NCBI GenBank assembly: GCA_037447435.1
Contig: JBBIGR010000039.1
Location: 1-49,604 of the forward strand
Source of the DNA: Fibrobacteria bacterium
Lineage (GTDB): Bacteria; Fibrobacterota; Chitinivibrionia; Chitinivibrionales; FEN-1185
DNA length: 49,604 bases
Reading direction: 5' to 3'
The notes beneath the pieces were generated by a model. That model saw only the letters and a list, made by a program, of their open reading frames with translations. It was not told the origin of the DNA and searched no databases. The translations under genes were made by a program, and so were the position numbers. Positions 1-49,604 of this stretch are shown one piece after another. The stretch's first letter is position 1; the number at the start of each line of letters is the position of its first letter.

Positions 1-1
1 T

Positions 2-55
2 ATCGATACCAAGATCGAAGATCTGAAGAAACAGTTACAGCAAATTAATAAGTAA
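2..55 (+). CDS. 3' end of an upstream CDS (partial), probably part of the same operon
   Basis: Open frame IDTKIEDLKKQLQQINK* ending TAA at 53-55, 61 bp before the next gene; coiled-coil-like composition. Confidence 0.6.
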   Translation: MDTKIEDLKKQLQQINK

Positions 56-116
56 TTGAAACGATCGGTGTCCAAACACTTTAAAGATATGCCGGGCAAA
101 AGAGGAGTGCTAACAC

Positions 117-3100
117 ATGAGAACATGTACTAACAAAATTTTTCTGGGTATATTTGTCATTTTCTCCTTATGTTGTATGTATGCAGGAAGCGCCGTGTAT
201 GCTTCGGCAGCGGAAGATAAAAAGAAGGCAGACCTTTTAAAACAGATCCAAGAGTTGGAAAACAAGAAAAAAGCCCTCGCCGATCAGACGCAACAGAAAA
301 TCAGCGCGAAAAAGGAAACCGGCAAAAGCTTGGAAGAGATCATTACCCGCTATGAAACGCTCATGGCAGGATGCACCAAGAAAAACGATCGATGCGCGGA
401 TGTTCTTTTTACCTTGGCACAACTTTATTACGACCAGGCTCGCGATTCGTACATTAAGGCGCGTGAAGATTATGGCAAAGCAATGGATGCCTATGAAAAA
501 AATCCGAAGGGCCCCGAGCCGATCAATCCGTTGCCGAATTATTCAAAGTCAATGAAAATGTACATACGATTGACTAAAGAATATGCCGATTTTAAAACCG
601 TGGACGAAGCGTATTATCAAATGGGCAATATTTACCTGGTTATGGGGGAAGTGGACAGCTCGCAGATGGCCTTCGAGCAGGTTATAAAAGTGAGCCCGAA
701 CGGAAGTCGCGCATCGGGTTCCCATTTCCGTATTGCGGACTTTGCCTATCTCAAACACGATTATCCAACCGCGTTAAAGCACCTTGAACAATGCAAATCT
801 GAAGGCCTTTCTCCGGATAATCTCGGCATGGTTCAATATCGTAAAGGTGAAATCAATTATAACATGGGGGATTTCGACAAGGCTGTCGAATATTTCTTTC
901 AATATGTTCAAAAATGCGATGCCGGAGAATATCCGAAGGCCGAATTCAGGCAGGAAGCGCTGGAATACATGGCAATCGCGTTTTCCGATATGCCGAAAGG
1001 ATCGGAAGAAGCTCAGAAGTTTTTCAAAAAAGTCAATGGCCGGGCCTACGAAGATTACGTCATTTATACGATCGGTATGAAGAACCGGGTGCATGGCCAA
1101 ACCGACGACGCTATCGTGGCGTTGCAGGCAGCTCTTAAAAAATATCCTTATTACAAAGATGCTCCAATTGCCCAGCAAATGCTTGTTGAATGTTATATCA
1201 TTAAAAAAGATTATGAAAAAGCAAATGCCGCGCGCGAAAAATTGGTCGATTTTTACGGCCAAGGCGGGGAATGGGCTTCAAAAAATACTACTCAAAAAGC
1301 TGTCATGGATCAGGCGAGAAACGAAGTCCGCAAGGCTTTAGCGGCAATTCCTTTATATTACCACGGACTTGCTCAGAAATCCAAAGACAAAGCGTTGTAT
1401 GAAAAAGCACTCAACCGGTACAATGAATTTGCGCAGAAATTCCCGGACGACAAATGGCATAATTATGAATTCCGTTATTATATGGCAGAAATTTATAATA
1501 CGCTTGGCAATTTCCAAAAGTCGGCAGAGAATTTCGATTATGTCGCAATGGCCGATCTTGCATCGTTCGGACAATTTAAAGAAGATTATGATACGCTCGG
1601 CATGGATCAAACCGAAATAGAAAAGCAGAAGAAAGAGGAAAAGTCCGGTCCTATTTCTATTTCGCAAGAGGACGCCGCCTATAATGCCGTTGTCGCTTTG
1701 ATGAATGCGAGAAAAAAGGCAATGGCAAAAGACGGGATTTCGGACGAACAATCTTTTACAATGCCCGAAACCAAGCAATTGCTTGATTTCGTACATCGTT
1801 ATCAGACGCGATTTGCAAAAAGCGTAAATGCAGCTGAAATTTCCTATATCGGTGCCGACATGTATTATGCGGCAAAGATGTACGATAATGCGAGCAAGGA
1901 TTACAAGTTTATCATCGATTCGTACCCGACTTCGAAATTCGCGCAGAAATCGATGCGTATGATAGCGAATTGCTACGTTAATACGGGCGAATTCGATTTG
2001 GCGCAGGCTAAATATAAAGACCTGTTGAAGAAAACAGAAGTAAACTCCGTCGATTATAATGAAATCGTAGAACTTGCCGCCGGAGCAATGTTTAAAAAAG
2101 CGGAAGCAATGAAAAAGTCGAATAACGTCATGGGTGCGGCCGACGCTTTCAAAGCGATTGCGAATGATTTTCCAAAGAGTAAAGTTGCAGCGCGCGGTTG
2201 GTTTGAGGCCGGCGTTTGCTATGAAGCCACAAATAACTATGAACTTGCTGCCGCGACGTTGCAGGAATTGGCCACAAAATTTGCCAACTCCGAAATGCGC
2301 GAGAATGCATTCTTACGGGCTGCCGATGATTTCAAAAAAATAGAAAAGTGGGCCAACGCCGCTGCGGTGTACCAGGCGGCCGCCATGGCAATAACCAAGC
2401 CCGATTATGCAATTCCAAGTTTGTCGTATGCCGCCGAAGCATATCAAAAAGTGAATGATTTTGAAAATGCGGGAAAAATGTATGAACTTGCCTATGAGCG
2501 TTATCCCAAAGACAGCAAAACGCCGCAAGCTTTGTACAATGCGGGATTGATTTTCGAAAAAGGCAAATTGTATGAACGTGCCATAAAATCCTACATGCTT
2601 TTGACGCAGAATTTCCCCACTTCCGAATATTCTCCTGAAGCGTATTTTTCCGTTGGCTTGTGCTACGAAAAAATGAAAAAGAATGTGGAAATGGCGTCGG
2701 TGTTTACGGACTTTGCCAGGAAATATGAAGGCGATAAGTACAAACAGGTTGAAGCGCTTGTAAAGGCGGGCGATGCGTATTACAATATGGGCGACATGAA
2801 AGAGGCGCAGAAAGATTATCAGCTCGCCGTGGAAGTATACGAGAAATTCAAAGGCAAACAGGACTTGAATGTCGAGGCGATCGCGAAGTCCTATTATATG
2901 CAGGGCGAAATTTTATATAAAGCCTTCAACGACATCAGCCTTAAAGGCAGCAAGAGTCAGGTCGCGAATAATTTGAAGCTGAAAGAAGAGGCGTTGAAAA
3001 ATGCCGCAGGTCCTTATGCTAAATCGATCGAAATCGGCGTTGAGGAATGGACATTGCGTTCGACGTTTAAAATCGGAATGGGTTTCGTTGATTTCGCGGA

Positions 3101-3878
3101 AGCAATCGAGGACCAGTCTATCGAAGGTTCAACCGAACAGAAAATCGGCGCAAAAATCAAGATACTTTCCAGTCTCGATAAATATTATCTGAGTTCACTT
3201 AAGTACTTCCAGAAAAACATCGAATGGGCCTACGATCAGAACATTACGGGCGATTACGTGGCGAAATCGATGGACATGTTCATGAAAGTTCTTTTCTTGC
3301 GTGCAAATGCAATTGAGAAAGTCGGAATAATTTTAAAGACGTCGCCTGTTCCAAAAGATCTGTCGAAGGAAGACAAACAGGCATATCAGGAAGTTCTTGA
3401 AGAAAAATCTCTCGAAGCAATGGACAAAGCGTTACCGCTTTATGAAGAAGCGATTAAAACCGCCGCCGAAATGGGTATAGACAAGAGTCCGTGGCTCACG
3501 AAAATTAAAGAACGTATTCAGGACATAAACCCGTCGTCTCAGGCTCTTACGCTCGAAATAAAGCCGCGTGCTCCTAAACCGGTACAGGAAGATGCTGCGG
3601 CTCAAGGAGGAGACGCCGGAAATAAAAAGGACGGGAAAAAAGTGTCGGCGGCAACGCCGGGCAGTTCAAACGCTTCTGCGTCGGCAGCTCCGGGATTTCG
3701 AGACGATGCATATCAAAGAAATATGAAACGTATCCAGAATATTATTGCAATGGATATCCCGCTTGACGACAAGGTAAAGCAACTTAAAAGAATAGAAACG
3801 GAAGCTTTGAGAAATATAGACCTTGAACAGGAAAAAATTTCCGATCTTAAAAACGGTTCAAGCGGGAATAGTCAATAA
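117..3878 (+). CDS. Large exported TPR protein, GltD/AgmU-like
   Basis: RBS AGAGGAG at 101-107; N-terminal signal peptide; many TPR units; C-terminal GltD-type motifs (EEWTLRSTFKIG; PVPKDLSKEDKQAYQEVLEEK...A.PLYE.A...A.EMG...W); directly upstream of exbB/exbD/exbD/TonB-C genes. Confidence 0.8.
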   Translation: MRTCTNKIFLGIFVIFSLCCMYAGSAVYASAAEDKKKADLLKQIQELENKKKALADQTQQKISAKKETGKSLEEIITRYETLMAGCTKKNDRCADVLFTLAQLYYDQARDSYIKAREDYGKAMDAYEKNPKGPEPINPLPNYSKSMKMYIRLTKEYADFKTVDEAYYQMGNIYLVMGEVDSSQMAFEQVIKVSPNGSRASGSHFRIADFAYLKHDYPTALKHLEQCKSEGLSPDNLGMVQYRKGEINYNMGDFDKAVEYFFQYVQKCDAGEYPKAEFRQEALEYMAIAFSDMPKGSEEAQKFFKKVNGRAYEDYVIYTIGMKNRVHGQTDDAIVALQAALKKYPYYKDAPIAQQMLVECYIIKKDYEKANAAREKLVDFYGQGGEWASKNTTQKAVMDQARNEVRKALAAIPLYYHGLAQKSKDKALYEKALNRYNEFAQKFPDDKWHNYEFRYYMAEIYNTLGNFQKSAENFDYVAMADLASFGQFKEDYDTLGMDQTEIEKQKKEEKSGPISISQEDAAYNAVVALMNARKKAMAKDGISDEQSFTMPETKQLLDFVHRYQTRFAKSVNAAEISYIGADMYYAAKMYDNASKDYKFIIDSYPTSKFAQKSMRMIANCYVNTGEFDLAQAKYKDLLKKTEVNSVDYNEIVELAAGAMFKKAEAMKKSNNVMGAADAFKAIANDFPKSKVAARGWFEAGVCYEATNNYELAAATLQELATKFANSEMRENAFLRAADDFKKIEKWANAAAVYQAAAMAITKPDYAIPSLSYAAEAYQKVNDFENAGKMYELAYERYPKDSKTPQALYNAGLIFEKGKLYERAIKSYMLLTQNFPTSEYSPEAYFSVGLCYEKMKKNVEMASVFTDFARKYEGDKYKQVEALVKAGDAYYNMGDMKEAQKDYQLAVEVYEKFKGKQDLNVEAIAKSYYMQGEILYKAFNDISLKGSKSQVANNLKLKEEALKNAAGPYAKSIEIGVEEWTLRSTFKIGMGFVDFAEAIEDQSIEGSTEQKIGAKIKILSSLDKYYLSSLKYFQKNIEWAYDQNITGDYVAKSMDMFMKVLFLRANAIEKVGIILKTSPVPKDLSKEDKQAYQEVLEEKSLEAMDKALPLYEEAIKTAAEMGIDKSPWLTKIKERIQDINPSSQALTLEIKPRAPKPVQEDAAAQGGDAGNKKDGKKVSAATPGSSNASASAAPGFRDDAYQRNMKRIQNIIAMDIPLDDKVKQLKRIETEALRNIDLEQEKISDLKNGSSGNSQ

Positions 3879-3991
3879 AAGAAAGAAAGAAAGGAGTAGT
3901 GCGAGAGATAACTTCTTTTTTAGACACTTTGATTATGAAATGTTCTCCATTATTTTTAATGATATACCTTTAAACGGAAGGGGTTTACGTT

Positions 3992-4618
3992 ATGCAAATG
4001 CTTAATTTCTTGTTGCTTGGTTTTCAGTCATCCGCAGGTTTCCTCATGTGGATTATTCTTGTGGTTTTGTTTGCAGGACTTGGTTTGTTTATCGAACGTT
4101 TTTGGTACTTGTTCCTGAAATGCGACATGGGGAGCGCTGCATTTATGAAGGGCATCTCGAACTATTTAAAGGCCGGCGATTATGAACGCGCGATTAAGTA
4201 CGCTGCAACACTGAAGTCGCCAATTGCTAAAGGTGTTTTGGCCGTTCTTCAAAATCGCGGTAAAGGATCCAAATCCATTCGTAAAGCTGTTGATGAAGTG
4301 TTCCTTACCGAAGGCCCGAAAATTAAAAGAAATGTGTTCCTTCTTAACGTGTTTGCAAACCTTGCAACGCTTATCGGTTTGACAGGTACGATTTACGGAA
4401 CAATGGAATGTTTCGACGCTATCGCTAATGCTCCCGCTGCGCAAAGAGCACAGCAGTTGGCTTCCGGTATTTCCATCACAATGTCTGCAACGCTGATGGG
4501 TCTTCTTACTGCCGTTCCTTGTATCCTTATGGGCGGTATCTTAACTGCCAAGGCAGATAAAATTGTGGAAGACATGGACGAAAAGGTTACCAAATTAAGC
4601 AATGCTGTTGAAGAATAA
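3992..4618 (+). CDS. MotA/TolQ/ExbB proton-channel protein (AglR-like)
   Basis: Three hydrophobic segments; IERF after TM1; ANLATLIGLTGTIYG and LASGIS.TM.AT.MGLL.AVP channel motifs. Confidence 0.9.
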   Translation: MQMLNFLLLGFQSSAGFLMWIILVVLFAGLGLFIERFWYLFLKCDMGSAAFMKGISNYLKAGDYERAIKYAATLKSPIAKGVLAVLQNRGKGSKSIRKAVDEVFLTEGPKIKRNVFLLNVFANLATLIGLTGTIYGTMECFDAIANAPAAQRAQQLASGISITMSATLMGLLTAVPCILMGGILTAKADKIVEDMDEKVTKLSNAVEE

Positions 4619-4713
4619 CCGGAAATAACCCAAACGTTGGCGCGTGGTATTCTCCTAATTAAAGGGAATGTACGATCCAATGAAACAAGAACACTCTTGA
4701 CAGGAAATTAAAC

Positions 4714-5520
4714 ATGTCCAACATGCCACGAAAAAAACTTAGTGAAGGCGCTGAGGCGGAAATCGACCTTAAGCCCTTTATTAACTTTCTTGTTGTGCTC
4801 ATTCCGGTGCTCATGCTTTCTGCGGAGTTTGCAAAAATATCAATTATCAATTTGAAACTTCCCGAAGGCAGAGGATCACAAACGGAAACCGCTGTAAAAA
4901 CGCCACCGCCAAACGATGATTCGGACAAGCTCCTTCTTACCATGATTGTCACGGATTCCGTTGTTACGCTTGGTGCAAAGGGTGGGTTTATGCCCAGTCT
5001 TTTTTACAAGGAATTTCACAAATACGTTTCCCGGGAAGACCGGGGCGTAGAGGTGACGGTAGAGTATGATCCTTCGAATCCGAAGAAAATGCCGCTCAAT
5101 CCGAAAACGCGAAAACCGTTTACGGTCTATGAGCGTCAGGAAATTATGCTGTATGTTACGGACGAAAACAGGAATATCATCAATTGCATGTATACAAAAA
5201 CAAATGAGATGTTGACCGATGCTAACGGTAAACCAATGCAAAAGGTGAATCCCGGCGATACGGTGTATGTACTTACCAATCCGCGGCGAATGGTTATCGT
5301 GACAAACCCGGCCCAATTCGTTTTGAAACCGCTGTCTGCGTACGATGAGATGAAAAATCGTCTTATGAAAATCAAGCAACGGTATGTGGATGTGCCGGAT
5401 GGAAACGACATCATTTTGGCGGCGGAAAACGAAGTCGCATACGACAAGATTGTACAGCTTATGGATGTTGCAAGAGCAGCTGAATTTCCCAACATCGCTA
5501 TTTCGAAATTAAGGAGTTAA
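4714..5520 (+). CDS. ExbD/TolR family protein with large periplasmic insertion (AglQ-like)
   Basis: N-terminal EIDLKPFINFLVVLIPVLMLSA TM; C-terminal IILAAENEVAYDKIVQLMDVARAAEFPNI ExbD motif; 268 aa. Confidence 0.85.
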   Translation: MSNMPRKKLSEGAEAEIDLKPFINFLVVLIPVLMLSAEFAKISIINLKLPEGRGSQTETAVKTPPPNDDSDKLLLTMIVTDSVVTLGAKGGFMPSLFYKEFHKYVSREDRGVEVTVEYDPSNPKKMPLNPKTRKPFTVYERQEIMLYVTDENRNIINCMYTKTNEMLTDANGKPMQKVNPGDTVYVLTNPRRMVIVTNPAQFVLKPLSAYDEMKNRLMKIKQRYVDVPDGNDIILAAENEVAYDKIVQLMDVARAAEFPNIAISKLRS

Positions 5521-5521
5521 T

Positions 5522-6028
5522 ATGGCTATCGTTAGAGGAAGGAACAAATATGCGACTCCGAAATCTGCGGGGTTGATTATCACTTCCTTGATTGACTTCT
5601 TTTCCATTGTCGTGATTTATCTCATGAAAAGTTATTCTGCAGAAGGTAGTATTCTTACAAATGCGGATAACCTTGTCCTGCCCAACTCTGTCGCAATTTC
5701 GAAGCCAAAGGAAATATATCTCCAGTTGGCCGCTACAAGCGATATGATACTGGTAGACAACGTTCCTGTTGTTCCTACCGACGATGTGAGAAGAATTCCA
5801 CAGAGCGTTGCAGATCCCATTGTGCCAAAACTTGAGGAAAAATTGCAGGCTGCGTATCAAAAAGAACAGCAAATGGTTCGTTTGGGAGCGCTCAATAAAA
5901 TTCAAGGAAACGTGATTATTCAGGTCGATAAGAATCTTGAATTCGATGTCCTTTTCAAACTCATGAACACCTGCGGAAAAGTCGGATACAATAATATGAA
6001 TTTCGCAGTTATGGAAAGGGAACAATAG
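5522..6028 (+). CDS. ExbD/TolR family protein (AglS-like)
   Basis: LIITSLIDFFSIVVIYLMKSYS TM with conserved Asp; C-terminal IIQVDKNLEFDVLFKLMNTCGKVGYNNMNFAV; RBS AAGGAG. Confidence 0.88.
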   Translation: MAIVRGRNKYATPKSAGLIITSLIDFFSIVVIYLMKSYSAEGSILTNADNLVLPNSVAISKPKEIYLQLAATSDMILVDNVPVVPTDDVRRIPQSVADPIVPKLEEKLQAAYQKEQQMVRLGALNKIQGNVIIQVDKNLEFDVLFKLMNTCGKVGYNNMNFAVMEREQ

Positions 6029-6030
6029 CT

Positions 6031-7329
6031 GTGAAGTATAAAGTACTAATAAAAAAATGCGCAGACCCCCAACGGGCCGATAAGATCGCCGAAGAGGTCG
6101 CCCGCTGGTCAGGTACGACAGCGGATGTTGTCCGGAATGTGATCACACAAAAGCCGGTATGCATCCGTAAAGAAGCCGAAGAAGCAGAGGCAATGCGGCT
6201 CAAGCAGCAATTTGAGGCCATCGGTGCGGAAATTGAGCTTGTTGCTTTGGAAAAAACCGCTGCAGCTCCTGTTTCATCGCAGGCTGATTCCGACGAAGAA
6301 GATTCCGATCTTGACGGCAGGGTTCTTTCCGATTCAGAATATTCACAAGTGCTCAGCAAGCGCGGCGACATATTCACCATGGACAAGGACACCCGCCTCA
6401 GAAACGTCATGACGATTTGCATGATACTCGGTATTGTTGCCGGCGTGTACATGAGTACGCTTAAAATCGTACAGGTCGCCACTGACTTTTTCGAAAAGAT
6501 TCCGGAAGAGCGTGTTGCAAAATTCGTGAAAAACGAAGTCGACGCAACGCTCGATCAGCAGAAAAAGAAAGATGAAGAAAAGAAAAAAGAAGAGGAAATA
6601 AAAACCGATAAAAAAACGCTCAGCAAAAAGCCGACCTCAAAAGGCGCTGGCGGTACGACGGGCGGCGGCGGCGATCCCCGCGCACGCGTAACGCAAAAAG
6701 GAGTTTTAGGTATTATTTCCGGAAAAATCACCGGTAAAGCGGTTGCCTCTGCCGATATCTTCGGAAAAGGCGGATTTGCATCGGGTATCGACGGCGTTTT
6801 GCAAGGTATCGGCGGTCTTAAAGCCGGCGGTTCCGGCGGCGTCGGTCGTAAGGGTGCAGCAGGTATCGGTTTTGGGGCAGGGTACGGAAGCGGATTCGGC
6901 GGCGGAAGCGGCATGGGTGTCGACGACCTCATCGGCGGCCTCCTGGGCGGCGAGGGCGAAAGCAGCTTGTCTCTTAAGAAACGCGGAAACCTTACCGTGT
7001 CCGAACCAAAATTTGTCAAGGGTGGCGCTCTCACGGGCGGTCGAAGCCGTGCGAGTATCATGCGCGTCGTTATGCAGAACTTGGCTGCATTGCGCTATGC
7101 CTACAACAAGAGACTTCGTGAAAAACCCGGTCTTAAGGGAAAAATCACCTGCAAGTTTGCAATTGATGAATTCGGTAAAGTTATATTCTGTGAAGCAGTC
7201 GAGTCGACCATGGCCGATGCTTCTTTGGAAGCTGAAATAGTCGACAAGGTAAAACGATGGGTTTTCGAAAAAATAGACAAACCCGGCGATGTTACCGAAG
7301 TCGTGTATCCTTTCGTATTCTCGCAGTAG
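6031..7329 (+). CDS. GltG/PglI(AgmX)-like TonB C-terminal-domain protein with N-terminal L7/L12-CTD-like domain
   Basis: GTG start; single TM (VMTICMILGIVAGVYM); Lys/Glu-rich linker; GVLGII followed by a long Gly-rich tract; C-terminal GGRSRASIMRVV...YNKRLREKPGLKGKITCKFAIDEFGKV...W.F......VVYPFVF typical of the AgmX/PglI C-terminal domain. Confidence 0.85.
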   Translation: MKYKVLIKKCADPQRADKIAEEVARWSGTTADVVRNVITQKPVCIRKEAEEAEAMRLKQQFEAIGAEIELVALEKTAAAPVSSQADSDEEDSDLDGRVLSDSEYSQVLSKRGDIFTMDKDTRLRNVMTICMILGIVAGVYMSTLKIVQVATDFFEKIPEERVAKFVKNEVDATLDQQKKKDEEKKKEEEIKTDKKTLSKKPTSKGAGGTTGGGGDPRARVTQKGVLGIISGKITGKAVASADIFGKGGFASGIDGVLQGIGGLKAGGSGGVGRKGAAGIGFGAGYGSGFGGGSGMGVDDLIGGLLGGEGESSLSLKKRGNLTVSEPKFVKGGALTGGRSRASIMRVVMQNLAALRYAYNKRLREKPGLKGKITCKFAIDEFGKVIFCEAVESTMADASLEAEIVDKVKRWVFEKIDKPGDVTEVVYPFVFSQ

Positions 7330-7338
7330 TTACGTTCC

Positions 7339-7383
7339 ATGCAAAAAGGCGCATCGAAATTCCGTTCGATGCGCCTTCTGCAT
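7339..7383 (+). terminator. Stem-loop after the Agl-Glt-like cluster, probable intrinsic terminator
   Basis: AAGGCGCATCGAA (7346-7358) / TTCGATGCGCCTT (7365-7377), a perfect 13-bp stem extended by ATGCA/TGCAT; the U-tract on + is weak. Confidence 0.7.
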
Positions 7384-7401
7384 AATGGAATCGAAAGTTT
7401 C

Positions 7402-7430
7402 TTGACTCAGAGAATACAAGAGAATATAAT
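7402..7430 (+). promoter_or_regulatory. sigma70-type promoter
   Basis: TTGACT (7402-7407), 17-nt spacer, TATAAT (7425-7430), about 40 nt upstream of the ATG at 7470. Confidence 0.75.
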
Positions 7431-7469
7431 TAAGCCGTGTGTTGCCTTAAATTCTATGGAGGAAAAACT

Positions 7470-8702
7470 ATGAAGAAGATTGCGTGCTTGGTACTCCTTG
7501 CGGGGTGGTTCGTCGGCAGCTATGCGACAGATGCGAGAGTGTATACGATGGGTGGCCATGATAATTTTTTCATGGACGATTTCAGCATTTTTAAAAACCC
7601 TGCGAACATTAATTATTATCCGAACATGTTGCTCGGCTCTCCCGGGGTGTTCAATACCGACCCATCAGATACGAGTCAGGCTCAGAAAAATCGGAATCCG
7701 CAAAAACCGTATTTCGGGCCCATCTTGTCGTATTCATTGAACCAGTCGTCCGAAAGCGGCACGCAATATCCTTTATTGTCATTTGGAGCAATATTCAACA
7801 GATACGATGACATGCTCGATTATCTTGATCCGTCGTCCGCCGTTTTCCAGAATGCGTATCAGGCTAGTACGACTAAATACGTGACCATGGTTGCACCGGT
7901 CGGGAAAATCGATGTCATGTTGGGTTATGCAATGCAAAACGGCATGATGTTGGGTGTCGGCGGGTATTTCGCGTTTCAGAGAGAAAAATCGGCGTATGAA
8001 ACTATGCCGGAACTTGAGTCCGATTTGTATCGTTTGAATGTCGGTATAAATTGGCCTGTCGCAAAATCAATGAATCTCGAAGCGTCCGCTGGGATTGCAA
8101 GTGTGACTGCCGTTGCACAGGATTCGACTTCAGACGGCGTGACCTCCGTCGATATTGCAAAATCGAATATTTCAGCTCGCGGCGATATCCGTTTGTTTTC
8201 GGCCCTCACTTCTCTTAATGGAGATTTCGTTCCCCATCTTGGCGTCGAATACATCAATTTGAAGAACTATACCGACCTTGATATTGCTGCCGGCCTCGGT
8301 GTGAACGTCAATATCGATAAAGGTTTTTTCTGGGCAGGTATCGAAGGATTATATACCGCACAGAATTACAAAATTCTCAAATCGACACCGACCGGTGTCG
8401 GCGGCAGAGTAAGCGCCGGCTTGGAACGCAACGTGTTCTTCGACTGGTGGGTCTGGCGTATCGGTGTCAGCAAATCGCTTCTGTATATTACCGATGCCGG
8501 TGAAGACGGGCACTGGGCGCAGAATCCGGAATCCGACGGAAGCAATAAAGACGCTTTCTCCCTTGGTTGGGGACTTAATATCGAAAACCGTTTGAAAGTT
8601 GACGTCGTCATGGCGGAAGATATGTTTTATACATTTACAAATCTTATCAGCGGAAACGCGAGCCATTTGACAAATAGGATTTCGTGCACGTACAGTTTCT
8701 AA
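7470..8702 (+). CDS. Outer-membrane beta-barrel protein (FadL/PorV-like N-terminal signature)
   Basis: RBS GGAGG at 7458-7462; signal peptide; ARVYTMGG...DDFSIFKNPA N-terminal motif; alternating amphipathic strands; C-terminal Phe (ISCTYSF). Confidence 0.7.
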   Translation: MKKIACLVLLAGWFVGSYATDARVYTMGGHDNFFMDDFSIFKNPANINYYPNMLLGSPGVFNTDPSDTSQAQKNRNPQKPYFGPILSYSLNQSSESGTQYPLLSFGAIFNRYDDMLDYLDPSSAVFQNAYQASTTKYVTMVAPVGKIDVMLGYAMQNGMMLGVGGYFAFQREKSAYETMPELESDLYRLNVGINWPVAKSMNLEASAGIASVTAVAQDSTSDGVTSVDIAKSNISARGDIRLFSALTSLNGDFVPHLGVEYINLKNYTDLDIAAGLGVNVNIDKGFFWAGIEGLYTAQNYKILKSTPTGVGGRVSAGLERNVFFDWWVWRIGVSKSLLYITDAGEDGHWAQNPESDGSNKDAFSLGWGLNIENRLKVDVVMAEDMFYTFTNLISGNASHLTNRISCTYSF

Positions 8703-8720
8703 TTAAGGTTTTCCTTAATT
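8701..8720. other. Short perfect inverted repeat between barrel gene and NTT-like gene
   Basis: AATTAAGG-TTTT-CCTTAATT directly at the stop codon. Confidence 0.5.
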
Positions 8721-8790
8721 TGCAAATCATGACATAACGATGCGGATGATACGGCTTGAAAGAGTATCATCCGCATTTTTTATTGAAACT

Positions 8791-11700
8791 ATGCCAAAAC
8801 CCGATTTACAACGATATTTAGTTTCTTTCCTGCTTCTTTTCCTGTTCGGCGGTGCCATTGTCGGGGAAACGGTAAGCCTTTCCATGGCCGTAACCGTAGC
8901 CGGGTCTTCGGTACTCGGAAAACTGTTTTTGGTAAATGGCGTGCTTCTTTTTTTACTTCCCCCCCTCTTTTTCAACAGGATAGACAAGGTCAATAGGGGA
9001 CGGTTGCTTTCCGTGCAATTGCTCATCGTGGCGATAGTGCTGATTTGCTATATGATAGTATTTACGGTTTTGGGAAACAACAACCTCAAGGCACTTTCTT
9101 TTTGTATACTGATGATTTACCCGTTATCGTATCTCTCCAAAACGACGTTATTCCTCTCGTTTTGGACATTGGCTAACGATATCTATACCACCGATGAGGC
9201 GAAAAAGGAATTCCCCCGTATTGCCGCATGGGGGTTTATCGGCGGCCTCAGCGGCGCATGCGGGGCCCGGTTGCTCCTTGAGGTTTTCGATATTCAAATG
9301 ATACTCGGTCTTTGGGCCATCGCCTACCTTATCGCATATTTTTTTGCCAAAAAAATTACAAAGAAACACAAGTCCCAATTTCTCCATAAGGAATATATCG
9401 AACAGGAAACGACCCGTATTCCACTGTTGCAATCGGCGAAGGCTGTTCTCGGCATCAAACTGATACGGCTCATCGCGATACTGTATTTCTTCGTTTTTAT
9501 CGCGGTATTCATGCAGGATTTTTTGTTTTGGAAAAAAAGCGCCTTGTTCTTTCCAACAGCCAATTCCCTTGCGGCTTTCCAATTCTCCTATTACGTCGCA
9601 TATTCATTTGTCACTATTGCGGGTCTTCGGTTTGTCATGCCTTCGGTGATTGCGCGATGGGGTTTCACGAGGGTGTTTTCATTTTTACCCGTCACCTTAC
9701 TCCTCGGATCGCTCTGCGTGCTGTGCGTAGACCTTGCGGGTGTTGCGACGGGCACGGTCTTCATGTGCTTTCTTGGATATCAATTTTTCCGCTATGTTGT
9801 TTTCGAAAACGCCTTTTCGCCGGTATACCAGATGTTTTTCGCGGCAATTCCAAAAGAAAAACGGGGTAGAGCAAAAACATTTCTTGAGGGTATCGTAAAA
9901 CCCTCTGCAATCATGCTTACCGGCCTTGCACTCATTGCCATGCCGTCTATACCGGCAAACGGAATCCTTGCCTTTATCACGGGAATTTCGGCGTTAATGA
10001 TACTCACCGTTGTCAGAATCCGTAAAACCTATACCGAGGCATTGGTACCCAATTATTCTCAGTATACGCTGCCTGCGGACGTCATTGCGCATATCGGCGG
10101 TTATCACGATCAAAAAATCCTGGCGCTCATCAGCGAGTATTCGCAATCGCATGATAGCGATATCCGAACGATTGCAGTTAAAATCCTTGCATACGAAGGA
10201 TCGCGGGAGTCGTTTACGGTATTTAAAAATATTTTTGAAAAAGAATCCGATTCCGCTGTTAGGGAAATGCTTGCGCGTTATTGCAAATATTTTGCCGGGT
10301 TTGAAATTATGCCCTTGCTCGAAATTATGGTTGCTGACCAGAACCCGCGTATTCGCGCAAACGCCCTCCATTGTTTGAATTCGATCGATACGCCCTGGAA
10401 AAATAAATTTTACGATACGGTCAAGAGTTTATTTTTCGAGGCTCATTTACGGGTACAAATCGAATCGGCGATATATTTATGGCATTCGGGCCAGATCCAT
10501 GAGCGTGAAAACGTCCAGGCATTCCTTAAGTATTTGCTACAGGTCAAGAACACGAACAAACGTTCCGCCGGATTATTTCTTGTCGGAGAAATAAGGCCAG
10601 GCGGCTGGGAAGATATTTTACTCGATCATTTGCATGAATCATCGATGCAGGTTTTTACAAAATGCGTTGAAACCATTATGGCGAACGCGACGGAACAAAC
10701 AAAGCAGCGAACGCTCACCGTAATTGCGACGCTCAGCAGAAAACACATTTCGGTTATGGGGCGCATATTGTCGCAACTCGGAGCAGGGGCTTATGCGACG
10801 ATCATTAACGCAATGGCACAGGATCAGGACAAACGAATGATGGTAGAGCTTGTGCTTGCGGCCCGACAGATTATTGAAACGCATTCGGAGCAAATAAAAG
10901 AACTGGAATTCGAAGGGGAGCAAAGGTCCGCACTCAGTTCATGGATAATAAATGAATTGGCAACTATCTACAAGGACGCGTACATATGGACAAAATTTTC
11001 GCTGCAGGGTGATTGCAGCCATGCATGCAGAAACGCGGTCTGCTATTTGGAACAGGCGTTAGTCGATCAGCATGCGAAGATTTGCGATTGGGCGCTCGAC
11101 GTCGTGGCGTTGCTCGATAAACAGGGCGTAATGGCAACGGTCCGCCGGGATCTTGACATGAGGGAGCCGTCCCAAAGAAACGACATGATCGAACTTCTTG
11201 AAGCATTTGCTCCGCCGGACATCGGATCGCTTATCATACCGATTTTACGGTCAAATTCACTTGCACACCTTGCGAAAGTGGGCAACGGCTATTTTAATTT
11301 TGATGATAAAAATTTGCCCATCACTATAGATCATTTCGTATCCTCTCAAAGTCATTGGATTTGCATTTGCGCCCTCTATTGTGTTTGGCAAAAAGAAAAC
11401 GGCTATGGACTTGTTTTAGAGAACAAGTCTATCCTGCAACGTATATATAATGAAAAAAGTTCGCCGGTTGTCCCGATTGCGGCGGCTTTGCTGCATTTGG
11501 TTTCGGAAAATAAGGAGATGAGTATGGAGCCGTTTGATCTTTTGGAGCAGGTAATGTCCTTGAAAAAAACGCAACTTTTCAGGAATGTGCCTGCCGAAAA
11601 GCTCATAGATTTGGCCGGCATAAGCAAACGCCTTTCTTATAAGAAGGGAACGCTGATTTCGCGGGAAGGAGAGCTGTCGGACCACCTTTATATAGTGGCC

Positions 11701-12018
11701 AAAGGAAGTTTGAAAATTGTTAAGATAAAGAGCAATGTAAAAACTATTTTAACTATTATAGAAAAAGGCGATACCTACGGTGAAATAGGGCTTTTCAACC
11801 AGGCTCCGCGTTCGGCTTCCGCCATTGCGGATTCCGATTGCGATCTGTGGGTGATTCAGAGGAGTGCGTTAAAAAAACTCTTGCTCGAAATGCCTGACAT
11901 AGCCTATAATCTCTTAGAGGTGTTCAGCGAAAAACTGAAGAAAAGCGGCGACGAGGTTGCCGAATTGAAAACCGGTTTTTCGGGCAATAAAAAAGAATTA
12001 ACAATAGACGAAGTATAA
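8791..12018 (+). CDS. NTT/TLC-like (Npt1/Npt2, MFS-fold) transporter with HEAT repeats and C-terminal cyclic-nucleotide-binding domain
   Basis: About 12 TM N-terminal region with FWTLANDIY...EAKK.F and R.RAKTFLEGIVK NTT-like motifs; HEAT-like repeats (DQNPRIRANAL); cNMP domain LKKTQLF...ISREGE.SD.LY.V..G...GEIGLFNQAPRSASA. An alternative start at 8740 is possible. Confidence 0.85.
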   Translation: MPKPDLQRYLVSFLLLFLFGGAIVGETVSLSMAVTVAGSSVLGKLFLVNGVLLFLLPPLFFNRIDKVNRGRLLSVQLLIVAIVLICYMIVFTVLGNNNLKALSFCILMIYPLSYLSKTTLFLSFWTLANDIYTTDEAKKEFPRIAAWGFIGGLSGACGARLLLEVFDIQMILGLWAIAYLIAYFFAKKITKKHKSQFLHKEYIEQETTRIPLLQSAKAVLGIKLIRLIAILYFFVFIAVFMQDFLFWKKSALFFPTANSLAAFQFSYYVAYSFVTIAGLRFVMPSVIARWGFTRVFSFLPVTLLLGSLCVLCVDLAGVATGTVFMCFLGYQFFRYVVFENAFSPVYQMFFAAIPKEKRGRAKTFLEGIVKPSAIMLTGLALIAMPSIPANGILAFITGISALMILTVVRIRKTYTEALVPNYSQYTLPADVIAHIGGYHDQKILALISEYSQSHDSDIRTIAVKILAYEGSRESFTVFKNIFEKESDSAVREMLARYCKYFAGFEIMPLLEIMVADQNPRIRANALHCLNSIDTPWKNKFYDTVKSLFFEAHLRVQIESAIYLWHSGQIHERENVQAFLKYLLQVKNTNKRSAGLFLVGEIRPGGWEDILLDHLHESSMQVFTKCVETIMANATEQTKQRTLTVIATLSRKHISVMGRILSQLGAGAYATIINAMAQDQDKRMMVELVLAARQIIETHSEQIKELEFEGEQRSALSSWIINELATIYKDAYIWTKFSLQGDCSHACRNAVCYLEQALVDQHAKICDWALDVVALLDKQGVMATVRRDLDMREPSQRNDMIELLEAFAPPDIGSLIIPILRSNSLAHLAKVGNGYFNFDDKNLPITIDHFVSSQSHWICICALYCVWQKENGYGLVLENKSILQRIYNEKSSPVVPIAAALLHLVSENKEMSMEPFDLLEQVMSLKKTQLFRNVPAEKLIDLAGISKRLSYKKGTLISREGELSDHLYIVAKGSLKIVKIKSNVKTILTIIEKGDTYGEIGLFNQAPRSASAIADSDCDLWVIQRSALKKLLLEMPDIAYNLLEVFSEKLKKSGDEVAELKTGFSGNKKELTIDEV

Positions 12019-12048
12019 TACAGACACATTAAACCAACAGGAGGATGT

Positions 12049-13536
12049 ATGAAGGTGCGGATCGTACTTAGTAGTTTGCTTGTTGCCGCAGTTTCACTGA
12101 TGATGGTGGGCTGCATTGGTTCGAAAAAGGCCCCGCAGGAATTCACTGTTCTCATCAGAATGATGCCCGCGCAACAGCGGTATTTCGAACAGGAAATCGT
12201 TGCAAAGTTCAATAAATTGCACAATTGCAAAATCTCGGTCGCGACGTTTACCAACCAATGGGACATCGAACGGTTCCTAAAGCTCGATGCGGGCAAGAAA
12301 AAACCCGAAATAGGACTTGTCAAGACTCCGTTCGAGGTAACACGCGTTTTGGTGTACAAGGGCTATATGCAGCCGCTTACCAATGTGACCGATTCCATTC
12401 AGGTCATGCAGGATCTGGCTGAATATCATCAGTTGGCTACCGGACTCGGATTCATCGACGGTCAGCCGTATTATATCCCGCGCAAACTCGAAACGCGCGT
12501 CATGTTTTATCGCCCTTCTATGGTTGCCGATGCGGTATCCAAATTCGACAAATACAAGAAAGCGATTGCCGAAGAACTTAAAAAACAAAACGCAGTCGGC
12601 TTGCCAAAGGATTATGCTCTTGAAGCCGATCCCAAAGAATGGGACTTGTACGATCTCTTCGTGGTCGGGTATATATGGTCGCATGAAACGTATAACGGCG
12701 TGAAAATGGCCCGTATCGCCCATCGCGGCGCAAAGTACGAAGGAACCGCACTCGACATAGTCGACCGTGCGCTACAGCTCGGCGCAACGCATCAGGACGT
12801 ACTCACCCTCGGCGATAAAACGTCCCAGGCTCTTTTGTGGGAAAACGTTTTTATCCGCAATGGCCTTTACAATCAAGGAATGTGGCAGGACCCGTGGAGA
12901 GGTTCCGATTTGTATAACGGCATCAAAGACGGCAAAGTGTTCCTGACGTTCCTGCAGCAGATCGATTGCTTTAACGTTCACGGCTGGGCCGACGATCCCG
13001 GAATGCCCACGTATTTGCCCGATGTTAAGGACATGGGGCTTTGCCTTCAGCCGAAAGCGGTATCATTCGACCTTACCGCGCAAGGGCAAAGCGTGTTCGA
13101 GGGCTCTCGTGCGATTTCGACCGGCGGTTGGTGGTGGGGAATTCCCAAAACAAGCCCGAACGCAAAACTTGCCTATGAATTCGCCCGTTTCGTGACCGAT
13201 CGCGAAAATCAGGCAAAAGAATGTTCGAAATTCGGCATGATCCCGGTTCGTAAAGATATTCTCCTCAATTTGCCCGAAGTGTTCGACGAAGGCTGGGTAG
13301 GGGATATTTTCAAAACTTCGGTTGAACAGGTCAAAATAAACGAGTTGACCACTGTTCCACTCGTCAAGGCATATCCCGAAGTTGCCAAGAATATTATAGA
13401 CGCGTGGTATAAGCTTTGCGTCGAATACGATGCGAAGAAAGACGGCGTCATGAACGGACCGGCAATGAAGCAAAAACTTGAAAAAGATTTCTTGCCGGCA
13501 CAGAAACAGGCCCTTGGCGCCGAATATCCGAAGTAA
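12049..13536 (+). CDS. ABC transporter extracellular solute-binding lipoprotein (carbohydrate-type)
   Basis: RBS AGGAGG; lipobox MVGC; GGWWWGIPKTSPN..LAYEF motif typical of sugar SBPs; precedes two permeases and an ATPase. Confidence 0.85.
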   Translation: MKVRIVLSSLLVAAVSLMMVGCIGSKKAPQEFTVLIRMMPAQQRYFEQEIVAKFNKLHNCKISVATFTNQWDIERFLKLDAGKKKPEIGLVKTPFEVTRVLVYKGYMQPLTNVTDSIQVMQDLAEYHQLATGLGFIDGQPYYIPRKLETRVMFYRPSMVADAVSKFDKYKKAIAEELKKQNAVGLPKDYALEADPKEWDLYDLFVVGYIWSHETYNGVKMARIAHRGAKYEGTALDIVDRALQLGATHQDVLTLGDKTSQALLWENVFIRNGLYNQGMWQDPWRGSDLYNGIKDGKVFLTFLQQIDCFNVHGWADDPGMPTYLPDVKDMGLCLQPKAVSFDLTAQGQSVFEGSRAISTGGWWWGIPKTSPNAKLAYEFARFVTDRENQAKECSKFGMIPVRKDILLNLPEVFDEGWVGDIFKTSVEQVKINELTTVPLVKAYPEVAKNIIDAWYKLCVEYDAKKDGVMNGPAMKQKLEKDFLPAQKQALGAEYPK

Positions 13537-13548
13537 CCCTTTGTAAAC

Positions 13549-14451
13549 ATGCTTCGTGCGTGGTTTAATCGACAGGGGAAAACAATCAAACAGATATGGC
13601 CGCTGCTTCCTGCAGCGGCCTATCTTTTGGGGTTCCTTGTCATTGTCTGCGCGTATCTGATCGGGCTTACTTTTTCCACCGAAACCTCCCCGGGTCATTT
13701 TCTTTTTCCGTCGATGCATACGCTGTCCACAATATTTACAGGTAAGCAATTTTCAAAGGCGTTGATCAATACGGTGGCTTTCGTTTTGGTCGGGACGCCG
13801 CTCGAAATCGTTTCAGGGTTTTTCCTGGCAATTATTCTATACAACAGCTTCAAGTTTCGAAGCATTATTCGCGGGTTGTTCCTTATTCCGCTCGCCTTGC
13901 CGGCGCTTGTTACGGCAACCCTGCTTTTTATCCTTTTCGATTTTCCCGGCGGGCATATCAATCATTTGCTTATGGGGAAATACGCCGTGTTTCCGCAAGT
14001 TATTTCGCATCCTATCGATTGGCGGGGTTCCCGTTTTTTTGCATTGGGCATTTCACTATTGGGCAAGGCATGGCGCGATGCACCTATTTCAATGCTTATT
14101 TTACTCTCGGGACTAAACGCCATAGATCCAGAAATACTCGACGCTGCCAAAACCATGGGCGCTGGTCTTCGGCGAAGAATTTGGCACGTCATATTGCCCC
14201 TTATGATTCCGTCGCTGTCGGCCGTATTGCTGCTTCGCTCGATCGAGATGTGGAAAGAATTCATATTTCCCTTTATTCTGGCAGGTAAATATGGCCTGCT
14301 CGGAACGCTCATAGAGTCATTGTATAACGATTGGGGAAATTCGAACCAGGCTGCGGCCGTTGCACTTATTTTGGTATTGTGCATCGTGTTTTCGACCTTA
14401 CTGTTTTTGTGGGTTATGGAGATTTTAAAAAAGAAAGTATTAAAGGTGTAG
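13549..14451 (+). CDS. Carbohydrate ABC transporter permease (MalF/UgpA-like)
   Basis: Hydrophobic; EAA loop LSGLNAIDPEILDAAKTMGA. Confidence 0.9.
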   Translation: MLRAWFNRQGKTIKQIWPLLPAAAYLLGFLVIVCAYLIGLTFSTETSPGHFLFPSMHTLSTIFTGKQFSKALINTVAFVLVGTPLEIVSGFFLAIILYNSFKFRSIIRGLFLIPLALPALVTATLLFILFDFPGGHINHLLMGKYAVFPQVISHPIDWRGSRFFALGISLLGKAWRDAPISMLILLSGLNAIDPEILDAAKTMGAGLRRRIWHVILPLMIPSLSAVLLLRSIEMWKEFIFPFILAGKYGLLGTLIESLYNDWGNSNQAAAVALILVLCIVFSTLLFLWVMEILKKKVLKV

Positions 14452-14455
14452 GCCG

Positions 14456-15307
14456 ATGCCTCTTGCAAAATCGTCATTTCTCAAGAAACGGGCAAAAGGC
14501 CTGGTGTGGGTCGCCAGCATCCTGTTTTCCGTCGCGCTCGTCGTGGTGCCCGTTTACCTGCTTGTCAAATATTCGGTGTCCGACAGCGGAAGCATCAACA
14601 CCGGCGGTGCTCCCATACCGCTTTGGCCCTACGCGCCGACGCTTCGGAGTTTTACATATCTGTTTACCGAAAGTCAATTTTACGGCGTCATAGTAAACAG
14701 TATAATCATTGCCCTGGCAACCGTCTTTTGTTCCATGTTGCTGGGAGTGCCCGCCGCCTATGTTCTTGGCCGGTACAGAGTTCCATTTAGGCGGACCATG
14801 CTTTTGGGCCTTATTTCCGTTCGGCTATTTCCCGATATTTCATCGGTTATTCCCATTACCGAATTTTTCATCCGGTTCGGGCTCCAAAATTCCTATCTCG
14901 GAGCCGTTTTGGGCCATACGCTTTTGGCGTTACCCTATGTCATATTCATCGGCATGAGCGCCTTTGAGTCCATTCCATCGGACTTGGAGCAGCAGGCGCA
15001 AGTCATGGGCGCCGGAGGGTTCACGATATTTTTCAAGATATTATTGCCGTTGTCAATTCCCGGTTTAATTGCGGCCGCGATTTATACGTTTTTATTGTCG
15101 TGGGATGAATTTATTTTTTCTTATTTCCTTTTGGGGCTTGGCAAAATCTCGACGCTGACGTTGTTTTTGCGGCAAAAGCTTGCGTATGCGCCGCCGCAAA
15201 ATCTGTTGGCCGCCATTTCCGTTTTCATCAGCGTTCCGGTCATTGCATTTTCTTTGGCGTTGCAGAAATATATGACTGCAGGGTACACCTCCGGATCGGT
15301 AAAGTAG
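14456..15307 (+). CDS. Carbohydrate ABC transporter permease (MalG/UgpE-like)
   Basis: FESIPSDLEQQAQVMGA EAA loop; FLLSWDEFIF motif. Confidence 0.9.
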   Translation: MPLAKSSFLKKRAKGLVWVASILFSVALVVVPVYLLVKYSVSDSGSINTGGAPIPLWPYAPTLRSFTYLFTESQFYGVIVNSIIIALATVFCSMLLGVPAAYVLGRYRVPFRRTMLLGLISVRLFPDISSVIPITEFFIRFGLQNSYLGAVLGHTLLALPYVIFIGMSAFESIPSDLEQQAQVMGAGGFTIFFKILLPLSIPGLIAAAIYTFLLSWDEFIFSYFLLGLGKISTLTLFLRQKLAYAPPQNLLAAISVFISVPVIAFSLALQKYMTAGYTSGSVK

Positions 15308-15314
15308 GTACAAA

Positions 15315-16436
15315 ATGTCGGCCGTTGTTCTTAATAATATTTGTAAACGTCTCGGTACCAATCAGGTCATTAACGGGTTGAGTCTGGATGTCAAGGACGG
15401 GGAATTCGTCACGCTTTTGGGCCCGTCGGGTTGCGGAAAAACGACACTGCTGCGGATGATCGCCGGTTTGGAGGAAATAGACAAAGGGGATCTATATATC
15501 GGGGACAAGCGCTGCAACGATATTCCGTCCCAAAACCGTAATTTGGCTATGGTTTTCCAAAGTTATGCGCTTTTTCCGCATATGACAGTCGCCGATAATA
15601 TCCGTTTCGGCCTTAAAATCAACAAAACACCGCCCGATGTCATACAAAAAAAGCTGACATGGGCTCTCGATATGTTTAGTTTGGCGGGTTTGGAAAAACG
15701 TCTGCCGCGTAATATTTCGGGCGGACAGCGTCAACGCGTGGCGCTCGCACGTGCCCTGGTGCTCGAACCTAACGTACTGCTTTTGGATGAACCGTTGTCT
15801 AACCTCGATACCGCGCTCCGTGAACTTGCTATGGAAGAATTGAAGCGTATTCATCATCAGGTGGGGAAAACGGTCATATACGTGACGCACAATCAAGTCG
15901 AGGCCATGACCATGAGCGAACGTATCGCGGTGCTCAATAGCGGCGTATGCGAGCAATACGACACGCCGCGTATGGTTTACGATATGCCGCGTACCTTGTT
16001 TGCCGCGGCGTTTATCGGCAGTCCGGCAATGAATTTTTTCGACGGTACCGTTATTATTCGAGAGGAAGATGCAGGTGTCGATACGCCGCTGGGATTCATA
16101 CGTATCGATAAAGACCGTTTCGGGCTTGCCCAAAAGTTTGTCGGAAAATTCGTCAGAGTCGGTATTCGGCCGCAAAATATCGCCTATGTCGAACACCGGG
16201 AATCAAAACGGTATTCCGATACAACGGTAACCGTGGAAGTCGAATTAGTGGAAACGCTGGGCGACAGAAGCTTAGTCATATCTCGCGGGAATCAAGACAC
16301 TAAATTGCGGTTTCTTATCGCGCGCGACATCACGTTGCAAATAGGTCAAAAACTGGATATGTTTTTAGACGGCCGCAGGATATTGCTTTTTGATCAGGAA
16401 ACAACCCTCAATATTTTCTCAGAGCCAAAAATATGA
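15315..16436 (+). CDS. Carbohydrate ABC transporter ATP-binding protein (MalK/UgpC-like)
   Basis: Walker A GPSGCGKTT, Q-loop MVFQSYALFPH, signature ISGGQRQR, Walker B LLLDEPLSNLD, FIGSPAMN, C-terminal TOBE-like region. Confidence 0.95.
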   Translation: MSAVVLNNICKRLGTNQVINGLSLDVKDGEFVTLLGPSGCGKTTLLRMIAGLEEIDKGDLYIGDKRCNDIPSQNRNLAMVFQSYALFPHMTVADNIRFGLKINKTPPDVIQKKLTWALDMFSLAGLEKRLPRNISGGQRQRVALARALVLEPNVLLLDEPLSNLDTALRELAMEELKRIHHQVGKTVIYVTHNQVEAMTMSERIAVLNSGVCEQYDTPRMVYDMPRTLFAAAFIGSPAMNFFDGTVIIREEDAGVDTPLGFIRIDKDRFGLAQKFVGKFVRVGIRPQNIAYVEHRESKRYSDTTVTVEVELVETLGDRSLVISRGNQDTKLRFLIARDITLQIGQKLDMFLDGRRILLFDQETTLNIFSEPKI

Positions 16437-16798
16437 AAATCCGATCTTTACGGTTAACACGGTTTCGTACGGTACATACGTTATTCATTGCGGCATTGCT
16501 GCTTCTTTGCATGGGTTGCGGAGGAGAAAAACCCGAAATCATCAAATCGAAGCTCGATGCGATCATTGCATCGGACTTTAAGGCGCTTCTTGCCGAATTG
16601 CCTCAAAAAAGCCATAGCGATTCGGTGCATTTTGTGTGCAGGGAATATACGACATTTAAAAAAGGGCCGTATCGGGTCAAGGCGGTTGTCGATTTTTATT
16701 ACCTTCGCGACGTGAATGTCAAGCGAACCGTCAAATACCGGTATGTCAAAAGCGCAGGTCAATGGGAACGATACGACAATGAATATGTCTATTATTAA
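16433..16798 (+). CDS. Hypothetical lipoprotein
   Basis: ATGA overlap with the ATPase gene; basic N-terminus, hydrophobic stretch and lipobox CMGC. Confidence 0.75.
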   Translation: MKIRSLRLTRFRTVHTLFIAALLLLCMGCGGEKPEIIKSKLDAIIASDFKALLAELPQKSHSDSVHFVCREYTTFKKGPYRVKAVVDFYYLRDVNVKRTVKYRYVKSAGQWERYDNEYVYY

Positions 16799-17864
16799 AC
16801 GGTATCGCGCAAATGCTTTTTTCTCCCTGATTTTGCTGCCTGTTTTTTTTCTGGCGCATAGTGTGCATGCTGTTGCCACGCTTCCCGAAGAAATGCATGC
16901 ACTGGCAATGGCAAGCATCGATTTTGTTTACAAAGAAAAATACAAATCCGCCGAGGATGAGGCGAAAAAACTCATAAAAAAATATCCCGACCATCCTGCA
17001 GGGTATTTTTTTTATGCCGCCGCGCTCATGTCGTGGATGGCCTTTTACGAATCGAATTCCCGCGAAGACGAATTCTACCGCATGTGCGACGCGGCCATAG
17101 AAAAAGGCGAGATAATTCAAAGTAAAGATCCGTCCGACTATTGGGCGGTGTTTTTTCTGGGCGGTGCCGACGGTGCAAAAGGCACCTACGAATCGCGCTA
17201 CGAAAAATGGATAACCTCGTTTCGTCACGGATGGAAAGGCGTTTCGACCCTGCAGGGACTTTTAAAAAAGAATCCCGATTTAAAAGACATTTATTACGGA
17301 CTTGGAATGTACGATTATTGGCGCAGCGCCTTGACAAAGATATTATGGTGGATGCCGGGAATAGAAAATAAAATCGAAATCGGTATGAAGGAAATGAGCA
17401 TTGCCAAGAATGAAGGCGTCTACACGAGTATTGCTGCGAGCGCCAATTTGATTCCGATTATGGTCAATGAAAAGCATTATACCGAGGCCATAGCGCTCTC
17501 CGATGAAATGCTCTTAAAATATCCCGGATCTTTGGTGTTTTGCTGGGGGAAGGGTGAGGCGCTGTTTGCTTTGGCCAAGTATGAAGACGCAGAGCAAGTG
17601 TTTAAATATATACTCGGACGCGTCGAAGCCGAGCCATTCGATAATCATTATAATGCCGCAATTTGCCATATATGGCTCGCAAAAATCTATCTGAAAACTA
17701 AACGCTATACCCAGGCAATTGCGGAATGCAATAGAATGGGATATTACAAATTCGATGACGATGTTAAAAAAAGGCTCGATAAACAATTCGCCGAGGCGAC
17801 AAAAGTCAAGGAACAGGCAATGGCCGCGAATCTGAAGAATTCAGGTGCGGAATTTGTTCCGTAA
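16785..17864 (+). CDS. Exported TPR protein
   Basis: Signal peptide (FFSLILLPVFFLAHSVHA); TPR-like helices (YPDHPAGYF, NPDLKDIYYGLG, GEALFALAKYEDAE); overlaps the upstream gene end; start may be 16779. Confidence 0.8.
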   Translation: MSIIKRYRANAFFSLILLPVFFLAHSVHAVATLPEEMHALAMASIDFVYKEKYKSAEDEAKKLIKKYPDHPAGYFFYAAALMSWMAFYESNSREDEFYRMCDAAIEKGEIIQSKDPSDYWAVFFLGGADGAKGTYESRYEKWITSFRHGWKGVSTLQGLLKKNPDLKDIYYGLGMYDYWRSALTKILWWMPGIENKIEIGMKEMSIAKNEGVYTSIAASANLIPIMVNEKHYTEAIALSDEMLLKYPGSLVFCWGKGEALFALAKYEDAEQVFKYILGRVEAEPFDNHYNAAICHIWLAKIYLKTKRYTQAIAECNRMGYYKFDDDVKKRLDKQFAEATKVKEQAMAANLKNSGAEFVP

Positions 17865-17915
17865 TTTTGTCGTTTCTTTTAAAATTGCTACCAAGTATTT
17901 TATTTGCTCCGCATC

Positions 17916-17988
<73 letters not shown>

Positions 17989-17993
17989 CTCTT

Positions 17994-18048
17994 AAGCCCT
18001 TATAATTGCCTGTTTTTGCGAAGATTAGGCATTTATAAGGGTTTTTTT
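17994..18048 (+). terminator. Intrinsic terminator after tRNA-Thr
   Basis: AAGCCCTTATAATTGCCT ... AGGCATTTATAAGGGTTT imperfect long stem followed by a T-run. Confidence 0.7.
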
Positions 18049-18098
18049 ATTGGGAGGTTTCCAGAAGATTTCATGTTTTCGCCATTTATTATTTTTAT

Positions 18099-18146
18099 CT
18101 ACCATAGATTGTGGCAAAAAAAGTATACTAATACCATATAGTGAGT
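18099..18146 (+). promoter_or_regulatory. Tandem NrdR boxes
   Basis: CTACCATAGATTGTGG (18099-18114) and ATACCATATAGTGAGT (18131-18146) both resemble the acaCwAtATaTwGtgt consensus; starts are 32 bp apart; they lie directly upstream of nrdR. Confidence 0.75.
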
Positions 18147-18182
18147 ACGCGCATACCTGTTATTTCACAAGGAGTTATCTCG

Positions 18183-18668
18183 ATGAAATGCCCCTACTGC
18201 GGACATGAGGAAGACAAAGTCGTCGATTCAAGGGCCAGTAAAGAGGGTCAGGCGGTACGTCGGCGGCGCGAATGTTTGCAATGTGAGAAACGGTTTACAA
18301 CGTATGAGTACATAGAGACCGTACCGCTTACGATCATCAAAAACGACCAGCGTCGCGAACCGTACGACAGGCAAAAACTTTTGGGCGGTATAATTTCAGC
18401 GTGCAAAAAGCGGCCGGTTTCCATGGAGAAAGTACACGCGATAATTGACAAAATAGAGGATCAGATTCAAAAGCTCTCGAAGACCGAAATTCCGAGTAAG
18501 GAAATCGGCAACCTGGTCATGAACGAATTGTATCAAATCGACGAGGTTGCCTATGTCCGTTTTGCGTCTGTCTACCGGAAGTTTAAAGACAAGGGCGAGT
18601 TCGTTGCCGAAGTCAAAGAGCTTGCGGCGAAAAACGAACCGACCCACGTCAAAGAAAAAAGCAGGTAG
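18183..18668 (+). CDS. nrdR: Transcriptional repressor NrdR
   Basis: MKCPYCG...VVDSR...VRRRREC..C.KRFTTYE zinc ribbon, ATP-cone, DEVAYVRFASVYR.F; RBS AAGGAG. Confidence 0.97.
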   Translation: MKCPYCGHEEDKVVDSRASKEGQAVRRRRECLQCEKRFTTYEYIETVPLTIIKNDQRREPYDRQKLLGGIISACKKRPVSMEKVHAIIDKIEDQIQKLSKTEIPSKEIGNLVMNELYQIDEVAYVRFASVYRKFKDKGEFVAEVKELAAKNEPTHVKEKSR

Positions 18669-18692
18669 CCCGCATTCTGTTGGCGCGAGGGG

Positions 18693-18908
18693 TCAGTCGC
18701 AGCGGATGACGTTTCCCGACGCATTGGTTTCGTCAAAAAAGTCTTCCTTAAAATAGAAAAAACCCTGATCGTCGTTCGAATAAAATTCGGCCGCCTCTTC
18801 ATTGAAGAATGAACGCAGGGCCGTGTCTTGATCTTGACCTTCGATAATGCGATGCCGCAAGGGGCTTGTTTTAGACGGTACGATGAACGCTATTGAGAAT
18901 TTGGACAT
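18693..18908 (-). CDS. Small acidic hypothetical protein (71 aa)
   Basis: RBS GGAGG upstream of the ATG at 18908; fills the gap between nrdR (convergent) and dacB (divergent); protein-like sequence. Confidence 0.7.
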   Translation of the reverse strand: MSKFSIAFIVPSKTSPLRHRIIEGQDQDTALRSFFNEEAAEFYSNDDQGFFYFKEDFFDETNASGNVIRCD

Positions 18909-18990
18909 ACTGACTAATACCTCCACACCACTCGGATTACATGGTACAATGCAATTTAAAATCGTTTTACTTAAAATAGGTTAAGTAATC

Positions 18991-20619
18991 ATGCAAGAAA
19001 ATAAAAATAGCAGAATATTTAAAACATTTTTTAATGTCCCTGTTTCGGAATATGCCGAAGTTGGGGTTTTAAAGCAGCTTGAAAGTAGCATCAAGCGCGT
19101 TTCGCGAACTGCAATTCTCGTGGCATGCGGCGCTTTGGCTTCTTTAAACGCGCAGGATATGGGAGAAATACCTGATACCGGATACGGCGATACGACGCCG
19201 ATCGAGACCCAGATTTCACGACGAGGCGCCGGCGCAGATTCGGTCCCCAAAGGCGGTGCAGGACTTTACGCATTGCTTGCGCGGCAAAAATATCCCGTGT
19301 CGAAAGTCGGCGTCGTATTAAGAGATCTGAACGCCGATTCGAATATGGTCGGACTTAATGCCGATTCGTTTTTTAATCCCGCATCGGTTTCCAAATTGCT
19401 TACGGCAACAATGGCATTCGACAAGCTGGGGCCGAAGTTTTCATTCAAGACCCAGGTTTACATGGACGGTCCGTTCGATCCGGCGACAGGTATTTGTCAA
19501 GGGAACCTGTACATTCGCGGCGGCGGAGACCCCTCGCTTTTTGCGGAACGACTATGGCTTTTTACCCAGCATTTGTCGTGCGTGGGGATAAAAACCGTCG
19601 CAAAAGACATAATACTCGACGATTCGTATTTCGATTCGACGATGATCGGCCCCGGATTTTACGAAGAAAGCTCCGATAATCCCTATATGGCTCCGGTCAA
19701 TGCCTTGTCTGCAAATTTCAATTGCGTCAGTATTTGGGCGAAACCGGGTGCAAATGTCGGGGATCCGATATATGCCGACATGCTTCCTAAAGCTGCCGAT
19801 ATCAACTTTTCTTCAATTGCGAAAACCGTTGCGACGGGATCGTCTCCGCGTTTTTCCATTATTGCCAGAAACATGCAAAAGTCAACTTCGATTACCGTTG
19901 CCGGTTCCCTGTCGAAGGACGCGCCGCTTAAAGTCGAATATTGTAAAGTTTGGCAGCCGCGCGACTATTTCGCTCAGGTGTTGAAAGTGCTATGCAATTC
20001 CTCCGCGATTACCGTTAAGGGTGCAATACGCAATGCGACCGTACCGGATTCGTTACGGAAGAAACAGCCGTTTTATGTTTTTCCGTCAATGCCGCTTTCG
20101 GACATTATTACGGACATGATGAAGTATTCGAGCAACTTTACCGCAGAGATGATATTCAAGTCGTTGTCGGCCCAGCGCGACTCGGGAAACGGTTCCTGGT
20201 CCGCATCGGCGCAAATGGCGCTTGAGTGGTGGAAATCCCAAGGTCTGGTCGGATCGCCGCGAATCCTTAACGGATCGGGAATGGGAAACAGCAACCGGTA
20301 TTCCTGCCGCCAAATTGCGGACTTGTTATCGTATGTCTATACACGGAAATCCTTTTATCCCGAATTCCTGTACGCATTACCCAATGCAGGAGTAGACGGT
20401 ACCCTCAAGTCGCGGTTCAAACATTCCCGGTTCCGCGGCATTCTCCGCGGCAAAACCGGAACGCTCAACGATTTCGGCGTCAGCGCAATAGCAGGCTATA
20501 TTTTGCAAGGAAAAAAGACCTATGCTTTTGCCGTTATTATTAATAATTGCCAAAACAAGAAACCCTTTCAGCATTGGGAATTGCAGGAACGGATCCTGGA
20601 TTTGATAGTTCCAAAATAA
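18991..20619 (+). CDS. dacB: D-alanyl-D-alanine carboxypeptidase/endopeptidase (PBP4, peptidase S13)
   Basis: SxxK in NPASVSKL, GNLYIRGGGDP, SxN in KYSSNF, GSG, AGVDGTL, KTG in GKTGTL. The true start may be somewhat downstream. Confidence 0.93.
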   Translation: MQENKNSRIFKTFFNVPVSEYAEVGVLKQLESSIKRVSRTAILVACGALASLNAQDMGEIPDTGYGDTTPIETQISRRGAGADSVPKGGAGLYALLARQKYPVSKVGVVLRDLNADSNMVGLNADSFFNPASVSKLLTATMAFDKLGPKFSFKTQVYMDGPFDPATGICQGNLYIRGGGDPSLFAERLWLFTQHLSCVGIKTVAKDIILDDSYFDSTMIGPGFYEESSDNPYMAPVNALSANFNCVSIWAKPGANVGDPIYADMLPKAADINFSSIAKTVATGSSPRFSIIARNMQKSTSITVAGSLSKDAPLKVEYCKVWQPRDYFAQVLKVLCNSSAITVKGAIRNATVPDSLRKKQPFYVFPSMPLSDIITDMMKYSSNFTAEMIFKSLSAQRDSGNGSWSASAQMALEWWKSQGLVGSPRILNGSGMGNSNRYSCRQIADLLSYVYTRKSFYPEFLYALPNAGVDGTLKSRFKHSRFRGILRGKTGTLNDFGVSAIAGYILQGKKTYAFAVIINNCQNKKPFQHWELQERILDLIVPK

Positions 20620-20631
20620 CGTTCAACGGGG

Positions 20632-20668
20632 TATTGGTGGAGACATTACTTGCATGTCTCCACCAATA
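20632..20668. repeat. Perfect 15-bp inverted repeat, REP-like palindrome / terminator after dacB
   Basis: TATTGGTGGAGACAT-TACTTGC-ATGTCTCCACCAATA. Confidence 0.7.
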
Positions 20669-20826
20669 AAACCCAATGTATTTGATAACAAAATGCCCGA
20701 TTCCGTCCAAAATTGTAATTGCATTTCTCTTCCGCTATACCTGTTTTACCCTTCTTCCCTAAATTATTTTCATCATATTAGTATTGTAAGCTCGTATTCT
20801 CTTCAGAAACAAAGGATTTTTACTAT

Positions 20827-23271
20827 ATGGTTAATGGAATGTTTACCGATCGCGTTAAAAAAGTAATGCAGATCGCCCGTGAGGAAGCGGTGCGGCTGGG
20901 CAACGATTATGTCGGCACCGAACATCTTCTTTTAGGTCTTATCAAAGAAGGTGACGGCGTTGCGGTTGCAGTGCTCCGCAGCATGGGCATAGATCTGGAC
21001 GAACTTGCGGCCAACATCGAAAAGGCAATCACTTCCACCGGCGGAATGATGACCATCGGCCAGATGCTTCCGTTTACGCCGCGGGCAAAAAAGGTTTTGG
21101 AAATTGCCGCTAACGAAGCACGTTCGATGTCGCATAAATATATCGGCACCGAGCATCTTCTTTTGGCGCTGATGAAAGACACCGAATCCACGGCCAGCAA
21201 TGCGCTTGCGTCGGCGGGCCTGGAATACGATCGCGTCAAGGAAGAAATAAGCCGGGTGCTTCGCGGCGGCGAAACCGTTGGCGCCGCTCCGAAGGAAAAA
21301 AGCAAGACCCCGTTTCTCGATCACTTCGGGCGGGACCTCACCCAAATGGCACGTGAAGGCAAACTCGATCCGGTCATCGGCAGGGAAAAGGAAATCGAAC
21401 GCGTGATCCAGATTCTCTCGCGCCGCAAGAAAAACAACCCTGTTCTTATCGGTGAACCTGGTATCGGTAAAACCGCCATCGTCGAGGGGCTTGCACAGAA
21501 AGTGGTTGAAAAAAATATACCCCAGGTATTGGAAAATAAACGCGTCGTCAATCTCGACATGGCTTCCATGGTTGCCGGAACAAAATACCGAGGGCAATTC
21601 GAGGAACGCATCAAAGCGCTCATGGTCGAATTGCAGAAAAACGAAAACATCATCATTTTCATAGACGAATTGCACACGATAGTCGGTGCCGGAGGTTCGG
21701 AAGGCAGCCTCGACGCCTCGAATATTTTCAAACCCGCGCTTTCACGCGGCGAAATTCAATGCGTGGGTGCCACAACGCTCGACGAATACCGCAAATACAT
21801 TGAAAAAGACGGCGCATTGGCGCGGCGTTTCCAAACAATAATGGTCGATCCGCCCAATACCGCCGAAACGGTTCAAATCCTCATGGGGTTGCGCCATCGC
21901 TACGAAGATCATCATAAGGTCACATATTCCGACAAAGCAATTGACCAGGCTGTCAAACTTGCCGACCGCTATATTTCGGACCGTTTTCATCCCGACAAGG
22001 CGATCGACGTGATCGACGAGGCCGGCGCGCGCAAGCGTTTGTCGAGCATGGAAATACCGCCCGAAATACGGCAAATGGAACTTGAAATAAATGACGTTGT
22101 CAAAGAAAAGGAAAAGGCCGTCGAGCATCAGGAGTTTGAAAAAGCGGCTAAACTTCGCGACAAACAGGAAAAACTCAAGGAGACATTGGTCGAGAAAAAA
22201 GCGTTGTGGCGGAAATCGAAATCCGAAGAACGGTTGCTTGTCGACGAGCCGACGATCATTGAAGTCATATCGACCATGACGGGAATTCCCCTGTCGAGAC
22301 TCGAAGAAGAAGAATCCAAAAAACTGCTGCATCTCGAAGACGAATTGCGCAAACGCGTCATCGGTCAAGATCCGGCGCTCGAGGCTATTGCAAAAAGCAT
22401 CCGCCGTTCCCGCGCAGGGCTGCATAATATCCGCAGGCCGATTGCGTCGTTTATTTTCCTTGGGCCGACCGGTGTAGGCAAAACAGAACTTGCAAAAACA
22501 CTGGCCGAAAACCTTTTCAATTCCGAAGACGCGTTGGTTCGCATCGACATGTCGGAATACATGGAAAAGTTCGCTGTATCGCGTCTGGTCGGGGCTCCTC
22601 CCGGCTATGTCGGGTATGAAGAAGGCGGCCAGCTTTCGGAAAAAATCCGCAAAAAACCCTATGCGGTCATATTGCTGGACGAAATAGAAAAAGCGCATCC
22701 CGACGTGTTTAATATATTGCTGCAAATTCTCGACGACGGTATCCTTACCGATTCCTACGGGCGCCATGTCAATTTCAAAAACACGATCATAATCATGACG
22801 TCCAACGCCGGCACGCGCGATATGCGCAAGACCGGATCCCTGGGGTTCGGCAAAAACACCGACGTTTCGGATTACGAAAACATGAAGTCCAAGGTTCTTG
22901 ATGAACTCAAACGCATTTTTAACCCGGAATTCTTAAACCGGGTCGACGATACGATTGTTTTCAAATCTCTTGGAAAAGAAGAAATCGCAAAAATCGTGAA
23001 CATTCAACTTGCCCAGGTCCAGGAAAAGCTGTCCGAACGTAATGTCAAGCTCCAGGTAAGTGAAGATGCGAAAGCGTTTATTCTCGAGCACGGTTTCGAT
23101 CCTATGCTTGGCGCCCGGCCCATGCGCCGTTCCATTCAGAAATTGGTCGAAGACCGCTTGGCCGAGGAGTTCCTTAACAGCAGATTTACGGATGGAGACA
23201 TCGTTGCGGTAGACGCTGGAAACGGCCAGTTGGAGTTTTCAAAAGTCCCGCAAAACGATGAAACCACGTAA
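20827..23271 (+). CDS. clpC: ATP-dependent Clp protease ATP-binding subunit ClpC
   Basis: Two Clp-N repeats (GTEHLLL), NBD1 GEPGIGKT / FIDELH, short UVR middle domain ([11 protein letters not shown]), NBD2 GPTGVGKT / LLDEIEKAH, ClpP-binding LGF loop. Confidence 0.93.
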
Positions 23272-26200
23272 GTGGGTCGCGATCGTTTTTTGTTGCTTCC
23301 TTATAGCGGCCTACGGGCTCTATGAGGGAGTAACGTATATCGAAAACGGCCGTCATGTCGAACGGCTCATCACCAAACAATTGTCGCTGGCGAGCGGCGG
23401 TAATGTCGATATCGGTCATGTCAGGCTCGGTTTTTTTTCGGTATATCTCCAGGATGTCAAGGCCTCGATGTCGATGAACGCGTATTCATTGACGGTTCGC
23501 GACATAAAAATATCCTTTTCACTTATAAAGCTTCTTGCAAATCGCGGCGACTTTTCCAAAAGCATCAGCAAAATCATACTGCTTTCGCCGACGCTCAATT
23601 TCGCTTTTTTCCCTTATATCAAAGATACGGTGCCGAAACCGCAACAACCGATCCGGACGGCGGAATTGCTTTCCGCGTTTCGGTCTTTGCCGGTCGACTA
23701 TTTGTTGGTGCGGAAAGGTATCGTTACCGTGACGACCGCCTCGACGCAGCCGCCGCGCCTTGTCGGGGAAGATTTGAGCGGAAAATTGGGGCAGGATTTA
23801 AACGGCATTTCGATGGAAATGCGCGGAAAAATGGCGTCGAAACGAAAAAACATGTTTTTGTCGGCAACGTTTTTAAATACCGGACGTAATCATCACGTAT
23901 CTCTTCGGCTCGACAAAGCGAAAATCGACAGACCTTTTTCTATTGGTAAAGGAACGATCGTGTCCGGAACGCTTGACGGTGCGGTGCAATTTTCTTTTCC
24001 CGATTCCGTGACCGCGGAAACGTTCGAGTCCAGCGGCTGGCTGCATATTGTAAACGGCGTCTGTTCCATAGACAGCATCAAATCGCCGGTAACGGGGATT
24101 GCGATGAAAGTGAGTATCGCCAGGACGGTTTGCTTCCTCGATTCGTTGCGCTTTGTTTTCAGCGGAATCGAAGCTACTGCCGGCGGCAATTGGGATTTCG
24201 CGCCTTTACCCAAAACGCAAACCGGAATTACGCTCAAATGTAAAGGTGTCAAACCGGAACTCTGCGACTTTATCCCCGACAATATCCGGAAAATCCTCAG
24301 CGGCACCGGCTGGTTCGAAGCCGCGATACAACGGGAAAAAAGTGCGGGAGCGATAAATCTCGGGCTTCGCGCCGGCGGACTCGGAATTTCGGGGCAAACC
24401 GTTACGTTATTATGTGCAAACGGGCTTTTGCAGGGGCCGCAAATATCGTTCGATTCGCTTTCGGCCGTAGGTCCCGGAATTGCCGTAAAAGGAAAAGGAA
24501 TCATTGACTTCGGAAAAGAGCCGTTTGCCTATTCGGTTATAACCCGTTGCAAGGTCGATTCGATACAATCGGTCCCCGGAATACGCGGCGCCGTTTCCGC
24601 GTCGGTGTCGTTACGAGGACTCGGCGACGATTATTACGCTGACGCAATTGTCAATACCGCGGGTCTTAGCTACGATAATATCGTTCTCGGCGCTCCCCAA
24701 ATTTCGATCCATGCGGAAAAGGGCAAGCCGCTTTCATTTGCCACGTCCTCTTCAAATCAGGGATATGTCGGCCTTATGGGCACCATAGACAGTCTGGGAA
24801 CCAAAAATCCGATGCTGTCGTGTCAAGTATCCGCGTCGACGGCCGTGCTGAGGCCAATACTTGGACGGTTTTCCCCGGACCTGGGAAAGCAACTGGACTC
24901 GGCATGGTTTAAAATCAATATGACCGGGACTCAAGGCGCGTTTAGCGCCTCGGGATCGTTGGGGCTGCTCGTAAAGGCTTCCGAGACGATACCCCGCCTG
25001 GCGGGAACAATCGGCCTGCAAGTAGACAAAAAAGACAAAGACAAAACCGTGCATTGGTCGCTTATTGGAACAAATTTCGGCGTTTCGGACGGCGCGGTGA
25101 ACGTGCGGGCGCAAGGCCGGTCGCTGTCCGATACCCTTGCAATCGATTCGGTCTCGCTGCTCCCGGGTCTTAAAGCAACCGGCCTGTGTCGTCTCGGGGA
25201 AAATCCCGATGAGTCGTTTACCATTTCATGCAACAACGTGCAATTGCCTCAAATCAACGCGCTGGCGTTCCACGGAAAGTTTCCCGTCAAGGCGGGGACC
25301 GTCTCCGGGACGATCCGGATTGCCGCAAACGCAAACAGGGTCCGTACCGATTCGGACCTCAAGATACGCGGGGTGTCTGTCGGATTTTTGCAAGGTTTGG
25401 AAAGCGATGTACAGTGTGCGACCAGGGATTCCGTCATCACCGTTTTTCCCTGCATTATTCGGCAAAACGGTGCCGTGCTTGTTAAAACCGATACCATATG
25501 CAACAAAAACGGATTGACCTTTTCGGGAAGTGCCGACAACGTTGATTTATACAATCTCATCAAGGATGCCTTGCCCGAAGAATACGACCCGAGCGAACAT
25601 TCGATCAAGGGAAAAATAAGTGCCCAATTTTCATCGACCGGTCAAACCCCATCCCAAAAAGGCGTTTTGGGCAGCATGCGCATCCGCTCGAGCGGGCTGA
25701 GTTTCGATCAATGGCATGTGGACTCTATTGCGGCGGATATTTCGTTCGATGAAAACGGCATGGTTCTTAATTCTTTTACCGCAAGCGATTCGTCGAGGGC
25801 AAAAATCAAGGCCGGCGGCAGTATCCCGTGGTCGGCGATCGGCGACGATCCTCCGCTGTCCGACACGCTTAATTTTTGGGCGAATGTGACCGGAGACTTG
25901 ATTGCGGTATTGCATCATAACGTATCGGTGCCGTTCCACATGCCCGTCGACGGACACGGTCAAGGGACCGTCGATGTAGCGGTGTGCGGCGTCGGCGGTA
26001 CGATGCATGTGACCAAAGCGGTCGCGCTTGTTCCGCGCGGAGTCCTTATTGTCAAGCCCTACGTTCCGGAAGACATTAAAGATTTTTCATTCAGAATGGT
26101 GCTTGATAATATACAGTCGCACGGCAGCGGCGACGAAGATGACGGCAATGTGTTTGAAAAAGCGTCGGTTTCAGTGACCATGAGCGGAACAACGGGCAGA

Positions 26201-27469
26201 AGGCCGGTAACCATCCATTCCACCCATGTCATTCCCCGCGGGTTTGAGCCAATCACGATCGGGTTTTTAGACCTAGGGGCGCTGCTTGTTTCGACGCCGA
26301 AGCGGGGAATAGATATTCATGTTCCCGGCGTGACGGAAATAGGCGCTATTTCGGATGTTGAATTCGCTCCCAGGGCGCCGTGGCCTGAATTCGCCTTATC
26401 GGGACCTTTGGACAAATTATGCATCAGCGGCGACTGGATATTGCGCACCTGCGATTTGACATTCCCGTTTTTGGACAATGTCGAAACGCATGTGCCGTTC
26501 GACCCTTTTCCGTATATAACCTGGAATTTCGATTTACGTGCAGGAAACCGCAAGGTGAAATATTACTTTGACTATGGAAAAAACCGGAATTTGATCCGCC
26601 TCGCCGAATGCTATCTCGACCCTGTTTCGGTTTTGTCGCTTCGCGGCCGGGACATGGATAAAACCTTTAAAATAGTGGGAAGCCTTCGCTCCTCCAATGC
26701 CTCCGTATTTTACGGACGCACTTTTGACCGTAATGTGGAAATCGGATTGGATTTTGTTCCACAGCCGCTTCCGGGCCAGAAAGGCTACGACAATATGCCC
26801 ATAATATGGGGAAGCGCCGAAGCGATTTCCGATACGTCGCGGTTCGAAAGAATAAAACTGACGCTGCTGACTCGCGACTCCATCAGCGGCGCATGGTCGG
26901 AACACGGCAGGTTTTACGACATTCACTTCAGGGTCGGTTCCAATATCGAAAATTTTCCCGGACAAACCGAGCAGCGCTTCGTCGAACAGGAAAAATCGAA
27001 ATACACGTCGGTTTCCGGCGCCGGCACATTCGTTACTGCGGTCGGGGAACAATACCTCCATAGAATATTATTACAGAACATGGAACGCCGGCTTGCCAAA
27101 AGCCTCGGATTGGATGTGATTACCATTGAAACATCCATTGCTTCGAATTATTTTAATAAGCTTTATAATACCAGGCAATTCGAATCCAATCGATGGGATT
27201 ATCTTGCCCTTGCAAATGTCGGAATCACGCTCGGGCGCTACATTCTGTACGATAAGGTTTTCCTTAAGTGGCGGACGGAATTGGTGCCGGTCGACACCAT
27301 CCTGAAACCCCAGTACAATGTTGGGTTCGAGTTTCAGCCTCTTCAATTTATCAATATGGACTTCAACTACGGAGTCCATATGGGAAACAAAACGCTGGAA
27401 TCCGATCCGCAAATGAACCTGGAATTGCGATTACCGATAAAGGACTTAAGAAAGTATTTTGACTTTTAA
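23258..27469 (+). CDS. Large N-anchored beta-rich envelope protein, AsmA/TamB-like
   Basis: N-terminal TM anchor; 1403 aa of Gly-rich beta repeats; TamB-like C-terminus (LAKSLGLDVITIET...GITLGRYI..K.F); directly upstream of bamA. Confidence 0.65.
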   Translation: MKPRKWVAIVFCCFLIAAYGLYEGVTYIENGRHVERLITKQLSLASGGNVDIGHVRLGFFSVYLQDVKASMSMNAYSLTVRDIKISFSLIKLLANRGDFSKSISKIILLSPTLNFAFFPYIKDTVPKPQQPIRTAELLSAFRSLPVDYLLVRKGIVTVTTASTQPPRLVGEDLSGKLGQDLNGISMEMRGKMASKRKNMFLSATFLNTGRNHHVSLRLDKAKIDRPFSIGKGTIVSGTLDGAVQFSFPDSVTAETFESSGWLHIVNGVCSIDSIKSPVTGIAMKVSIARTVCFLDSLRFVFSGIEATAGGNWDFAPLPKTQTGITLKCKGVKPELCDFIPDNIRKILSGTGWFEAAIQREKSAGAINLGLRAGGLGISGQTVTLLCANGLLQGPQISFDSLSAVGPGIAVKGKGIIDFGKEPFAYSVITRCKVDSIQSVPGIRGAVSASVSLRGLGDDYYADAIVNTAGLSYDNIVLGAPQISIHAEKGKPLSFATSSSNQGYVGLMGTIDSLGTKNPMLSCQVSASTAVLRPILGRFSPDLGKQLDSAWFKINMTGTQGAFSASGSLGLLVKASETIPRLAGTIGLQVDKKDKDKTVHWSLIGTNFGVSDGAVNVRAQGRSLSDTLAIDSVSLLPGLKATGLCRLGENPDESFTISCNNVQLPQINALAFHGKFPVKAGTVSGTIRIAANANRVRTDSDLKIRGVSVGFLQGLESDVQCATRDSVITVFPCIIRQNGAVLVKTDTICNKNGLTFSGSADNVDLYNLIKDALPEEYDPSEHSIKGKISAQFSSTGQTPSQKGVLGSMRIRSSGLSFDQWHVDSIAADISFDENGMVLNSFTASDSSRAKIKAGGSIPWSAIGDDPPLSDTLNFWANVTGDLIAVLHHNVSVPFHMPVDGHGQGTVDVAVCGVGGTMHVTKAVALVPRGVLIVKPYVPEDIKDFSFRMVLDNIQSHGSGDEDDGNVFEKASVSVTMSGTTGRRPVTIHSTHVIPRGFEPITIGFLDLGALLVSTPKRGIDIHVPGVTEIGAISDVEFAPRAPWPEFALSGPLDKLCISGDWILRTCDLTFPFLDNVETHVPFDPFPYITWNFDLRAGNRKVKYYFDYGKNRNLIRLAECYLDPVSVLSLRGRDMDKTFKIVGSLRSSNASVFYGRTFDRNVEIGLDFVPQPLPGQKGYDNMPIIWGSAEAISDTSRFERIKLTLLTRDSISGAWSEHGRFYDIHFRVGSNIENFPGQTEQRFVEQEKSKYTSVSGAGTFVTAVGEQYLHRILLQNMERRLAKSLGLDVITIETSIASNYFNKLYNTRQFESNRWDYLALANVGITLGRYILYDKVFLKWRTELVPVDTILKPQYNVGFEFQPLQFINMDFNYGVHMGNKTLESDPQMNLELRLPIKDLRKYFDF

Positions 27470-27520
27470 TAAAAACAACGATTTGTGTCCTTGCACTTCA
27501 GCCAAAGGCTTTTGCAAACA

Positions 27521-29782
27521 ATGAAAATTCTCAGATTGCTCTGCGCGTCGCTTTTATGTGTCGTGGCAACGGGTCAGGCCAAAGTCTTGGATACGCTTGT
27601 CATCGAAGGCCTTTCCATTCATCAAAATTCGGTTGTTCGAAACAGCATGAATCTCCGCGAAAAGGCCGAGTTTACACCCGCCGACATTCAATTGGCAATC
27701 AAGAGTCTCTATAAGACGGGTTTTTTCAAGACCGTTGATTTTTTTGTGACCAAAGAAACCGATTCGACGGCGACACTTTTGCTCAAACTCACCGAATATC
27801 CCGTTTGCGAAGCCATTGATTACAGCGGCAATAAAAAGCTCAAGGCAAAGGATTTTGAGGAAAAAATGACGCTCAAAAAGGGCGCAGACGTCACCGAGGC
27901 GCTTGTTTTTGATAATGTCAACATCATCAGGAAATTGTACGAGGCAAAAGGGTATTTGCTTGTCGACATCAAGACCGAACTTGTGCCGTCGAAGATACCG
28001 GGAAACGTGCGCGTCCGTTTTAAAATTTCCGACGGCCCCAAAGTTATGGTGAAAAAAATATTCTTCAAGGGGAATGTCGCTGTCAAGGAAAGCAAGCTCA
28101 AGTCCACCTTTAAAACTAAAGAGAAGAAATTGTTTTGGGGCGGCGATTTCGACGCCGACCAATACAAATTGCATTGCGATTCGCTCATATTGTTTTACAA
28201 TGATCTCGGTTTCATCGATGCCAAAATCGTTAACGACAGCATGTGGTACGGCGACAATAAAAAAGACCTGTATCTGCAGATTGAAGTTTCGGAAGGAAAG
28301 AAATTCGTCACCGGCGATTTCTACTTTACCGGGAACAAAGTCATAGAAACCCCGGCGCTTCAGGCGACGGTGCTCATGCGCAAAGGTAAACCGTTTGTGA
28401 AGAGCAAATTCGAGGCGACCAAGGAATTCGTGATAAACGCCTACCGGGAAGAGGGGTATTTATGGGTGCAGGCCAAAGATCAGATGTCGTATCGCGGCGA
28501 CACGGTAGACGTCACCTTCGATATTACCGAAGGGAAACCCGCCATCGTACGGAAAATCGATATAATCGGGAACATCAAGACGCATGAGAATGTGGTGCGC
28601 CGTGAAATGGCGATCATGCCCGGACAAAAGTATAAACAATCCGCAATGATGCGAAGCGTCCGCGACATATACCAACTCAACTTCTTTGCCAATGTCAAAC
28701 CCGATCTCAAGCCTAACGACGACGGCACGGTCGATTTGGTCTTTTCCATAACCGAAAAAGACAATATCGGTCAATTGTCGCTCGGCGCATCGTATTCCGC
28801 CACGACCCAGTTCATGGGTACGTTTACAACGTCGATACCGAATTTCAGGGGGCTGGGCCAGCGTCTCGATCTCAGTTTGCAAATCGGGCAAACCGCGCAG
28901 GACGTGTCGGTTGCTTTTACGGAACCGTGGGCCTTTAATACGCCGACCACGCTGTCGGGGAGCATATTTTATCAGACGTATTCATACTACGACAATTACA
29001 AGCAATACGGCTTTTCCGGGTCAGCCTCAAGAAGGCTGAAATGGCCCGACGATTATTTCAGCGCAAGCGTGGGTTACAGACTGGAATGGAAACAGGATAT
29101 TTATAACGATACGACCTACGCAAATAGCAATGTCCACGTGCTGAAACAAGGCGTTAACAGCAATATCAGCCTCAGCTTATTCAGAGACGACACCGATATG
29201 CCCATGTTTCCGAGCGAAGGTTCGCGTTTCACGATTTCGCCGGAATTTTCCGGGCTTGGCGGGCAATTCCGCTATCTTAAAACATCCGTTACTTACGATT
29301 GGTTTTTCCCGCTCTTCTGGAAATTCGTATTGAACGCTAAGTCCAAATATGCAATGCTTTCTCCTTTAGGAAGCGACAAAATGGACATTTCGCGATACGA
29401 TGCGCTTTCCGCCGGCGGCGTGTGGACCGGAACGCAGGGCGTCATTCGCGGGTATCAGGATCGCCAATTCGGCGGTCCGAGCGATCCTAAAAACGGCGTG
29501 GCGCTGTTAACATTGACAAGCGAGTTACAGTTTCCAATTCTCGAACAAACGTTGTATTTCCTTGCTTTCGGCGATATGGGGAATACCTGGGCGCATGTGA
29601 ACGACGTCAGTTTGAGCGATTTATATCCGGGTGCCGGTTTTGGAGTGAGATTGAATATTCCAATGCTGGGACTTTTGGGATTTGATTTAGGATACGGCTT
29701 TAAGAAACCGACGCAGTTTTCCCATTTCGGTCAGGAATCAAACAATTGGATTCCGCACTTTATGATGGGACGCGGATTCTGA
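27521..29782 (+). CDS. bamA: Outer membrane protein assembly factor BamA
   Basis: Signal peptide; POTRA repeats (I.F.GN; GNIKTHENVVRRE); PNFRGLGQ, FTEPW, IRGY loop-6 motif; C-terminal Phe. Confidence 0.95.
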   Translation: MKILRLLCASLLCVVATGQAKVLDTLVIEGLSIHQNSVVRNSMNLREKAEFTPADIQLAIKSLYKTGFFKTVDFFVTKETDSTATLLLKLTEYPVCEAIDYSGNKKLKAKDFEEKMTLKKGADVTEALVFDNVNIIRKLYEAKGYLLVDIKTELVPSKIPGNVRVRFKISDGPKVMVKKIFFKGNVAVKESKLKSTFKTKEKKLFWGGDFDADQYKLHCDSLILFYNDLGFIDAKIVNDSMWYGDNKKDLYLQIEVSEGKKFVTGDFYFTGNKVIETPALQATVLMRKGKPFVKSKFEATKEFVINAYREEGYLWVQAKDQMSYRGDTVDVTFDITEGKPAIVRKIDIIGNIKTHENVVRREMAIMPGQKYKQSAMMRSVRDIYQLNFFANVKPDLKPNDDGTVDLVFSITEKDNIGQLSLGASYSATTQFMGTFTTSIPNFRGLGQRLDLSLQIGQTAQDVSVAFTEPWAFNTPTTLSGSIFYQTYSYYDNYKQYGFSGSASRRLKWPDDYFSASVGYRLEWKQDIYNDTTYANSNVHVLKQGVNSNISLSLFRDDTDMPMFPSEGSRFTISPEFSGLGGQFRYLKTSVTYDWFFPLFWKFVLNAKSKYAMLSPLGSDKMDISRYDALSAGGVWTGTQGVIRGYQDRQFGGPSDPKNGVALLTLTSELQFPILEQTLYFLAFGDMGNTWAHVNDVSLSDLYPGAGFGVRLNIPMLGLLGFDLGYGFKKPTQFSHFGQESNNWIPHFMMGRGF

Positions 29783-29844
29783 TCGGAAGCCGGTAATACG
29801 ATAGTAATTTGAAGATTTATTTTTACATTTTATCCGGAGGTGTT

Positions 29845-30363
29845 ATGGCTACTATACGGAACTTATGTGTGCTGATTGCAGCATGCGGAACAATGTTTTT
29901 TGCGCAAGCTGAAATGAAAATCGGATTCATTAATTCCGAAGAGATTTTCAGGGGATACTCCGGCACCAAAGACGCTCAGGACAAATTCGACAAGGAAGTT
30001 AAAAAATGGGAGCAGGATGCCACCGATCGTCAAAAGGAAATCAAGGATCTTAAAGACCAGCTCGACAAGCAAAGCTTGTTGCTTTCGGCCGAACGCCGCG
30101 CCGAAATCGAAACAAAACTCAAGACGAAAATGACCGAGTATCAGGATTTCCTGCAAACGAAATTCGGCCAAAAAGGTGAAGCGCTTACGAAAAATGAAGA
30201 GCTGACAAAGCCGATTATCGAAAAAATCAATAAGATCATCGACAAGATCGCAAAAGAGGAAAATTACGATTACATCATGGACGCGCGTACGGGCGGCGTC
30301 ATATTTGCCAAGCCGGCCTACGATCTTACCAAACGCGTTCTGGGCATTTTAAACAAGGAATAA
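29845..30363 (+). CDS. skp: Periplasmic chaperone Skp/OmpH
   Basis: RBS GGAGG; signal peptide; KIGFIN, coiled-coil, YDYIMD...DLT..VL; located between bamA and lpxD. Confidence 0.92.
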
Positions 30364-30370
30364 TCGCTCC

Positions 30371-31399
30371 GTGAAATTGTCCTCTATTGCAAAACAGCTT
30401 GGTTGCGTTTGTGAAGAACGATATGCCGATGTGGAAATTTCCGCGATAACGGATCCTTCGGATGCCGACGAGCATTCCATAACGTTTGTTTCGAATCCGC
30501 GTTTTTTACAACCGGTGCAGGAATCGAAGGCGTGCGCCGTGATCGCACGGCCCCAAACGCAAATCCAGGGCAAGATTCTGCTTGGCGTCGATGACCCGTA
30601 TCTCGCCTTTGCGCGTGTCGCGCAGATGTTCGAAGACGTTTCTCCTTTGTATGGAACCGGCGTGCATGCGACCGCGTATATACATCCGACCGCCTCGGTT
30701 CATGCCGGCGCAACGGTCGGCCCGCTTTGCGTTGTGGGAAAAAACTGCGTCATCGGAACAGGGGCGGTGATCGGCGCCCATTGTATCATAGAAAACAATA
30801 CGACCATCGGCGACAATGCCAGAATCGATTCCGGCGCAATAATCCGGCGCGATTGCCGGATCGGAAACCGCGTCATTATCCAATCGGGCGCAGTCATCGG
30901 CGGCGAGGGGTTCGGCAATGCCCGCGAGCAAAACGGGCGTTGGGAACGCATACCCTCATTCGGGGCGGTCATCATCGAAGACGAGGCCGAGATAGGCGCA
31001 AACACGACGGTGGACCGCGGTACCTTCGGGCCAACGGTCATCGGTAAAGGCGTAAAGATAGACAATCTGGTGATGGTCGCGCACAACGTGAAAATCGGCG
31101 ACAATACCGCCATCGCCGCGCAGGTCGGTATTTCCGGCAGTACGCTTGTCGGCAAACGGGCGATTCTTGCCGGACAGTCCGGGTTTGTCGGCCATATTGA
31201 GATCGGCGACGACGCGTTTGTCGGCGCGCAGGCCGGTGTTGCGAAATCGGTTGAAAAAGGTGAAAAAGTAACGGGCACTCCCTCTCGCAGTTTCATGACG
31301 ATGCGCCGCATCGAGGCGTCGCAAATGCAATTGCCCGAGCTTGTCAAGGAAGTCAGGAAATTGCGAAAAGAAATTGAAGACTTAAAAAAGGAAAACTAA
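30371..31399 (+). CDS. lpxD: UDP-3-O-acylglucosamine N-acyltransferase
   Basis: DPYLAFA, hexapeptide repeats, [30 protein letters not shown]. Confidence 0.96.
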
Positions 31400-32787
31400 T
31401 GGCACTTCAGCACACGATAGGAAAATCGGTTTCGTTGTCCGGCGTCGGACTTCACACAGGAGAAACAACAAAGGTAACGCTCCATCCGGCCGCAGAAAAT
31501 TACGGCATACGTTTTGTCAGAAGCGATGTTGCGAATTGCCCCGAGATCGAAGCGGATATCGACAATGTCGTCGATTTGGCTCGCGGCACCGCAATCGGCA
31601 AGGCGGACGTGAAAATCCATACCGTCGAACACCTCATGAGCGCTTTTGCGGGATGCGCAATAGACAATTGCAAGGTCGAAGTCGACGCGTCGGAAGTCCC
31701 GCTCATGGACGGCAGCGCATTACCGTTTGTCGAACTCATCGATAAGGCCGGCATTGTCGAACAGGCTGCGCAACGTGAATTTCTGACCATCGACGAATCC
31801 ATGCTTGTCGAAATGAAAGACGGAATTACCTTCGGCGTGTTGCCCTCGAATCATTTTCGCGCCACCATCATGATCGACTATAATCATCCGGCCCTGGGCG
31901 CGCAACACACGACGCTGTTCGACCTTCAGGACTATACAAAAGATTTCGCACCCGCCAGAACGTTTTGTTTTTTATCGGAAATCGAAAAACTGCGCGAAGC
32001 CGGGCTCATTAAAGGCGGTCGCCTCGATAACGCGGTCGTTGTCCAAGACATAGAACTGACGTCCGACCATATCGATTATATCCGGAAATTATTCGATTGG
32101 AAAGGCCCGATCGAAAACGGGAATAACGGGTTTGTCAATAGCACAAAACTCCGATTCCCCAATGAGCTTGCACGTCATAAAATGGTAGACATGCTCGGCG
32201 ATTTCTATTTGCTGGGCAAGCCGCTTTTATGCCACATTCAGGCCGCACGCACCGGTCACGCGGCGAATATTGAAATGGCAAAGAAAATCCGGGAATATCT
32301 CCGGAAGAAAAAGAAAAAAATCGATATCGGGACGGTTCCGCCGATCACCCTCGAAGAAATCATGGAAATACTGCCGCACCGGTATCCGTTCCTGCTTATC
32401 GATAGAGTGCTGGAAATCGAACCAAAAAAGCGCATCGTCGCACTTAAAAACGTCACGTTTAACGAACCGTTTTTTCAGGGGCATTTTCCCGGCGATCCGA
32501 TCATGCCCGGTGTTTTACAAATCGAAGCCATGGCCCAGGTTTCGGGAATTTTGGGCCTTTACGGAAAGAAATTCGACAAGGGAAATTCCGTCGGGTTTCT
32601 GGGCATAGACAAAGCCCGCTTCCGCGGTTGGGTGCGTCCCGGCGATTCGTTGCGTATGGAAGTGGAATTGCTTCAAGACCGTCGCAACACCATGCGTTTT
32701 GCCGGCAAATGCTTTGTCGGTGAAAAACTGGTTTGCGAAGCGGAATTGTTCGCAATGGTAGGTAAAAAAGGCGACGCCATTAAGTAA
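31399..32787 (+). CDS. lpxC/fabZ: Bifunctional UDP-3-O-acyl-GlcNAc deacetylase / 3-hydroxyacyl-ACP dehydratase
   Basis: LpxC motifs GVGLHTG, TVEHLMSA, P.MDGSA, ARTFC, HKMVDMLGD, GH; FabZ motifs LPHRYPFLLIDR, GHFPGDPIMPGVLQIEAMAQ. Confidence 0.96.
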   Translation: MALQHTIGKSVSLSGVGLHTGETTKVTLHPAAENYGIRFVRSDVANCPEIEADIDNVVDLARGTAIGKADVKIHTVEHLMSAFAGCAIDNCKVEVDASEVPLMDGSALPFVELIDKAGIVEQAAQREFLTIDESMLVEMKDGITFGVLPSNHFRATIMIDYNHPALGAQHTTLFDLQDYTKDFAPARTFCFLSEIEKLREAGLIKGGRLDNAVVVQDIELTSDHIDYIRKLFDWKGPIENGNNGFVNSTKLRFPNELARHKMVDMLGDFYLLGKPLLCHIQAARTGHAANIEMAKKIREYLRKKKKKIDIGTVPPITLEEIMEILPHRYPFLLIDRVLEIEPKKRIVALKNVTFNEPFFQGHFPGDPIMPGVLQIEAMAQVSGILGLYGKKFDKGNSVGFLGIDKARFRGWVRPGDSLRMEVELLQDRRNTMRFAGKCFVGEKLVCEAELFAMVGKKGDAIK

Positions 32788-32832
32788 AATGTCGCGCTGT
32801 ACATTGGAAAATAATCAGGAGTCTTCTTTTCC

Positions 32833-33645
32833 GTGGCAACAATAATCCATCCAACGGCCATCGTCGATGCGAAGGCAATTCTCGGTAACGATGTCGTCGT
32901 CGGCCCCTATGCCGTTATCGCGGCGGACGTGGTCATTGGCGACAAATGCGAAATCGGTCCGCATGCCAGTATTTGCGACGGCTCGCGAATCGGGAACCAG
33001 TGCCGTATTTTTAAAGGCGCCAATATCGGCGATGTTCCCCAAGACCTCAAATTCGGTGGCGAAAAATCGCTGCTGAAAATCGGCGACAAAACAACCATCC
33101 GCGAATTCTGCACCCTCAATCGCGGCACAAAGGCAACGGGGGAAACCGTTATCGGCAGTAATTGCTTGTTAATGGCCTATTGTCATGTCGGACACGATTG
33201 CATAATAGGAAACAATGTCATTGCCGCCAATTGCACAAATTTGGCGGGTCATGTGGAAATCGGAAACAATGTCAATGTCGGCGGCATGACCGCAATTGTC
33301 CAGTTTCGTAAAGTCGGCGACTATGCCCATTTATCGGCAAATTCGCTTATCAAAAAAGACGTTGCCCCTTTTGCCATGACGGCTCCGGGCCCCATGCGAA
33401 TCGTCGGTATCAACCGCATCGGCATAAAACGGGCCGGGTTTTCAATCGAACGCCGAAATGCCATTAAACAGGCATACCGGATCCTGTTCCGCAACGGTAT
33501 TACCATAAGCGAAGCAATGGCGCAGCTCGATTCCCAATTCTCCTCAAATCCCGACATTCAGCTGATTGTTGAGTTTGTCAAAGGCGCTACCAAAGGCCTT
33601 CTCCGCATGCGCGGTACCGCAATCGATGCCGAAACCGGGGATTAA
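32833..33645 (+). CDS. lpxA: Acyl-ACP--UDP-N-acetylglucosamine O-acyltransferase
   Basis: IHPTAIV, PQDLKFGGE, IREFCT.NRGT, LMAYCHVGHDC, GINRIG; GTG start with AGGAG upstream. Confidence 0.96.
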   Translation: MATIIHPTAIVDAKAILGNDVVVGPYAVIAADVVIGDKCEIGPHASICDGSRIGNQCRIFKGANIGDVPQDLKFGGEKSLLKIGDKTTIREFCTLNRGTKATGETVIGSNCLLMAYCHVGHDCIIGNNVIAANCTNLAGHVEIGNNVNVGGMTAIVQFRKVGDYAHLSANSLIKKDVAPFAMTAPGPMRIVGINRIGIKRAGFSIERRNAIKQAYRILFRNGITISEAMAQLDSQFSSNPDIQLIVEFVKGATKGLLRMRGTAIDAETGD

Positions 33646-33678
33646 AACCGTATATTAAAAACCCGTAATTTGTAATTG

Positions 33679-33706
33679 CAAGGGTCGGCCGATGTGTCGT
33701 CCCTTG
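33679..33706. repeat. REP-like GC-rich imperfect hairpin after lpxA
   Basis: CAAGGGTCGGC-CGATGT-GTCGTCCCTTG. Confidence 0.5.
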
Positions 33707-33762
33707 TTATTTGCCGCTATTGGCTCATGCAATCAACGCGCAGTACGAAATAGAATAAGAGA

Positions 33763-33786
33763 AAAAACGACAATTTTGTCGTTTTT
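33763..33786. terminator. Near-perfect palindrome, possible bidirectional terminator or operator
   Basis: AAAAACGACAA-TT-TTGTCGTTTTT between the convergent lpxA and radical SAM genes. Confidence 0.55.
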
Positions 33787-33885
33787 ATTTGTTCGGAAAA
33801 ATAAATATTAAAATTACAACCACGAATTCTTCAATGTCTAAGATCAGCCGTTTGACGGATTGTATTGTGGAACAAGAGGAGCTAC

Positions 33886-34062
33886 ATGCAGCGGTCACTC
33901 TGTATTTTTATAATCACGCTGTGGAGTGTTGCTTTTGCACAATCCGATCCAAAACCTTTTCCTGCGGAGAATGTTTCGGATAGCAATGAGGTAATCTCCC
34001 GGTTTCTAAAACCGCATTTCGGCCTTCGTCTTGATCCGTACCCAATCGGAACCGTTTTTTAA
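33886..34062 (+). pseudogene. Short signal-peptide ORF, probable truncated gene remnant
   Basis: AAGAGGAG RBS then MQRSLCIFIITLWSVAFA|QSDPKPFP; after about 40 codons it runs antisense into the end of the radical SAM gene. Confidence 0.4.
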
Positions 34063-36534
34063 AACAAATGCCTGTTTCGCAAATTCCTCATACGAAAATT
34101 TCTCGTCGATTTGCATCGAGCATTTCACCGAACCGTTCGGGGCAGTCGCATATGAAAGACTGCGGAGCATTTTTTTCTTTAATGCCTGTTTGGTAAATTC
34201 CAGCGAATAATTATTCGCCAAGGTTCCTTCTTTTCTCAACATAAAAGTAAGACCATGCCTTTTGCAATAGTCGTTCGGGGAAAAATTGAAAGGGGAATCT
34301 ATTTGCAAATCGCATGTTTGAGGCCCGGATTGCACAATTCCGATGGCCCCGGCAAAACGTTCAAAATGTTTATTTACATTCTTCAATTGGTTTTCCGTTT
34401 CAAAAATACCGGTCAAATCCGCAATCGCCTGCTTATGCCAGAGCAATGTAATGATATCGTGACCGGTGATAAAGCCGGGTGACGTTATAGGTCCCCAATG
34501 CGAACTTTTGAATCCTTGATACCATGGAATAAGCGACGCAGCAGTTTTCATGATTGCCGATGCCAGGGCGATCGCAACCGTTGCTTTGGGAAGCCCGTGG
34601 GTGCACGCGTGACAATCGACAAGAAATGAAATAGGAATAGTTGCCGCTTGGACGCCAAGAATTTTCTCCTTTAAAGCCTGGGGAGAATACGTGATTTTTT
34701 TTCTGAGTGCCGTCACGGATCCGCGCGAAGAATCGTCGCAGGCGCCGCACGCCTTGCAACTTCCCTTTTGGGTTTGCAAACCAAGGCAAAATCCGTTGTC
34801 GACGAAGTTTTTTGCATCGTTTCCTTGCGATAACACGAATTCGCGGGATATTCCGGTCTCAAAATATTCCCAAGACTTTTTAACCGAAAGCCCCAAAGAA
34901 GATTGCGTCCCAGTCATTAATCCGGCAAGACCAATGCCCCGTTGTTCGCATTCTTTTAAAAATGCGGTGAGAAAGGAATTGCCGATATTCCGATAAAAAA
35001 CAAAATCGGTTGACAGTATGGCAGCTACTATCGAATCGTAAATTTCCGGACTTGATGCCCGAACAAGTATTTGAGACAGAAGATAATCGTTGAAATCGCT
35101 CGATAATCTGAATTCAAAGCCGTTTTTATTCAGGGCATTTCGAATTTTTGCAACAACCGGTTTTACCGTATCGATATCCGGCGCATCATGCGTTTCGAGC
35201 GGGGTCCATGGAAACCTCACCAGTATCGTAAGGGAAAAAATAATGCGCGGTTTTTGCGGTTTTGTCTCTATGCATTGCTTAATAAACAAAAGCAGTTTTT
35301 CGAAATCTTCAAAATCCTCTGCTTCCTCTAAACCCGTTGCGATGCAAAAAACTTTCAGTTCCCGTATCGGGGCCGATACAATGGTCCGCATGCTTGATTC
35401 GAGGTCTTTTTGAGAAAGGCTTTTGTGCAAATAGGCACGCATGCGTGAAGAAATGCCTTCAAGCCCGCAGGTAAGGCTCGATTTACCTATGGCCAAACAG
35501 GTCGCGAGCATTGCATCGTCATGGGCGAGCATGTCGAAACGCTGGCTTTTAAGCCCGATGGAATTGAAAATCGACAGTTGCTTTCTCAGTACTTCGTAGA
35601 ACTCGGAATGCATATTGAAATTAAAACTGAATAAATCTATCTTGTCAACACCCTGGCCCGCTTTTATTCTTTTTGCATCCTCCAATAAAGCCGTTGCCGG
35701 ATTTTCCCGATAGGGTTTTTTATTAAAGCTTTCGGCGCAAAAACTGCAAAAGCAAGGGCAGCCGTCGGATATTTGCAGGTTGCCGACGCCGAAATTCGAG
35801 TCAACGGTGCTTATCGGAGCGTCTGCGAGTAACGTGTTTAACGACAACGTCGGAAGCGAAAAACGTTTTGTCGGTTTGGGATTGTCGGGCTGGATAAATC
35901 CGGGAACCGATTCCAGTAAAAGGAGAGTTTCCGGTTTTGACAATCCTTTTTGTTTTGCATCCGCGCACAAAGAAAAAATCCGGGCTACGCAATGCGGTTC
36001 CTCCCCGAAAAAAATACCGTCGACAGGCGGTTCTTTCACGAAGAACAGCGATGTATAAAGAGCGTTTGAGCCGCCGAGAATTATAAGTGGTACGCCGGGA
36101 TCGATCATTCGTTGGCTTTTAAGTAACGGAATATTACTCTTTGTCAGCAAAACGGGTACATTGACTATTTCCTGAACAATGGCGTTTGAAATTGCGATGA
36201 GGTCAAAACCGCGGGGACCGTGCTTTGATCCTGTGCCAAGCAACCAGGGAACATCGTCTTGCGTAAACAGCGGTCCGTCGTATACCGGTGGTAAAAATGC
36301 AAAATCCGGAAAAAAATCCAGGTTTTTCGCAATTTGATATAAAATCTTATGTGAAAATGATTCGGCGGTATCAAAATACGTGGAAAGCCTGCTTATGAGA
36401 ATACGGAACCGTTTTTGATTATATTCTGTTTTGGATACGGTATTTATATCATTGCCGTTAAGCCAGAGGCCGTTTCCGGTCAATGTGTGATATTTATTTT
36501 CATACCATGATGAGTATTCGGGGATTTTATTCAT
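34006..36534 (-). CDS. Radical SAM protein (TIGR03960/YgiQ-like architecture)
   Basis: CxxxCxxC in GCPCFCSFC; N-terminal FDLIAIS...PLIILGG.NA...DGIFFGE region; GLEG.S.RMR..LHK; P.TP; additional C...CKACGAC Cys cluster. Confidence 0.85.
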   Translation of the reverse strand: MNKIPEYSSWYENKYHTLTGNGLWLNGNDINTVSKTEYNQKRFRILISRLSTYFDTAESFSHKILYQIAKNLDFFPDFAFLPPVYDGPLFTQDDVPWLLGTGSKHGPRGFDLIAISNAIVQEIVNVPVLLTKSNIPLLKSQRMIDPGVPLIILGGSNALYTSLFFVKEPPVDGIFFGEEPHCVARIFSLCADAKQKGLSKPETLLLLESVPGFIQPDNPKPTKRFSLPTLSLNTLLADAPISTVDSNFGVGNLQISDGCPCFCSFCAESFNKKPYRENPATALLEDAKRIKAGQGVDKIDLFSFNFNMHSEFYEVLRKQLSIFNSIGLKSQRFDMLAHDDAMLATCLAIGKSSLTCGLEGISSRMRAYLHKSLSQKDLESSMRTIVSAPIRELKVFCIATGLEEAEDFEDFEKLLLFIKQCIETKPQKPRIIFSLTILVRFPWTPLETHDAPDIDTVKPVVAKIRNALNKNGFEFRLSSDFNDYLLSQILVRASSPEIYDSIVAAILSTDFVFYRNIGNSFLTAFLKECEQRGIGLAGLMTGTQSSLGLSVKKSWEYFETGISREFVLSQGNDAKNFVDNGFCLGLQTQKGSCKACGACDDSSRGSVTALRKKITYSPQALKEKILGVQAATIPISFLVDCHACTHGLPKATVAIALASAIMKTAASLIPWYQGFKSSHWGPITSPGFITGHDIITLLWHKQAIADLTGIFETENQLKNVNKHFERFAGAIGIVQSGPQTCDLQIDSPFNFSPNDYCKRHGLTFMLRKEGTLANNYSLEFTKQALKKKMLRSLSYATAPNGSVKCSMQIDEKFSYEEFAKQAFVLKNGSDWVRIKTKAEMRF

Positions 36535-36573
36535 AACAATTAGGGCTTCAAAATAGATTCTGCGGGGGAAAAT

Positions 36574-36610
36574 AAAAAAAAGTGCTGATTCCTATTAGAA
36601 ATCAGCACTT
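36574..36610 (-). terminator. Intrinsic terminator of the small HTH gene
   Basis: Perfect 11-bp stem AAGTGCTGATT/AATCAGCACTT with a U8 tract on the minus strand. Confidence 0.85.
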
Positions 36611-36635
36611 CACAGCAACTAAAAAACGTTAGAAC

Positions 36636-36947
36636 TTATTTCTTCTTCTTTGAAGCTTTCTTTCTCTTGTCAGCCTTCTTGCCGGAAGCAAGCATGATTA
36701 CGCGATAGGTCTGAGCAACAGAGAGACCGAATTTGTTTGCAATTTCAGTTCCGGTTTTGCCGGCTTTGTACATTGCAACAATTTTGGCATTACGTTCCGG
36801 GTTCTTTGCCTTGAGAGAGTCAATGCCATACTTGTTTCTCAACTGATGGATCGCCTGTCTCGTAACCTTGAACTTCTTGGCAATAGCTTCATCTGTACCA
36901 AGAGTTTTTTGGAGCTTGATCAGCTCACTTTTACTAACAATCGCCAT
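36636..36947 (-). CDS. Small, very basic double helix-turn-helix protein (103 aa)
   Basis: Strong RBS GGAGGAGAGG; HTH1 TDEAIAKKFKVTRQAIHQLR, HTH2 TGTEIANKFGLSVAQTYRVI; Lys-rich tail KKADKRKKASKKKK; own terminator. Confidence 0.85.
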   Translation of the reverse strand: MAIVSKSELIKLQKTLGTDEAIAKKFKVTRQAIHQLRNKYGIDSLKAKNPERNAKIVAMYKAGKTGTEIANKFGLSVAQTYRVIMLASGKKADKRKKASKKKK

Positions 36948-37001
36948 ACCTCTCCTCCAATTCAAAAAAGTTTATGAATCGTTGCACCTTTAATATAATT
37001 G

Positions 37002-37057
37002 ATTGTCCAGACAAAGCGAATTTTTGTCAAGTTTTTTTTATTTTTTTTCTGGACAAT
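37002..37057 (-). promoter_or_regulatory. Promoter of the HTH gene overlapped by palindromic operator-like sites
   Basis: Minus strand TTGACA-17 nt-GACAAT (37030-37002); palindrome TTGTC-CA-GACAA at 37003-37014 and an inverted near-copy TTTTCTGGACAA at 37045-37056. Confidence 0.55.
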
Positions 37058-37195
37058 AAGCCATCCTCGTGCTTTATACATGGGTATTCATATATAAATA
37101 TACCGTTTTTTTTTAAATATGCATTGATAATTGTTACACGGTTTTCATAGGGAAATATCTCGTATGCAAATAGTGCGTGAATATATTTTGAAATC

Positions 37196-39721
37196 ATGAA
37201 CAATGAAATAAGCAAAATTTTTCTTCCGATTACACAACATAAGGCGGAAATACTTTCGCACCTGTTGAAATCGAAATCTGTCGTTATATCGGCGCCGACC
37301 GGTTCAGGCAAGTCAACACAGGTGCCGCAGTTTTTAATCGATAGCAAAGCGTTCGACGGTCAAATCCTCATTTTGCAGCCTCGCCGCCTGGCAGCGAGGA
37401 TGCTTGCGGAGCGAGTCGCCTTTGAAAGAAACACCGCTCTGGGAGATGAGATCGGGTTTGTCACGCGCTACGAATCGATGCACAGCAACAATACGAAGGC
37501 GTTATTCGTTACCGAAGGAATATTGCCGAGAATGATGTTGACCAATAAAGACCTGAAAGGAATTTCGGCCGTTGTTTTCGACGAGTTTCATGAGAGAAAC
37601 CTCGCAACGGACCTCGGGCTTGCGTTAGTCCGTTCGCTTCAGCTTTCAACAAGGCCGGATATCGTCATTATCATTATGTCGGCGACCATGGATGCGTCTG
37701 CGGTATCGGAATATTGCGGGCACGCGCCGATCGTTTCCGCAAGCGGCAGGACGTTTCCTATTGACATTCAGTACGTATCGCACGATAAAAAATTGCCCAT
37801 CTGGGATTTGGCGGCAATGGAATGCCGTCGTCTCATATCATTACAAGTCCAGGGCGACATACTCGTGTTCATGCCGGGCGTTTACGAAATCAGGCGAAGC
37901 GTCGATGCGATTTCTTCGTTTTGCACATCGGAACCGATTGCCGTAATGCCATTGTACGGCGATTTGGCCGCGCAAAAGCAGCATACGGTCATGGATCCTT
38001 GCAATAAAAGAAAAGTCATCGTAGCCACCAACATTGCGGAAACCTCAATCACGATTCCCGGTGTGCGGCATGTCGTTGATAGCGGTTTGGCCCGCATTAA
38101 CCGATACGATCCGTGCAGAGGGTTCAATACGTTATATACCGAACCGATAAGCATCGATTCCGCAGATCAGCGTGCCGGTCGCGCTGGGAGAGAAGACAGC
38201 GGTATCTGCGTGCGGTTATGGACAAAGCAATATCATGAAAGCCGGAAACGGCGGATAATGCCCGAAATCCTTCGTGTTGATTTAAGCGAAACAATGCTGT
38301 ATGTGCGGATGCTCGGGTACGGCACAATAAAACAATTTCCCTGGTTTGAGAAACCCGTGGAGGCCGCTTTTGATGCTGCGGAAAATCTACTGCGCGATAT
38401 CGGTGCGATAGACGCGCAAGGAAACCTTTGCGATGCAGGAAAAGAAATGAGCGCCTTTCCCATGCATCCGAGGCTTGCACGGCTGCTTCTGGAAGCGTCG
38501 AAACGCCGTTGCGTCCGCATTGCCTGCTTTACAGCGGCATATTTGTCGGAACGGTCGGCCCTTACGGGAAGGCCCGAATATCCGCAAGAAGCGCATGAGC
38601 ATGAAATTTCGTCCGATTTTTACGGTCTGTATTGCCTTATCGAAAAAATCGGCAAAAGCAACTTCGACGCATCGCTTTGCCTGCGGCATAACGTCAATGC
38701 CGCCGCCGCGCGGAATATCATTCGAACGCAGGCCCTGTTTATGCAATATTGCCGCAAGTTCGGCATGTCGGTCCACGATCAGGGGGATATTTGCACTTCT
38801 CTTGCGCAATGTCTGCTGCTTTCGTATCCCGATCATTGCGCTGTAAGAAAAGACAATGCCACGCTTTTGTGTTTCATGCGGGACAATAGAAAAGGCGAAT
38901 TGGACAAAGACAGCATTGCGCGCAGCGCCGATCTTTTGGTTGCCGCAGACATTCGGGAAACCAAAGACAGGCATCATGAAATCAAAACCGTTTTGTCGCT
39001 TGCGACGCAAATAAAAAAGGAATGGTTGCGCGAATTTTTTCCGCAGAACTGGACGTCGCAATCGATTCATCAATGGAACAATCAAAGTCAATCGGTTGAA
39101 AAAGTGGAAATTACCGAATGTCTCGGCGTTGTCATTGAAAAAAAAATCATGGCCGAATTGGACATGCCCGTTGCTTCGTCTATTCTTGCCGAGATTATTC
39201 TTAATAAAAATCTTGCGCTTCATGGATGGGACCAGGCAGCGAATGAATGGATCGGCCGTGTCGTCTGGGTGCAAGGGCAATTTCCCGATAAGGATCTGCC
39301 CAAATTTACCGAAGAGGACCGCGCGCTTGTGGTCCATGCCATGTGCGAAGGCGAATATAAATACAATGCGGTTTGCAGCAAGGAAGCGTTGCCGTTTCTC
39401 ATGCAACTCGTAAGTCCAGAGCAATTGCGATTTGTGGATGCGATGGCGCCGCAAACGATCGTATTGCCTTCTAAAAGAAAGCTGAGGCTATATTACGAAG
39501 CCGCGCAACCGCCCAAAGGGCGTTGCCGGATACAAGATCTTTACGGTCTGGCCCACACGCCTAAAATCGCCCAAAACAGAGTACCCATACTCATCGAAAT
39601 ATTGGCGCCCAATAATAGACCGGTACAAATCACGGATGATTTGGCACGATTTTGGAGCGTTCATTATCCGGATATTAAAAAGACATTATCGCGCCGGTAT
39701 CCGCGGCATGAGTGGCGATAG
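37196..39721 (+). CDS. hrpB: ATP-dependent RNA helicase HrpB
   Basis: APTGSGKSTQ, QPRRLAAR, DEFHER, MSAT, ATNIAETSITI, QRAGRAGR; HrpB C-terminus LAPN.RPVQIT.DL..FW...Y.....L..RYPRH.W. Confidence 0.95.
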   Translation: MNNEISKIFLPITQHKAEILSHLLKSKSVVISAPTGSGKSTQVPQFLIDSKAFDGQILILQPRRLAARMLAERVAFERNTALGDEIGFVTRYESMHSNNTKALFVTEGILPRMMLTNKDLKGISAVVFDEFHERNLATDLGLALVRSLQLSTRPDIVIIIMSATMDASAVSEYCGHAPIVSASGRTFPIDIQYVSHDKKLPIWDLAAMECRRLISLQVQGDILVFMPGVYEIRRSVDAISSFCTSEPIAVMPLYGDLAAQKQHTVMDPCNKRKVIVATNIAETSITIPGVRHVVDSGLARINRYDPCRGFNTLYTEPISIDSADQRAGRAGREDSGICVRLWTKQYHESRKRRIMPEILRVDLSETMLYVRMLGYGTIKQFPWFEKPVEAAFDAAENLLRDIGAIDAQGNLCDAGKEMSAFPMHPRLARLLLEASKRRCVRIACFTAAYLSERSALTGRPEYPQEAHEHEISSDFYGLYCLIEKIGKSNFDASLCLRHNVNAAAARNIIRTQALFMQYCRKFGMSVHDQGDICTSLAQCLLLSYPDHCAVRKDNATLLCFMRDNRKGELDKDSIARSADLLVAADIRETKDRHHEIKTVLSLATQIKKEWLREFFPQNWTSQSIHQWNNQSQSVEKVEITECLGVVIEKKIMAELDMPVASSILAEIILNKNLALHGWDQAANEWIGRVVWVQGQFPDKDLPKFTEEDRALVVHAMCEGEYKYNAVCSKEALPFLMQLVSPEQLRFVDAMAPQTIVLPSKRKLRLYYEAAQPPKGRCRIQDLYGLAHTPKIAQNRVPILIEILAPNNRPVQITDDLARFWSVHYPDIKKTLSRRYPRHEWR

Positions 39722-39724
39722 TGG

Positions 39725-40090
39725 TTAAGGCAGATAATTGATTATTTGCGTTCCATTGAATTGAAACGCTCCTTGATAAATGGCATTCTCGATGACGGCG
39801 GGATTGATTGTTGCGGTTATGTTGTCGGTTTTTCCTGCGCTTTGCATGAGCATGGGTGTAAACGTCGGACGCTGGTCTGCTTTTATGAGAACCATTTGGG
39901 GACGCCTGATTTTTCCTTCAATTTTTTGTTCTTCGAAAATTATTTTTTGAACGGCAGCCTTGCCCCGTTCCGTTGTTTTCGCCTGCGACGCGGGGTTTGG
40001 TTTCGTTTCGCTTGCAAAACCGGTAAATGAAACTATGAGCGGAATTGCTATTATCTGGAATAATAAACGGAAATTGTGTTTTGCAGCCAT
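39725..40090 (-). CDS. Small exported protein, GltF/CglF-like
   Basis: Signal peptide; KIIFEEQKIEGKIRRPQMVLI resembles the (F/L)..(I/V)EG...(K/R)P core of GltF-family proteins. Confidence 0.6.
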   Translation of the reverse strand: MAAKHNFRLLFQIIAIPLIVSFTGFASETKPNPASQAKTTERGKAAVQKIIFEEQKIEGKIRRPQMVLIKADQRPTFTPMLMQSAGKTDNITATINPAVIENAIYQGAFQFNGTQIINYLP

Positions 40091-40243
40091 GGAGAAATAT
40101 CTCTTTCTTTTGCTTTCTATAAATTTACCATGCCCCAAAGTAAAAATCAAATGAAGCAGGATTATAACGGGAAAATAGTTATTTGCAGTGGGAGCTCACG
40201 GATTGGCAAGCAAATTGAATCGGGTAAATACGGGCATATAATT

Positions 40244-40271
40244 GTATAGACGTAGCATGTAATGCCTCTAC
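40244..40271. repeat. Degenerate REP-like palindrome
   Basis: GTATAGACGTAGCATGTAATGCCTCTAC, related to the palindrome at 20637-20663. Confidence 0.5.
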
Positions 40272-40315
40272 GGGATGTATTTTATACGCGGCCCTATCTT
40301 TAGAGGAAAATTTCA

Positions 40316-40687
40316 ATGACTGTAAAAGTGCTCGTTGCGGATGACGATTTGGATGTTCATGAATTGGTCAATGATATCCTTTTGATTACGTTTAAGGATG
40401 TAATCATCGAAAGGGTTTTAAGTGCCGAAGCTTTTCGTGCAAAGCTTATGTCGCAAGCTGATTTTAATTTACTCCTCATCGCCTCGGGCCTTACCGATGC
40501 TTCTGAAAAAACAATACTTTCCATAGTGCTCGATGAATTCCCGGCCTTGGTTTCCCAGGTTGCGGTTATCGAGGAAGCTGCGGCTTCCGCCCGATTCGAC
40601 AATGACGGCAGCCCTTTGCCGCTGATTAGAAAACCGTTTTCTCTCGACGAATTCAGTGAAGTCATAAAAAAGATTTGTCGTGTATGA
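40316..40687 (+). CDS. Single-domain receiver protein (pseudo-receiver, phospho-acceptor Asp replaced by Ala)
   Basis: KVLVADDD acidic pocket and KPF retained; beta3 reads FNLLLIA rather than ..D. Confidence 0.8.
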   Translation: MTVKVLVADDDLDVHELVNDILLITFKDVIIERVLSAEAFRAKLMSQADFNLLLIASGLTDASEKTILSIVLDEFPALVSQVAVIEEAAASARFDNDGSPLPLIRKPFSLDEFSEVIKKICRV

Positions 40688-42066
40688 GCCTCCGTGCGAC
40701 ACCGAATTCCCTTTCGGTTTGCATGATCGTAAAAAACGAGGCTGCGACGATAGTGCGTTGTCTGTCGAGCATCAAACCCGCGGCACATGAAATAATCGTC
40801 GTTGATACCGGTTCTTTGGACGATACGGTCGCGCTTACAAAATCCCTGGGCGTTACGGTGATACAATCGGATTGGCGCGATGATTTTTCCTATTCCCGCA
40901 ATATCTCATTAAAGGCGGCAAAAGGCACATGGATTTTGTGGCTTGATGCCGACGATGTCGTACCCGCAGCGTCATTACAAAAAATCAAGGACCTTTCGGC
41001 GTCTGCCCCCGACCGGGTATACGGGTTTATTATAAAAAACGAAAAACCGGGTAACACCGGCTCGGAGTTCATGCAGGCGCGAATGTTTCCGAATCGGCCC
41101 GATATTTATTTTGAACGCCGCATTCACGAACAAATGATGCTGTCTGCGTTACGAATCGGCATGCATATGCAGGAAACCGATGTCGTCATAGAACATCACG
41201 GTTACGCCGATGCTGAAAAAGTAAAAGAAAAATCGGCGAGAAACGTCGGGTTATTACTTGCGGAATGGGATTCGTCACGGCCCGATGCGGTCATGGCAAT
41301 CGAAATAGCGGATTCGTATTACACGCTTGGCGACAACGAAAAGGCTCGCCAATGGTATAAAACGGTGTTGTCGGTTCCTTGTTGTGAAGATGCTATGCCG
41401 CATGTTGCGAGCCAGGCATATCTTGGGCTGGGCAATATCGCCAATAAAAACGAGAAATTCAAAGAAGCGATTTTATTTCTTGAAAAAGCGGTAACGCTTT
41501 GTAAAGACAGGTCCGATGCGCTCTTTTCGCTTGCCGTTGCACAGGATTTGTCGGGCGATTTGACGGCAGCGGCACGTACGCTATTTACCCTGATTTCCAA
41601 AAGCGGGCCGACGCTCACCGTGGGAGTTGATTATAGGGAAGCGACGATCAAAGCGTATTTACGCTTGGAACGCATACTCACGGAATTGGGAAAAGAAGAC
41701 GAATTGTTTGCGCTTGCTCAAAAAGCCCGTATCGAACTTGCGCACAGGCCCGAAATACAGAATATGGCCGGCCGTGTTTTGTATAAAAATAAAAAGCTTA
41801 TGGATGCGCTGCACGCTTTTGAAAAAAGTCTGGAAATAGAGCCGCGGGGAAATTGCGAAGCCTATATCGGACTTTGCATCATTTACGCCGCAGCGGGCAG
41901 AAAAGACCACGCCGAAGCAACTTTGCGGACCGTACAATCGCAGTTTGAAACCAGGCCGCTTTTTTGGGCATATTGGCATATGATTTTTCCCGGCGACAGT
42001 CTCCTTCGAACGGATACCGCCGCAATTGAAAAGGAAACGCAAACCCTTAAAAAGCTTTTCCTCTAA
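40684..42066 (+). CDS. Glycosyltransferase family 2 protein with TPR repeats
   Basis: LSVCMIVKNE, VDTGS.D.T, DFSYSRN, LWLDADD, RIHEQ, HHGY; C-terminal TPRs; ATGA overlap with the receiver gene. Confidence 0.92.
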   Translation: MSLRATPNSLSVCMIVKNEAATIVRCLSSIKPAAHEIIVVDTGSLDDTVALTKSLGVTVIQSDWRDDFSYSRNISLKAAKGTWILWLDADDVVPAASLQKIKDLSASAPDRVYGFIIKNEKPGNTGSEFMQARMFPNRPDIYFERRIHEQMMLSALRIGMHMQETDVVIEHHGYADAEKVKEKSARNVGLLLAEWDSSRPDAVMAIEIADSYYTLGDNEKARQWYKTVLSVPCCEDAMPHVASQAYLGLGNIANKNEKFKEAILFLEKAVTLCKDRSDALFSLAVAQDLSGDLTAAARTLFTLISKSGPTLTVGVDYREATIKAYLRLERILTELGKEDELFALAQKARIELAHRPEIQNMAGRVLYKNKKLMDALHAFEKSLEIEPRGNCEAYIGLCIIYAAAGRKDHAEATLRTVQSQFETRPLFWAYWHMIFPGDSLLRTDTAAIEKETQTLKKLFL

Positions 42067-42070
42067 TATC

Positions 42071-42841
42071 ATGTTTTTCGACTCCCATTGCCATTTGCAA
42101 GACCCGCGCATCGCTCCCTTTCTGGACGCAATCTTGGATCGCGCTAAAAAAGCCGGAGTACACGGCTTTCTTTGTTGCGCAAGCGAAGAAAACGATTGGC
42201 CGAATGTAGCGTCGGTTGCAAAACATCATACGGCTGTTGTTGCGGCATACGGGCTTCATCCATGGTATGTCATGGGCCGGTCGTCGCAATGGCTAGACAA
42301 ATTGGAAACCATCCTGGTCGATAACCCGGCCGCGTGTATCGGTGAAATCGGTCTTGACCATTGCCTTGAAAAAGATACGTTTGCCGACCAGGAATCCGTT
42401 TTTGTCGATCAGCTGACGTTGAGCGCGAAACTTTCAAGGCCCGTTTCGATTCATTGCAGAAAAGCGTTCGGCAGGATGATGGAAATTCTGAAACGACATT
42501 TTCCCTCTTGCACGTCGGGTGCAATTCATTCGTACAGCGGCGCGCCCGACCTTGTTCCCCTTTTTACTAAAATGGGAATAAGCGTTTCATTCTCCGGTTC
42601 GCTTACTTTTCCAAACAGTAAACGCGCGCAGGCTTCTGCGGCCCTTGTTTCCGCGGAAAAACTCCTCTTAGAGACCGACAGCCCGGACATCAAACCTTTC
42701 GCATGCGACACCCAATTCAACGAACCTGCACATATCGTCGCTGTTTCGAGAAAACTTGCAGAAATTCGGAATGTGCCGATTGAGGAAATAGAAACAACGA
42801 CCTGGGAAAATGCAAAAACCCTTTTTAGGCATCCTGTTTGA
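42071..42841 (+). CDS. tatD: TatD family hydrolase
   Basis: FDSHCH, GLHPW, IGEIGLD, SIHCRKA, IHSYSG, LETDSPD, NEP. Confidence 0.93.
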   Translation: MFFDSHCHLQDPRIAPFLDAILDRAKKAGVHGFLCCASEENDWPNVASVAKHHTAVVAAYGLHPWYVMGRSSQWLDKLETILVDNPAACIGEIGLDHCLEKDTFADQESVFVDQLTLSAKLSRPVSIHCRKAFGRMMEILKRHFPSCTSGAIHSYSGAPDLVPLFTKMGISVSFSGSLTFPNSKRAQASAALVSAEKLLLETDSPDIKPFACDTQFNEPAHIVAVSRKLAEIRNVPIEEIETTTWENAKTLFRHPV

Positions 42842-42981
42842 GTTCCATGACCATGAGCGCGGCGTTTTAAGGTTGAAACAAAAATCCTCTTAATTTTTTT
42901 TTTTCGTACGACCGATTAGTAAAACCATATTCGCCATGTATCTTCGTAATCCTTAATAAGGGGCAAACAGACGAGGAAAAC

Positions 42982-43953
42982 ATGGAGCAAGACAAATCGC
43001 CTGATGTTTTGGATGCTTATTCGAAAGCCGTTATTCAGGCAGCGGAACTGGTCACGCCTGCCGTGGTTCGTATCGATGTGAAAAAAAACGGCAGCAATAG
43101 CGGCATGAGCGACGGAGCCGGTGTTGACGGCGGCAGCGGGTCGGGAATGATTTTTACTTCCGACGGGATGATTCTAACTAACAGCCATGTCATCCATGAG
43201 GGCCGGCACATCGACGTTACCTTGCTTGACGGCAGAAAATACCGGGCGCAGGTGATCGGCGATGATGCGGCAACCGACATCGGCGTCATCAGGATAGTTG
43301 CGCCGGATTTGGCAATGGTCAAGTTCGGCGATTCAAAGCAATTACGGGTTGGTCAATTGGTCGTCGCAATAGGAAATCCGTTCGGCTTCCAATGCACGGT
43401 CACCGCCGGCGTCGTCAGTGCGCTCGGAAGATCGCTTCGGTCTCAGTCGGGGCGGCTTATGGACAATATCATACAAACCGACGCTGCGCTGAATCCCGGT
43501 AATTCCGGGGGTCCGCTTGTCAATGCGCTCGGCGAAGTCGTCGGCGTCAACACGGCGACGATTTTACCCGCGCAAGGTCTTTGTTTTGCGGTTGCCGCCA
43601 ACACCGCCCGATTGGTGGTCATGGAACTGTTGAAAGAGGGAAAAGTACGGCGAAGCTATCTTGGGATCGCGGGTCAAACGGCTCCGTTGCACCGGCGTGT
43701 CGTGCGATTTTATAATCTCGACGTCGAAAACGGCGTTTTCGTCACGAACGTCGTGCCCGGCAGTCCTGCGGAAAAAGCGGGAGTGATGAACGGGGACATG
43801 GTCATCGAATTCGAAGGCGCCGCAATCGACGGTATCGACGATTTGCAAAAGCATCTTGTTTTCGAAAATGTCGGAAAAAAATCCTCGATCGTCGTGTTGA
43901 GGAATTTTACCGAAAAGGTAACGCTTGCGGTGACGCCGGTCGAATCGGAGTAA
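42982..43953 (+). CDS. HtrA/DegQ-like trypsin serine protease with one PDZ domain, no obvious signal peptide
   Basis: Triad TNSHV, TDIGV, NPGNSGGPL; IQTDAALN; PDZ SPAEKAG...GD. Confidence 0.93.
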   Translation: MEQDKSPDVLDAYSKAVIQAAELVTPAVVRIDVKKNGSNSGMSDGAGVDGGSGSGMIFTSDGMILTNSHVIHEGRHIDVTLLDGRKYRAQVIGDDAATDIGVIRIVAPDLAMVKFGDSKQLRVGQLVVAIGNPFGFQCTVTAGVVSALGRSLRSQSGRLMDNIIQTDAALNPGNSGGPLVNALGEVVGVNTATILPAQGLCFAVAANTARLVVMELLKEGKVRRSYLGIAGQTAPLHRRVVRFYNLDVENGVFVTNVVPGSPAEKAGVMNGDMVIEFEGAAIDGIDDLQKHLVFENVGKKSSIVVLRNFTEKVTLAVTPVESE

Positions 43954-43971
43954 TTTTTCGCACTCCCCCGG

Positions 43972-46900
43972 TTACCGGAACAGACACAGCTTTTTCTTGA
44001 CGGCAAAGTCGCCTGCTCTAAAATCAAGAATATAGTAATTGTCCGATGCGGTAAACGGGGCCAGCGGTATGCGGTAGTATCCCGGCGATTGGAACGCATC
44101 GCAGAGGGTGGCGGCGAGTTTGCCCTGCATGCTGAAAATCCTGATTCTCACTTTCGATGCAATGGGGATCGCATAGCGTACGGATGAGCTTGAATTTTGC
44201 AATCCGGTCAATTTACAGGAAAAGGTTTTGGGCAAAACCGTGGAGACCGGCAATCGGACCATGAATTTGTAAACAGCGCTTTGCGTACCCCATCCCGCCG
44301 CGTCATGTGCGGTAACCCGCCAGAAGCTTCCCGATTTATTTGAGAGCCCGCTTATTGTTTTGACCGTATCGGTAAGGGTAGAATCGAAAAACACGATAGT
44401 TGCCATAGAGGAATCCTTTGCGATTTCCAATTGGAATTTATCGGCGGCCGGAACGGATTGGGTCCACGAAAAACCGCTGCTGTCGGCGGTCACGATCGCG
44501 GTGTCTTTTGGAAAAAGTAATTGCACTTTGGAAGGAAGCGGCGGCAATGTCGTAAAACTCCAGGCTGCGGACCAACCGCTCGTTCCGCCCGCATTGCCGG
44601 CATCGACGCGCCAATAATAAGTCGTATTGTTTGTAAGCGGTCCGACGATTTTCGAAAGCGCGGTAATTGCCGTGTCATTGATAATGGTGTCGCCGAAAGC
44701 GGCCTTTGTTGATAATTGCAAATGATACGCAACGGCGCGCGCCGATGCATTCCATGAAAGTTCGGGACTGAGGCCGACGGATGCGTTGTTGTTTGCGGGG
44801 AAGGTAAGAACGGGTGTCGGCGGTTTGTCGATGAGAAAGCCTACAGAGATTGTTTTTGGGGCACTCATCGAAATCGACAGGGGATTGGTTGTCCCGCTTG
44901 CGTCTTGGCTCCATCCCGTAAAGGAAAACCCGGCCGGAGGAATCGCGGTAAGCGTTATCACCGTTCCTGAATCGTAAACGTTTTGGTCCGGTGACTTTGA
45001 AACGGTACCGTTTGGGGCGTTTATTGTCAGCGTATATTGTTTAATTGCAAAATTTGCCGCAATCGAACCGGGGCCGGTTATGATGAATTTTCCGACGGTA
45101 TTGGACTCGATCGCGGAAATCCCGTTCGGCACGGACCAGTTTACAAAGGAATACCCCGGATTGGGGATTGCCGTATCGACAAGGGTGTCGCCGTGATTGA
45201 AAGTCAATGCGCCCGAGGGTTTGGTCTGGCCGTTGCCGCAGGAAACGGTTACCGTATAAGAATTGATCGCGAAATTTGCCGTGACATTTTTAGGGCCGGT
45301 CATACCCAAAGTCGCGGATGCCGACGTACCGGCTAGGTCGCCGCTCCAACCGGTAAAATGGTATCCGGTACGGGGCGCAGCGGTAAGCGTCACCGTTGTT
45401 CCCGTGTCGAAAACGGATTGGTCGGGCACTTTTGCGACCGTACCGTTTGCGGCGGTTACGGTAAGCGGAAAAGCGGTGACTGCGAAATTCGCTTGTATGG
45501 TCCCATTGCCGGTGACGACGAATTTTCCCATTACGCCGGTCGCGACAGCCGTGATATTGCCGGCCGTCGTCCAATTAACAAAAGTAAATCCGGAGTTCGG
45601 GTTTGCCGTGTCTTTGAGGGTGTCGCCATGGATAATGGTGAACGTTCCCGACGGTTTTGCCAGGCCGTTTCCGCCGCTTGCCACCGTTACGGTATAGGTG
45701 TTGATGGAAAAAACCGCGGCAATATTTTTCGCGCCGGTCATGATCGTCGACAGGGGGTTTGTCGCATCGGTTTGATCGCCTGTCCAGCCGGTAAAATGAT
45801 AACCGGGTAAGGGAATCGGGGTGAGCGTCACGACCGTTCCGGAATCGTATGCGGATTGGTCGGGCGACCGCAGTACCGATCCGTGGGTCGCCGTTGTGGT
45901 CAAGGAATATTGCTTTAATGGGAAATTGGCGACGATCGATTTGTTACCGCTCATTGCTACGGTTGCCGGATTTGCCGATCCCGAAAGGTCGCCGCTCCAT
46001 CCGGTAAAAGTCGCGCCGACACCCGCCGACGCGGTGAGAGTCACTACGGTGCCGGAATCGTATTGCACGAGGTCAGGGGATTTTGCGACCGTCCCGTGGG
46101 CAGCGGTAATTGCGAGCGAAAATTGCCTGATTGTCGAAAAGGCACGGTAGGCGGACCACGGCCCTGCCGTATGCGCATTCCTGGACCGGACGCGCCAATA
46201 ATAGGTTGTCCCGTTGCTCAGCCCGGTAACGGATTTCGATCCGGTTGTCAATAGGGAATCCTGGACAATGAAAGAAGAGAATGCCGGGTTTGTCGAAACC
46301 TGGAGTTGATAAAAGACGGCGTTGCGCACCGTTGACCATGTCAATGTTTGCGAAACGGACAAACCGCTCGAATTGTTCGGCGGCAACGCGGGCGCCGGAG
46401 GCGGAAGGTACACGTATAAGAGCCCGGCACCATATACCGAATCGGTTCCCGCTTGTCCTACGTCCATTGCCATCGCGCGGAGCGAATCCTCAAGCGCCGT
46501 TACCGAAAGCGCAGGATATTTTTGTAAAAACAATGCCGCCGCTCCCGCAACGACCGGGCTTGAAAAAGAGGTGCCTTGCATGCCGGTCCCCAAGGAAACC
46601 CTCGTACTGTCGGGCCCGACCAGGTCCGGTTTCATCCGGCCGTCATTGGTTGGTCCTTGACTCGAATACGAATCGATGGTCGGCGGCGATAACGGCCAAT
46701 TGTTAATACTTACCGCACCGACCGAAAAAGCGCCATGGGCGTCGGCGGGATTTTGCAGGCTCGATCCTGCCACCGGATATTGCAGGTCGGCATCCGGCGA
46801 GAAAAGGGTTATGTCAAAAGTGTCTGCGGAAATAGGACCAAGGCGTTTTTTTACTTTGATCGAATAGGGGGCAAGCGATGCGCTGTAAGGAAACGTCACA

Positions 46901-48036
46901 TTTTCCGCAGGCGGATAATAGGGCTGCGAGTAGACGCTGCTGTCGACGCAATGATTGTTTTTGTCGTATACGTACAGGTTAAGGTCCGTCAATCTTGTTT
47001 TGTATTGGTTCCAATTACAACTGACGGTCATACTGTTGCCGTACGGTATCTCGGAAATCGGCATTGCTTCGATACCCGGTAAAAATTCCAAAAGGCTGTC
47101 GCCGTCCGTGTCTTTCCATTTTCCGCGCCAATGCCGCCGGGCCTCGTTTCCCGAGGAAACAGCCCAGAACACGCCGTCGTTGTCGTGGGAAAAATTCACC
47201 AAACTGTCGACTTTTCCTTTGTCATCGTAATAACTGCCGTTTGTCCAGCCCACCGAATGATTCGCGATGCGAATTCGCCTTGCCCTGATCGTGTCGATCG
47301 CATTATCCATGTCAACGATGTCGCCTATCATAATGCAATACAATTGGATTTCGGGAGCCATGTCGGCCAATTGCTCGGCCACCTCGACCCCGTGCGACGT
47401 GACGGTTTCGATATTGTCGTCGTTGCTGCCGGGCAAGTTGATGGTCACCGTACCAGCCGGAAGTTCGCTGCCCTTTGCGGCGTTGAGGCCGATAAACCCC
47501 AGGTCTACGACCGCAACGCCGACATTGCTTCCTTTGATACCCTGGGCCTGCAAGGAATCTGCATTTGTCAGTCTGACCGCTTCGGTGACCGTGGACCCCA
47601 AACCGACCGACATCGCATTCGGTTTTAGCGGCGTGTTCAAAGCCCGGATTTGGGGATGTTGCGCAAGCGTCCGGATCAGTCTCATCGGCGCTAAAACGCG
47701 AATATATGATTTGGAAACAGCATCGACGACGATGCCCCGGTTGTTAAGCCAGGTCCGGTCGAAGTTTTTGGGAGTAATGCCGTCGTTCATTTCCAGGACA
47801 AAGGGGAATAAGGCTTCTTGGCCGTTTTTCTGGAAATACCGGACGCCGTGCCTTTTTGCATGATCCAGCGCCGCCGATTCGCCGCGCGCGTCAAAATCGC
47901 CGAGCATAGTCTTGAAAATCGGCGGGATTTTGGCGTCATTGTCTTGCGCCCGGCATACGGTACTGTTCGCAAAAATCAGAATCGTTACGGCGATAAAGAG
48001 GGAAGTTGCATTTGTAAGACGTTGATGTAAAGGCAT
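43972..48036 (-). CDS. Secreted modular S8 (subtilisin-like) serine protease with FN3-like domains, six InlB B-repeat-like units and a C-terminal T9SS/FlgD-like sorting domain
   Basis: Signal peptide; triad VAVVDLGF, SHGVEVA, GTSFSSPVVAG; YSSQGPTNDGRMKPD; TTYYWRV FN3-like domains; C-terminal VRIRIFSMQGK...GYY...YYIL...KKKL. Confidence 0.9.
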   Translation of the reverse strand: MPLHQRLTNATSLFIAVTILIFANSTVCRAQDNDAKIPPIFKTMLGDFDARGESAALDHAKRHGVRYFQKNGQEALFPFVLEMNDGITPKNFDRTWLNNRGIVVDAVSKSYIRVLAPMRLIRTLAQHPQIRALNTPLKPNAMSVGLGSTVTEAVRLTNADSLQAQGIKGSNVGVAVVDLGFIGLNAAKGSELPAGTVTINLPGSNDDNIETVTSHGVEVAEQLADMAPEIQLYCIMIGDIVDMDNAIDTIRARRIRIANHSVGWTNGSYYDDKGKVDSLVNFSHDNDGVFWAVSSGNEARRHWRGKWKDTDGDSLLEFLPGIEAMPISEIPYGNSMTVSCNWNQYKTRLTDLNLYVYDKNNHCVDSSVYSQPYYPPAENVTFPYSASLAPYSIKVKKRLGPISADTFDITLFSPDADLQYPVAGSSLQNPADAHGAFSVGAVSINNWPLSPPTIDSYSSQGPTNDGRMKPDLVGPDSTRVSLGTGMQGTSFSSPVVAGAAALFLQKYPALSVTALEDSLRAMAMDVGQAGTDSVYGAGLLYVYLPPPAPALPPNNSSGLSVSQTLTWSTVRNAVFYQLQVSTNPAFSSFIVQDSLLTTGSKSVTGLSNGTTYYWRVRSRNAHTAGPWSAYRAFSTIRQFSLAITAAHGTVAKSPDLVQYDSGTVVTLTASAGVGATFTGWSGDLSGSANPATVAMSGNKSIVANFPLKQYSLTTTATHGSVLRSPDQSAYDSGTVVTLTPIPLPGYHFTGWTGDQTDATNPLSTIMTGAKNIAAVFSINTYTVTVASGGNGLAKPSGTFTIIHGDTLKDTANPNSGFTFVNWTTAGNITAVATGVMGKFVVTGNGTIQANFAVTAFPLTVTAANGTVAKVPDQSVFDTGTTVTLTAAPRTGYHFTGWSGDLAGTSASATLGMTGPKNVTANFAINSYTVTVSCGNGQTKPSGALTFNHGDTLVDTAIPNPGYSFVNWSVPNGISAIESNTVGKFIITGPGSIAANFAIKQYTLTINAPNGTVSKSPDQNVYDSGTVITLTAIPPAGFSFTGWSQDASGTTNPLSISMSAPKTISVGFLIDKPPTPVLTFPANNNASVGLSPELSWNASARAVAYHLQLSTKAAFGDTIINDTAITALSKIVGPLTNNTTYYWRVDAGNAGGTSGWSAAWSFTTLPPLPSKVQLLFPKDTAIVTADSSGFSWTQSVPAADKFQLEIAKDSSMATIVFFDSTLTDTVKTISGLSNKSGSFWRVTAHDAAGWGTQSAVYKFMVRLPVSTVLPKTFSCKLTGLQNSSSSVRYAIPIASKVRIRIFSMQGKLAATLCDAFQSPGYYRIPLAPFTASDNYYILDFRAGDFAVKKKLCLFR
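44827..46122 (-). repeat. Six tandem ~70-75 aa InlB B-repeat-like units inside the S8 gene (pattern A-A-B-A-B-A)
   Basis: A type: GTV.K.PDQ..YDSGT.VTLTA.P..G..FTGWS; B type: YTVTV..GNG..KPSG.....HGDTL.DTA.PN.G..FVNW...GKF..TG.G.I.ANF. Confidence 0.85.
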
Positions 48037-48273
48037 TTATATCCTTTTAAAATTCTTGGACGTATAGGTTCGCACGGTATGCTCTGCAGTAAATATACAA
48101 TATATAATGATAATCAATAATGGGAAAATCGCCGGACTTTTTTGATTAAAACGGCATACGAAGATGGATGCGAAAGTATTTGTGTTTATGTCCCAGCGTT
48201 CACCATTTTACAAAGAAAGGCAAAAGGCCTTAAAAAAGGCCGTATCGATAGCGGATAATTAAAATGAGGCACC

Positions 48274-48726
48274 ATGAAAAAAACAATTGCATTCGCGATC
48301 CTGTTTGTATTCTCTTGTGCTGCATTTGCAAATGACGGTAAAATGGTCTTTCTTACCGTGGTGCAAAAGCCGCAAAGTATACGGGTGAAAGACGCGGTGG
48401 TCGTGATCGGGACGCCGCGCGGACGTTTTGTCGCATCTTTTGGAAATGCCCTGTACGAATTGCAAGACCGGCGCGGGACGGTGATAGAGTCCGGATTCGT
48501 TCCGCCGCCGCCCTTGACTTCCGATGTCCCCGATTCTTTAGGCCGCCTTTTCGGAGGCCCTGTTGCCCGTGATTCCGTGGAGTTCAGTTTTCGCGTTCCT
48601 TTTTACGACAGCGCTGCAGTATTGAAATTCTATACTGTAAATAAAGACGACGCCGGTCGCACGCTTCGCAAAACAATAAAGGGTGCACAGCTCGGGGCGT
48701 TTGATTTGCAAAAGGCAGTCAAATGA
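48274..48726 (+). CDS. Exported hypothetical protein
   Basis: GAGG RBS; signal peptide MKKTIAFAILFVFSCAAFA; ATGA-coupled to the downstream peptidase. Confidence 0.8.
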   Translation: MKKTIAFAILFVFSCAAFANDGKMVFLTVVQKPQSIRVKDAVVVIGTPRGRFVASFGNALYELQDRRGTVIESGFVPPPPLTSDVPDSLGRLFGGPVARDSVEFSFRVPFYDSAAVLKFYTVNKDDAGRTLRKTIKGAQLGAFDLQKAVK

Positions 48727-49604
48727 GAACCTTCCACCATACCATTCTTTGCATGCTTTTTTGCGCAGTTTCCGCGGGCGCCTCGGCCAAACTGATTTTT
48801 GGGGACGGTAAGGCGAATAACCGGCTTCGCATCATTTTCGTTTCGGAAGGATATACCGCATCGCAAATCTCCCGGTTCGACGGCGATGTGAAAAATATTT
48901 TCGGTCAGTTTAAAAACGAAACGTTTTATTCGGTCTTTTACAATGCGATCAACGTGTACGAAGCAGACACGGTTTCCAAGGATTCGGGCGCAGATCCGAC
49001 GCCGTCCACCAATACTTTCAATACGGCTTTTGATGCGAGTTTCGGAAATTCGGGCATAGACAGGCTGTTATGCGTCAATGACGCAAAAGTCAAAACTTTC
49101 CTATTGAAGCAAATCGCCAATTACGATCCCGTATACGATATAACCATTGCCGTCGTCAATTCGAATATTTACGGCGGATCGGGCGGGCAGATCATGGTCA
49201 CTTCGGTCAATTCGTCGGCCCCGCAAATCGCCATTCATGAAACCGGGCATTATTTTGCAAAACTTGCGGACGAATATACGACCCCGTATCCGGGTTGGGT
49301 TCAATCGGAATATCCCAACAGCACCAAATTCACGACCCTATCGCAAATCCCCTGGGCGGTTTGGATAAACCCGGCAGCACCGCTTCCCACTCCGGAAAGC
49401 GGGGCCTACGCCGATTCCGTGGGGTTGTTCTTGGGATGTCAATATACGACGGCCGGGTGGTATCGGCCGAAAAAAACCTGCAAAATGAACGTGCTCGGGG
49501 TAAGTCCCGAAACGCTTCAGAAACACGGCGCGGTGTCCGAGGAAACGGCTGCGGAGATGGCGCGCGGCGCGCTCGATAAATTCAACGCGGACGTGGGATT
49601 ATCG
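48723..49604 (+). CDS. M64-family (IgA-peptidase-like) zinc metallopeptidase, open to the window end; last ~40 codons are CinA/PncC-like
   Basis: Absent from the ORF track because there is no stop. Manual translation: MRTFHHTILCMLFCAVSAGA...IIFVSEGYT...YGGSG...HETGHYFAKLADEY...GWYRPKKTCKM, then NVLGVSPETLQKHGAVSEETAAEMARGALDKFNADVGLS. Confidence 0.85.
   Translation, partial: MRTFHHTILCMLFCAVSAGASAKLIFGDGKANNRLRIIFVSEGYTASQISRFDGDVKNIFGQFKNETFYSVFYNAINVYEADTVSKDSGADPTPSTNTFNTAFDASFGNSGIDRLLCVNDAKVKTFLLKQIANYDPVYDITIAVVNSNIYGGSGGQIMVTSVNSSAPQIAIHETGHYFAKLADEYTTPYPGWVQSEYPNSTKFTTLSQIPWAVWINPAAPLPTPESGAYADSVGLFLGCQYTTAGWYRPKKTCKMNVLGVSPETLQKHGAVSEETAAEMARGALDKFNADVGLS

Follow-up and report, generated by a model that had tools for sequence, protein, structure and literature searches.

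In Fibrobacter succinogenes, the gene cluster Fisuc_1891-1897 (FSU_2396-2403) was assigned to the Agl-Glt core complex, with a GltG homologue of 308 aa (Fisuc_1897) and a GltD-like counterpart of MXAN_4870 (Fisuc_1893), and the function of the core complex outside the myxobacteria was stated as unknown in the accessible text of that study (Luciano et al. 2011, PMC3169522). This question has been open since 2011. According to the accessible text of later work, the cluster is raised on cellulose and an uptake or surface complex was proposed (Raut et al. 2015, 2019; PMC4619616, PMC6851124). Within the gliding model, the connection between motor and cytoplasm is resolved least. Chitinivibrionia were described as flagellated, and gliding is unmentioned in the available sections of PMC4704652 and PMC11700989. 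Moreover, non-ribosomal L12/ClpS modules were described by Burroughs et al. 2025 (PMC12419801) and Kaur et al. 2020 (PMC7159879); in the sections available, these mobile domains form fusions with HTH sensors or vWA proteins, and one lies in the cytoplasmic part of a protein with a single transmembrane (TM) helix.

The window analysed here is the whole stretch of 49,604 nucleotides of contig JBBIGR010000039.1 of a Fibrobacteria bacterium (order Chitinivibrionales). The order comprises cellulose- and chitin-degrading bacteria, and the transducer considered below belongs to a proton-driven envelope motor encoded by the following genes:

117..3878, + strand, secreted TPR protein of 1253 aa, GltD-like by position and size
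3992..4618, + strand, MotA/TolQ/ExbB subunit, AglR-like (PF01618, E 1.5e-21)
4714..5520, + strand, ExbD/TolR subunit 1, AglQ/S-like (PF02472)
5522..6028, + strand, ExbD/TolR subunit 2, AglQ/S-like (PF02472)
6031..7329, + strand, GltG-like transducer of 432 aa (NF033768, NF033760)
7437..8702, + strand, PopA-like outer-membrane protein (porin), located after the transducer phylum-wide (NF053618, E 7.2e-11, below cut-off)
16433..16798, + strand, putative lipoprotein of 121 aa, a conserved operon member without Pfam family

The Agl-Glt core set (AglR, two AglQ/S, GltG-like and GltD-like TPR genes) is clustered here, and the operon is the known Agl-Glt core-complex motor. The original prediction of an undescribed system therefore had to be given up, and since the machine was already known, the new part is the L12-fold domain of its transducer. 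The F. succinogenes cluster equals in gene order and sizes the stretch of family f10, which matches this operon gene by gene (shared order: OmpA, GltC-like TPR, GltD-like TPR, AglR, two ExbD, GltG-like). However, Fisuc_1897 with its 308 aa has no space for a cytoplasmic domain, whereas the transducer here has 432 aa and an L12 fold; unlike in F. succinogenes, the downstream region has taken up a block of sugar ABC transporter genes, and the adjacency to mreB is gone. Myxococcus xanthus GltG (PglI) resembles the transducer in being bitopic, with a Gly-rich periplasmic segment and a TonB-C-like end, and in being encoded alongside AglRQS-like and GltD-like genes, but it has two FHA domains where the transducer carries one L12-fold domain. 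Of the group A genes of the myxococcal gliding machine (GltA, B, H, K, I, J, F), the search covered GltJ, and a full GltJ was not found in this genome (best 42.9 bits versus 450). No giant GltI-like cytoplasmic TPR protein was evident among the 25 longest frames, as judged by their first residues.

The gene order is kept in 65 related loci (Fibrobacterota, Chitinivibrionales or Chitinispirillaceae where named), which extend the operon upstream by genes for a TPR protein of 800 aa and for an OmpA/beta-helix protein. The GltC-like TPR gene lies upstream in 29 related loci, and here its position coincides with the assembly gap between contigs C7 and C39. At one related locus (L065) the whole operon carries many frameshifts, probably due to assembly error. 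Between the porin and lipoprotein genes of the window (8740-16436) a TLC/HEAT/cNMP-binding membrane protein and the sugar ABC transporter are inserted; this insertion is found in part of the order, the TLC/HEAT/cNMP-binding gene being present in 29/66 loci. Further downstream, a 1403-aa ORF without Pfam match is located between clpC and bamA (23258-27469).

The transducer is encoded by a 432-aa ORF (6031-7329, + strand) with a GTG start codon, located 3 bases past the stop of the upstream ExbD-like gene and preceded by a purine-rich stretch at a distance of about 10 bases. The N-terminal peptide quoted in the original prediction corresponds to residues 2-71. The protein is divided as follows:

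6031..6246, + strand, bL12-CTD/ClpS-fold domain, residues 1-72, predicted to be cytoplasmic (predicted model and family matches)
6247..6318, + strand, variable linker, Ala/Pro-rich and then acidic, about 20-50 residues among homologues, the least conserved region (0.45)
6319..6402, + strand, conserved juxtamembrane segment, retained in paralogues without the L12-like domain, probably the motor-docking element
6406..6462, + strand, single transmembrane helix, hydropathy peak at residue 126
6463..7329, + strand, periplasmic part with a Lys/Glu stretch, a Gly-rich segment and an AgmX/PglI (TonB-C-like) C-terminal domain

The carrier had been called GltG-like, and this stands, given that NF033768 (AgmX/PglI C-terminal domain) is matched by residues 339-431 with 80.3 bits against a cut-off of 40 and NF033760 (GltG profile) by residues 156-432 (E 6.3e-28, 97.7 bits); by the latter match the periplasmic part is homologous to GltG 384-647. 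The transducer falls outside the GltG equivalog, which is defined by a score above 650 and an N-terminal FHA domain, and no FHA match was obtained for it in the Pfam/profile search. The only hydrophobic stretch peaks at residues 126-144. An acidic linker followed directly by this helix had been expected; the linker was confirmed (residues 86-95), but a conserved segment of 28 residues (97-124) intervenes. The mean share of the majority residue among 120 homologues was 0.82 for the domain, 0.45 for the linker, 0.69 for the juxtamembrane segment, 0.61 for the TM helix and 0.90 for the C-terminus.

The resemblance of the N-terminus to bL12's C-terminal domain (CTD), originally seen by eye, was borne out by family matches and by two fold searches. 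PF00542 is the sole Pfam match of the first 71 aa, at a score below the cut-off (E 2.8e-4, 21.6 bits versus 25.9). The curated cut-offs for bL12 are likewise not reached (TIGR00855, 18.3 bits versus 84.4). Among 37 aligned orthologous domains, 34 match PF00542 at E<=1 and none matches ClpS (PF02617). An AlphaFold2 model computed from the 37-row alignment has a mean pLDDT of 92.8 and predicts a three-stranded sheet and three helices within about 70 residues, in the order strand-helix-helix-strand-helix-strand. In Foldseek, ranks 1-6 were bL12 CTDs with TMq 0.69-0.80, and no match fell below E 0.001 (1ctf, E 1.0e-3, TMq 0.75, rmsd 2.0; 2zjq, TMq 0.80). An independent structure search of 48,161 chains gave bL12 (Z 9.6, rmsd 2.0, 69 aligned) tied with ClpS (Z 9.1); these two families fill the first 8 rows, after which Z drops to 6.6. 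Residues 1-73 gave a best value of 0.84 in the ESM Atlas, which is taken as a lead only, and in a PDB sequence search the matches to bL12 were weak and ranked under designed helical repeats. Identity was 14-25% to bL12 rows versus 4-16% to ClpS rows. The N-terminal domain is thus predicted to have the bL12-CTD/ClpS fold.

The domain shares with the bL12 CTD (PF00542) the predicted fold, the length, the flexible tether and the C-terminal half of the sequence motif. It differs from ribosomal bL12 in being membrane-anchored, in scoring under the Pfam cut-off, in the loss of the basic helix residues and, as it begins at residue 1, in having no N-terminal dimerisation domain. The true rplL of this genome sits elsewhere, on contig C32, and the transducer gene lies outside the rplA-rplJ-rplL operon. 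Nearly invariant positions are the Ala16-Ala20-Ala24 stripe, Cys10, Gly28, Cys44 and Glu53. Cys10 and Cys44 (window 6058-6060 and 6160-6162) are invariant in 37/37 rows despite the predicted cytoplasmic location.

Across the phylum, the domain profile matched 68 of the 80 further genomes surveyed within the order, in nine families, and 1 of 170 genomes of other orders, the latter match being a TPR protein and not a transducer. The domain is present in 45 of the 65 related loci; of the remaining 20, six are cut at the contig start, three encode juxtamembrane-only paralogues and 11 encode other fusions of the C-terminal part. Among the matches listed, all 120 full-length homologues carry it, a count that is partly circular, since 40 of these proteins went into the profile. 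With the L12-fold domain kept in relatives of the same order, the earlier view of a distinct variant was substantiated: one Fibrobacterota order bears a new architectural variant of the known Agl-Glt machine. The literature contains no mention that we found of an L12/ClpS domain on a GltG/TonB-like transducer, within a search whose scope was papers outside subscription and part of the supplements; L12 and ClpS have zero occurrences in the accessible text of PMC11761067. Compared with the described L12/ClpS modules on HTH sensors or vWA proteins, the carrier here is a TonB-like motor transducer.

Outside the order, the syntenic transducers of f10, f15, f16 and f19, representing four of five outgroup operons, have 319-340 aa and no N-terminal domain, and the same is true of three further transducers of f13 and f14 (320-330 aa). 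The TM helix lies within the first 60 residues in all 30 loci that were kept. In the fifth outgroup operon, that of f17, the N-terminus was predicted as a beta-rich FHA fold (pLDDT 89.5; FHA in the top Foldseek rows; Z 8.2, TM <0.55). Pfam matched this f17 domain in 1/7 rows (E 0.28), so that it was recognised by fold search only; L157:5424-6704 (- strand) and its f17 relatives are orthologous transducers whose degenerate FHA-fold N-terminus is overlooked by Pfam. The wording that the L12 domain stands "in place of FHA" is therefore only partly right: there is an L12 fold instead of FHA, but a replacement does not follow, as four families are domain-less and only one has FHA. In a quickly searched tree, computed from 60 rows over the C-terminal 230 residues (midpoint root, long branches), 13 domain-bearing proteins and three domain-less paralogues grouped together with an SH-aLRT of 99. 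Judging from these sequences, the simplest history would be a single gain of the domain on a bare transducer and later loss in duplicates, because most other families and Fisuc_1897 are domain-less and only f17 has FHA; alternatively, FHA may have been exchanged for L12. The N-terminus of one orthologous transducer thus exists in three forms (none, FHA, L12 fold), and the cytoplasmic module is therefore a swappable add-on.

Related domains occur on other proteins as well. A related L12-like domain in the same genome (hhalign 89.8%) belongs to an unrelated bitopic protein on contig C21 (33179-34381), in which the L12 fold is followed by a Pro-rich linker, a TM helix and a periplasmic domain. 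This family is found in 34/131 phylum genomes and its helix stays basic; it is a possible donor of the transducer domain, and its basic domains may bind something other than the partner of the transducer domain. L12-like domains were also seen fused to BY-kinase-like P-loop proteins (P0136, P0143; 2/35 scanned relatives). Two profile matches, P0141 and P0177, were discarded as repeat artefacts.

The bL12 CTD binds IF2, EF-Tu, EF-G and RF3, and the reference titles hint at a role of helices 4-5 and of charge complementarity (PMC12548414, PMC4267659, as far as accessible). It had been proposed that the domain recruits a GTPase, either MglA or a translation factor, in the manner of bL12. The genome encodes one mglA-mglB pair, in Myxococcus the cytoplasmic part of GltJ is a target of MglA-GTP (PMC11135422, accessible text), and four of 35 scanned domain relatives are fused to dynamin-like GTPases. 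However, the Myxococcus partner site is a disordered linker and not a folded domain, and the copies fused to dynamin-like GTPases have the scores of ordinary PF00542 repeats, with Lys retained in the helix. In the transducer domain, the basic residues of the bL12 helices are replaced by Ala, Glu and Asp. For the mapping we used K72, I76, K77, R80, K88 and K91 of the genome's own bL12, the presumed factor-binding residues. With an ungapped register for the first helix anchored on the T-G/S-G turn (hhalign aligned residues 27-70 only), K72 maps to A16 (35/37), I76 to A20 (36/37), K77 to E21, R80 to A24 (37/37) and K88 to D32, and K91 maps to a variable position. Furthermore, MglA is present in 213/250 phylum genomes regardless of the domain; f10 has MglA in 105/113 genomes and the domain in 0/113. 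Co-occurrence with MglA is uninformative. The families f11-f14, which gave no MglA match, are also without the domain, and this may be compatible with a link of the domain to MglA. Altogether the proposal was weakened by the lost basic residues and the phylum-wide MglA, and it is now considered distinctly unlikely. A ClpS-like adaptor, which would bind N-terminal degrons or a Clp ATPase and control the turnover of motor parts, is less probable still. In the fold comparison ClpS is level with bL12 (Z 9.1 versus 9.6), ClpS was not found in this genome by PF02617 search and clpC lies 13.5 kb downstream, but the sequence signal is wholly that of bL12, the genes that follow the operon do not include clpC at any of the 13 related loci listed, and the Asn/Asp-rich loop, presumably the degron-pocket motif of ClpS, is absent from the domain.

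The domain could also act within the motor, by docking onto the AglR-like pentamer at its cytoplasmic ring or by self-association that clusters transducers. The conserved Ala stripe fits close helix-helix packing, a published model places the TM-proximal FHA domain of Myxococcus GltG against AglR on its cytoplasmic face (PMC11761067, accessible text), and Kaur et al. termed an L12/ClpS insert "multimerizing" (PMC7159879, accessible text). On the other hand, the linker varies between 20 and 50 residues and a separate juxtamembrane segment is retained upon domain loss, which suggests that this segment does the motor docking; moreover, proteins encoded elsewhere than in motor operons carry related domains, so that action within the motor seems unlikely. 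The presence of related domains on unrelated bitopic proteins speaks for a general landmark of the cytoplasm as partner, rather than the motor. That the domain is a passenger or merely stabilises the N-terminus would agree with its loss in paralogues and with most phylum orthologues doing without it, but its conservation (0.82, above the TM helix) and its presence in 68/80 genomes of nine families make this highly improbable. About evenly balanced for and against, in our judgement, is the reading that the domain is a tethered cytoplasmic docking module, added to the GltG-like transducer of the core motor, which positions or regulates the motor and is not a GTPase activator. It draws on the observed gene and domain order, single TM helix, conservation, loss of the basic helix and three N-terminal states of the orthologues, together with the modelled fold. 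The conserved downstream genes were considered as source of a cytoplasmic partner and rejected, as both products look secreted.

The genomic neighbourhood of mreB bears on a possible partner. All five outgroup operons (L153-L157) run directly into mreB-mreC-mrdA, which lies downstream of the genes for porin and lipoprotein; in four of these stretches the lipoprotein gene is located between porin gene and mreB. When counted by hand in 131 genomes, with both genes required and nine porin-only genomes left out, the porin gene and mreB were within 2 kb in 25/29 other-order genomes (f10 19/19, f15 5/5, f17 1/1; not in f12 or f13) and on one contig in 0/51 same-order genomes. In the present genome, mreB is on contig C63 amid other genes. 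The term mreB is absent from the accessible text of PMC4619616 and PMC6851124 and from the part of the supplements of Luciano et al. 2011 that was covered. As the operon adjoins mreB in most other-order genomes, these data suggest that the ancestral core machine works with the Rod system. Since the link is lost in the order that bears the domain, this is evidence on the ancestral machine and not directly on the domain; gain of the domain and loss of the mreB link count as one historical event, not as independent cases, and neither the link nor the domain is found in f12 and f13. The MreB/Rod platform is our best single guess for the partner of the domain, given that the operon leads into mreBC-mrdA in the majority of other lineages, albeit a tentative guess that is probably wrong. 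The domain as a stand-in for a missing RodZ was rejected: RodZ-like HTH_25 proteins were present in 5/5 genomes tested, and there is therefore no missing MreB tether to replace. A complex prediction that paired 37 rows of the domain with 9 rows of MreB gave 0.00 twice, with controls that did not fold, and counts neither for nor against such binding.

For the docking-module reading, the following mechanism is proposed by analogy. Proton flow through the ExbB/ExbD-type motor would act on the TM helix and juxtamembrane segment, as in Myxococcus and Tol, and these would engage the AglR-like ring, as in the modelled Myxococcus complex (PMC11761067, accessible text). The Gly-rich segment and the TonB-C-like end would engage the GltD-like TPR scaffold, with the Gly-rich part wrapped around it, and the C-terminal domain would pass force outward to the outer-membrane barrel and OmpA/PopA-like proteins. 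On the cytoplasmic side, the L12-fold domain would hang from the flexible acidic linker like the distal FHA domain of Myxococcus GltG, and its flat Ala16/20/24 face, the basic face in bL12, would take a helix of the partner; alternatively, the Ala stripe could reflect tighter internal packing. A broader and rather improbable scenario would pair the core motor of the Fibrobacterota with the cell-wall elongation machinery, the domain of this order being an adaptor to an MreB or MglA/B platform which steers the motor. If true, a co-opted ribosomal-stalk fold would be a new kind of adaptor, convergent with the FHA/GltJ solution of Myxococcus. Because the operon adjoins mreBC-mrdA, F. succinogenes permits a direct test of whether this cellulose-induced machine is linked to the Rod system, and the domain offers a bait of 72 residues, predicted to be well folded, in species that have been cultured (Chitinispirillum alkaliphilum CHISP_0449, strain ANBcel5).

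Two further observations were made. MglA is nearly phylum-wide, non-flagellated lineages included, and in the present genome the mglA-mglB pair (C11:50647-52856) encodes proteins with long low-complexity C-terminal tails. Additionally, the Gly-rich and C-terminal parts or the juxtamembrane-TM part of the transducer recur within the same order as grafts on VIT/vWA-like, TPR and other proteins, namely at loci L036, L043, L046, L047, L057, L059, L060 and L062 and on contigs C6, C35 and C40 of the present genome.
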